From contig JAUZTB010000068.1 of NCBI GenBank assembly GCA_034780895.1, positions 24,162,697 to 24,226,696 on the forward strand: a DNA stretch of 64,000 bases, given 5' to 3'. This DNA comes from Rhynchobatus australiae (Eukaryota). Under the pieces are notes generated by a model. That model saw only the letters and a list, made by a program, of their open reading frames with translations, did not search any database and had not been told where the DNA came from. Shown here in pieces: positions 1-64,000 of the stretch. Within the stretch, counting starts at the first letter, position 1, and each line of letters begins with the position of its first letter. Made by a program: the position numbers and the translations under genes.

Positions 1-99
1 GGGTTTGTAGTAGATGTTGGTGGAATGTATTGCATGTCATGCTTTGTATAGTCTGTCCTAGTGAGTGGTTGTTGACCCTCCAGTTTAGTTTTAGCTAAC

Positions 100-790
100 A
101 ACCCCCAACACTTTCTTCCTGAACCATGGCTTCCCCTCTATCATCACGACCAGAGCCCTAGGCAGCATCTCATCTATTTCCGACACCACTGTTCTCACCA
201 GTCCTCATCCTGGACAGATAAAGTTGCCCAGTCTTCATGTCTCTCCCCCAACAGCCCATTCAACAATACATCTGTTGCAATTTTCACCAGCTCCAGCAAG
301 ATTCCCCCAGCAGGTATACCCTTTCAGCATTTCAAAACGATCACCTTCCTTCATGATTCCCTACTCCACATTTCCATTGCTGCCTACCATTCCACTTTCC
401 TGTGCAATTGCAGGTGAAACACCTTTTGTTTCAGCTCTTTCCTTCCCAGCAGCCAGGACACAGAGTCCTTCCAGGTGAAGCAGCAATTCACTTGCACTCC
501 TTCCAATCTAGTGCACTGCATTCAGTGTTCACGATGTAGCCTCCTGTACACTGGAGAAACCAAGTTTGAATGATCATTTTGCAGAGAACCTGTACTCAAT
601 CTGCAGGAGTGACCCTAAGCTTCTAATTGCCTGCCACTTTAATTCTTCATCCCACTCCTATTTTGACCAATCTGCCTATTGTCCAAGACCTCTAAGCCTG
701 TTACAATAAGACCCAATGCAAGCTTCCGAAAAAACAACTCATTTCTTCTGGACACATTGCTTTAGAACTGGCCATTTCGGATATTTTTCT
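100..790 (+). mobile_element. Decayed Penelope-like retroelement (GIY-YIG endonuclease region)
   Basis: Translates FQVKQQFTCTPSNLVHCIQCSRCSLLYTGETK at ~470-565, the Penelope GIY-YIG signature. Confidence 0.75.
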
Positions 791-1079
791 TCCTCTCTCT
801 ATACACACACACATATCCCAAAGGCTTCCCACTAGCAAAACATGCAAAGCAGCTGGATCTCACCTTAGCTGCCATGTATGGTCTCTATCAGAGATATTCC
901 ACTATTCCAGTCAATGAGATAGAATTAAATATCAGAAGTTGAATTTACTCATTGAACTCAAGATCTTGGTTAGATATTTCACGAGCCACTGGTACTGTGG
1001 TCAACTCCGGACTTATTTCAATGATGCTCAGCAGATTGGTAATAGATAATAGACCTGAAGCAAAATATCCCTTCCATAT

Positions 1080-1470
1080 TCTTCTTGGGCATTCCCACAA
1101 AATCGAGGATGTCTTGCTTCCATTCCAATTCTGTGGGTTCTAAAGTGACTAATGAGACAAATGTGAGACCCACAAACTCTTCCACATGTGGGGCAGATGG
1201 TGATTGATGGGGTGGGCAGCTTGTGTGATGATCTGGTCCTTCCACCGGGCTTAGGTGTGGACTCAGTGCATGGACCAGAGGTTCTGAATATCATTACAAA
1301 CATTCCACTTTAAGCACCACAGTCCAAGCCTTTGCAAGAGTCAGTAGGGATATTGTATTCTTTTCCTAATATGGCCTCAGGCATATCCTTGACTCTTTCC
1401 TGTTAACCTGGTAATCTCTTCCCATGAGATTTCAGGATGGAACGTCTGTTTCAGGAGTCAGGGGTCTACA
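1080..1470 (-). mobile_element. RTE-type LINE 3' end fragment
   Basis: C-terminal C2H2 motif CPTCGRVCGSHICLISHFRTH; a similar copy lies at 35.4-35.85 kb. Confidence 0.65.
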
Positions 1471-1599
1471 TAGATATTACCTGGCCTATTGTTTTCATTT
1501 TAAGTATCTGCAGTATTAATTGCTTGTATTAATTTCAGTTTCTTAGACCATGAATATCTACTCCACCATCATAGTACTCATTGCAGTAGTAAGATAGTT

Positions 1600-2410
1600 G
1601 GCTGAAAGGTTGATTGTTGACTTCAGGAAGGGGAAGGAGGGTGAACATGCACCAGTCTACATTGGTGGATCAGCTGTGGAGTGTCAGCAGTTTTAAATTC
1701 CTGGGTGTTAACATATCAGATGGCCTGTCCTGGGCCCACCAAATAGATACAATCACAAGGAAGGTGTGCCAGTATCTTTACTTTCATTGAAGGTTAAGGA
1801 GGTTCAGCACATCACCACACATTCTTACAAACTTCTACAGATGTACTATTGAAAGTATTCTGACTGGGTGCATCATGGTCTGGTACAGCAATTCAAATGT
1901 GCAGGAACACAAGCTGCCCACCATCAGTAGTATCTAAGAGGTGCTGCCTTAAGGCAGCAACATCTGTCAAAGATCCCTGCCATCCAGGCTATGCAATCTT
2001 CTCACAACCACCATTAGGCAGGAGGCACAGAAGCTTTAAGTACCAGACCACTACATTCAAGAACAGCTATTTCCCTTCAATCATTCAGTTCTTGAACCAA
2101 GCNNNNNNNNNNNNNNNNNNNNNNNNNNNNNNNNNNNNNNNNNNNNNNNNNNNNNNNNNNNNNNNNNNNNNNNNNNNNNNNNNNNNNNNNNNNNNNNNNN
2201 NNACCCTAATCTTTACCTCAGTATAGCAACATCATGCCCAGTTTGATCACTTTGCACTACAATGGACCTTTTTTTGTTCCAATTGTGTTCTTACTAGTAT
2301 AAATTTTGTACAAGTTGTGTTTTTCTTGTGAATGCTGCATGCATGCAAGTAAGTTTTGCATTGCACCGTGTATACAGTCATTTGAGTGACAAACTCAACT
2401 TTGACTTTAA
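1600..2410 (+). mobile_element. Rex1/Babar-type LINE 3' fragment
   Basis: LIVDFRKG, FKFLGVNIS, FYRCTIESILTGCI, DPCHPGYAIFS...FKNSYFPS motifs; short-repeat tail ctttgacttt. Confidence 0.75.
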
Positions 2411-3339
2411 TCAAATCAGGTTTTTAAGTTCAAGTTAAAATGTAGTTCCTCAATTACACCAATTCAACATACCAACAGCAGTGCCTTTTCTGAAATTACA
2501 AATGAAATTGTGCCAGTCCTTGCACACGTGAAGTCATGACATCCTTCAATTTCAGGGACCAGTCTTAAATCACTTCGCTCCCAAAGATCCATCATGGAGA
2601 AGTCAAACTCTGGGAGAAGGGTGATTAACACTGATTGATATTTTCTCCACAAACGTGGAGCATGTCAGCTACAATGTGTTAATTGCAAAGGTGAAGAATA
2701 ACTTCCTAGTCTTTGGCCTGCTGTAAATTGGCCCAGTGTTTGTATTACCACTGGGCATTATGGGTTAAGAAATTTATTTCCTCCACCTCCCAGAAATGAA
2801 GAGTCATGTTGCTCTATTGAAACCATGATAATGAGAAATAAGTGGATTTAAGGTTGTACCAGATTCCCAAACTTGATTCTTCATGTTCACAATAGAGTTA
2901 AGTGGTCCAGCTACAGAATCCTCACAAGAGGTTGGAGACTGGTATTTCAAGGCCTTTCCAACACTATTTGCAAGGCAAAGATGAGGGTAATGCAAGACTC
3001 ACTTGGCTGCTTGGAAGTGCAACTTCAATGCAAGCCCAGTACGATTCACAAGATCATGTAGTTGATTGGCATCCCATTCAGTAACCCACTTATTCCTTCC
3101 ACAATTTACTTATGACTACAATGTACACTGCACAGGATGCACAGCACTCAAATCAGAAGACTGTGCAGTGATCTCAGCTTTCTCAATTGCCCAGGAGAGT
3201 GTGGTCAAGGTTCTTTCAGCTGGTAGAAATGAACTACCTATTACTATGTTATACAGGAATAGAGAAAGTGCAAAGAATTTAGAAGTTACAGCAGTATAGA
3301 GGATTAACACTGCTCCATAGCAAAATCAAGTGTCCCTAA

Positions 3340-4730
3340 GGCTCTGTTGTCTGCCTGACACCAGGGTTCAATATACATCTGCACTGAGCTGGAGGACAAC
3401 TTGATGGGGGCAGGAGGTGGAGGAGAGAAGAAACTTAAGTTGTGGTGATACACAGGTGGCAATGTAGGCAGGACAAAAAGGGTTCTGCATAGTTTGAGCT
3501 GTACACTAAATTATGCAGAATTTCCAAATCATCTCTGGTCTACATCTGAATCATGCTCAGAATATGTACTACTGAATTGTACAAATTGGGAAAGATGATT
3601 TAAAACTAAATGGGGACAAGGGAAGATGTGTATCAAAGTGGAGAAAAGATATTAATATGCAAAATGTTATACGAAGAACAAGAGTACACAAATCAAGATT
3701 ACAAAAATCACGAGGCTGATACTAAAATATCTGTTTTTGAATGCATTCAGCCTTAGAACTTTGAATTAACATATGCCATGGATAGAGGCAAACTTGATGG
3801 TATACTATAATATCCAAAAAGGCATTTGAAAGGTTGTCTCAAAACCTGTTGTGGAAAATGAAAGCTGTTGTTGGGGACACAAGTTTAAGGAGTAGAAAGA
3901 CTAGATGGCTAAGAGAGGGCGTGGCTGATTATCAAAAGGGAATGTGCCATTGTGACCAGTCTGGGGCTTCAAATTTAACCAATTTGCACAAGTGAAGCCA
4001 TTAAAGGCAGAGTTGAAGTTTCCAATGACAGGTAGAAAAGCAAGTTGTGACCTTGTGCCCTCTTTACATATTATAGATGGGTTAAATGAATGAGCAAAAA
4101 TTTGGTAAAAGGACATGGGAAAATGTGGAACTCTTGGCACAACAGGGTGGCATAACTGCTACCTCAATGACAGCAACCAAGTTTAATGCAGACTTTAAAC
4201 TTCAAAGAGTTGGCACCTTTACATGACTAAAGGTTTCCTCTGGGTTCACACATGTACCAAAAAATGTGCAGAGAATAGGTTATGTAGGATTTGTGTAAAC
4301 AGTGCCTGATTGCCTGTGTGGAGTCAATGTGCTGAAGGGCTTTTTGTGTCCTTCATGGCATTACCCAAATAGTGAGAATACAAACTCAGATAGTGCGGGA
4401 TCTGAGCAAGATTATGCATGATATGCAAAAGGCAAGCATGCTAGTTAAGCTAGCAAGGTTTATTACAAGGGAAATGGATACAAAAATAAGGAAATTATGC
4501 TTCAGTTATCTAGAGAATTGATGAAACAACATCCAGCATACTCCATACACTTTGGCCTCCTTACAGATATTAATGTACTGGAAGCAATTCAAAGGTTACC
4601 AGACTGATAACCGGATTGACCCAGTTATCTTGCAAGGTTGGACACACTAAGATTGCATTTGGAGTGCACAAGTGACATGACTAAACATTAAAAACGGAAA
4701 AGATTTTGACATAGTAGATGTTACCTTGTG
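3340..4730 (+). mobile_element. Highly decayed CR1 LINE fragments with an embedded SINE remnant (~4140-4330)
   Basis: Degenerate CR1 ORF motifs (...QKAFERL, cttcagttatctagagaattgatgaaacaacatc). Confidence 0.5.
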
Positions 4731-5674
4731 CAAACTGAGGAGGAGCAAGTAGCCTTCTCCCAATTCATTTGATTGAAGTTAGCTGGACAAAAGGCCAGCA
4801 GGTACATGGATACAACCTGCAAGGACTACTCCAAAACTCATTTGATTGAACAAAGTGAGGCACGTGGATCAAAATCTTAACTCTTACTGTCAGAACAATA
4901 TCAACCACGTGCTTATAGTGAGTGATTCAAACCTGCAGCCCAACTCATAACCCACATCCTCACAAAGGAACAGACAACTTTGAAAGCTGATCTCAGAGTT
5001 ATCAATTTTATTTACATTGATAATACACTGGTGTCATGAATTGAGGCCGTGACATCCAGGTGAACCTCCATCCAAGATCCTGAAGGGAGTTAAAGAAAAG
5101 GAAAGTTATAGGCTTGCTTTCACAATCTGTCCATTTTGAACAGTCTAGTACATTCATTCTAACACAGACTTCCCAATGTAGTAAGTACATATGTTCTCAG
5201 TGCTGAGATGGTTATGGTATCTTTCAATCTTCTTCACAAAGATGAATCCCCAAGTTACATGAATAGAAATTTGCTCTACTGAAGGCTGTTAATTAACTGG
5301 CTCAGGTTCAACTAAATTAGTGTAAGAATTGCATCACAAAGCACTATGAATAATGTCGATACAGATAAAGAATTAATACAGAGTTAATTACANNNNNNNN
5401 NNNNNNAAATCTCAGCAACTAGCACTTGCTATATTGCAATGCCAGTACAATTTCCACATCAGGGACACATAACATCTTTTCCAGTAATACAAGACAAAAG
5501 TCTTGATTTTAGTGCTGATCTGAGAGATCTGCAAATAAACAACCTGCCTATATCCTTGGGCCCTTCCATCCTCTCAGCACACTAAAGACAAATCAACCAC
5601 CTTAAGGATATATCTGACTCCTCCCAATTTAGACAAGTCCAATCAATGACCTTCAGTTCAACCATCCACCCACC

Positions 5675-5937
5675 CAGCTCCACTGCAGTTCTTTATTTAT
5701 AACTGTCTCTGAAGATTCAGTTGGAGATCAAGCAGGATATTCAAGCTTAAAAGGGTAAATTACATAACCAGTTACAAAGGTTCTGGGTTCCGTGGCTCGT
5801 CAAGTCTGATACAATATGATGGGACAGCTTCAAAAACAGTCACTGTTCAATCTCCTCAGCACCAGCAAACCCATTTGGATGCACAGGGGATTTCTGGGCA
5901 CTTGTATCCAATTGTTTGCTGCCATAGCTATTGACTA
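5675..5937 (-). other. Candidate distal terminal exon E with AATAAA (5697-5692)
   Basis: NAGNAG acceptor ttaacttttcag|tag; AATAAA followed by G/T-rich gggtgggtggatggttg. Confidence 0.4.
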
Positions 5938-6192
5938 CTGAAAAGTTAATATACTGCCACTAAAGTTTATACAGTATTTCCAAGCCGATTTAGTAATAGT
6001 TATTTCCATACTGCAGCAGTAATTCCAATATTTTGCACTTAAGGTGCAACAGAGCAATTAACATGAGTAATCTTTAAAATGCAAACTGAGAATGCAATTA
6101 AGAGTAACAATTGAAAGGCTTCATGCAAACAGACCTACTTTTGACAAAAATAATTCATTGGCCTTTTTGATAGTTTTGTCATGTTCACTTAC

Positions 6193-6257
6193 CCCTCTTC
6201 ATGACTTATAGACTGACCAAATGTGAAACATTCTGGTTACGTGGCTTTACACAGAAG
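6193..6257 (-). other. Candidate downstream SFPQ exon D (65 nt)
   Basis: Acceptor ctgatttctgctttcatttccag|; donor GGG|GTAAGT. Confidence 0.5.
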
Positions 6258-6976
6258 CTGGAAATGAAAGCAGAAATCAGGCTATGTTTCATTCTTATCA
6301 CAAACTTGCTTCCCCATCTACGTAGACTACATTCACCAAAACATGCATCTTGTATTCCATCAATGGATAAATTAGTCAGTGCAAAGACAAGGACACACAC
6401 CAGTTACATTGTTCGTAAGATGCGAGACATCTGGATTTAGAGCAAAGAAATAGACTAATGCCCACCATTTGGGTTTACAGTGACATTCATTCTAATTCTT
6501 CAGGAACAATTCAGCAAGGCATTTCTGCCCCACAAGACACACCAATGAAAGGAAAATAAAAGTCCATGAGATCAGTTTAGTTCTGGTCACTGTTTAAGGA
6601 GATGTGCAAGAGACTATGATATAGCCAGGGTTGCAGAATTTTAGTTAAGAGTTTACCTACTGCAGTCAATTTCTTGGGAAACTAGTTAATTTTTCTTCAT
6701 CCATACAGTGGCAGAGACCAGAAACTAGTTTAAAATATACATGAATGGCTGCAAACTGCCATTAGCTACAGGGTCAATGACATGGTGAAAAGCAGATTCA
6801 GGTACAATAAATAGTATTCCAGGAGGGGCAGGCAAGGACACAAAGGGCCAAATGGCAGTCTCCTACCATTGTGCATATAAAAATACCTAGTCTTACAGCT
6901 CAATATTCGTCACAGCCCTCTTAGAAAGCATGATCAAATATCTATTTCAGAATTTTAGTATTTGGCAGTTACTTAC

Positions 6977-7027
6977 CAGCAATTTTAATGCACTAGCAGT
7001 TTGTCAACATGCAAGCTCTTTCCATGC
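6977..7027 (-). other. Candidate downstream SFPQ exon C (51 nt)
   Basis: Perfect TACTAAC branch point (7052-7046); acceptor tgtgttctctttag|; donor CTG|GTAAGT. Confidence 0.55.
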
Positions 7028-9479
7028 CTAAAGAGAACACATCAAGTTAGTAAGAATTCAACAGCAACTGATAACATTAATAAATTCTCAGATCACGTTA
7101 CATCAGAAAACTGCCATACAAATCCAGCCCAAATGTAGATCTGGAATAGAAAAAGTTGATTGAATTCCCCAGTAGCCTCAGTGCCACTGTTTCCACAATA
7201 GCACCCATAGACTAATAATTATGGGGAAGGAATAGGTGAACTGGAAGCAGGATACAAAGGAGATGTACCTTTCATACAACTGATGTGTATCAGTGGATTA
7301 CACCAGAAAAGCACCTGTGTACTTTGTACTGACTTGCCTGCATAGCCCGACAGAAAGGTGCAAAGCAAGAAGTTGTGCTTTAAGCCAAGCTTCACTTTGG
7401 CAAGTAAGACATTATGAAAACAAGGTTAAAACAATTCAAAATTAATAATTCTAAAGCTTTGAAGAGGCCAATTAAAATTGACCAAGTTGGCACAGAAAGA
7501 TGATGCCTAATCAGGCAAATGTGCATTTAAGGGAAGTTACACTCATCTTAGAAGTGATTCTAACCTCTTTTACAACACTAATAGACACAAGTATCCCTCT
7601 TATGTTCTGGCATCACTCTCCTGCACAGATGCTCAAAATATTGTAGCCAAATTGAACTGAGAAAACTCAGTCATGTGGAGGATAATTGAGATGGAATACA
7701 GTGCAGACACTTAGCTATCTATTTTCAGATCCCACTCGCAAGTCCAGTGTAATAAATTGAAACATGATTTCAGCTCTAGGGACAAGCCAGAGATAGCCTT
7801 TTACACAGGAAGCACATTTCATTGCTCAGTCCAAACAGGCAGTAATTTTTGACTTAGCAAGTATGTCTCCCAAAAATGGAATACAAATGTGATCAACACT
7901 TCAGCTCTAAGATTGCATTAAGTGTTAATCTTGCTGTTAGCTTTGTGATCCAAATTAAGTTTGCACCAGAGAATACTGCAATTTACACAGATGACCTCTG
8001 TGTCAAAATCCCAGCATTGCAACAGGATAAACCCTAAAATGGTCAAAGACTTGATGAATCAGGTCGAGGACCATGACAACGTTTACAACCTCTTGCACCC
8101 TAAACTTAAAACATTCTTTACAGCAATTTACTTAATCCAAATAATCCAAACAACTCAGTCAAGACCAACATTCCACTATGTTCACCAAGTGTTTCCCCAC
8201 TACATGTTTTTAAGAATATGGAATTATATTACCAGAGACAAGCTTTTCATCAGAAAGCTACCCACTATGTTGAACTCAGTACTGATTGTGTGATCCATTT
8301 GATTATTGAAGCATGTCATCTTATCTCTTACTGGATTGACTAGCAAGCTATTTGCTGATTAACAGCTTCAAAAAGGAAAACCAAAGCAATGTGATTTGGC
8401 TAAGGCCCATTCCAGTTGTTGAAGAATTTTGATGACGTCAGAAGCCTGAACAGCCAAACAAATAGCTATATCCAGTCAAAGCATGGTCCAAGGATTGATT
8501 TCCTACCAAAATACTAAACGAGTAGTAAATTATCCTTATTTTCAGTATACATTGCCAGATGCAGTTGAACTCGGTTGAGTAGTGAATATGACATTTACAG
8601 AAATGATACTTGCTATATGCAACAGATAAGTATTAAAAATCTGAACCTTAGACACATCTTTCTATATTCAGGTACATTGCACAGGGTCTGGTCTTAGGAT
8701 CTCTGGCCAGATAACCAGTGGTTCAAGGTAGATAGTAGTTAGTCATTACAAAGCTGGCTTGGCAAAAGCTAAAAACATATGTATCCAGGCTATACTAAAA
8801 ATTACAGGAGATAAACCAAGTACAATGAATAAGTGTACACATTTCAGAGTAGGGGGGGTCTGACAAAGGCTCATCAAGAGCAAGCAAATTGAAAGTTTTG
8901 TTTTTTTAATTTCCACAATTCCAAAACTCACAATTGCAGATCAAGCTGCCATTTCCTCCGTCGTTGCAGGCAATTGCACACCCACCCCTCCCCTTCTCCA
9001 AACCCCAAAAATTACAAGTGACATTCCAGTTATTGCACTAAGTGGTCTTCTGCAAATTTGTCTATGACGATCATATCGCTTTATTGATGGCCTTGGCAAA
9101 GCTTAAAGTGCAAGTGCAGTGTTTAAAGAAAGGCAAGTTGAATAGACAAGCTACAACCTTCCTATTTGATGCCCACGTCACACAACAGCTTTATGAAGCC
9201 AAAAGTACAATTGAAGACAGAAGGCACATCTACCCATTCGTTGACGATCCACAGGTGCATTCAAAACTTAATGCTGTGGTACAGTATTTGAAAGCTGCAC
9301 TAGTAGCTGTACATCACTTGGGCTGTAATGCATCATTGATACCCGTCAGCATTGAATGCCAACAGTCCAACCGCTAAAAGTGCTGCACTGTAATCACACT
9401 GACAGAAGGGTGATGCCCGAACCATTACACTTGATTTAAGAAATTACGAAAGACATTTTAACAAGTTATTTGTACATAC

Positions 9480-9804
9480 CTGTATGCAGTCTGTACTGTG
9501 TACCGCAGAACAAGCAGGAATACTATTCTCCAGGTCTTACTGCCCAATCCCATTTGCAGTACTACAGATCCTCAATGTAATGTATTGCAGACAAGCTGAC
9601 TGTATTTATTCGCTGTAGAGTGGCATTACTTGCAAGGGTGCAGCACAATGGCTGCCAGCAGCCACTTGCTGGCTTGTAACTCTCAGATGCGTTGCCATGT
9701 GACCTGAGAATCTGAAACTGTTATAACTTCCACTGAAGAATACTGGGGAAGACAAGTTATTCAATTTGTTCCCAGACTTAATGGGCATTGCAAAATTCAA
9801 GCAC
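9480..9804 (-). other. Candidate downstream SFPQ exon B (325 nt, or a terminal exon using AATAAA at 9610-9605)
   Basis: Acceptor ccattttggtattcag|GTG; donor CAG|GTATGT; internal AATAAA. Confidence 0.4.
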
Positions 9805-10676
9805 CTGAATACCAAAATGGCAACAACTAAACTTTCCTTTACACGTATTCAAATTAACTGATACCATAAACCAAGTTCAGATATCTATAAGTACGTAAGT
9901 CAGCCTTTCAGGCCAGAGACTTTGTTTCAATTTCAAAAAAAAATGAAAGGATTCACTAAAAACATACCCATTGCAACCAAATGCAAGAGCTGTGGCATCA
10001 AAAGAATTAGAAAAGGGGCATTTCAAAAATTGTTCCAGGCTCTGCTTGCGCCACCTAAAGAACTGAAAATTGCCCTAAAGAGGTGAACTCAAAGGGGTCA
10101 CAAAAGCCCCTAGTTACAAGTAATATCACCAAACCAAATCTATAGTTACCTTGACAGATTTGAAAAGATAGAACCCTGGGTTATCAACCCCATCTAAATA
10201 TACCAAACCTACTTAAATTATGAAACCCATGTTCAAATGCAGCAATTTTAAGGGAATAGAAATCAAGTTATTGCAAGCCTGTAATAGGTACCAAACAGCA
10301 AGCCAGAGCAATTGATCATTTAAATCCATGAGCTGATTATGATCAATTAAGGGGGCAAATCACCCACATTTGCAATCAACTGCATTGCATACCCTGGGAT
10401 ATTTTTATCTCCAACTGATCATGTCAAAGGAACTTTAACCCTAGTTGCGACTAAGCAGCCCTTAGATAGGCAACATTAAATCCCATAATTTTAGTTAAAA
10501 AATCCAATCTTTGATTTCAGGAATATCAACTCAACAATTGATTAAAATTAGTTGCCCCTCACTCGAAAACTGCATCTATGACCTAGCAGGGCCATGTAAA
10601 AGTTGTACAAGTGGATTTGATTATATATTCAAACATGCCCCACCACCCATCCCCACAAATAAGTTTTAACACTTAC

Positions 10677-10762
10677 CATTATCACAATGCTAAACAGCAA
10701 TTATTTGTTGGCACAGCATGTTACTGCTTGGTTTCCAGTTACCCATTGAAGCTCTTCAGCTT
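10677..10762 (-). other. Candidate alternative downstream SFPQ exon A (86 nt; KLKSFNG* if joined to exon 8)
   Basis: Acceptor gtgacttctatatcttctgcctgtag|; donor ATG|GTAAGT. Confidence 0.5.
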
Positions 10763-13244
10763 CTACAGGCAGAAGATATAGAAGTCACGTTCTGGTAGTC
10801 CAGGTATCCTGTTGCAAATTCATTCTTATGAGCAGATCTGCACCTCCCAGATCGTGCTACTGGATTCCAATTAGCATTTTCCAATTAGTCATTCACGATG
10901 CAAGAGGACCAACTTCTCAAATCAATTTTTAGGTGAAACCATCACAAGTTAACAGTTGAACCCATATTAGGTCAGTAGATTAAAAAGGCTTTCTGGATCA
11001 TTAATTGCAGATCTTTCAGAACATCTTTCACCAGGTATAAAGTTCAATAGAAACTAAAATCAGTTGAGTCTTCAGAACTCCACTTTTAAGATCCTGTCCC
11101 AGATTCACAGCAAACCTGTCTGGNNNNNNNNNNNNNNNNNNNNNNNNNNNNNNNNNNNNNNNNNNNNNNNNNNNNNNNNNNNNTCCCACAAAATGGTCTT
11201 GCGTTGTTGATGCAATGGTCCAAAGATGAAAGAATGTGCATCAATACCAGTAACTCTTGGGTGTGTTAACAAAATATTGTGCACATGATTTTTGCACTGC
11301 ATTGACTACTCCAATACACATTTCTATCATTGCACAAGTTCCAAAATACCAAACTTTGGGATACCAATGGCCTAAATTTCTATTTCCTACAAGACCTAAT
11401 AAATTGGTTTACAGGCCTAACACTGAAAAATATCCACTACCTAGGCAGGACACAGTAATCTGGTGTCACTATAGTTATGGGAATTATAGTAACATCTTAG
11501 TGGCATCACAACCAATGCCATTTGGCAACAAGCCATACAGGGTCTTTACCTGCAAAAGGAGTTTGTGCTAATGAACTGATTGTCATTTCTAATCTATTAA
11601 TGAACTTAGGACAGGGTAGACAGTATTAGACTGCCTCTATCAACCAAATAGGAAGAGAAGCAAACAGTTCAAACGCAAGCTGGGAAATGCTATGGCTATT
11701 CAAAATAGTATCGACCTAGCTGGAAAAAATACAGTAGCAATAAATTTTAGATTGTGAACAAATTAGAAATTTTGCTCAAAACACCAACAAGCCCAATAGT
11801 TCTACCATAACTAGACAGGTGACCTTTGGGATGCCGAAGTCAGATGCCAAATTGCAGGAAAGCAGTTTGTTAAACTGACCACATTGAAATCCTTAAGGAA
11901 AACAACCTCCCTACCCCAAATACTCCCTACTTCCTTACCTAAATATAGTGGAAAGACAAAGAAAAAAATCAAATTTGCTAAACCATGGATCAAACCCAGC
12001 ACCAAAAGATTCAATGCACTAAAAAGTGCTTGAGCCCAGAATTAGGAACCNNNNNNNNNNNNNNNNNNNNNNNNNNNNNNNNNNNNNNNNNNNNNNNNNN
12101 NNNNNNNNNNNNNNNNNNNNNNNNNNNNNNNNNNNNNNNNNNNNNNNNNNAGAATTAGGAACCTCAACATTTAGCAGTGCCAACAAATCTAGTTGATTTT
12201 AGCCAACAGTAGGACACTACAATGAGATTGAGTTTCCATAGGGCAAGGAAAATTGTTAGCTAGGGTGCCCAATCGCTGTATCAAACCACCTTTAATGAAA
12301 AGCACTGTACGGGCAGAAACAGACTTGCATCCAAGGTTTATAGCTTCACAATCTAGGTTTCCATGGAAAAGATCACTCGGAATGATGCAAAGCTGGCAAC
12401 CACAGATCCTCAGCTTTAATTTTCATGGTTAGATCAAGTTAAAACAGAAGGAAAATTGAAAGTTGTGCTTGGCATCGGTCTAAACATTTAACATCTTAAG
12501 TTCTAGCTGCAGCATAATCTTCCTTCCCTCCCAATATCTGAGAACATGCCAATCTCTGAAATGTAGTTGCAAAATCAGAAACTTGAATTTGTCAGTGACT
12601 TCACTGCCACACCTGACTGGGTGTGCTTGCAGGTTTCTGGGAAGAGAAACTCATTTAAACCAAATGTTATCAGTCCAACTTTACCCAAAACTAGAACCAC
12701 AAAAGAGAATAATTTTTGAAAGTTTCAATAAAATCTAATTAGAAAGGTTCTATTAGTAAAATCTACTTGGCCAACAATTTGAGTTAATGATACCAGCAAA
12801 AAAAATCCAAATCCTGTCTGTCCATTGTGCATGGAAGCAAAACACCACTGGGTTCTTTGGTGTACTGAAATTTAAATCAAAACAATGGACAGATCTCAGC
12901 CCAAAATTACTATTGAAAACCAGAGACAACTGCTAATTTGTTTTCAGTGCACTTGATTCCCAAATCTTTACCTTATTGCAATTAACTTTGATAAGTGACA
13001 CAGAGTTTGCAATAGTCAGCAATACTTTGTTCCACTTATGGAAGTAGACAATTTGCCTCAACCCAACCGAGGCTTTACTTTTGGTTAAAAACAACTCATT
13101 TCAAATTAGCACTATGAATGAGTTTTAATTTAAAAAGACGACCAAAATACAGAATTCCACCATTTCAAAACAAGCATTTAGCCTACACAATTTAACATGC
13201 TTCTACAATGACTCAAAAAATACATGGAGCATACTTTCTAGAGG

Positions 13245-13250
13245 TTTAAT
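13245..13250 (-). terminator. Candidate proximal poly(A) signal ATTAAA of the SFPQ 3' UTR
   Basis: ATTAAA on the minus strand ~250 nt after the stop, with TGTA upstream and a T-rich tract (gtattttttgag) downstream. Confidence 0.45.
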
Positions 13251-13495
13251 GGCACTTCAGTGTACAGTTGAAGTACTGGGAAAAGATGCCTATTTGCACT
13301 ATCACTTGCTTGACATAATTCAACATTCACAATGTGCCAGCGTGAATTGTTACAGTTTACAAAGTTTAGTCAATACACAAATCTGAATAGGCATAAAATG
13401 CAACTTTGCCACCAACTAAAAAAAAAACGCAATTATGAAGAGTTCTCGTCTAAATGAGACTATCTGGAATGCACACTAAAGTAGAGCTATAAATT

Positions 13496-13630
13496 TTAGT
13501 ATCTAGGCTTCTTGTTAGCAGTTTCATATTCTTCTCTCCCTCTACTAAAATTGGGACCAGCAGGCCCCATAGGACGTGGGGGCTGAGCATTCATTGGACC
13601 TGGGGCTCCCTGTCCAAAGCGGTCATTACG
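13496..13630 (-). CDS. SFPQ: SFPQ terminal coding exon 9 ([12 protein letters not shown]...[14 protein letters not shown]), 135 nt
   Basis: Acceptor cttccaatag|CGT; TAA at 13498-13496; C-terminal basic NLS-type motif KKPRY. Confidence 0.93.
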   Translation of the reverse strand, partial: RNDRFGQGAPGPMNAQPPRPMGPAGPNFSRGREEYETANKKPRY

Positions 13631-16600
13631 CTATTGGAAGTTCATCACACATAGTAGCAATCAAAGTCCATACAAGTTGCACATTACAAAGTGAGGAAAA
13701 TGTGTAACATTTAGGTCAGGGAAGGCATCCGTAGTCAACGTTCGTCGATTACAACCAGGAATGGGGCGATCCACAGGTACCAGGCACATAAAAAGAAAAA
13801 AAAGAGGGCAAGTTGTTCATTAGTTTACCAACCAGCACATGGAGGAATCCATGGTGGGTATAATCCTCCCATGACTTGTGACAGCTTAAGAACAATGGCT
13901 ATTCTGCTTTTAGTGCAAACAAACCACTTACCAACATCGGAATGCAGAGTAATATGCACATAATTGATTTGGGCTTACAGCTGCTTATCATCATTGCAAC
14001 CTCCACATTAAATCTGTCAGAGATGCAGAATTTCAGCACTTCAAGTTAAATAGCCACTGGCCTCAATCGAAGTCACAAGTAACCACCGACTTATTCCCAC
14101 CTATTTCCCCTTTAACACAATCTGACTTACAAGCCAGTATTGTAGTACTGAAGAGTTGCTGAGTGCAAATAAGTATGTTCCAGTAAAGAAAACTGTTTAC
14201 CATTAAGGCATGATAGGCCAAGTTTCTCACTTCAATGGAAAAATTAATCTTTGATCATTTGCCTTTGCAAACTGTTTTTAAAATTTCATTTTTTTTTAAA
14301 TAGTCAAAATGTTTTTTAGTCTGCAAACTACAACCACAGTACAACACAAGTACTACAACACTGGATCATTGTTACCATTCAGGATTACCTGGGTAATATG
14401 AAGTATGCTGCAAAACAATGCACTATTAAAGTCCATAATTATCCGGATAATTTCCTTAATATTCATTTTAATATGCCTCACTGAATTACCACTTGCACAG
14501 AACACCTCAAACATTTGGAGGGTAGGGCAAGCAGGTTTGCCATGACCCATGGCATGCTGTTGTGCTAGAGGAAACTATAGCCTCTATCAATTTATTTCAT
14601 GGGGTAACAATGGTACACTGAAGCCCAACGAAGTGCTGGCATATACTGCCAAAACAATAGTCATCCAGTACAAGACCCGAGGGCTTTGAAGCAATTCACC
14701 AAAATAATGCTGAAACATTAGTTAATCCATTAGACCATTTAGATTTTGAAGGACATATCAGGACCAACCTCAAATCTCAAATTATGAAAAAACTGAAGAA
14801 ACATCTGCTCATCTCCACACACCCCATCTTGCCAGATGACCCAATTTTTCCACTCAGAAGTATTAAACCCACGTCCATTGCATCTTTTAACTGTACCAGA
14901 CCAAACAAAGGTCAGGATCAGTAATTTTAAGATGCAGGGATATATTATTTATTAGCAGCAGCTGAACAGTCACAGGAGCAATGGGATATCTGGTTTCCTC
15001 CTGTGCTATAATTTTTATGACTATACAACTGTCCATTAAAATGTAATCATTTCTGCAATGTATAATGGAGTCACTGCAATTACAATACATCCTCACTTAT
15101 TTCAATATTGCAGAGTTTGTTGTAAGCTGGAATCACATGTTCAATGTTTATGTATATAATAGTGACAGCAAATGCTGGAACATTAGGATAGGAAATCAGA
15201 ACTTGGTATAGAACAAAAACTCCCTGTAGAACAAAAACCTGATTTTACTGGATAGAATAAGATAAATGGCCTTCTGTATCAGAACAAATGCAACTTCTAA
15301 CACCACTTGGAACCTCTGAAATACCCCACTAGCCAATCTGAAGTTACTGTGGGAACATTTTCATTCCTGGCATGAATGCAAATAGTCACTGGTATCCCCT
15401 ATTAGCAATTTGAGAAATTGAAGTAAACCCATCTTTCCCTGCAAACTCAATTTCCCCATGGCATTGCCCCATGCACAAACAATCCTATGTTCAGATTCTA
15501 AAAACTGGAACTGTGGTAATCCAGTTAGCTAAGCAGGTAATTTAAATGCATTTCAACTAGGTCAAATTTACAAACATCTGCCCTACAATCACATTGATTT
15601 CACTTGAACTTACAAGCATGGCATGACCACGCTGTAAAATGTTTGGCACAGCCAAACTTGAGCAGTGACATGGCAACAGATCCTGTCATCAATTAAGATG
15701 CAAAATTGATTAACGTCAACTCGTGTAATGATCATTTTAATGTGTTACAAGTAATTGCATTTTTCAGAAACTGTTGAATCCGCCCCCCCCATGCCAAGTC
15801 CAAACTAAATTATTCACCTCCTTATTCAAGCTGTTTCCAAGTTTACCATTTTGTGCTTTGTTTCAATAATGACAATCTAAGCAGATGGACCCCACAAAAG
15901 GACCTTTGTTCATACTGTACAATATCCATTACCATTTTCTCTAGACTTTCTCATACCAACTACCCTCTCACATTTCACTCTACAACCAGGCCATACATTC
16001 AAGCATTCACTCTTAACCACAGTATGCTTTACCCCTGCCATGTCGCTGGTGTTTGCACTGGTGCTCATCATCTGTCCAGTCATCGCACTGGGTCCTCCAG
16101 GGCTACTCAGGGTACTGTGACCTTCATAGGCCATTGCTGCCATTGGTGGGAAGCTTTGGTTTGCAGTAGTATATTGCTCTGAAATTTAAAACCAATTCAA
16201 TGAGGAATAATATTATAAACTGTTTACATCAAAATGTATTAAGCTTGTTATCGCATGTTTATCAAAAAAACTCCATAAGGAATATACACAAGCTACAAAC
16301 ATTAGGACTACTATGCTGGAAATCCAATCAATAGACATTATCTGCATATGTCAGAGACCACTAATAATAATTAAGAAATTCTGAAGTTACCAGGGGAAAA
16401 ATTTTGGTGTGTTTCAGTTGTACCCCAAGAACTTTCAAATGCACAACATCCATAAATTTTGAAGTCAAATACATCAGCCATTGAGTTCTGTACCCAGTTC
16501 AACCAAGTTTTATCATTCTAAAATCTGCAAATGCCTTAAAAATACATAGCATCCATTATATAAAATCAAAAGATTCCACTAAGCATTAAAGAATTCGTTT

Positions 16601-19600
16601 ATTGATCCAACACTTTCCCTTTAAATAAAGTACATCAAAAACACAGACCAAGCCAATGTACACCCCTTCAAATGACAAAGTATGAAGTTGTCTACTGCAC
16701 CATTAACTGTACAAATAGTATTAGTCTTCACTGTTGCCATTAAAATGAAAATTAAAATCATCTTTCTTCATTTCAGTGAATACAACCACAGATTGCCTAA
16801 CCTTCCTCCAAAGTCACAACCTTTCTAACATGTGATCCATAGTACTGCACAACATCTAAATCTGTCTAGGGCTTTATGCAATCATCGCACAGCATTAACT
16901 TGAACTTCAGTTCTAGATCTAAATGACAACATTCCACTAGTCTCAAAATTTCTGCATCCACCTAGCTATGTGTGCATAGACCCACATCCTTCCACCATCT
17001 CTGGGGAAGACACTACTTTTAATTTGCCACTGTTTACAAAATACTCTTATTAGAGGTCACACTTATCGACATTGAAATCCAGTTGCTACATTTACCCACA
17101 AGGTTAACATTTGTAATCTTATCTTTTATTGATACTACCCTCAAAAGAAACTCATGACTCCCCCATCAATATATAGTGGACAATATCAACTGTGGAGTTC
17201 TGTCAATTAGTATGACCATTATCTCAGTCACCACCTGCTCAGCCATCATCCAAGTAACATCAATAATTTCCCTTTGATTGCAATCAGGCTGACAAAGATT
17301 ACTGAAACCACCAAATTTACAAATATTCAGAATTACATATTTCAGAAAGGCCTACACAGCAAAATCTGCATTTTACCTGTCATTCCTCCAGCCATGCGCA
17401 TTTCACGCTCCCTCTAGAAAGGAAATAAAAATCATTCATGACTATAACAGACAATAACTTACTGCCAAGTTTACACAAATAATTCAGGCATGAAGAGTTG
17501 ACTGAGCCAAGTCCAAATGAAATTTGAAATAAATACATTTCTGCAAAACAGCTGAAGTTAATATTGTAAAATTACAACAGCCTGACACAATGACAACAGA
17601 AAATCCTTAAGTTAATTCACAGAATTAAAGACACATGACATCTGTAAATGTTTTTATCCTCATTGCCTGACACCATCTAGAGGCAGACAACCACCAGTTC
17701 TACACAATTGCACTGGAGGATTTAAAACCAACAATACATTGACATTAGAACCTTCAAATGAAAAAGGAAATGCTTAGGTGATCAAGTGGCAATGATTGCA
17801 AATTAAGTACTCATACAAGACAACTTAAAACTGACTGGATTACAAGACATTGGCACACATGACAGCCTTAACATGCAAACAAGCAATACAAATTTATTAG
17901 ATACCTAGTGTAAAGCAGATATCCACATGCATTGTCAACTGACTAGTCGCCAAAGGCTTCACGAGAATATTGTCAGCCTTGGTATGTCTTCAATTTAAAC
18001 ATGTCTAGTCCAGCCTCACCACAACATGCAATAGCTTAAACTCCAGCTGTACAGTCCATGGTATTTAGCTATCAAACCATAAAATGGATATCAGGACCAT
18101 AACTTATAGTCAGGAATGTTTTCAACAATATGCAAGTGCTACAGTCAAGTGAGAAGATGTTAAAAAAGTGTTCAGGGGAGGAATTCTAAATCTTTGGAGC
18201 TAGCAAATTAAGGAATGGTGTCATGGTAGTAAACTGAAGGATAAGAGACCAAAATTAGAAACAGGAAATTTCAGTGGTCACGGGTTAGAAATATAAAGCC
18301 ACCAAGCAAATCTACAAATCCAGCATTTTAAAATCAATTGTTGCTTCAAGAGCAGAATACATACAAGCACAAAAAGGTTTGCAAAACTGGAGAAAACTAG
18401 AATATGGACATTCACCACACGACAACAGCCTAAGAAACCACAAAAGCATTATTGTTTTAGATCCAAATGAGTTGAGGTGGACAGCATCAAGAGAGCTATG
18501 GTCATGAATATTATCAGTCGAAGTCATATAGGTGCAACTAAATGGTTGGCCCATCTTGGAGTCAAATCTGATCTAATTTCAGATAGGTAACAGGGTAGTT
18601 GATATACAGAAATAGAATGTAGTTTAAGAAAATTAAACATTTGAGAGAGCAACTGTTCAATAAATCAGGTCTCAAGCACTGAATTACCTTCTGCAAATGC
18701 CATTTCATTCTGAACTCCAGCCAATGTAAAATGGAAATCTAAGGACTTTTAGAACTAACGTTGCAGAACATGACGCAGATAGAATTTGAGGCCTACAGGA
18801 TTTTCATGGCACATTTTCATTTTGGCACTAAAAGCCTCATTTCAACTCCACTCAAGTGCTAGTACAACGATAGGACTCTAATTCATTGTTATTTGTGAAA
18901 TTGAGCATTCAGAGTAACGACATACTGATACAGCTTTAAAAGAATTCCAAGACTGAAATAAGGAAACTCACAGGATCCATGTATCCCATGCGGAAGTTCT
19001 CCTCCCTCTGGCGCCTTATCATCTCCTCCTTTTCCCTTTGACGCATCAACATTTCCTCCTCTCTTCTACGACGCTCTTCCTCTTGCCTGATGAATGTACA
19101 AATTGCATGGTTGAAACTCAATTTTAACAATTAGATAAGCTTTAATAATAGATAGCCTGCAAGGATGCTTATGTTATAGCAATTTCACATAGAGCCTTAA
19201 TTCTCACCTCAATTCGAGCTGTTTACGCTTCTGAACTTCTTGGCTGTGGAGCTCCTCCATACGCCGCAGCTCTTCTTGGCGCCGCATGAGATCTGGGTTA
19301 AATTTTAAACAGAAGCATGAATCAACTAGAGATCAAGTCCATCCTATTGATAGGGCAAAGATCATTACATCCGATTTTACAATGCTTCAAACTTAGTTCA
19401 CTGTAGGAGATCATTTATAAAATCCCACATCAAGCATTACAAATGCTAATGTTTGCATAGAAAACACCAACTTCAATAGAATATTAGCATGTACAATTAA
19501 GTGTCTTACTTTCATACTAGGCATTTTCCAACAAAAGGCATGGCATGTTTCAATACCAAGATAACATTAAATTATTTCCAACATAGAAGACACAAGAGTC

Positions 19601-22370
19601 TACAGATGCTGGAATCTGGAGCAACAAACAAACTACTGGAAGAACTCAGCAGGTTGAGTATCTGTGGAACAAAGGAATTATCAAATTTTCAGGTCAAAAT
19701 CTTGCATCAAGACAGATTTCCAACATACCCTGCCTCAATAACATTGCCTGATGCTCATGGTATGCATCTTCCATCTCATTTTCCAGCTTATCCCTGGCCT
19801 CTCTCATGTTCTTTTCAACTTGCTCTCTCTGTTGTTTTTCCATTTCATCAAGCGACTTCCATCTCTGGGAATATTCAAACTCAAATGTTCCATGCTGAGC
19901 AAAACGAGGAGGATGCTCTCGTTCTCTATGAAAAGTCATAACATCCCACATCAATTATTTCACTACTTCAAACAAATCTAATTTGCAGCAAAGATGAAAT
20001 ATGTGAAGGCAAATAATGAAAGGTTAGGAAATCCGTCAAATTTCCTCATTTTCCAAACAGGATTACACTACAGTACTGTTTAAAAAAAAAACTCACTTTT
20101 GATACATTGGGTTCCTTTGGGCAAGTTTCTCTGGAAGGCCATCCTCATCATCATATTGTTCCATTGGTTCTACAATTACAGGACGAGGAGACCTGCAAAG
20201 TGAATAAAATTTGACAGTTTTAGTTTTTTTATTAAACTTCTGGGGCTGCATCTAAGGCAGCCCTATTATTATTAAAAACTCTTGTTGGAATATTGAAACT
20301 TAAACAATCAGTTGTAATCAAGAATGTGTACCGAAATTTCCTGCCTACTCATTAAATACAATGCTAACAAAATAAGTTCCATCTCAGACTAGCTTGACAG
20401 TAATTTCAAGTCATTCAGGAATTACTTGAAACGAAGTTTTAAATAAGAACCCAGTGATATATATAAAAAGCACTACTTCTTACGCTGTTAAGAGGAATAC
20501 CCCATCGTTGCATCGGTCAAGTGCCTTCCGTGCAGCTGGTTTTGTAGCAAATTCAACTATGCCTTTGCCTGTTGATCTGCCGCGATCATCTACAATTACA
20601 ATGGCTCTCTCCACTTGACCAAACTGAGAGAAAGCTTCCTCCAGCAATTCATTAGAGACATACGGGGAGAGATTGCGGACAGTCAATGCAGCAGAATGCG
20701 TGGCAAAACGAATACGAAGTGGCCGACCTCTCATGGGTGTATCATCAAGTTCTGCTTTGGCTATTTCAGCCAAAGTTCTACTTTCCTTAAGAGAAAGACA
20801 AAAACTTTATGTAAGGAACATCTAATTCTGGTTGAAAATGCCAACATCAACGTAATAAATGCACAAATGTAAAATCAACCACGAGGTCTGCGTGAATGGT
20901 GGCAGGCATTACAATAAAGACAGGAATGAAAAATCACCAAGTCCACACAAGCTTTTCTGAGCTTAGCTGCCAAAAGCGTGACAAAGAACTCATTCAGGAT
21001 AACTGCCTTCACCAAACACTGCATTTACAAATAGAGGGAAATGCAAGTTTTAAGGACATTTGTGGGCCAATAAGACCAGAGATCCACTTGCCTGCATGTG
21101 TATTTTGGGAGGTGTACCACAGATTTTCATTTCCTCAGAGAGCTAAGCTCCACAACTTGCTTGCTTAGCCAGCTGTCCAATGCTCCAAAGGGAAAGGCTG
21201 CACAGCACTAATGGATGCAACCCTGTTAAGCTGTTTAGTGGCAAACAGCGTTACTACTAGTAGAATTGCTGCCTCACAGCTCCAGGTACCAGGGTTTAAT
21301 CCTGAACTCTGGTGCCATCTGTGGGAGTTAACACACTCTCCCTGTGCACGAGTGAGATGCCTCTGGGTGCTCCAATCCCCTACCACATCCTAAACCAGGC
21401 TCAATCCTATCATCAGGTTCTCAGATGGACCTCTTAGAAATGAACTCTCAATCTACCTATCATGGCTGTTGCACTTTGTCTACCTACATCAATGTATGGA
21501 ATTGAATGATCTATCTGGATGGCATGCAAACAACAGCTTGACACCGTATGGGACAATAATAAACCAATTACCGAACCCATTCAGGTTGAATAGGCAGGAG
21601 GTGCAGCTTCTATTATGTCGGGACGCGTGGGAGAACACGGAGGGATGAGGAGGAAGAGTCGATGGAAGGGCTGGGAGCACGCCCCCGCGCCGCGGGAGAG
21701 CGCCTCCTACACGTTCACGCAACGATCAGGGGCGCGCCTGCCCAGCCCAGCCCGACCGCCAGGGGGCCCGGGCCACACTCACCAGCCGGATGAAGCCGAA
21801 GCCCTTGCCTTTGTTGATGAAAACCTCGCCGGGTTCGCCATATTTCTCGAAGAGCTTCTTGAAGTCGTCCTCGGTGATGTCGCCCGGCAGGTTGCCGACG
21901 AAGAGGCGGCACCGCTGGGTGTAGGTCTTCTCGCCGGGCTTGCGGAGCAGCGAGAGCTGGGCCCGCAGCACCTCCTGCGCCTGGCGCATCTCGCCTTCGC
22001 TTGGCTTCGCGTCACGCTGCTGCCGGCCCTGGCCCTCGCCTCCCGGGTAAGGCGGCTTGCCCTCGCCGCCGCCGCCGCCGCCCCGGGCCGCCGCCGCGGG
22101 GGACTGAGCGGCCGCCGCGTCGCCGTTCTTCTTGTCGGGCTCCTGGGACTTCTGCGAGGTCTGAGCGGCCGACTTCTGAGGCGGGGTCTGCGCCGGAGCC
22201 GTCACCTGGCTCTGCGACGAGGGCGCTGGCTGCTGCTTGAGGGCCTCGGCCGGGTTTCCCGCTCCGTTCGGGCGGTTGGGCACATTGTTGCGGTTGCCGC
22301 CGCGGAACGGAGGACTCATGCCGCCGCGCCTCTGGAATCCGGTGCGGTTCCTGAAACGATCCCGAGACAT
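13496..22370 (-). CDS. SFPQ: SFPQ (splicing factor proline/glutamine-rich, DBHS family). 9 coding exons: join(21783..22370,20484..20785,20097..20192,19729..19925,19208..19292,18972..19086,17377..17413,16033..16178,13496..13630) = 1701 nt, 566 aa
   Basis: The N-terminus MSRDRFR and the C-terminus [14 protein letters not shown] are SFPQ-type. It contains RRM1 ([14 protein letters not shown]...GKGFGFIRL), RRM2, NOPS and coiled-coil regions. All introns are GT-AG and the phases join into one open frame. Internal exon sizes 302/96/197/85 match my recollection of human SFPQ exons 3-6. Confidence 0.96.
13932..14013 (-). other. Candidate 82-nt poison cassette exon in SFPQ intron 8
   Basis: Acceptor ttctgcatctctgacag|ATTTAA; donor TTG|GTAAGT; in-frame TAA at codon 2. 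Confidence 0.4.
16033..16178 (-). CDS. SFPQ: SFPQ coding exon 8 ([20 protein letters not shown]...TSDMAG), 146 nt
   Basis: Acceptor aaatttcag|AG; donor GGG|GTAAAG; FPP...YE...SDM motifs as in human exon 9; phase 1->0. Confidence 0.88.
17377..17413 (-). CDS. SFPQ: SFPQ coding exon 7 ([12 protein letters not shown]), 37 nt
   Basis: Acceptor atttcctttctag|AGG; donor CAG|GTAAAA; resembles human RERDMRMGGG; phase 0->1 fits both neighbours. Confidence 0.9.
18972..19086 (-). CDS. SFPQ: SFPQ coding exon 6 ([18 protein letters not shown]...RMGYMDP), 115 nt
   Basis: Acceptor cattcatcag|G; donor CCT|GTGAGT. Confidence 0.94.
19208..19292 (-). CDS. SFPQ: SFPQ coding exon 5 ([29 protein letters not shown]), 85 nt
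   Basis: Acceptor taacccag|ATC; donor GAG|GTGAGA. Confidence 0.95.
19583..19720. mobile_element. Short Penelope-related repeat in SFPQ intron 4
   Basis: agacacaagag...cagatgctggaatctggagcaacaaacaa...ctggaagaactcagcagg resembles an abundant batoid/shark repeat. Confidence 0.55.
19729..19925 (-). CDS. SFPQ: SFPQ coding exon 4 ([23 protein letters not shown]...LLRQ; NOPS/coiled coil), 197 nt
   Basis: Acceptor ttttcatag|A; donor CAGG|GTATGT. Confidence 0.95.
20097..20192 (-). CDS. SFPQ: SFPQ coding exon 3 ([32 protein letters not shown]), 96 nt
   Basis: Acceptor cactttgcag|G; donor AAA|GTGAGT. Confidence 0.95.
20484..20785 (-). CDS. SFPQ: SFPQ coding exon 2 ([15 protein letters not shown]...DGVFLLTA; end of RRM1 and RRM2), 302 nt
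   Basis: Acceptor tctttctcttaag|GAA; donor AGC|GTAAGA. Confidence 0.96.
21231..21395 (+). mobile_element. HE1-like V-SINE in SFPQ intron 1
   Basis: gctgcctcacagctccagg...cagggtttaatcctga (tRNA-like head) and tctgtgggagtt...ctctgggtgctcc...ccacatcctaaa (V-domain). Confidence 0.7.
21783..22370 (-). CDS. SFPQ: SFPQ coding exon 1 (low-complexity N-terminus + most of RRM1), 588 nt
   Basis: ATG at 22370; ends ...GFGFIRL CTG|GTGAGT (donor GT at 21782-21781); phase 0. Confidence 0.95.
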
Positions 22371-22457
22371 TCTGCGGATTTGTCCTTGATTTACCGGAGG
22401 GAGGGTCCGCAGTGTTTATTTCAAACCGACTGCAAAGGTCAACGTGGAGAAGTGCAC

Positions 22458-22640
22458 AAAATGGCGCCTGGTAGGTGCTTAGGCGGGCGCAGGCTCTTTA
22501 TATACTCCTCCGGAATCCCGCCTCCCCCGGCGTCCGATTGGTTGGTTTCTGGCATCGCCCGCCCAGGTCTTGAGGAACGATTGGTTGTGGCCGATGTCGA
22601 TCAGCAGCACTGCACTGATAGTGGAGGTCAAACGACCAAT
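22458..22640 (-). promoter_or_regulatory. SFPQ core promoter: TATATAAA (22504-22497), YY1-type GCGCCATTTT (22467-22458), GC box (22517-22526), CCAAT boxes (22537-41, 22580-84, 22636-40)
   Basis: Motifs read directly from the sequence; the TATA box lies ~30 nt upstream of the GCCATTTT element, implying a TSS near 22470. Confidence 0.75.
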
Positions 22641-23349
22641 CAGCTTCAACGGCTTCGCAGACAAAGGATCGCTTCTTTAGCTGGGGGGAGGGAGACAGAC
22701 GTCTTATCCTTTCAGAAATGGAGGCCCTTGTGCCTTGGACCTAACACAGAGCCTCCTGTACCCACTTCCCTCACTGACTAACAGGAGATCACATCTGAAT
22801 GTTAGAGGTCCCTATTTCCTCTCTACTCCTCCTAATTGGTAAATCCTTCACCACTTAACCATCTATTATGTAAATACAATTTTATCAATATAATTCTGTC
22901 ATTTTCAACTAATATATTATAATTAATGTCAAACTCTCCAAAGTGGCCCTCGAGTTACTTGAAAGATTGTTCTATCCCTTGAGCAGCCTTTTCTATGTAT
23001 TTTTTAATCGTTAAAATCTTGTTTGAATCTTCTGGTTTACATTAAAGTAATATATTCTGCTTTTACATATAAGNNNNNNNNNNNNNNNNNNNNNNNNNNN
23101 NNNNNNNNNNNNNNNNNNNNNNNNNNNNNNNNNNNNNNNNNNNNNNNNNNNNNNNNNNNNNNNNNNNNNNNNNNNNNNNNNNNNNNNNNNNNNNNNNNNN
23201 NNNNNNNNNNNNNNNNNNNNNNNNNNCATATGGCCTTGCTGCCAGCATTTATAAAATATCACTATGTTCTGAGGAATCAGTATATTGCAGCATTCTCAGA
23301 ATGGGAAAAGTTTGCAGTATATTTGGACACAATTTATCGAATTGGGCAA

Positions 23350-24060
23350 GTGCTAATTCTCTGAAAGAACTATCCAGTTATTCTTACTTTCCAGCTCTTT
23401 TCCCATGACTGTGGAATTTTGTCCCCTTCAGTTATATGATGCCTTTTTGAAAATTGCCTGAATTTATTTCTACCAATCTTTAAGGACCTTTATTCTATTT
23501 CAGTCTGTTTCATAATTACTGAAGTGGAATGAGATCTAATTTTAATAAGAAATAATTCTACTCATGTTCTCCTCTGGTGCTTCTGCCAATTTCTTTAATC
23601 TGTGTCATTTGACCACACTCTTCTACCAGTTTAAACAATTTCTCCTTACTTTATCAAAGAATGATTTTGAACAACTCAATAAACCTCCCCTTACCTCCTT
23701 CAAAACTAAATTTAAGTCATGTCCTGGTACAGTTCTGGTATATAAATATCTACAAAGTCTTTAAGGTCTTGACATTCTTCCTATATTGTGGAATTCATAG
23801 GTGGTCACAGGGCTCCAGCTAAGGCCTATCCATTGATTTATAAAGGTTTAGTATAACTCCCTTGCTTTTGCACTTGGTACATCTGTTTATAAAGCTGGGG
23901 CTAATGTACATACATTTAACTGCATTATCCACTTTTTCTGCCATCTTCAAAGATGTATATGAATCACCAATGATCTCTATTCCTCCATGCTATTGAAAAT
24001 GGCATTCCTCCTTCAAAAACAAATTACTTCTATGAAACAAATTTAATCAGCCTGCTCATG
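23350..24060 (-). mobile_element. Decayed CR1 LINE 3' fragment
   Basis: Degenerate CR1 RT C-terminal sequence (gatttataaaggtttagtataactcccttgcttttgcac). Confidence 0.5.
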
Positions 24061-24079
24061 TTTAGAATTTTTCCTAAAA

Positions 24080-26480
24080 TATATTTTATTCACAAAATTT
24101 GAAAATATTTAATACAGTACATTAATATGTCACTATTGTCAATACAAGCCATTCCATTCTACTTGCTTAAAATATTTACATTACATCAACATAGCATGAA
24201 CTTTTCCTTTACTTACATTCCTTGAGCAAACAGTGCAAGTGGGTTTTAATAGCCCATCAGTGTGCAGTGGCAAGAGGTTGCTAATGAACACAGAACATTA
24301 CAGCACAGTACAGCCCCTTCGGCCCATGATGTTGTCCTGACCTTTTAACTTACTCTTAAGATCAATCTAACCATTCCCTCCCATGTACCCCTCCATTTTT
24401 CTATCATCCAAGGCCTGTGCCTATCTAAGAGTCTCTTAAGTGTCCCTAATGTATCTGCCTCTACCAGCACACCTGGTAGTGTGTTCCACATACCCACCAC
24501 TCTCTGTGTAAAAAAAAAACTTACCTCTATACTTTCCTCCAATCACCTGAAAATCTTGCCCCCTCATGTTAGCCATTTCCGCTCTGGGAAAAAGTCTCTT
24601 GCTGTCCACTTGATCTATGCCTCTTATCATCTTGTACACCTCTATCAGGTCACTTCTCAGCCTCCTCCTCTCCAAAGAGAAAAGCCCTAGCTCACTCAGC
24701 CTATCCTCATAAGACATTCTCTTCAATCCAGGTAGCATTCTGGTAAATCTCCTCTGCATCCTTTCTAAAGCTTCCACATCCTTTCTTAGTGAGGCATCCA
24801 GAACTGAACACAATATCCTAAGTGTGGTCTAACCAGGGTTTTATAGAGCTGCAGCATTACCTCATGGCTCTACTCAAGAGTTCAAGAATCTTTAATCTCT
24901 GGCTTTTCTCCAGAGAGCCATTGCAAGAGCCGTACCAAACTTAAGGACATCCCTCTCCATGTAGTCATTGCCCTCAGAATGTGCCAGTTTGCATCATTCA
25001 GTCACTGCCTGAGTGAGTTGTTCTCAAGGTGCTCTTCTTGCATAGTTTCTTGTACTGAAAGATCCAGTAGGTTTCAGGCAGACTGGAGTGTGTCTTTCAC
25101 CAACTTGATAATCTTACAGCATCAGTTAGTATTTGCCATTGTGTGCAACCGTGGGCACAGCTGACAGAACACTTTGTTATGCAGTTTTTCAGGCTGGACT
25201 TTGACAAAGGCCACTGCATCTCTTTAAGTTCAAAATTATTGTTGTGGGCATACATACCCAGGCTATAAGTGCCATGAAAATTACCTTTTTTCAGTAGCAA
25301 CACAGTATGTTACAAACATAACTTACATAAACTTAAATTAATATTATACATAACTTACATGACACAATAAATGCCTCTTTTTAGCCCATCTTGACAAACG
25401 CATATTTCAGGAGGTGGATGATGCTTTCAACCCCACTGTGGCTGCTTCGAAAACAGAATGCTGCTTTGCACTAAGGATTTGAGTGTGGAGGGGATGTCCT
25501 CATCACCATCTCAATAATGTCTTTATGTTTGTTTGAAAGTTCTGGTGATGAAGCATTTCTACAGTTTTGCCTGGGGAACCAATGAACAGGGCCCACCATC
25601 TACTTCTGCAGAGCTTCAAGGACATTGTATTCAGACCACTGCATGAGTGACTTGTGATCAAGGTGCTCTTCTGCACAAACTATTCTACAAGGTATTGGTG
25701 ATATGGTACAGTCCAACTGAATGGACTGTACTACAGCAAGATGGTCAAACCTAGCCTTTACAACACAGGGACAGATAGAACCGCATGGCAACACTTAGTT
25801 TTGATGTAGTCCTCACCAAGATAACCAACAGAATGAGGGCCACATTGGGGTTCATTCTGCCTCCACTTGGAGATCTCTACATTGTATCTCTGCAGGTAAA
25901 GTCCACTTTCAATCTCTAGACAATTTGGAAGCCAGATTAGATGACTGCTGCAGTACAGGATCACCTGCAACATATACAACAAGCCCAAGGACATCTCACA
26001 TCTCATGATCAGGTTCTTTCCCACAATATGGTCAGAAAATTGTTTCCACAATCCCAATGCCTGATTCACTTTGGCTATACACTCCACCCAGATCTTGATT
26101 ACATGCCCTGTCTCCTCTGATCCATAGTCCCAGCACCTTCAGGTAGTTGGACCTGACAGTGAAAGGGACAGACAATCAGTTGAACCAGTTGCCAAAGAGC
26201 ATTGTTTTGTTTTTTCTCTAATATTAACTCAGTCCCAAGGGCAGATTAAATTGGTTGCAGATGCTCATCCATCTGTAGAACAACGGTGGATCTGGGAAAA
26301 GACAATGAAGTCATCTAAATACAGGGAGATTTTGACCTTAGCACCTCTGCAGCATGGGATCATCTCTCTTAAACCCACTTCCTTTCTGATGGGCTTGGCA
26401 AAAGAATCAATACAACACACATTAAGAAAGGGGAGAAAAGACAGCCTTGCTGAGCTTCCGATTGGATCATCTCCCACTCA
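24080..26480 (-). mobile_element. Decayed Tx1/L1-clade LINE (RT to 3' end), interrupted by a CR1
   Basis: VCCIDSFAKPIRKEVGL...KVKISLYLDD RT motif (26265-26477); AATAAA-ending tail near 24085. Confidence 0.7.
24287..24872 (-). mobile_element. Relatively young CR1 LINE 3' end
   Basis: RKDVEALERMQRRFTRMLPGL...LGLFSLERRRLRSDLIEVYKMIRG; FFTQRVVGMWNTLP; typical 3' tail. Confidence 0.9.
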
Positions 26481-27049
26481 CTAATTAGGACTGCACTAGT
26501 GATGTTGTGCAGAACAATCATGTCCAATTATGGATTTTGTCCCAGAACTCCATTTTGGAATGCAAACAGATCATAGATATGTGGGATTTTCTGCTAAAGG
26601 CCTTCTAGTCCAAAGTGATAAAGCAAGTGTCCACCTCAAGTGTTCTTTTATCTGGGCCCTAAGTGAAACAATTCATATAAAATTCAAAATTTCTAAAAAT
26701 GCAATACTTGTTTAAAATGCTACAAATGAATACCAACACAGCTCTCAATAAGTTAAATTCACAGGACTGCAGAGATGAAAGATGTTAATAAGAATATTAA
26801 CCAAAGCTTTAGTCTTAACCCAGAACAGGAGTTCAGATTGGGGAAACCAGGTTCTAATTAGTCAACATAAAGGCTAGAACACCATTATTAGAGACAGGAT
26901 CTGAGTCCTGTCCAGAGCTGTTTCACCTAGAATGTCATGCGTGCATACAAAAGCAGGAAGTAATTATAGCTGTTAGCATGCAAATAATGAAGGACCTGGT
27001 TTTGAATTGCTCATTAATTTATAATTGCCATAATCTGAATCCTTGTGGT

Positions 27050-28080
27050 TGATTTATGTATGATCTTTCAAAAGACCTTTGACAAAGTATGTTGACAATC
27101 GACATTAGCAAAATTCAATCCCATGGAATTAAAATAATATTGCCAAAGTATACAAAATTAGGTATGCAACAGAATATTGTAAATGGTAGTGAATGTTTGC
27201 TTTATGTAATAGAGGAAAATAGATAAAGTACTACTTTTTGGTGTAGATTTATAGTTGGACGAAGTATAGAGGGGAAGATTTCAAACTTAGAGATGCAAAT
27301 AAACAGTGTGAAGGATGGTAATAAATTTCAGGAGGACATTATCAAGCTGATAAAGTAGGAAAACATAAAAGATGAAATTTAATGCAGGAAAGTATGTAGC
27401 ACTTCATGTTAGTTGGAAGACTGAGGAGCAACAATCATACTAAAATATTTAAAGAAGCTGTGAAGACAGACATACAGCTACAGATATACATCTACATGAA
27501 GGTATCTGGACAAACTGAGAAAGTTGTTAAAAGTACATTGGGCTTTATGAAGAGGGGCACAGAGTACAAGTGCAAGCTAATATAAAACAGTTGCTCAACC
27601 CCAATTAGCATCATACGTTATAACAGGTGACAAGACCTCAGCAAGAGTGAAGAGAGAAATTACTAATTTGGTGTCAGATTGCGGTACCTCAATTATGTGA
27701 AAAAAAATGAGCGAATAGGTTATTCTCCTTAATGCAGCAAAGGTTAAGATGTGATTTAATAGAGATATTCAACATAAGTTTGTTAAGAGAAAACATAATA
27801 AAAATTATTTTCTAATGGAGGTAAAGTTAGTAACTAGAGGTAAAAGATTTAAATTTATTGTCAAAGGAAATACTGATGACATTAGAAGACAAAAGGTGTA
27901 GCTTGTTATCATCTTCAAAGTGCTTCCTGAAAGGATGGTGATAGTTGATTCACTAATAATTTACAAAAAGGAATTGGATGCAAGGTTAATGGGAGAATAT
28001 TGGGAAATACTGATTCTTTTTCAAAGATCCAGCATGAGCTCAATACTCCCTTTCTATCATGAGTCATTCTGTGATTCTAT
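27050..28080 (+). mobile_element. Decayed CR1 LINE fragment
   Basis: DLSKDL/DF-K motif, gatgaaatttaatgcaggaaagtatg, and a CR1 tail ending tgtgattctatga. Confidence 0.65.
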
Positions 28081-29835
28081 GACACATCATTTGCAACAAA
28101 AAATAGCTTCTTGATTTGTCATTGACTTCACCTCATCAGAGTGTTCACCAGCTTGTGCGGAGTTGTTTATTGAAGTTACTGGTACATATCCTTACACTTT
28201 CTATGTTATATTATGAGTAGGTACTGGACATTTTGAGTCAAGTCAGGAATAGTTTGGATTTGCTTATAGTAGTATCTGATGTTATTCAGTCCATGAAGGT
28301 ATTCACAACCTTTCCAAATTATGATAGCTTTCGATTACTGTGAGATCACTCTACCTCCGCACAATAATGTACAATCTAACTGGGTATTTACAGCATCAGA
28401 ATTACAGGTTTCTGTTTGCAATTCTCTGAGAAAATTATACATTTTGTTTTTAAGTGCATCCTAGATCTTTCCATTGAAGAGAGAAGGAATAGACAGGCTT
28501 TAACTTCTGAATTCCCATGTCTTAATTTGGGTCCCTGCTGCTTACTTTCAATATAATTGTTCCATGTACCCACTGATGCATCGTTATTCAATTTTTCTGA
28601 TGGGAGAACTTATTTTTAATCAAAATTTCCACAATTGAATTGGACTAGAGAAAGAAAACAGACAATTCCTGCCCATTTCACAACTGAGGGAAAATGAGCA
28701 ATGGAAATCCCATTGCAAAAGTAGAATGTTAAGCTTTTTCTCGCAACAAAAAAAATAAATTAACCACATTAAAATGAACCNNNNNNNNNNNNNNNNNNNN
28801 NNNNNNNNNNNNNNNNNNNNNNNNNNNNNNNNNNNNNNNNNNNNNNNNNNNNNNNNNNNNNNNNNNNNNNNNNNNNNNNNTGTATTCTTATAAATACTTA
28901 GAGGACTCTTTAATTCCACTTTCATAACTTGGAGTAAGTGAAAATTAAATGAATGGCATCCAGAACTTGATTGGTGGTCACTAGTTTGAGTTAGAAGGCA
29001 CTTGTCTATTAATCAGAGAGGGTGGCAAAGATTCTGAAAGCTGTTATGAAAGCAAATGGACAGGAGATTCACATGGATTGCAAAAGTGAAGGAAAAGAAA
29101 ACCCAAGATTCAGTGATGTATCTGAAGGTATGTGACAGAACTTTAGTTCATCCTAACTTTGTTGAATGCCTGTGGATGTTGGGCAAGGACTCAGTAAGAT
29201 GCCAATGTGGAGAGTTGTCTAACCTTTTTGATACTTCACTGCAGTCTCCTTTGAGGAGGTGGAGACATATTTAAAGTCTCCATTCTTGTCTTTGTTACAG
29301 CTTTTATAGGTATTCTTTGCAGGAACTGGAACAGCTACACCAAACCATACCCAAAGAAAACTGATCTCCATGATCATTGTCAAATAGGTGAAGCAGCAGA
29401 TCTAAACTAGTGCCATATTGGTGGGTGTGACTAACTGAGCTACACTAGCTACTCATACTTACACACTGCTACAGAAAGTGATACCACAACGTTGATGGGT
29501 GCTTCTGAGGTCATATCCAACACCACAGATGGTTAAATATCTACATATATATGTGCTGCCATTATAGTCTGTTACTCTTTGGGAAGTCATTCTGCTTTAA
29601 TCATCAGTCAAATTGATGGATGTTAAACTACCGGTGCAGGTGGGATGTGTGGGTTTCATTAAATGGACACATCACTTTCCAACATGCCAGACTGAGGCTT
29701 TCTTTATATACTGATATTAGTACTGTGCAAATAATAGTGTAGAACAGTGTTCAAAAACTCAGCCACAGATGTTTCTCCTTTTTTTGTTTTCTGCGGCGCA
29801 TGATTTAATTGCTCCTGAGCACAACCTCTCTTTAA

Positions 29836-29884
29836 TACAGGTGTCTTCACCTGCTAGGACTGCATCTATAACCAAATGGCTATA
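29836..29884 (+). repeat. ~50-bp direct repeat, copy 1
   Basis: tacaggtgtcttcacctgctaggactgcatctataaccaaatggctata; near-identical to 33646-33694. Confidence 0.85.
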
Positions 29885-31279
29885 GACATAGATATAAGGT
29901 ACAATAATAAACAGTGATTTTGAAAAACATTTCTAGTCTTAGATAGGATGGTTACAAAGTTGCAACAAAGTTAATCTCTTCTTTGGTTTTGATGTTGAAA
30001 TGCATGGTGCAAAGGCAACTTAAAAGGAGGCAGGAAATTCGATCTAAAGAGCTATGTAGAAATAAACCGACCAATTTGTGTGATTAATCGCCTAATATAC
30101 GTGTACCTCAACATCTGTTACTGTTTAAGTAAGCCCAACAATAAAGGCAGTAGTGGGTCACACTGACTGTGAAACTGAGAAGACTTTCAGTCTGATTATT
30201 CTATTCCTGGCTAAAGGAGGAGGTGGGAAGCAGCAGTAAGGACTGGGCTGAAGCAAAAATAGGTAGAAAATACAAAAGACAAGCTTAAATAAATCATGTA
30301 CAAAGATAGATCTAGTCATATTAATTCCTTTTGCTCTCATTTAGTAATTGTTTAATTGATACTGTATTTTGTATAAACGACTGGAATTTTATTTTTTATT
30401 ATGAATGAACACAGCAAATAAATAATCAAAGGCCTCTCATTATCAGTTTGCAAAAGGATCATGTTCTTGCATCCTGAAATGCATAATGAGAGTCCCTGCT
30501 TTTTCAGCACTTGCAGTAACCCAGTTTACAGCACCCCTATTGCATTGTGGGATTCCTTGGGTGATTAGTTCTATGTCAGCTTGGATGCCTGGCTTCACTG
30601 TGTGTGGGTTCAAACAACAGGGTAAGCGTCAAACCATGTGTACTACAGTCTTTCAGGATCAGATGTTAAAACTAAATGCACTGCAATGCTTCATATGTGC
30701 TTTTTTTTTCACTGTTAGCAGCTGAAATGATATTAATTTTTTAAACATTTTAATCTTAATGGAGTGAGAAAGAGGCCTCCCTTGACATATTTATGTCAAG
30801 GACTGCATGTACAGAGATTTAATAGGTTGTATTAAAAGAAAAAATCTGCAGGAAAGGTGTGTTAGAAGGTTAAAGAAAAAATAACTGGTAAGCAATTTTC
30901 AAACACTGTAGTGCTGATCCTTGACTGTATTCTGGTCTCATACTGTTCAGAGATGGACAGTAGGCCTCCTAAAAGGGGCATGGCATGTGTGTATTATAAG
31001 AAATGGATGATTAATTGAAAGCTCCAGGGAAGAAAAGGAACAGAAAAGAAACCTACAAATGGTTGCTACAAATTGCCCCAACATTTAAATGTTACAAAGC
31101 AAATATCCGCAAACACACTGCTATATATCAGTTACCTCTGATTACTAGGTTTTATTCTTTATACTTTCTGTCAGATGTATCCAGGCAGAGGCATTTTGAC
31201 AGGATTCACTGATGTATTTATTTTGTGGTGTAAGGTTTTGCTGTGTCGCCTTTTGTGATTAAATGGAATGATCTAATTT

Positions 31280-31760
31280 TACAGCACAGAAAAGGGCTAT
31301 TGGGTCTTTTGCTCTTATGCATGCATTTTGAAAAGGCTCTTAGTGTCCAAGTCTCCAGTCTTTTCTCCAAATTCTAAATGTTTTTCTTTTTTTTTTGTTT
31401 TTAAAAGCTATTGTGGATTCTGTTTTCATCATTATTACAGGGAAGGTATTCCAAATTGTGACTGTGCTACATACAAATCTCATATCCTCTCCCTTTGTTC
31501 TATTGGCGGTGATCTTAAATTTGTACCTTTGAGTTAGTAAATAACTCCCATTTATCTTAGCAAAACCCTTCACAATTTGGTATAGATCTAACTCTTCTTA
31601 ACTAATGCAAGTTGCATTTCTCCTAGTTTCTCTTCATAACCAAAACCTTTCCTTTTGGCAGAAATTTAGTGAATCTCTTTTATACCTTGTGTACAGACGT
31701 GGACAGTAAACAGTATACACAATACTCTCTCTGCAATTATAATTTTAGGATTACATGTTT
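31280..31760 (-). mobile_element. Decayed CR1 3' fragment
   Basis: RYKFKITANRTKGEDMR...VTIWNTFP. Confidence 0.6.
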
Positions 31761-32649
31761 GTTTTGAAGTGTTCATCATTTGAGTAAGGAGGAACTCGCA
31801 CTCAAACTACATTTACAGCAAAAATGGGAGAACAGCAAATGGTGACGTTAAAAAGGGTTAATTTATATTTAAGCTTTCAGCAGTTCTGAATCCTCCAAAC
31901 TGATTGTAACAGATGTTTTATGTTGAGGTAGTAGGCCTCAGAAAGACAAAAAAGAATGTTGCAATTCCTTTTCTCATTCTATTTAATTTTGAGAGAAAGT
32001 CAAATCTAATCGAAAAGAGCAGATGGGAAGGGCTGGGGGAAACATGATGGTGAGAAATCTCCAACCTCTGAATAACCACATGGGAAGTGAATTGGAGTAG
32101 TGAAGTACAGATGTACATTTGGGGGTGAGGTGAGTAACAGCTGAGCAAAGAACGAGAGAGCCAATGAGTTGGTAGCTCAAAGGGGAAAAATAGGGTGGTG
32201 TTGGTACGTGATGGGGGGAATTGGGGATGGATAAGGAAAGGGAGAAACACAGTGACTGAGGAAAAGAAGTGCCATTCTCTGTGTAACTCCCATTTCAAAA
32301 GCAATCTGCTTGCTTTTGACTGTTCCAATGACACCACTTCCCAAAAAAGAATCAAAGCAAAGCAGAAATCGAGGAGTAAAATGAAGAATTAAAGGGAGAA
32401 AGGTAGAAGAGGAGAGAGACAGAGAAAGAACAACATGAAAACATTAGAGATAATGAGCTAGAAATTTATCTACAGTTTCTTCCGCATTAAAACTGCATTT
32501 TATATCTCCTTAAGACTTGAAAAAAGATTGTGAGATTTTGTTGTGTTATTTAATAAACGGCATTGTCAGGTTCCCTTGTAACTTCTCACAGCAGTAACAT
32601 CATAAACTTGCCCTTAAAGGAACAGGTGCACAACACCACCAGCATTCTT

Positions 32650-35370
32650 TCATCTGCTAAGGGTGAGAACATGCTCTCATGCTTACAAAGAGCAATCTTG
32701 AGAAACTGCTGAATTTCATCATCCACAGGAGGCAGGTCCTCTGTTCAATGGGGCCATTGAGATCTTCTAGGTCTAAATGCAGCAGTACTAGCAAGAAGTT
32801 GCCATGGAGTTCTTGCCAAGAAACAACATTGCCTGCATTGGTGAACTGTGTTAAAAAAGATTTCATAACCTCAGAACACTAATCATGGTGAGTCCTCACA
32901 ATGCAAGACTTCCTCATTCCATTTGTACCTCTTCCATTCATGGTTTGTTAACATCTTCCCATGAAACACACTCACTCCGTCACTCAAACACATAAGCTGC
33001 TTTTGCCTCTTTTCTCACCTCTCTCTCGTTATATCCCTGCTGCTGTACATGTGCACCGCTCTTACTCTATGGGCCTTACTGCATTTCCTGGTTCCCCCTC
33101 TCCCCGTGCCTCCTATATCCCTGTCCCTTCCCCTCTTCCTGTCTCTCCCAACCACTCAGTCTGTGTTGTGTTCCTCTCTTTGCTTCTGGGCTTGCTGTTA
33201 AATGAGATCAAAAGACCTGTGCCCTGCACGCAGCACTGGCACTCTTTTAGTCCAGGACAATCATTCACCATGATGCACCAACACTCATTCATGAACTCAA
33301 TGGTATACATTATCTCCCTCTCCATTTATCGCCCAGGTCCACGCTCTCATACTCCCACCTTCTCCTTGACTATTTCCCAGAACCATGCAGGAATTCACCA
33401 CGCCTTGTGTACTCAGCTACTTTTGCAACTGTTATCTGTTTTAGGTCAAAATTACCAGGAACAGGTGGATGTTTCTCCAGATTGGAGGGGCAAACCTCAG
33501 CACGGTGGACTAACCTCTGAAAAGAGGGAGTGGTAGATCTGATGAGTGCTGGAGCAAGTAAACCCCAGACACCAGAAGAAGTAGAGCTTGTTTAAGATCT
33601 GCTGGGTCTGATGTCATTGCTCTTTAACACAATCTCCCACATTGGTACAGGTGTCTTCACCTGCTGGGACTGCATCTATAACCAAATAGCTATATACCAT
33701 ATATATAATCCAACCATTCTCCATAGGTAGTAGTTAAGTTGGTACATTAGCCTGGTGTAAACAATGCCTCATTGCTGATGTGTCTCTGAGTTGCACTTGG
33801 ACAAGCAAACACCCAGAGACAAAGGTTTCTGCATTGCAGTTGTCACTTGTTAGTAGTTCTTTCACAATGCAGCAGACCAGGATAAGAAGACACTAAAACA
33901 TACCTGGTCTTGCATCAATGCAAATCATAATATACATACGGTCCAATAAAAACATGTTTAACACAGTCACCAGCCCTATATATGCACACAAACTCCTTTA
34001 CAAAGGGATAAATAAATGAGGATGCTTGTGATGCACAATATGAGAACCTTTACTACAGCAGCATTATAGTTGTGCAGAGAAAGCTTGTAGTCATGTGCGT
34101 GGTTATAATCTTGGCTGGTCATAGATTATTTAAGGCTTCACTGGAAACCTTTGTGTTTTGCAAATTTGTCCTGTAGAGACAGCCATTCCAAGGTCAACCC
34201 CTTCAGCAGGAGCTCATGTCATTGACACTGTTAACAAAGAGTCCCTTCAAGTATGTGCAGAAATCAATACTTCCAAAAAGATGCAAGCTGCAACATGGAG
34301 TAAGCATTGTGACTGCAGTTATCAGGCATGCCTGGTGATGATGTAATGTTCGTGATTCAGCATTGCTACAGGATTAGCTAAAATGGATTCCTTTTCTATT
34401 CAGGGTTCCCTCAGAGAAACAGAGAAGAGAGCCCTGAAGCACTGTCTGCTTCTGCAGAGGATGTGTTGGAGTCACCTACAGAGCTGGAGGAGAAGTGCTG
34501 CTGCATTTGTGCATTCCCATTGTGCCAGCGCACTTGTCTCTATGGAGTACCAGCTCAGGTACTGGCACTGTGAGGGAAGAGATTAAATTAAAAGGGCACG
34601 CTTGCTCAGATGAGACATCTGCCTCTGCCAGACTGCAGTCAAGCAAGTGGGAAAGAGGATATTGTGTCAGATTCACACAGGTTGAGTCCCATTGGAAGTG
34701 CTGACTTGGAGGGGGCAGACGAGCCCTATGATAGGGAGGCATTTAGGAAGTCTTAACACACTTAGAACAATATCTATGAGATGATCAGGGAGTTTGGATA
34801 AGTCCACGTCCACATCATCTTGGGAGCTGGTGCAGAGCCAGGAGAATCTTGCTTCATTTTGGAAGTGATTCATTCTTCTGTGCCAAGTGATGGCAATGCA
34901 GAGGAAGCAGTAGCTAAAGGACCAGATTCCTGCCTTGACTGAGACCCAGTCCCTGTTTCCTAGAACTTAGCAGCAGAGTGATTCCAAGGGGCAGCAGCTT
35001 GCTGCTCTGCAGAACATTGGTGCTGCTTTCAGGGAGCAGTGAGAACCAAGCCGCAGGGTCTATTTGTCAGCCTTTCCTGGGTTCTGTTGGCAGTGCAGGA
35101 GCTGAGGTTCCTGTCCCCTCTCAGGATGTCTGGAATTCTCCTGCGGCTGTTGGCTGTCAAGCACCACCCTTGCCAATTCAACCAAGCTTGCTTCCCCAGA
35201 CTGCAGGTGCACCAGTTATTAACCTCGCAGTCTGGAGCCAGCCCATCAAGGACACCAGCTCTTCACAGACAACTCAAGAGGACACTTTTATCTAAGAGCT
35301 AAGTGGAGATCATGTCTTCTAGCAGCCGGGTGTCATCCACAGGGGAACAACCACAATGGAGTGGTAGGAC
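32650..35370 (+). mobile_element. Decayed PIF/Harbinger-associated Myb/SANT-like gene (spliced), pseudogenised
   Basis: Exon-like 32660-32887: LEKLLNFIIHRRQVL / QY*QEVAME..RNNIACIGELC*KRFHNL, then ATG|GTGAGT. Next exon from ~33444: KITRNR..QIGG/GKPQHGGLTSE. Confidence 0.55.
33646..33694 (+). repeat. ~50-bp direct repeat, copy 2
   Basis: tacaggtgtcttcacctgctgggactgcatctataaccaaatagctata; 2 mismatches to copy 1. Confidence 0.85.
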
Positions 35371-35441
35371 TNNNNNNNNNNNNNNNNNNNNNNNNNNNNN
35401 NNNNNNNNNNNNNNNNNNNNNTCACTGATTTGTGTTACATT

Positions 35442-35860
35442 GGGCTGGCCATGTTGTTTGTGTGCCTGACATCTGATTTCCCCCAACAGACAATCTACTT
35501 CTGAGCTCTATAGTGGGAGGAGAATAGCAGGTGGACAGAGAGAAAGATTCAAGGATGTGCTCGAATCTTCTTTGAAGAAGTGCAATGTTCCCAGTGACTC
35601 TTGGGAACCTCTCACCAATGACTGCTCAAGGTGGTGGAGTAATATTTGGAATGGTTTTGTGAATCTTGAGGCTATGCATCGTAACACACAGAAGTGCTGT
35701 TAAAGTGGTAGAATTGCAGCACCTCACAAACCATCTGCCCCATGCTCCCTGTCCCATCTGTGAAAGAGCCTGCAATTCCCACATTGGCCGCATCAGGACC
35801 CATAAGACTGAGTAGAAGCAAGTCGTCCTCAATGACAAGAGAATGACTTAAAAAAAAAGA
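35442..35860 (+). mobile_element. RTE-type LINE 3' end
   Basis: WAGHV, GGQRERFKDVL...SLKKC and CPICERACNSHIG motifs. Confidence 0.75.
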
Positions 35861-38800
35861 TTATTTCAGCAGCTAGCTTTACAACCAAGTATTTTTTTGC
35901 CAATAAAATTATTTATCCATTTGAGAAGCTTGTGGTGAGTGAAGTCTTTTAACTTAACTGACTGTAATTACTCACACTGNNNNNNNNNNNNNNNNNNNNN
36001 NNNNNNNNNNNNNNNNNNNNNNNNNNNNNNNNNNNNNNNNNNNNNNNNNNNNNNNNNNNNNNNNNNNNNNNNNNNNNNNNNNNNNNNNNNNNNNNNNNNN
36101 NNNNNNNNNNNNNNNNNNNNNNNNNNNNNNNNNNNNNNNNNNNNNNNNNNNNNNNNNNNNNNNNNNNNNNNNNNNNNNNNNNNCATTTAAAGTGAAAAAC
36201 ACTGAGCTCAGCTATATAATTGCAATGTCGGTGGCATGTTCTGAGTTATTGGACGTTGCACTGCTGTGGATATCATTCGGGCAAGTGTGTTGATGAAAAA
36301 CTGTATGTGAACACCAAAATCTTATCCAAAAAAGAGTAGATGATGTTAGCAATTGGTGGTAAAACCAATTTGTTTCACATAACATAATATGATTTATCAA
36401 CTCTGTTTTTGGCATTCTGCAAATAAATTTTGAGTCAATTAGAGTGAACACATTTTCTGACTTACCGTGTACTATGCCAAGGGAGATGGGTTGATCCAAA
36501 ATTAAGAATATTCATGAAATAAAATGACCACATGGCCTCATGAAAAAGAAAAAAATATGAATAGAAAGTGTATTTTTCAAGTAAAAAAAGCCTTAGAATT
36601 CATTCTGCTATATTAGGTGTTAAGTATCATTAACACTTTGTCTGTGTTTGTGAGGAATATGACATAATTTTTCAGTTTGAGTTCTAAATGTTCATGATAC
36701 ACATTGTATTTCAGAGCCAACTAAGAAACTAATTTGATTCAGCTGCTAAGAATTTCAGGTACGATCTTCACATACTCTCTTGTGCAATAAACATGTTTTT
36801 GTACAAGGAACTAGGATTATTTATTTTCAGATAAAAATATATTTGGTGCTGAATAGATATGATCAGATAATGGCTGAAACGTAATAGGTGACAACACAAT
36901 ATGAGATGGTATGACAAGACAAGTCATCTACTTGGCAGGGCTTTTTAAATTGAGCCTGAATGGTCTAATGAAGTATATGTCTTCAAATTGAGCCTCTTTA
37001 CTTCATGTAACCATTCATGTATATTCTCATATTCCTTTCTCCTTCATACCTGGCCTTTCATCTATGCTATACAAAGTGCATTTTTCAAAAAAAAATTCCT
37101 CAGAACCGACTCTGCTGTATTGTTTTAAAAATAATTAACATTTTCCCTCTGTTTATGCTACTTAGTATCAACTGCTCCATGGTAGCAAGTTCCACATTCA
37201 TACTTTGTAAAAAGGTTTCTTCTGGAGTTGTTACTGACTATCTTATATTTATGACCCCTAGTTTTGGTTACAAGCTGCTCAACATCTACTCTGTCCAGTC
37301 TCACCATGTTTTAAAGTCCCAGTCTTCTCACAAAGAATGTTCCATCATTTTAAATGCTGTGCCACTTATGCAACACTGTGGGAGTACAATGTAGCTTAAT
37401 AGACTTTGGGAAAGCACACATGGGAATTTCCTGTCCCAGTTTGTCGCCTGCTCCTGCATTGCATATGGTTTCAGGATATGTGCATTGTGCTGCTGTGGAT
37501 TCAGTACTAGGATATTCTATTGTTTGGTGATGAACGTAGTGGATCTTCTTGTTTAAGACCAAAATATTGTTAACTGAAGTGAGTGGCTCTCTGTATGGGG
37601 ACCGACGTGATCAACTTTCTGAAAATCTGCCTGACGTGGTTTATAATCGAGATCTTGAATCAGAATTTGATTCTGTGTTTAATCTTTTGTAAATTTGTTA
37701 GTCTGATAAATGTAGTTCCCATAAATTCACAAGGTAAATATAAACAGCCAATTCTGTTTATTTATCCTCTGGCAATTTTAGATAACAAGTCTGCAGTTAT
37801 ACCTCTTCCTGACTTTTCCATCACCGCCTCCTCTCACCTTGTATTTTTACCTGCATTGTCACAATCTCTCCTGCTCCCAACCACAGACCTCGCCTTTTAT
37901 TTCCTAGCCCCCTCCCCTTCTCTGCATTTTTAATCTGTTTTCTCTCTAGTTATTCTCAGCTATCTACTAGAAATATTAGATCCATTTCCCATATTGTTGA
38001 GTAGGTGCTAATGCTGTAGTTGGAATGAAACAGTTTGGTTCGGGGCACAGTTGGTTTTGGACTACAGCTTCCGATGTCACATTTATTGACTGGACTTCAT
38101 TGAAGGTGTAATTTGTACTGGAGTGGACCAGGCAAGGAGAACAGAAGGATCAGCCACTTTCTACTCCTGACTGAGTTCTGTTTCATTAACTTACCGGGCT
38201 TTTCTGTCACTGAAGGTGGGATGTTCATGGAGCTCTCTTCTTTCATTACTCAAATGTCCACCACCAGTTTTGACTGAAGTTGGCAAGAANNNNNNNNNNN
38301 NNNNNNNNNNNNNNNNNNNNNNNNNNNNNNNNNNNNNNNNNNNNNNNNNNNNNNNNNNNNNNNNNNNNNNNNNNNNNNNNNNNNNNNNNATTTTTGACTG
38401 AATGTGGCAAGAAAGCTCAGCCCGTACAATGGGTGTAAGTAGCTTCAATCATTGGCATTCAAATTGAATTGGATAGGCATATGAGGGAAAAGAATTTAAG
38501 TTCAAGGGGAATGAGCAGGAAAAAGGGATTGAATAGGTTGCTGTACAGGGGTATAACATACATTAAATGGGCAAAATGTCTGTTCAATAAGAATTCTGTA
38601 ATTCCTTGGATTCAGAGCTTTCATTTTATTTTCCAGATTTCTCAATAACTCTTCAGGTTACTCAGTTTTAATCCTCTGAGAAACTGTTAGTGCAGTGAAA
38701 TATGTGCATTTTAAAATTATAAAGTTTGTTAGCTTATAACTGTTACTGTGGGAAAAGTAGCATGCAAAAGGAATTTGACTCTTTTTTTGAAGCAATTTGA

Positions 38801-39034
38801 TTCAGTTAGTACTAGTTTTCTTAATTGGTGGATTTCATCGGTGCTCTTTGTGTAATCTTTAGGTTAATCTGCCCTATTAATGCCACTCCGAATCCTATCG
38901 TGCTCCTGCTCAACCTTCACCATCTGACAAAGTGCTTCCTCATGGTGGATCACAGCAGGAGACTCCCATCCTCATGGAGTTGCCAGCAAGTCTAGAAACT
39001 GAGTGGGAGTTCCTCTGGTGATGAAAGGTCACAG

Positions 39035-39340
39035 AGTTGTACAGCACAGAAGCAGGACCTTCCACCCCCACTCCCTCTCACATCCCCATTTACCCTGATC
39101 CCATTTTATTCTCCCCACATTCCTATCAACTCACCCCGCATCCCAGATTTTACCACTCACCAACACACAATGGGCAATCCACAGAAACTCCATTAACCAA
39201 TGAAAATCCACATCTTTGAAATATGGGAAGAAACTGGAGCCCCCTAGGGAAAACCCATGTAGTCACAGAAGAGAATGTGATAACTCCAGACAGACAGCCC
39301 TGGAGACACCCAAAGTCACACCACTCGGGAGGAGCATGTC
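39035..39340 (-). mobile_element. HE1-like V-SINE
   Basis: tgggaagaaactggagcccc..ggaaaacccatgtagtcacag..gagaatgtg..aactcca is the reverse V-domain. Confidence 0.7.
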
Positions 39341-40071
39341 TCTGTTTTGCATTATTATTGATCACCACTTCTCCTTTGCTCCTTATTCCATTTCCTCCAA
39401 CTAGACCTTGTGCTCATTAACATCCACTCTTACTTTACATGAATGGATATGAACTTCTCGCCCTTGCTAATTCCCTTGAACTTAATGATTATTGTCAATA
39501 ATTCTACAATATTTCTTTTCATCTCTTAATAGTCAGCAAAATTCACAGTACACCATGTAAATTGTGATGACAGTGTTTATATTTGAATACATGTATTATT
39601 CCCAATTCTGTTTTCCTTCACTGCTGATTGTAACTTTCACTTGACTTTGTTTAACACAGCATTTGCTACTCAGTGATTCTGTCCAAGAATATAATTTAAA
39701 TCTAATCTGCATAACCAAAACATTTAATGAGTTTAAAGGAACTCAATCTTTCATTGTTTACAAACCATAGACTGCAAACTTTCCAGTATTCTTCAGCAAG
39801 CCTATAAATTCTTACATAAGCAGTTTGTTACCTTTTAAAAATTGTCTTTTCAATTAATATCTAAATTCTACGCTAGTTACTTTTAAGCAATTAACTGTGA
39901 AACCTAATTATAAATACAAATCATCAGCTTTCATCTCATGCCAAGAAACTGTACTTATTCCTGTCCTGAACTGTCAATGCACTTACAATCCAGTCTCTAC
40001 TATCAATGCCTGACTGATTTGGATGCATGCCAACCACATGCCTCCCTTCAAATGATATCCTAAATAAAGAA

Positions 40072-40395
40072 AAAAGAAAGACTTGCATTTATAAAGCACC
40101 CCAAGAACCTCTGTGTGCCAAAACTTTATGCAGCCAAAGAAATACTTTTGAAGTGTAGTCAATGTACTAATTCAATAAATGCAACAACCATTTTCTTCAC
40201 AAGTCCCACTGAGGGCAGGGTGATAATGATCAGCTAATTTGTTGTTTGGATATTGCCTGTGGGATAAACATTGGCCAGGACAGGGGGATAACTCTCCTGC
40301 TATTCTTCAAAATACCGTCAGGAATCTTTACCAACCACCTAAGAAAGTATCAAGGCCCCCAGTTTAACATTTTATCAGAAAAGTGGCACCAACTG
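40072..40395 (-). mobile_element. Deu-SINE (SacSINE1/AmnSINE-like) remnant
   Basis: gacttgcatttata..gcacc, tacttttgaagtgtagtca and gggataaacattggccaggaca..ggataactctcctgct.ttcttcaaaata are Deu-domain hallmarks. Confidence 0.75.
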
Positions 40396-40983
40396 ATTAT
40401 CAGCTTCTCTCTCTGATCAGAAGTAATGCTGCAGAATTGCATCCTTAGTGACAGACTGGAACATGCTCACTGCATATCAGGAGGAAAATGGTCATGAAGA
40501 ATTTANNNNNNNNNNNNNNNNNNNNNNNNNNNNNNNNNNNNNNNNNNNNNNNNNNNNNNNNNNNNNNNNNNNNNNNNNNNNNNNNNNNNNNNNNNNNNNN
40601 NNNNNNNNNNNNNNNNNNNNNNNNNNNNNNNNNNNNNNNNNNNNNNNNNNNNNNNNNNNNNNNNNNNNNNNNNNNNNNNNNNNNNNNNNNNNNNNNNNNN
40701 NNNNNNNNNNNNNNNNNNNNNNNNNNNNNNNNNNNNNNNNNNNNNNNNNNNNNNNNNNNNNNNNNNNNNNNNNNNNNNNNNNNNNNNNNNNNNNNNNNNN
40801 NNNNNNNNNNNNNNNNNNNNNNNNNNNNNNNNNNNNNNNNNNNNNNNNNNNNNNNNNNNNNNNNNNNNNNNNNNNNNNNNNNNNNNNNNNNNNNNNNNNN
40901 NNNNNNNNNNNNNNNNNNNNNNNNNNNNNNNNNNNNNNNNNNNNNNNNNNNNNNNNNNNNNNNNNNNNNNNNNNNNNNNNNNA

Positions 40984-41597
40984 AAGCCAAACTTCGAGAG
41001 CTCTGTAAACAATATGGGCTCCCGAGTTCAGGAACAAGAGTGTACTTCCAAAGGGTTCTCTGTCAAAGACTTGGAATTGATCCAAAATCTGTCATTGTTC
41101 AAAAACCCACTTCGCGTTCAAACAGCCACGGAGACTGTTGCAGTGTCGCTGGATGTCGAAGCCGTCGAGGCAAGGACACTCACATTCGATGGTTCACCGT
41201 CATCAGAAAGAAAGGAAGTCATACTGCAGCCATAACCAAAGCTATCCAGCTTACCAGAAAGGGCTGGACACCAACAATGTATTCTCGGATTTGTGGACAA
41301 CATTTCAGTTGTGGCCAGCTGTCTTTTGAGCCAAGTTCTCCTGACTACATTCCACATTTACACATGGACCCTGCAGCTAAAGTAGTAACATCACATCCCA
41401 CCTTCTGGTCCAAAGAGAGTTCTGAGGAAGCCATGGACTTGACCAATAAGGGTACCATTAAATCTATTCATGTTGCAGGGCCGTCTCATCTTGATTTTAC
41501 CAACCGATATCACAGAATTAATTCTTCAGCAAGGGCATTGCTTCAATCAACTCCCGAGCATCCTTGTATATCTGTAGCACAGGATACAGGAACCAAG
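40984..41597 (+). CDS. Partial exon encoding a SAP-like motif + THAP-type zinc finger (5' part lost in a gap)
   Basis: Stop-free frame of >200 codons: KLRELCKQYGLPSSGT (SAP-like); CCSVAGC...WTPTMYSRICGQHF...PSSPDYIPHL (THAP C2CH); donor AAG|GTATTG at 41597/8. Confidence 0.65.
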
Positions 41598-43040
41598 GTA
41601 TTGTCAGGTTGTTTTAATTTGTAGATGTTATTAATGCTGTTGTCAGTGGTAATAAGCCTACAGCACAAAATTGTATGAAATTTGAACCTAAATTGGACAG
41701 CTAAAAGGAATTCAATTGGAGAGTTATTATCATAGAAAGTGTTGTTCTGCAAGTGGGAATTAGATACATTGGAATAATGTTAACGTTGCCCTGTTGCCTC
41801 AACGATAGGCTGGGGAGTGAGGTAGTAGGAAGTCCGCTTGCTTATTTCAAAAATCTGGAGCTTGACAGTCTTCAACAGCATTTCCACTCCATCGGTTTAT
41901 GGAGATGGAGGTGGGTATCTGAGGGTGACCACCCAGACCTTAGGAGATGGGTCTATCACCAATAGATTGAGATTGTATTGTTCTATTTTAAGATTATTAT
42001 ATTTAATATCTGCAAGTGGGTTTCCAGAGCCTTGGGAAATTTGGCAGCTGAAGGGATGTGAGATGGGAATCCCAGAGGCAAGTGTCTTTCCGGCAATGCA
42101 TGTGGACGGGAATGGGAAGAAATGATTCAATCCATGTTGTGTGTGGACCAGTTTCACCACACAAGAATAAGCAAACCTTTCACCTTTCTAGTTTGGATTG
42201 ATTGTGCTCCCCCATGAATGAATTGGCTCCCCTGTGAATTGACATCTCCCCTGTCTGCCACAACCTCCCCATCACTGATATCTGACTGAAACTATCCCAT
42301 TCCCACGAAGGCAGCAAAACTCTCTGTAACCACAGCAACTCTTTCCCGATCACACTCTCCAAATGGACTGAACACCATCCAATGCTTTAATTGAGCCAAA
42401 CTCTTCTGCTATTGGACCAATGCTTCCAGCGATAGGATTGATCACCTACCCCATCTCACACTGCTCACTTTCAGACCAACTCTGCCAGCTCACCATCAGA
42501 TATCCTGAAAAAGACACCCCACCTGTGAATGCCATGACAGCCCTCTTTCAATCAGTATTTTATCTTATCTTCCTGCATTCAGACTGGTACCACTCCACAA
42601 TTAGATTGAGCACCTCCCTTACAATCAGATTGATTCCACCCTACCTCCTTTCCCTTTGCAATTAGATTGCCATTCCTCCCACTCATGATTGGATAGACCT
42701 CCTCCTTGAGTCAACTGTGTAATGTGCAACTGAATTTGCATATAAAACCTCAAACTCATTATGTTTTCATTCTTTTTCCCTTCCAGTGTTCAAAATACAC
42801 TAACTACTTCCACTTTAAATTATCTTCTTTCACTCTTTCCAAACTTTCTGACATACGACACATCACCTTGTTTTCTCCATATTTCAAGGAAGTCCCTCAC
42901 TTGCCAACCTTTGATTGGAGTTGGATCATTGAGTAATAAATTAACTTGTATTTACATAGCATTTTTAACTCCAGAAAAGAATCATTCCTTCAATGCAGAA
43001 GAAAGCAATGATGGTGTCTTTTTGTAGGCGAATTTAAAGT

Positions 43041-43254
43041 TTTCTAAAGCTTTACTGGGAACCCACAGCCATTGTGCAAGGATTTGTGCTTAAGATGACT
43101 ATTTGTGACATTTTACCCACTTGTGCACATTAAACTGTTCCATCATTTGCACAGCATATGTTATGATTGCAGTAGAAGTTCTCTGCAGTCCAATGACATT
43201 TCTAAGCACAAGTCCTTGCACAATGGCTGTGGATCCTCAGTGAAGCTTTGGAAA
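43041..43254. repeat. ~55-bp imperfect inverted repeat with a ~100-bp spacer (MITE-like or fold-back)
   Basis: tttctaaagctttactgggaacccacagccattgtgcaaggatttgtgctta versus the reverse complement of taagcacaagtccttgcacaatggctgtggatcctcagtgaagctttggaaa. Confidence 0.85.
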
Positions 43255-46119
43255 TCTCTTTTAGTGTGAAAATTGCTGTCCATCTGCTTCCAGCTTTTGA
43301 CATTTTCTACCTGAATAGTCAGAATCAAAACTTCCTCCTAATCACTAGGAAAAGCCTTGGGTTTTACCAATTGGAAAATCAACATTAGCTGTTGCCTGAG
43401 TCTTTTAAAAGCTAATGAAGTAGACTCCTGATAACCCAACATCCTCATCTGGAGGTGTATCTGTCCTTTCCTCTGTGTTTAGCCATTAATTGTGTTGGAG
43501 CTTGCCCCCATGGGAGCAATGTTGGAATTCCCTCACTACCAGTACTGGACCAAGTCAGGAAGATGACTCCTCACCATCCNNNNNNNNNNNNNNNNNNNNN
43601 NNNNNNNNNNNNNNNNNNNNNNNNNNNNNNNNNNNNNNNNNNNNNNNNNNNNNNNNNNNNNNNNNNNNNNNNNNNNNNNNNNNNNNNNNNNNNNNNNNNN
43701 NNNNNNNNNNNNNNNNNNNNNNNNNNNNNNNNNNNNNNNNNNNNNNNNNNNNNNNNNNNNNNNNNNNNNNNNNNNNNNNNNNNNNNNNNNNNNNNNNNNN
43801 NNNNNNNNNNNNNNNNNNNNNNNNNNNNNNNNNNNNNNNNNNNNNNNNNNNNNNNNNNNNNNNNNNNNNNNNNNNNNNNNNNNNNNNNNNNNNNNNNNNN
43901 NNNNNNNNNNNNNNNNNNNNNNNNNNNNNNNNNNNNNNNNNNNNNNNNNNNNNNNNNNNNNNNNNNNNNNNNNNNNNNNNNNNNNNNNNNNNNNNNNNNN
44001 NNNNNNNNNNNNNNNNNNNNNNNNNNNNNNNNNNNNNNNNNNNNNNNNNNNNNNNNNNNNNNNNNNNNNNNNNNNNNNNNNNNNNNNNNNNNNNNNNNNN
44101 NNNNNNNNNNNNNNNNNNNNNNNNNNNNNNNNNNNNNNNNNNNNNNNNNNNNNNNNNNNNNNNNNNNNNNNNNNNNNNNNNNNNNNNNNNNNNNNNNNNN
44201 NNNNNNNNNNNNNNNNNNNNNNNNNNNNNNNNNNNNNNNNNNNNNNNNNNNNNNNNNNNNNNNNNNNNNNNNNNNNNNNNNNNNNNNNNNNNNNNNNNNN
44301 NNNNNNNNNNNNNNNNNNNNNNNNNNNNNNNNNNNNNNNNNNNNNNNNNNNNNNNNNNNNNNNNNNNNNNNNNNNNNNNNNNNNNNNNNNNNNNNNNNNN
44401 NNNNNNNNNNNNNNNNNNNNNNNNNNNNNNNNNNNNNNNNNNNNNNNNNNGGGAAATATGATCCCTGACAGTGTCTGGGAAATACCAGGGGAAAGCAAAT
44501 AAAATGTGGGCTGGTCAAGAGCTATGCTGGTAGTACTGTAGTTACGGTCACCTGAGTTGCTCTCAAGTTCAGGAGTGACATCCTGTAGAAGTGAAGTGGG
44601 GAAAAATTCCATGGACATTGAGACTATAAGTAAACAAAATGGTTTACACCTCCAAGATGGCTGACTGCAGACTGTATATGAATAGTCATCTATTGTCTGC
44701 AGTCAGCCAGTTTCTACAAAACAATTAATCATTTTTCCAATTACACAGAATACATCAATGTAACAAAATCTTTAGTGTGCACATGATACAAACAAATTAA
44801 CTTATTACCAGAATAAGGAAATAGCTGAATGCAAATTGGAGGATGTTTAGAACCCAGAATCTAGTTTGAAGATTATTTTGGAATTCCCTTTAGGAGTAGT
44901 GTAATATTTTATTTGGAATCATTGTGGCAGGAAATATGCTGAAGATTGCAGCTTACAAGATTTTTTCCCTCTTGAGACTGTATGCAGCTGTATTTTGGAA
45001 CTTCATTCCTGTACTCCAAGTTTATTTGACAAGACAAAGTTTACAGTTTAATTAATGCATTTTTTTTCCAAAGCCCATCTTGCTTCTGTCCATTTTGACT
45101 CTTACTTCACCTACAACTTAAATTTTCTGAAAATTTTGTTAGATTTATAAAAGCACTTTTCATTTGAAGTGAATTTTGTCCCCAAGTCATAGTGGGACAT
45201 CAGTGCATGGGAAATGGAATATTTTCCATTGCAGGAAAGCAGGACATGAATTGAGCATTCTAGTCTCGCCTGGTTACTTCTGAGGGGTGGGGTNNNNNNN
45301 NNNNNNNNNNNNNNNNNNNNNNNNNNNNNNNNNNNNNNNNNNNNNNNNNNNNNNNNNNNNNNNNNNNNNNNNNNNNNNNNNNNNNNNNNNNNNCCTGGTT
45401 ACTGCTGAGGGGTGGGGTGGGCGGGGTTCGTTTCTCTCCACTCTATAGGTACTTCAGTTGCAACCTCAAATGAACTAATCAGTGGGCACGTACCAGTGAG
45501 TATTTTCCATTGCACTCAGGCTGACTGTTGTCCATCTGGTGATGGTAATCCTATGGAGGAGATTTTCAGGACTTTGAACTGTGGGATGTGACTGGATCAG
45601 ATTGGTGTGGGAGGTGGTGATAGGCTATTCGTTTATTACCATTATCCTTCCGAGTGCATGTTGCAACTTGAAGAGGTTGGTGAGAGGAAGAGGTTGGCGA
45701 AAGGCTGTTCTGCACCCTGCAAATGGTGCACACTGTAGCCATGGTGCACTGATGGTGAAGGGAATAGGGGTTTAGGTTGCTGGTGAAATGGTGTACTCTA
45801 TCTTGATATGTAGCAAAGTGAAATAGAGCCTTAGTATCATTAACTTATAACTTCATCTTGTGTCTAGATTTTACATTGGATTAATGCAAGACAGCTGGAG
45901 TTAATCCATTACAGACACAATTCCCCATAGCTGTAAGAGGAGCGGTCACAATTCAAGCCTCTGGTCTTTTGCAGATGGAATCCACATTACAGGATGCTGA
46001 AGTCATGCTGCTTATCTGGTCCGAAAGCTGTTTTCTGCTTATTCTTATTCATTAATTTGTCTTTGATTTCAGCAAACTTGTTTCCTAATATTGATTCTAT
46101 GTGCCACTGTCTAAGGCTG

Positions 46120-46900
46120 GAATGAGTGGCTCATAATCTCTGTTCTACAATTGAGCCATGGATAAGCTTAACTGACGATGCAGGCATTCCACTCAAACCT
46201 GCTTCCATTTAATGTAACCCCACTCAAGTCCTAGCTTGGCTTAAAATACTCATCCCTATTTTTATTACCTCTTAACTTGACCATTCCAGTACTCTATTGG
46301 CTGGCCTTGCATCTGGTAATTGGTTTATTAGTGTTACATGAGGTACAGTGAAAATCTTGATTGCATGTCATTCAGATAGATACTTCCAAGCACATCAACA
46401 TAGTACAAAAGGCAAACTATAACAGAATGCAGAATATAGTGTTACAGTTACAGAGAAAGTGGAGTGCAGGTAGACAAACAAGTTTAAAAGGGTCATGAGG
46501 TAGATTGCGAAAGAGTTCACCTTTATTTTATAAGAGGTCCATTTAAGAGTCTTACAACAGCAGGATGGAAGTTGTTCCACCCTACAGAAACCAGAGATCA
46601 TCTTGTTCACTTCTCAGCCCTATGAGACATTGACTCCTACTGCAGCAGTCCCTTAATTTAAAATTTTTCATTTTTTTTAAATCAATGCCACCATATCCTT
46701 TACGATCTCTACAACTTCCTCTAACCGTCCACCTCTCCAAGATCAACGTGCCCCTCCAAATCTGACCCTTTCCTGATTACATAGCCCCAATAATTATTAA
46801 AGATCCTAAGCTCCAGGATTTCCTCATTAAACCTCCCTCCCGTTTCCCATCCTTCCACCCAGATTTTGATCATCTGTCCCAAATGTTTCCATATGTGGCT
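46120..46900. mobile_element. Decayed L2-like fragment (+) interrupted by a Rex-type 3' tail (-, ~46315-46580)
   Basis: cttgaccattccagtactctattggctggcc; the insert ggtaattggtttattagtg...ggtacagtgaaaa resembles the inverted repeat tail at ~21490-21572. Confidence 0.45.
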
Positions 46901-49699
46901 TGATACCAAGTTTAATTTGAAGATATCCCTCAATGTCTTGCAGTGTATTTCAACTTTGATACAAGTGATTACTATTAGTTAGGTGAAGGTGATTGCATTT
47001 TATAGCAGTCATTATAAACATTCAAGCATGCCCTTTTCTCAGATATGGTTTAATTTTATTTTGTCCTGTTGATATCCATTTTCTTCACTGATATTGTCTC
47101 CTCTTCAAATTCTTTGTCCCCTTTTCTTGAAAATAATCCCTTCTTTCCTNNNNNNNNNNNNNNNNNNNNNNNNNNNNNNNNNNNNNNNNNNNNNNNNNNN
47201 NNNNNNNNNNNNNNNNNNNNNNNNNNNNNNNNNNNNNNNNNNNNNNNNNNNNNNNNNNNNNNNNNNNNNNNNNNNNNNNNNNNNNNNNNNNNNNNNNNNN
47301 NNNNNNNNNNNNNNNNNNNNNNNNNNNNNNNNNNNNNNNNNNNNNNNNNNNNNNNNNNNNNNNNNNNNNNNNNNNNNNNNNNNNNNNNNNNNNNNNNNNN
47401 NNNNNNNNNNNNNNNNNNNNNNNNNNNNNNNNNNNNNNNNNNNNNNNNNNNNNNNNNNNNNNNNNNNNNNNNNNNNNNNNNNNNNNNNNNNNNNNNNNNN
47501 NNNNNNNNNNNNNNNNNNNNNNNNNNNNNNNNNNAAATCTATAGGATCATTTTTTTTGTAGAGCTCCTTGATTGTTCTCTGTAAGCTTCTCACCTACAGG
47601 CACAGTGGTTGGCAAGCCCAAGGTCAATCACATGGGAAGCCTGCTTCATAATACCAAAGACCATGAGATGTGAACACTTGGATGTACTGGGGAGCGGGAA
47701 TAGAGGGAGGGACTCCAGATTGTAAATTGTGGGGAACGGATTATGGATGGGTTAGGGGCGATTTGGGAACTGTGGTAGATATCCAAACCGAGTCAGTGAG
47801 TGTATCATGGGATGTTTGCGATCTGAGTGATTAGTAGACTGGGCATTGGCGGTTAAAAAATTCCAATAGCAGAGGAACATTCCTGTTTTGTTCAGGGTGT
47901 AATAGGACAGGAAGTGCTCAGTTGGTGATTGGAGAGCATTGGATTGTTATGGCTGTCCAATAGTGGCCAGGCATGCAGAATGACTGTCAGTGTCCCTGCT
48001 GATGGTTTAGAAAAGCAGCTGGGGTTCAGTGGGTGGGGGGGAAACATCATTGATGGTCAAAGTTGGAGCAGACAGATCATTAGGTGATGGATGGATTTAC
48101 TCTGTACATTGTTGGACTTTGAGTAAATGGATTCTTTTCTAGGCATACAGACCTTGCAACTAGCACCTCTTTAGTCCCCCTGAACTAATACCTGCAGAGT
48201 TTCCCCAAGCCTTTGAAACTCTCTGCTTGTGATTAAATATAGAATGACAGTTAAAATGAAGACAAGTAGCCTTATTATACTATTAAAATGACCAGTTAAC
48301 CTCCTGAAAGCAGTTTAGTCAATCACACCTATTTCATCTTACAAGGCTCAAGGGGGGTATAGTTCTGTTTACAGGTTTTGTACACTTTAGTCTCTGATTA
48401 TGGCTTTGGGATTAAGACCACCAATCCTCTTTGGTGGGCAACCTGTGGCTTTGCAATCTCAAATGCATAGGTGGTTCAGTGAACTAAAGTTAAAACTCCT
48501 GCACCAATGACTGGATCTGGGTTAGAAGGGAGACCCCTGTCACTGCCCCAGTGTCCTTGCAACTCTGCTGCCTCTCATTTTACCCATCAAAAAAATCCCA
48601 GATTTGGCATTGCAGAACTTGCACATTGTTAAAATATTGCACTTGATATATACAAAAAATATTGGATATTGGGTACAGCTTCAACTTAATCATTGACATT
48701 CATGAGCCACTGCTCTTCCAGGTAATTGGTTTGTACATCAGAACCCATTAAATTTAAACTTTTACAAAAAAAAATTGGCTTGTGTAATTGTCATCCTAAA
48801 ACATCAGAATACCTGGAATTCAATGAAAAAAATGCAATAAAACTTAGTCACTGTTAAAGTAGTGGCCTTTGTTATTGGCCTTAATTGAGATTTTTTTCCA
48901 GCTATTAATTTTTTTTGAATTTTCAGCTCTATTGAAGCTGTTCATCTGCTTTTCTCAGGTTTGAGTGGTGTGTGTGAATCATTAATTTTAAAAGATTAAG
49001 TGGATGGTTGAGGTTGCATCTTTGCCTGCAAGCAGTAAAAAAAAAAATTCCCTTGCATGTCATACTTTCCTTAGAATTGATCTGCTCAGCATGTCTAACT
49101 TCTTCTGACCTAGTGTTAAATCCTCTAAATACACATTAGTGACAGAAAATTGCATTGCAAATTGCAATATTTCTGTTCACTGAGTGATAGAATTTCATTG
49201 GAAAACAAAATGATGAATGACTGCATTAAGCTCAAAATTCCCTCAATGACCCAGACTCTCAAGCTGTCTTCACCTCTTTCTTGGGATAGAATAAATTGGG
49301 CACAAACCTGATTCTTCCAAGCATCAGTAGCTGAGTAAACAGTTGTGTTGGGATGAGATGGAGGCCACACAGAGCAGGACAAGCTGTTTAAAGAGGAATA
49401 GGAGAGGACAATTAACAGGACACCACATCAGTAAACAGCCTTTGGGGAACAGATCCTTAGAGATACTAACCTCCTGAGTATGTGTCTGGTGGTTTTCTGC
49501 CTTCGAGGATTTCCGTCTCCTCTCTCCAGCCTTTCACTGCAATATCAGAATTGTTTGCCCATGTTGCATCATTCTTCATAGCCTCTCAGGTCAGAGTTAC
49601 TCAGAGAATGTTATGTACCACTTGCTCCAAAAACTCTTTATACACATTGCAAGTTAACTTTCAGCAGTGGTAAACAGCAGAGGAATTCTGGGTGAATGC

Positions 49700-51340
49700 A
49701 GAAACTGTAGTTAATTAATTGTAATGTATTCCATGTGCCTGTTTTCAGAGCTAACTAATTTAACTCATACAACTCTTCATGAAACCAGGTATTCTGGGTA
49801 CCTTGTAACAACTTCTGCAATTTATCCTGCCAACATCAACAATTTATGTCCAGATGCCCCTGGATTTGTGTGTTCTGGCAGCCTCTAAAGTTTTACTACT
49901 TAGTTTACATTGCCACCCATTAATTTCCCAACAATGATTTAACAATTCTTTCAGTTAAATTTCATTCTCCATGTGTCTGCTCAATTCACCAGTCCACATC
50001 CTCCCAAGCTGTATGATACTCTGTGGTTTTCTTGACTCCTGAGTTTTGTATCAGCTGCCAAATTTGAAATTATGTCCTGATTACCCAAATCTGGCTGATT
50101 ATTATGAAACTAAGAGCACAGATCCCAGCGGCAACCCCTGGGAGACAACTCTACACAGAATAAAAATAAGAGCCCACTACCACTCACTGGATTTAGTCCC
50201 TTGTTCAACATTGACTTATGAAGCCAATATCCCACTTAATCCCATGAGTTTAAATTTTACCATTGCATTATACAGCATCCAGCTAATGCTCTAATACTTG
50301 AGCAAACTCATCCCCCTTTCCTTCACATAGAAATTCCCATTGAATAGTAGACTGGGGATGAGAAAAATTCCTATATACCATTCCCAAAAAGTGCTTAAGA
50401 AAGCAAATAGTTCCCCCCCNNNNNNNNNNGGAGGGAGAAGGGGGAAGCAGGAAAAAAAAACAAAATTCTCCACTAGTGGCTCAGTAAAGAAAAAAGGTTG
50501 TTTGGAACATCTAATCAACCAGTCACACATTTGATTTGAATCTGCCAATTTACCTTAATGAGAATGTACAAATAACTTAAGAATTGTAGAGCTGAGCCAA
50601 GAGAAATAAATTACAAGAAATTCTGGTCCTAATGGCTATCTGATCACTTCCATCCCAGGAGATCCAAAGGATAGAAACTTATTTTTGCTCACTGAAGATA
50701 AATACATGATATAGCAGCAGCCACGCATTATATTTTTCTATTGAAATTTGGTCCTGTTGAAGTCAATGGAATCGAATTAACGAAGTAGAATGGAACATTC
50801 ACCCACTACTNNNNNNNNNNNNNNNNNNNNNNNNNNNNNNNNNNNNNNNNNNNNNNNNNNNNNNNNNNNNNNNNNNNNNNNNNNNNNNNNNNNNNNNACT
50901 TTTGTAAAGGTGTCAAGGCCTCAGAGAAACCAGACAGCAATAAGGTAGTAGCACTGTTTGGAGAGTTTGGGATGCTGGTGTTCTGTTCAGAGCAACAATA
51001 GTTAAGAGGACATTAGAAGAAGGTGTTCCAAGTACTTCTGGCAGAATAAGTGAGGAAATGCTTTCATGTATTGAGAGTCATTAACTAGTTAGCATTAATT
51101 TTTGGGATTGAATAAGGGAATCAGAGGGAAAAAAGTGAACACTGCATGTTATTAGGATTAGGAATCCACTCTCCCAAGACTGGGAAAAGCAGATTCAGTA
51201 ATAACTTCCAAAAGTGAATTGGAAAAATTTACATAGATAAAGGGAATGAACAGGGAAGTGGCACTAATTGCTTTGCTTCTTGAAAGTGTTCATGCAGGCA
51301 TAATGTGGTAAAAGGCCCCTTCTATGCTGCATTATTCTTT
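49700..51340. mobile_element. Decayed CR1 fragments (minus ~49.7-50.3 kb; plus ~50.9-51.3 kb)
   Basis: ttttgtatcagctgccaaattt (reverse FADD motif); gttaagaggagacattagaagaaggtgttc. Confidence 0.5.
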
Positions 51341-52449
51341 GTTTCTACAACAGGGAGATTGACAGCTGTCTTACATTGCAGTAAAGGTGTTCTCTGCCTG
51401 CCCACCACAATTCACACAGATGCATGTCTGCACAGATTTCAATATATCCTGGCTTGGCAGCTTACTAATGCAGGTGGAGGTCTAGAAGGAACCCAAGACT
51501 GAAAGCTTGATGCCACAACTAAGATGTGTGAATACCTGGCCTACTGCAATGTTGGATGCTATCTGGGAAACTGCCTAATCAATTTTTAGCCACCTACACT
51601 TGAAGACAGCAATGTTGCAAGCTTCTATCGACATGAGGTATGTCAGAATCCCACACAAGCAGCCTTCCAAATAATGGATGTCACAAGCAATTTGGGAGTT
51701 ACAAATGAGCACAAACCTGCCCACATTGAATGCAACACATTGAATACTTATTCAGGAGTCAAAATTTTCTGTTAACTTTCCCCCCAGTTTCATGCTCTTT
51801 CTACTGTCAGTTGTGGTTCATTTGGTAATGCTCTTTGTCTCCCAGTCCAAAGCATCAAATGCATAAAATCTAAGCTTAAATTCCAGTGCAATATTGAGGA
51901 ACCAGAGACTACTGGGTGCGATCTAGCCTACAGGAAATTTCTACATCAGGTGCATGTGGGATGATGCAATTCCCATGCAATGCTTCTTTTAGAGCATGGC
52001 AGGGGAGATTGGACCAAGTTGTTCTGTGGTACAAGTTACAGAGCACTCCTCAAGGACAACCTGGTCCTTATACCACAGAACTTAGAGACCTGCAAAGTGA
52101 GCAAGTTATCTATCTACATTCTGAGACCTCCTTGGTACACTTCATCAGCTCTATTCCCACGCAACCTGCTCCATCCCAGATCTCAAATCCCAAACCGAAC
52201 TGTTAATCTATGCCCCCCGCCAGCTCTTAAAAATAGCTACTTGCTGCTTGTCCTCATCTTTGCCCACAACCATTTGTCAGTCTTCCATACCTTGATGCCC
52301 CAACAGTGTGCAAGCCTTTCGTTTCCCCACCCCACCCCCCAAAATCCAAAGGTAAAGTGCTTAATCTTCTGAATCCCCAGCAGTCTGCAGGCCTTCAATG
52401 CCCTCAATCCCCCAAAAATCTGCATTTTTTTCTGCTTCCAATTCTTACT

Positions 52450-54000
52450 TCAAATTCTGGGCTTTGAAGTCTACTTATGACACATTCTCAAACTTGAGAT
52501 GGTACAAGATCTTTTGCCTTCCATTGCCTGATTTACACAGTACTCACAGGTAAATTATCCAGGTGATCCATCATCAACACTTGGCCCTTTATTCCTTCAT
52601 CAGCAGTTATCTCAGGCACAGGAAGGAAGCTGAGTGTGTTGCAGTTTCCATGCTATTTCATTGTTTTGAAATCAATAGTACTTGTGTTCATTTGCTCTGA
52701 AGGTCAAAGCCCAGCTTCAAACTCTTGTGGAAACTATTTGAAGGCATTGGTTTCATTTCATTGAGCAGGGAACTCATCTGGTCTGTGTAAATGGTGGCAA
52801 GATGTCCATAAATCAACTTATGGAAGATGACAGTTAAACTTTTACCCAGCTTTCTGTTTGCTGCTGTCAGCATTCTGAACATAAACCCTGTCAGCTTTGC
52901 TGACCCATCTTCTATTCAATGGAACGACATAGCACCAACACTGAATGGTGGTGTGTCCCAGGATAAGGTTTACTTTCCATCTGGTGTGTAGTGGTCTAGC
53001 ACATCTGCAGGGTGTAGCAATTTTTTGCAATGCACAAAATTTTATTCTTGAGCTTCAGTCCACCTCCTTTTGAAGAAGTTGATGCAATGGAGCAAAGAGC
53101 ACTGCTACCTTGGCAGTAATTTGCTATAATGGTTCAACAATCCCAGATATACCTTCTGCTCAGTTACATTAGATGGAATAGGATCATTGATAATTACTTT
53201 TACTCCTTGAACTGGATGGAGTCTTTTAGCATCCATAGTGTCCCAAGCAATTTACTTTATTCACCAAGACTTCTTTAAATAGAGGCCTGCCTTTCCTAGT
53301 CTGCTCAATATTTCTTCCAGGTTCTTTTCCTCGAGGCCTCCAAAGCCAGGATATTATCCAAATGTGCAGTGACTCTGAGAACACCCTGCAGTAACCCCTC
53401 AAAGGGTACTCTGACAGGTAGCTGCTGCTAATGAAACACTGAAGGGTTATTGTTTATGTGAACAAGCCCTTGCATGAGTTGACAGTCAAAAACCTATGAG
53501 ACTAATCCTCTAATGAAATTTGTTAATATCACACAACCCATATCCAAAAGTAAACTGCTGTCCTTCCCATACAACTGCAAAGAAATCTTCTATTCTGGGA
53601 ACAGAATAGTGTTTTAGGGATGAGACTTGAATAACAGTCTATTTTTCATCTCCATAAATCCTGATGAATCAATCGTGCTCTAACTCTGGCACAATGGGTG
53701 ATACCCAGAGAACTTAATGGAAGTTCAACTATTTTCTGTCTGAGAACCCTGCCCATTACTGCCTCCAACTTTGGTTTTATTGCACAAGGCACAGGTTTGG
53801 AGACCCATAATGAAGTGTTGCAATCAAGATGAATTTGGCTTGGGTGTCCTTCAATGTGCCCACCTTATCAATTCACCTTTGAAAATATCTTCATGTCTCC
53901 CTCATACCTCGCAAAATGTTCCAGCTGTCATAACAAAATGAATGCTCCTCTAATCCAGAATTTCTTTCAGTTAGCTCCCTCCCAACAGGTCCAGAGCCTG
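52450..54000 (-). mobile_element. Decayed Gypsy/Ty3 LTR-retrotransposon pol (RT-RNase H)
   Basis: Minus-strand reading with frameshifts: EGLLQGVLRVTAHLDNIL (YxDD), NLEEILSRLGKAG, PSNVTEQKVYLGLLNHYSK, FAPLHQLLQK, EDGSAKLTGFMFRMLTAA, FHKLIYGHLATIYTD, HGNCNTLSFLP. Confidence 0.8.
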
Positions 54001-54819
54001 CAACAAGTACCAGTGCTGAGGTTTTAACCTGCCTTTACTGTTTCACTGTCATGCCAGCAACACTAATCACTTCAATGTGTTCACTTCTGTAGGTGTTCAG
54101 GTTTAGCAGCCCCTTTTTAAATTTAAGAGATAGTGTAGTACTTATGCATAATACACCTGGTTCACCCATATAACACCTCACCCAGTGTCAAACTCAAATG
54201 CCACACTCTCCCGAAACTAGTTGTTTAAATGTTTACCAATCTCTAGATCGAATATATTCAAATGACTACACATTCACAATTCCCTGAGGTAAAGAATTCC
54301 AAAGATTCCAAGATAGTGGATCCTTCTCATGACCTCTTGGCAATATTGTTGTTAAATATCACTATATACTTTTAGAACAGACATGTTATTGTTCCACAGT
54401 GAAGCCTACTTTTCTTCATTTCGCAGTACTTACCACTAAAACCACCAACATTTAAATTGGACCAAGATTTTAAATTCATTGTGCTTGCTGTTTTCAGCAG
54501 GGAAAAGTTGCTCAAAAAATGTCCTCTGGACTAGATTCAGGATGGTCTCGTGACTCCAGCTCTCAGAGTACCTTTTCTTCTCATGGTCCTGGACTACAAC
54601 TCACAGCTGGTGGACTAGTCCCTCCATTCCCACTGCTAGACTAACTACTCCATTCCTGCTGCCACACCGGTCTCTTCACTCCTGTTTAGACTGACTTGCC
54701 TACTCCCTCTGCAGGACTGGCAACATTCCAAGTCTCATACAAGCCCTCTTGTCCCACGTGCTGATCTGCCCTCCACTTGCTGCCGCCAGACTCCCACTTC
54801 TCGCTGTGGTCCACTTATG

Positions 54820-56350
54820 AGCATACATACAAACTCGGGGCAGAAACAGACCACTCAGCCCCTTGAGCTAATTCCATCATTTAATAAAATCATGGTTAAT
54901 TCAACTGTTACCTCAACTTTATCCCTAGTAACCTGTCATCCTGTTGCTTATCAAAAATCTGTCCAACTCTGGCTTAAAAGTTTGAGGAAGAGAATTCCAA
55001 AGACTCACAATCTGAGAGAAACATCTTCACCACATCTCCATCTTAAATGGGCTACTCTTTTCTTTAAAAAAAATGGTGATCTATAGTTCAAGAGTCCAGT
55101 GGACTCAAGCCTAGCTTGTTCAACNNNNNNNNNNNNNNNNNNNNNNNNNNNNNNNNNNNNNNNNNNNNNNNNNNNNNNNNNNNNNNNNNNNNNNNNNNNN
55201 NNNNNNNNNNNNNNNNNNNNNNNNAAAGGGACACCAGCCTAGCTTGTTCAACCTTTCTGCAGAAGACAACCTGCTCATCAATGTATCAGCTGAGTTGACC
55301 TTCTCTGAACTCTTTGCAGCACATTTTACATCCTTCCTTAAAAGGAACCAATACTCTGCATGTGGTCTAACTAACTGTAGCATAAAGTCCGCACTTTTGT
55401 ATTCAACTCTTTTGGCAATAAAGATAATATTTTTCCAAATTACAATATCCATTTACTGGCATTTTGCAAAAACAGATGAACTCCTGCTTTTTGTTAGCCA
55501 TCTAATGTTCTGTCCATGTCAATATTTTAACCTCCTGTATGATAAGCTTTAGTTTTCAGTAAACTATATATATATTTTTTTTAAACAGCACCTTATCAAA
55601 TGCCTTCAGGAAATCAAAGTACAATGCATCTATTGGTTTTCTTTCATCCACAGCATGTTCATTTAAAAGTGAATTCCAACAAAATAGTCATGATTTCCCT
55701 TATACAAAACCACTTGGACTTTACCTGATTACCTTGGATTTTAAGAAATCTGCTATAACGTCATTCATAATAGATTCTAGCATTTACCTCATGATAGATG
55801 TTAAGCTAACTGGCCTGTACTTTCCTGATTTCTGTCTCCCTCCCTTTCAGAATAATAGTTAATTTTGCTTTATCCCCCCATTGTAGTTGAACATTCCCTG
55901 AATGTAGAGAATTTTGGAAAATTAAACCGACACACGAGCTATCACACTTTTCTTCAGACCCATCAGGACTCGAGACTGGTCAGGCAGCTCCAACAATTTG
56001 CTCAGTCCTGCTGAATCTTTGTGATTTCCCAGAGTTCCTTGCTTCCTTCTCATTTACAGCTATTTTGGGGATGTTTAGTTGTATCCTTCGTGGGAAATAC
56101 CCATTTAATTTATCTACCATCTCCCTATTTTCCATTGTTAATTTATCAAACTCACTTTCCATGGGACCATCTCTCACTTTGTTATTTCTTTGTAATTTTA
56201 AACACCTGTGGAAGCTCTTACTATTGTTTTTTAAAATCTTTCTGGATAGCTTCATCTTGGACTTTTCCTTCTGGCATGAATCTATACTATGTATTCTAAA
56301 CTATCTTCTTAAATATCTGCCACTGCTTGTCAATTGACTGATTTATTAAC
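54820..56350 (-). mobile_element. Decayed CR1 LINE (ORF2 fragments)
   Basis: KNNSKSFHR..., ENREMVDKLNGYF, KRVEYKS..MLQL.VRPHAEY motifs. Confidence 0.75.
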
Positions 56351-59300
56351 CTAATTTGAGTTCACTTTTGCTAGCTGTGTGTTTGGATAGGAAGATATGC
56401 CATTAAATGATGATCCTCTAGATACGACATGATAGATCAGAACAGAACCAGGTGAATGGAATGCCACCCAGTTGAACAACAATGGGCAGCACTGATCAGA
56501 TTTGTGAATGGTCCATGAACACTACTTTGTTATTCTTTTTTTGCTCTATTTAGTTATTTTTGTAATTTAACATAGTGTCTTTGCACTTTTCTACTGTTAT
56601 AAAACAACAAATTTCATGCCAAACAAGTCAGTGCTAATACATCAGATTCTGATTGAAGAAGAATGGTGTGGTCAACTCTGCCAAGATAGGTTGAGAATGA
56701 TAAGGAATTTCCTCCATCACATTCCTAATAATAATAGTCATTAATAACCTTGAGATCAATGGTAGGGATAAAAATCTGATTGGAAGAATTCAAACGAAGA
56801 AATTGAAGAAAGATTGGCAAAGGATTTGAAAGGCTATAACAGTTTCAAGAGTTTTAGAAGGACAATGGAAGTTGGAGATGGCATAGTAATTTACAAAGGT
56901 TTAGTAGCAAGGGGAAACAATTTTTTTGTTGAAGGGGTAACAATGGTGGATTTGAAAGAGTGGGTGGGATGGTGAATGGAGAAAGTGAGCCGTTGACAGG
57001 ATTAGTTAACTCCAGGGCTAGGAAGGGAATTTGAATGTCAATAGCTCTGCAGGGTTAGGATTGAGGGAGCTGGAAATCATTATAATGGACTAGATGAACT
57101 TCAAGGGATAGACAATAGGGAAAGATGCAAGTTCAATGGTAGAGCTCAAGTGAACCTGAGAAGTTTGGTGGATGGCTTTGGGTAAAGGAAGGAAATGGCC
57201 TTGCTCTTACTGATGGAAAAAATCCATGACCTCCTTACAATTATAGCTGGAGGTGAAAGTGGAAGAAAAGGGGAGGAAGGGTTTAGGAAGATAATTTGGA
57301 GGAGAAAAAAAAAAGTGGCCAAGTGATGTTTTCAATGGTCAAGGACATCAAAATGGTTGAGCAGATCAGTTGTAGAAAATTTGTTGTGAATGAAGGACAA
57401 AAAAATGCTAAGTTCTTTTTTAAAAATAAACAATGAATATTGTGCAATCTACCCTTTTCTTAAGGTTACACTTCACTGGATCACACAAGAAACAAAAAGG
57501 TTTGCCTCTAGCATCATATGCAAATATTATACATTCAATACAAATCAAACTGACAGGCAATATACAATTTTAAAGTAAATGAAGGGAAAAAACATGTGTT
57601 CTCAGTTGAAGGTGGCAAGATTTGTTGATATGACTATTAAGAAAACAGCTGGGATCCTTGGCTTTCTAAATAGAAATACAGAGCACTAAAGCAAGATATT
57701 ATGCTGGATCCTTATGAGCCAATGGTTAGATTCGAAGTAGTAACAGTTCTTTTGTTTAATTTTCTCAGAACGAAGAAACACTATTCGAGTGAGTTAGTGA
57801 TGTTTTGGTACTGTTCAGCATCCCCGGTTCCCAGTCCACTTGGAGAAGGGGAGATGTTACTGGTTTCTCAGAGTAGCTGTGCCTCATGCTGCAATCTTGG
57901 AATATGTGATGCTGGTATAATATTTATCATCTTGCAGACCAGGAAGAGAATGACAGATGTGTGCACAAGCTTTTCACTTGGATGAGAACAGACTGAACAA
58001 GAATTAACAGTTATGTGCAAGTGTTACATCTGCATGCAAGTAGAATGTTCCAGTCCGGAGGTTTAAATTCCAACTAAGGAAAGAATAACTTAAATCCAAA
58101 CTAATCTGAGAATTGGTCTCCCCTGCTGAGCATCAATACCATTTTCAGAACTGGGAAATTCAATGTCTATATCATGATAGTAAATGGACACCAGTAAACG
58201 TGCCTCAAAGTGAAAAAGATAACAAGAAACAAAAACTTCCAGTCTCAAGTTTATCCAGGGAGAAAGAAGAAATGAAGGTACAAGTTTGAACCTCAAAATT
58301 GCACAACAAAACCAGTTTTCACTTTTTAAACAAAGAGCATTTTAATGTTTAATGGGGAGAAAAGCAAATGGTAGGGGGAATTGAAAATACAAGTGGTTCT
58401 TAAGTTACCACAGATTGATCAGGACACAACTTTTATCTCTGAGAGAGAACATTTAACAAAACTAATAGATTTGCCTAGCACAGAGGTAGTCTGTAGCATA
58501 TATTAACTGCAAAAATTAGCTATGCTTAACTTAGTCTGCCTCCCTTATAGGTCAATATTAAAATAATTCTTCTGGGAAAACAGCTTAATTAGGCAAATTG
58601 TGGTAGATGCTTGTGAACATAGAGTTAATTGCATCTGCTAATAAATTTCTGCTTTCAGGTTGAAAGAGTCCATCNNNNNNNNNNCAAATAGTGAATGGGT
58701 GATTACAAAAAAAATGTTTCTGTACAGCATTTGAAGGTAATGGATCCACACTGGATGCAAGACATAACCACACCAACACATGCACAGGTTTACTGTTTGA
58801 CCAATGGAGTTAAGCCATGCTCTAAGAAGCAGGATTATCATTGTTCCACATTGTTTGATTTTCATATCCCTCAATGAAATTTAATGTATCGTCAGTCTAA
58901 TGTTCTCAGTAGTTGATGTTAGAGGTGTCTATTCCTTGAAATAAAGATAGATGTTAACTTTTGGGTGAATGAACAGTTGAGTGAACCAGCAGACCATCCA
59001 TATATTTATATTCTACCCCATAATGTTTTGCAGCAGGGTCATTTGACATTTCCACTGAAATCAAATATGGGGAAATAAAAATCAGGAAAATGTAAAGTGG
59101 TTGTTGAATTATAATCACTGATTTAATATTATTGCACGAACTCTAGAGCTAGATGCAATAGGAATCATTTGATCATTTCACCTGAAGAAATTCAATGTTA
59201 ATTTCACCTGAAGAAACATTCAGTTCACTGCTCAAATGCAAAAGAAGAATTGCTTTTACCAAATGTATGGAGTTGGGAGTTTGAGACAATTGCACATTCT

Positions 59301-59759
59301 GAAATCACCATTGAATGAGACAAATGAATTATTTTTGTTCAGCAGTTACTCCATTTAACACCGCACAAGCTTCAATTTAAAAGTGTAGTTCACCAATCTA
59401 CAGCTTTTGAAAATTCAAGCCAAGAAAATAATCTGTGTTGACTTTATTATGACAAGGAGTATCATTCTGAGCAAAATCTGTTACCATTGTATTTCCTACT
59501 TTTGAATGGATAAGCATTCTTTCTGCCAATTTTTAGGAATTGTCATTAAGTTGTTTGAGAAGCAAAATCTTTCCCATCTTTGTTCATGGATCCCAGCATA
59601 AATCATTAACATCAGGAGTCCTCTCTGCACATTTTCTGTTTCTGCTCCTTTCTTTATTCACTTTCTTTGAAATACTAAGCACATTTAAAATGATTGAAAC
59701 ATTTTTGATGCCTTCTTTGTTTTGTTCCAGCTGACACAGTTTTGCAACATGTGTTTCAC

Positions 59760-62700
59760 TAACATGGACAGTACAGCACAGGAACAGGCCCTTTGGCCCA
59801 CAATGTCTGTGCCAAACATGATGCCAAATTAAAGTAGATCTCTTCTGCCTGCACATGATCCATATCCCTCCATATTCATGTATCTAAATGCATCTTAAAT
59901 GTCACTATCACATCTGCTTCCCCATGATCCCTTTGTACAACTTTGCCATTAAGGCTGGTTAGCCTGACGTCAGTGGTTAGTTACATTTTAGAGTTCATTG
60001 TTGAAGATAAAGTTCTGGAGTACTTTGAAGTACATGATAAAATTGAGCAAAGTCAGCATGGCTTTGTTAAGTTAGACAAAGGAGAGTTGGTGCATGTTAT
60101 TTACTTGGAGTTTCAGAATGCCTTTGACAAGGTGCTGCACATGAGGCTGCTAAACGAGGCAAGAGCCCATGGTGTTAGGGGCAAGGTACTAGCATGGATG
60201 GAAGATTAGAACAAGGATATACTGCTAAGGATTTATGAGGAGTTGGTTAGATGCAATTGGAATATTGTGAGCAATTTTGGGCCCTGTATTGAATGAAAAA
60301 TGTGCTGGCCCTGGAGAGGGTCTAAAGGAGGTTCACAAGAATGATCCCAGGAATAAAAGACTTAACCTGTGAGACACGTTTGATGGACCTGTACTCGATG
60401 GAGTTTAGGAGGATGAGGGGAGATCTCATTGAAACCTATTGGGTACTGAAAGGCATGGATTGGATGGATGCTTCCATTGGTTGGAGAGTCTAAGATCCAA
60501 GGGCACAGCTTCAGAGTCAGGGGACATCTCTTTAAAACTGAGATGAGGAGGAATTTCTTCGGCCAGAGGGTGGTGTATTTGTGGACTTCATTGCCATAGA
60601 GGGCTGTGGAGGCCTAATCATTGGGTATATTTAAGGCAGAGATTGATAGGATATTGATTGATTAGGGGGAGAATGGGGTTGAAAAAGAAAATCAGCTATG
60701 ATTGAATGGCAGAGTAGTGTTTATGGACCAAATGGCCCAATTCTGCTCCTCTATCTTCTGGTCCATTAACTATATACTTTCCCTTGATGTTTGACCTCCC
60801 AAATTGAAACACTTCACTTTTGCCCACATTAAGCTTCATCTGCCATTTCTCTGCCCATAACTAATTGATTTATATCCTGTTGTATCCTTTGACGACCTTC
60901 TTCACTGTTCATAACTTCACCAATCCTTGTGTCTTCTGCAAACTTACCAACCCACTCATCTACATTTTCTTTCAAGTCACTTATACAGTATATAACAACA
61001 GCAGAACACCACTGGTCACGGATCTCCAGCAAGAATACACATCTTTCACCAATACTCCCCACCTTCTATGGCCAAGGCAATTCTGAATCCAGACTACCAA
61101 ATTACCATGGATTCTACGCATCTTCATCTTCCAGATCAGCCTACCACGAGAGACATTGTCAAAAGCTTTATTGAAGTCCATGTAGACAACATCTACTACC
61201 CTAGTCAATCATCTCCTTGAAAAAAACTCATGTTGGTAAGACACGACCTGCCCTGTATAAAGCTTTGTTAACAGTCTCTAAGCAGGAGATGCTCTTCTAA
61301 ATGCACATCAATCCTATCCCCAAAAATCCTCTCCGATAGCTTCCTAACCACTCACATGAAGTTAACCAGCCTATAGTTTCCTGGATTATCCCCATTTCCC
61401 TTCTTGAACAAAAGGAAATGCATTGGCTATTCCAAGTCCTCTGGGACCTTGCCTGTTGCTGGTGATGATACAAAGATATTCATCAAGGATCTAGCAATCT
61501 CTTCTCTTGCCTCATTCAGTAACCTGGAATATATCCCATCAGGACCTGGGACTCATCTACCTGAATGTTCTTCAAAAGACTCAGCACCACCATCTTCTTG
61601 ATTTCAAAATGCCCTAGCACATTAGCATGCTCCACACTGCACTCACTATCTCCCATGTCTTTCTCCTTGGTGAATACCATCACACAGTACTCATTTACTA
61701 CCTCACCCACATTCTCTTACTCCAAACATTAATTCCCTCCTTTATCCTTCAATTGTCCAACCCTCTCCAGAGTTATCCTCTTGTTCTAATGTAAATATAA
61801 AATGCCTTGGGATTCCCTTTAATCCTATTTGCTAAAGAAANNNNNNNNNNNNNNNNNNNNNNNNNNNNNNNNNNNNNNNNNNNNNNNNNNNNNNNNNNNN
61901 NNNNNNNNNNNNNNNNNNNNNNNNNNNNNNNNNNNNNNNNNNNNNNNNNNNNNNNNNNNNNNNNNNNNNNNNNNNNNNNNNNNNNNNNNNNNNNNNNNNN
62001 NNNNNNNNNNNNNNNNNNNNNNNNNNNNNNNNNNNNNNNNNNNNNNNNNNNNGATCAGCTTGTCTTAACACATCTCCTGTCAAATGTGGACTTGCCCGAT
62101 AACAGCTGCTCCCAATAAACTCCCCCCAGCTTCTGTCTAATAATGTCATAACTTGCCCTCCCCCAATTTAGTATTTTCCCACAAGGTCCAGATTTACCCT
62201 AAGTCATAATTGTCTTAAAAATTAGGCATTTGTGATCACTTTTCCCAAAATGCTGTCCCACTGGCCAGTCACCTGGCCAGGCTAATTTCCTAAAAGAAGG
62301 CCCAGTATGGTCTTTCCCTTAGTTGGACTATCCATGTATTGTTTCAAGAAATGCTCTTGGATGCACTGGAGAAATTCTGCCCCATCAATGAACAAAGGAA
62401 GTCCCTGTCAATATTGGGGAAGTTATTGTCACCCACTATGACAACCCTGTTGCTCTTAGATCTTTCCATAATCTGTCCACATATCTGTTCCTTTATCTCT
62501 CAATGCTGTTGGGAGGCCTGTTATATAATCCCATCAGAATGATTGCACCTTTCTTATTTTTGAGCCCTTCCCATATTGCCTCAGTGGACGATCCCTCTAG
62601 AATGTCCCCTCTGAGTGCAGCGGTGATATTCTCTCTGCAATTCCCACATCTCTTTTATCTCCCTCACTATCATGTCTAAAACTTTGAAATCCAGGAACAA

Positions 62701-62880
62701 TGAGCTGCCAGTCCTGTTCCTCTCGCAACCATATCTCCGTAATGGCTGGAACATCATAGTTCCATGTACTGATCCGGGCTTTAAGTTTATCTGTCTTACC
62801 CATAATACTCCTTGCATTGAAATAAACACACTTCGGCACATCAGTCCCATTGTGCTCATTAACCTGTCCCTGCACTATAT
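59760..62880 (-). mobile_element. Long CR1 LINE ORF2 relic (endonuclease through RT to 3' tail)
   Basis: YFNARSIMGKTDKL..AITEIWL..WQLIVPGFQSFRHD (APE); VDVVYMDFNKAFDNV; VGKFAEDTRIG; tail at ~59770. Confidence 0.88.
59945..60767 (+). mobile_element. CR1 fragment nested in opposite orientation inside the minus-strand CR1
   Basis: RLVSLTSVV..QSQHGF..VIYLEFQNAFDKVLHMRLL; 3' tail ggaccaaatggcccaattctgctcct. Confidence 0.8.
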
Positions 62881-64000
62881 TTTGTTGTCTAGTTTTGAAG
62901 ATTTCTGCATACCCGAATTCTTCAAAGCTTGTATGCCTTTGCAACATTTACTTATAGACTTGACTTAATAACTTTCCATTTGCCTATCCTAAATAGTGAA
63001 ACAGATCTAATATTGCTTGTTGATATCAATCTCTGCACAGCTATTACACTTGTCGACCTTGCATAAATTGCACAATTCCCCTGTGTTCTTTTAATTGGTG
63101 CAGTGAGGAAATTCACTATGTGAGAAATTTTGCCCTGTTTCTGAGACAAAATAATGAACTATATAAATGCAAGTTCTTTCTGATCAACAGCATTAGAGGT
63201 CTTTGCATTGGACATTTTACTAGAAATTTCACTGATGATCTGCTGGACCATGCTAGATAATAAATGGGTGAATCTCAGAATATCAGCTGAATCTTGTATG
63301 TTTGTATCTTGGACCATATTTTAAACTTTAGGTACAGTAACATACACATATAAAAACCTTAATATTTCATCTCTCATATTATTACATGTGGGGAATCAAG
63401 AACAGGATTAACCTTGAAGTATTTCAGACCAGCATATTCAAATGCAATTCAATTAACATTTTAAAGTCATACACTCTGCCAAGTTTTTTTATATTTCCAT
63501 TATAAATTATTATGTCCACATTTAAAAGGAGCCATATTATTTTGATCCCTTTATATCTGCCTGTGATGGTCAAAGGAATTTATATTGGAAAAGTTAACTG
63601 AAAGTGTGAGGAAATGTAATATTTTCAGATATATATTTGTATCTCTCATGAAATTACATTCAAATTTCTTTCAGATTGAGTATCTGTATATGTATATACA
63701 TATATATAGAGTTTTTGAAACTAGCGGCCTGCAAGTTAAAATCAAATACTTTTTTGTTTAAATTTGGAATTAACTTCTTTGCATTTCACCCCTTTTTTAG
63801 AGCGCCAAATGGAGGTCATTCACATACATTTCTGCTAAATGAGATTTGCTTTGTGGATAAACTTGGTTGAATCATCTAAAATCTTTGTTTTTATCAATTA
63901 TTAGACAAGTCTGAATACATTTTTTCTCTGGAATCTGGAATACACTGATCACATCTATTATGCATACTATTTACCCTATGATATAATGGCTCATTAATAG

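Follow-up and report, generated by a model that had tools for sequence, protein, structure and literature searches.

A probable alternative first coding exon of ZMYM4 encoding a SAP-like domain and a THAP zinc finger in the cartilaginous fish Rhynchobatus australiae

In host-transposase fusion genes, such as the KRAB-transposase genes, splicing joins the DNA-binding domain of a transposase to regulatory domains of the host, frequently in an alternative isoform, and in fusions of the KRAB-transposase type the host domain is usually N-terminal. The host gene KCTD1 acquired its isoform b when a transposon piece inserted upstream supplied a new N-terminus, the short isoform being kept; the piece encoded a Crypton recombinase domain and was gained before cartilaginous fishes branched off (PMC3212892). 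The DUF3504 domain of ZMYM4, a member of the ZMYM2/3/4-WOC family, is also Crypton-derived, and in the same synteny blocks of placental mammals the gene duplicates ZMYM1 and ZMYM6 carry ZMYM4-like N-terminal parts fused to C-terminal hAT transposase parts (PMC3212892). THAP domains have been added to conserved transcription regulators in restricted lineages, as in CTBP-1 of C. elegans and E2F6 of zebrafish, the THAP group of which conserves the Trp residue (bioRxiv 2021.02.01.429122). In the ISL2EU transposases of the PHIS superfamily, a THAP domain with an SPDYxP tail is joined to HTH_Tnp_4 and DDE_Tnp_4 domains (PMC4482050, PMC9179366). The available text of PMC10027918 mentions neither ZMYM nor sharks.

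The locus analyzed here lies in a 64,000-nucleotide stretch of a Rhynchobatus australiae contig (JAUZTB010000068.1), hereafter the window. We consider it best explained, with a probability of about 0.8, as an alternative start exon of ZMYM4 which encodes a SAP-like domain, a captured THAP and a candidate CtBP-binding motif and is predicted to yield a DNA-targeted repressor. The gene is the same ZMYM4, as MYM fingers, TRASH, QRICH1 and DUF3504 follow the exon; unlike ZMYM4 of bony vertebrates, its long isoform opens with one or two SAP-THAP units, which were not found there. The arrangement resembles KCTD1, except that the recipient gene was Crypton-derived beforehand and likely took its THAP from an unrelated group of transposons. 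It differs from ZMYM1 and ZMYM6 in that ZMYM4 itself carries the addition, as an alternative exon at the N-terminus; from KRAB-transposase fusions in that the captured domain leads; and from the CTBP-1 and E2F6 fusions in the loss of the Trp and the presence of a SAP-like domain ahead of the THAP. The HTH and DDE domains, terminal repeats and additional copies known from ISL2EU transposases were not found. Comparable events are known and the isoform is present among the RefSeq models, so the surprise is limited; no published description of a THAP exon in ZMYM4 was found in the openly accessible literature, and supplementary gene lists of shark genomes could bear on this point. What the locus offers is a clear, datable gain of a likely transposon-derived module by a conserved regulator through an alternative start exon, and ZMYM4 would be doubly transposon-derived if the proposed origin of the THAP is true.

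Structure of the locus and its junction with ZMYM4

An open frame of more than 200 codons directly after a gap had been predicted, and 213 codons without a stop were counted on the plus strand from 40983 (corrected from 40984) to the TAG at 41622-41624, whereas about 0.009 frames of such length are expected per window from base composition. The proposed donor is present at 41597/41598, past which the frame continues for 8 codons to the stop. The start codon and the acceptor of the exon fall within the N stretch upstream, about 20 codons 5' as judged from orthologues. No long frame was found near the THAP exon. The neighbouring repeats had been described as riddled with stops; in a partial check of this description, the repeat copies at 39086-39298 and 46314-46575 matched other copies at 71-81%.

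Table 1. Features of the locus; positions refer to the window unless marked as extended window coordinates or given on a separate segment (L023).
Feature	Position	Strand	Basis or remark
SFPQ first coding exon, 3' end approximate, in CpG island	21783..22370	-	RRM matches, CpG island
Probable 5' exon farther upstream in this transcript, donor G/GTAAGC	30573..30621	+	16/16 residues equal to N-terminus of whale-shark model P0160; single copy
Readable part of alternative first coding exon of ZMYM4 (probable), 205 codons	40983..41597	+	Pristis RefSeq model P0156, residues 21-225, at 98.5%
SAP-like helix-loop-helix, N-terminal helix under N stretch	40983..41081	+	Pfam SAP, Atlas clusters, structural match
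Atypical THAP zinc finger, SPDYIP tail	41139..41363	+	Pfam, fold model, alignment to 147 related THAPs
AMDLTNK short motif, candidate CtBP-binding site	41430..41450	+	Identical in 15/15 exon-bearing species, inside variable tail
Phase-0 splice donor AAG/GTATTG joined to ZMYM4 exon 2	41595..41603	+	Run X1 contig; RefSeq junctions
First part of 32,141-base intron to ZMYM4 exon 2, running past window end	41598..64000	+	X1 contig, RefSeq junctions
Usual ZMYM4 first coding exon, phase-0 end, own CpG island	L023:927-989 (extended 64927-64989)		Inside the 32,141-base intron, beyond window
ZMYM4 shared exon 2	L023:9739-9805 (start at extended 73739)		Beyond window end

There is little doubt in our view that ZMYM4 uses this frame as an alternative first coding exon (Table 1). 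A 5420-base contig of run X1 covers positions 41491-41598, and the 30 letters that follow match ZMYM4 exon 2 plus one extra codon, so that the junction foreseen at 41597 is joined in frame to exon 2, as it is in the RefSeq models. Between the donor and exon 2 the genome contains a GT-AG intron of 32,141 bases, and since the joint skips this intron, the contig derives from spliced RNA despite the tool label 'RNA? (probably DNA)'; the RNA basis of the junction is this one contig, which comes from a related organism, with no raw-read joint listed. RefSeq-type models contain the exon in 15 of the 16 cartilaginous fishes retrieved, fused to ZMYM4 in ten and alone in five, while for Carcharodon no exon occurs among the models listed. 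The usual start is also modelled in 6 of the 10 species with a fused model. Both the THAP exon and the usual first exon end in phase 0 and use the same acceptor at exon 2, and thus represent alternative starts. The exons of the Pristis model P0156 are collinear with the contig from 40983 to approximately 145 kb (extended window coordinates), some stretches being unmatched, and the MYM fingers are encoded 54 kb downstream of the exon on the same strand. The original prediction of one exon of a lineage-specific host gene therefore stands as regards a host exon that is expressed and under purifying selection, but the gene is ZMYM4 and not a new stand-alone one.

In this assembly, ZMYM4 exon 3 (L024:7300-7360, extended ~81336) is about 40 bases short of the P0156 prediction and contains a frame change, for which an assembly error is more likely than a real allele, the models of relatives being intact.

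Upstream of the THAP exon, the match at 30573-30620 with its donor suggests a conserved exon and a transcript start nearer to the neighbouring RRM-bearing gene, which we take to be SFPQ, following the first reading of the sequence. The promoter may possibly be common with SFPQ, whose exon lies on the opposite strand, in line with the predicted divergent orientation. The surrounding stretch 30400-30750 is single-copy, and its 30573-30620 part is likely a conserved 5' exon or an upstream open frame. Upstream of SFPQ, the stretch 22530-22645 contains several CCAAT/ATTGG boxes, some in one orientation and some in the other, a pattern to be expected of a bidirectional promoter. Two inverted repeats within the intron, at 43038-43257 (55-base arms, 87% complementary, 110 apart) and 44658-44709 (24-base arms, 4 apart), are possibly small non-autonomous elements. 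No Rfam families were found in 22000-64000, and CatSper-epsilon is located on another contig (3 matches on C76).

The SAP-like and THAP domains

All the motifs quoted in the original prediction (SAP-like, THAP, SPDYIP and AMDLT) were found in the translation, and the Pfam comparison it had proposed matched both domains, each under the 23.9-bit cut-off for the single unit present here. For SAP, the single unit gave E=8e-4 and 19.4 bits, while 31.6-33.6 bits were reached in three orthologues with two SAP-THAP units and 22.2 in a fourth; for THAP, the corresponding values were E=4e-4 and 21.6 bits, with 33.4 and 39.4 bits in two two-unit orthologues. Two of the two-unit orthologues passed the cut-offs for both domains. 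Atlas assigned SAP clusters at 0.79, which is a lead only. The orthologue model was superimposed on 1h1j with rmsd 1.7 over 36 columns (E not significant), and the structural rows 1h1j, 1zbh and 8kd1, of which the latter two presumably hold SAP domains, showed rmsd 1.7-4.2 with E above 1; the two-unit model is of low confidence except for residues 11-60. These data are weakly consistent with a SAP-like fold, and the domain is retained under this name, as predicted. Ser15 (41025-41027) is private to this assembly, Ile or Val being present in all other aligned unit-1 orthologues, and is either a private allele or a sequencing error.

The THAP domain contains the C2CH zinc ligands C53, C58, C104 and H107 with a spacer within 35-50 residues, and keeps F108 and P124. 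Of the P, W, F and P named as invariant in THAPs (bioRxiv 2021.02.01.429122; further sources on THAP features are PMC13631171 and PMC2879526), the first Pro is replaced by Ile74 and the Trp by Ile84, so the substitutions noticed at the Trp and FP positions are real. Ile84 stands where Trp is found in 98% of the 147 related THAPs and Ile in none, and Ile74 where 75% have Pro; besides, Arg90 is changed to Leu (Arg in 90%) and Phe70 to Trp (Phe in 82%), all four positions being changed in both units. Trp at position 70 beside Ile at position 84 may represent a core swap with repacking. Of the AVPTIF box, the YIPHLH stretch keeps only the Pro, matching the DYxP variant of 108 of the 147 relatives. 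The THAP was modelled by AlphaFold with pLDDT 92-97 and resembled solved THAPs (Z 6.9, rmsd 2.7 over 77); five of ten aligned chains scored Z>=2, all of them THAPs (Z 5.0-7.1), in agreement with the beta-alpha-beta fold. As 70 of the 75 alignment rows behind the model are ordinary THAPs, it is no independent test of stability. In Foldseek, neither the THAP model nor the two-unit model had a match at E<=0.001.

These substitutions bear on whether the domain still binds DNA. With the gene structure as described, the THAP might have been repurposed for protein or RNA after the loss of Trp, Pro and Arg, which we regard as possible, at well under even odds; it would account for the replacement, in both units, of a Trp so widely conserved and listed among the invariant residues. 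Continued DNA binding is favoured by the preserved zinc ligands and last Pro, by the repacking that Trp70 may provide, and by the TPTMYSR stretch, which aligns with the DNA-contacting loop of THAP1 in a basic domain adjoining the SAP-like one. In either case, a THAP devoid of the invariant Trp is a probe of what the THAP fold needs.

The AMDLTNK motif lacks the initial Pro of the PxDLS consensus. The related ALDLS motif of RAI2 binds CtBP (PMC11187106), and AMDLTNK is a candidate CtBP-binding motif. ZMYM4 exon 3 (L024:7300-7330) encodes a conserved ALDFS, a second CtBP-like candidate that would stand in tandem with AMDLT in the fused isoform.

Origin and age of the exon

Judging by its grouping with the THAPs of DDE_Tnp_4 (ISL2EU-type) transposases, the THAP was probably captured from such a transposase before sharks and chimaeras split, which supports the predicted affinity to the ISL2EU/Harbinger-related kind. 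In the tree (80 rows, 92 columns, long stem 0.96), the units nest inside the group that holds these transposases, whereas 12 of this genome's 16 further THAPs fall outside it (96/93); the immediate sisters of the units are without a transposase domain, and identity to ISL2EU-type THAPs is only 30-40%. Among 87 scanned relatives (the 69 best and another 18, for the most part longer ones, of 147 non-chondrichthyan matches), DDE_Tnp_4 or HTH_Tnp_4 was present in 16, 14 of which have a DYxP-type tail; a P-element family was detected in none and a transposase domain was absent in 71. A profile of both units retrieved 13 proteins among 6973 candidates, namely nine chondrichthyan ones and four weakly matching THAP proteins, three of the latter with HTH_Tnp_4 and DDE_Tnp_4.

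No DDE remnant was detected with 16 transposase queries in the window plus 200 kb downstream (264 kb), where the THAP was the sole match, and the nearest DDE_Tnp_4 match listed for the contig lies at a distance of 8.4 Mb. On either side of the exon, no terminal inverted repeats of a convincing kind were seen. The claim that neither follows the frame is thus borne out, for DDE over 264 kb. Protein and DNA searches of the 2.2-Gb genome, which score best candidates only, each matched just the locus itself, i.e., one copy, and not the many near-identical copies with terminal repeats named beforehand as evidence against the prediction. Consequently, the THAP-HTH-DDE transposase, terminal repeats and multiple copies that define an ISL2EU transposon (PMC4482050, PMC9179366) were not found here. 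A further frame, for a YqaJ exonuclease, belongs to ISL2EU transposons, and no long frame of any kind lies near the exon.

The same absence of DDE remnants and terminal repeats is compatible with a less direct route from transposon to exon, in which a host THAP gene domesticated earlier donated the THAP through exon shuffling or retroposition. Multi-THAP proteins lacking any transposase domain are among the best non-chondrichthyan matches, the combination of SAP and THAP was seen in no relative outside cartilaginous fishes, and neither PMC4482050 nor PMC9179366 records ISL2EU from sharks or the elephant shark. We nevertheless consider this source rather unlikely, because the PDYxP tail occurs in none of the other THAP segments of this genome (segments from 20 of 21 loci), the units group with transposase THAPs, and the three best matches of the two-unit profile outside the clade are THAP-HTH_Tnp_4-DDE_Tnp_4 proteins. 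Some THAP genes are located on short unplaced contigs of the genome (G000), namely L002-L005, L014, L016 and L018-L020, and may represent contamination or elements that have not been placed. Two of these genes, L014 and L016, cluster with THAPs of the transposase type.

Orthologues were found in sharks, rays and a chimaera, as the proposed search for single-copy counterparts had anticipated. Only three proteins among 1.84 billion cluster representatives exceeded 400 bits (Callorhinchus, Pristiophorus and Narcine), the next scoring 140. Of 381 candidates in a search for longer proteins, 8 matched; five of these bear the name of ZMYM4 isoforms, and the closest, from Pristis pectinata, is 99% identical. 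With cluster members added, the total came to at least 16 chondrichthyan species, three of the clusters being listed in part (15 of 24, 19 and 17). The THAP core is identical at 73 of 78 positions to that of the chimaera Callorhinchus and at 76-78 of 78 to those of 13 aligned sharks and rays. It equals DUF3504 in conservation: in comparisons of Pristis with four other species, identity amounts to 97-100% for the THAP core, 94-98% for DUF3504 and 53-78% for the exon tail. Over 474 bases, the differences to X1 comprise 7 synonymous and 2 non-synonymous ones (pN/pS 0.08, p=7e-4), so the selection check proposed earlier indicates purifying selection. Single copy, orthology across species, purifying selection and expression, as expected of a domesticated exon, were all observed.

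Seven of 16 species, six sharks and the chimaera, have a second SAP-THAP unit, which is absent from all 6 rays. The ray unit 1 pairs in the tree with chimaera unit 1, and unit 2 of the chimaera with those of sharks (99/88, 99/84), which places the tandem duplication before the split of the chimaera from sharks and rays. HY(T/P)M opens both units (the unit-1 start is shown in two shark models, and shark unit 2 has the same opening), and this common start suggests that the duplication may have taken in the whole exon. In G000 no second unit was found, nor a remnant of it in the readable sequence between 41625 and exon 2 (best score -3.2 bits against -5.7 for the reversed control), N stretches, one of 871 bases, being unreadable. 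A weak match at 42440-42580 was rejected as a remnant, being at chance level.

The chimaera split dates back over 400 million years. The exon appears nearly unchanged since then, and among annotated proteins the gain is found only in cartilaginous fishes; the 'lineage-specific' of the original prediction is correct for this class, yet the exon is far older than one ray lineage, being common to sharks and chimaeras. At least as old as all living cartilaginous fishes, the exon could also be ancestral to jawed vertebrates and lost in bony ones. Four protein searches, which covered annotated proteins and in three cases depended on shared words, found no bony-vertebrate or lamprey counterpart, and we judge a loss improbable, as compared with a gain in cartilaginous fishes.

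Proposed role and expression of the long isoform

Alternative starts would produce a long ZMYM4 isoform with a SAP-THAP N-terminus and a short one from the usual exon. In the long isoform, SAP and THAP would bind DNA and direct the MYM fingers and DUF3504, together with corepressors, to new sites, and the AMDLTNK motif would bind CtBP. The combination of a SAP-like domain, a THAP and a candidate CtBP-binding motif on ZMYM4 is the ground on which the long isoform is predicted to be a DNA-targeted repressor, a function to which we give an even chance. In human cells, ZMYM4 is a SUMOylated partner of B-MYB (PMC7242444), and in frog embryos Zmym4 affects craniofacial cartilage (PMC10579616), which makes the cartilaginous-fish isoform a testable candidate for lineage-specific regulation. 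More speculatively, and at long odds, cartilaginous fishes might have made a repressor that recognizes transposons out of two transposons: the Trp-less, ISL2EU-like, tandem-duplicated THAP together with SAP would take the Crypton-derived ZMYM4 corepressor scaffold to the ends of ISL2EU-like elements or to their relics, which would be silenced and later drawn into a shark-specific gene network.

The exon might instead belong to a small stand-alone SAP-THAP gene upstream of ZMYM4 that only sometimes reads through into it. Models in 5 of the 15 exon-bearing species, chimaera included, are solely stand-alone, the 8 codons between donor and stop would permit a short product, and ZMYM4 has its own CpG-island start. 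The stand-alone models, however, disagree on the sequence after the donor, whereas the fused models agree on in-frame exon 2 junctions and the X1 contig shows one from the 41597 donor; a separate gene thus seems quite improbable to us. The C-terminal tail of the Narcine stand-alone model has no match in the window or the genome and is probably a gene-model artefact.

Raw RNA reads at the locus numbered 20, 0 and 10 in three runs, mostly on the exon and at low depth, and no RNA holder of the exon is on record among the indexed runs. In run X24, the first mate lies on the minus strand in 10 of 10 reads, which fits plus-strand RNA in a stranded library, and the reads of run X22 are mixed, on both strands. 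That the frame is a young transposon or a recent pseudogene open by chance, for which a possible frameshift allele in run X24 might speak, is refuted by the orthologues, conserved to chimaera, and by the single copy, the pN/pS of 0.08 and the splicing. The change concerned is a one-base loss at 41366, just after the THAP, seen in 6 of 7 X24 reads from 2 start places, in 0 of 4 in X22 and absent in X1, and is either a duplicate-amplified error or a frameshift allele.
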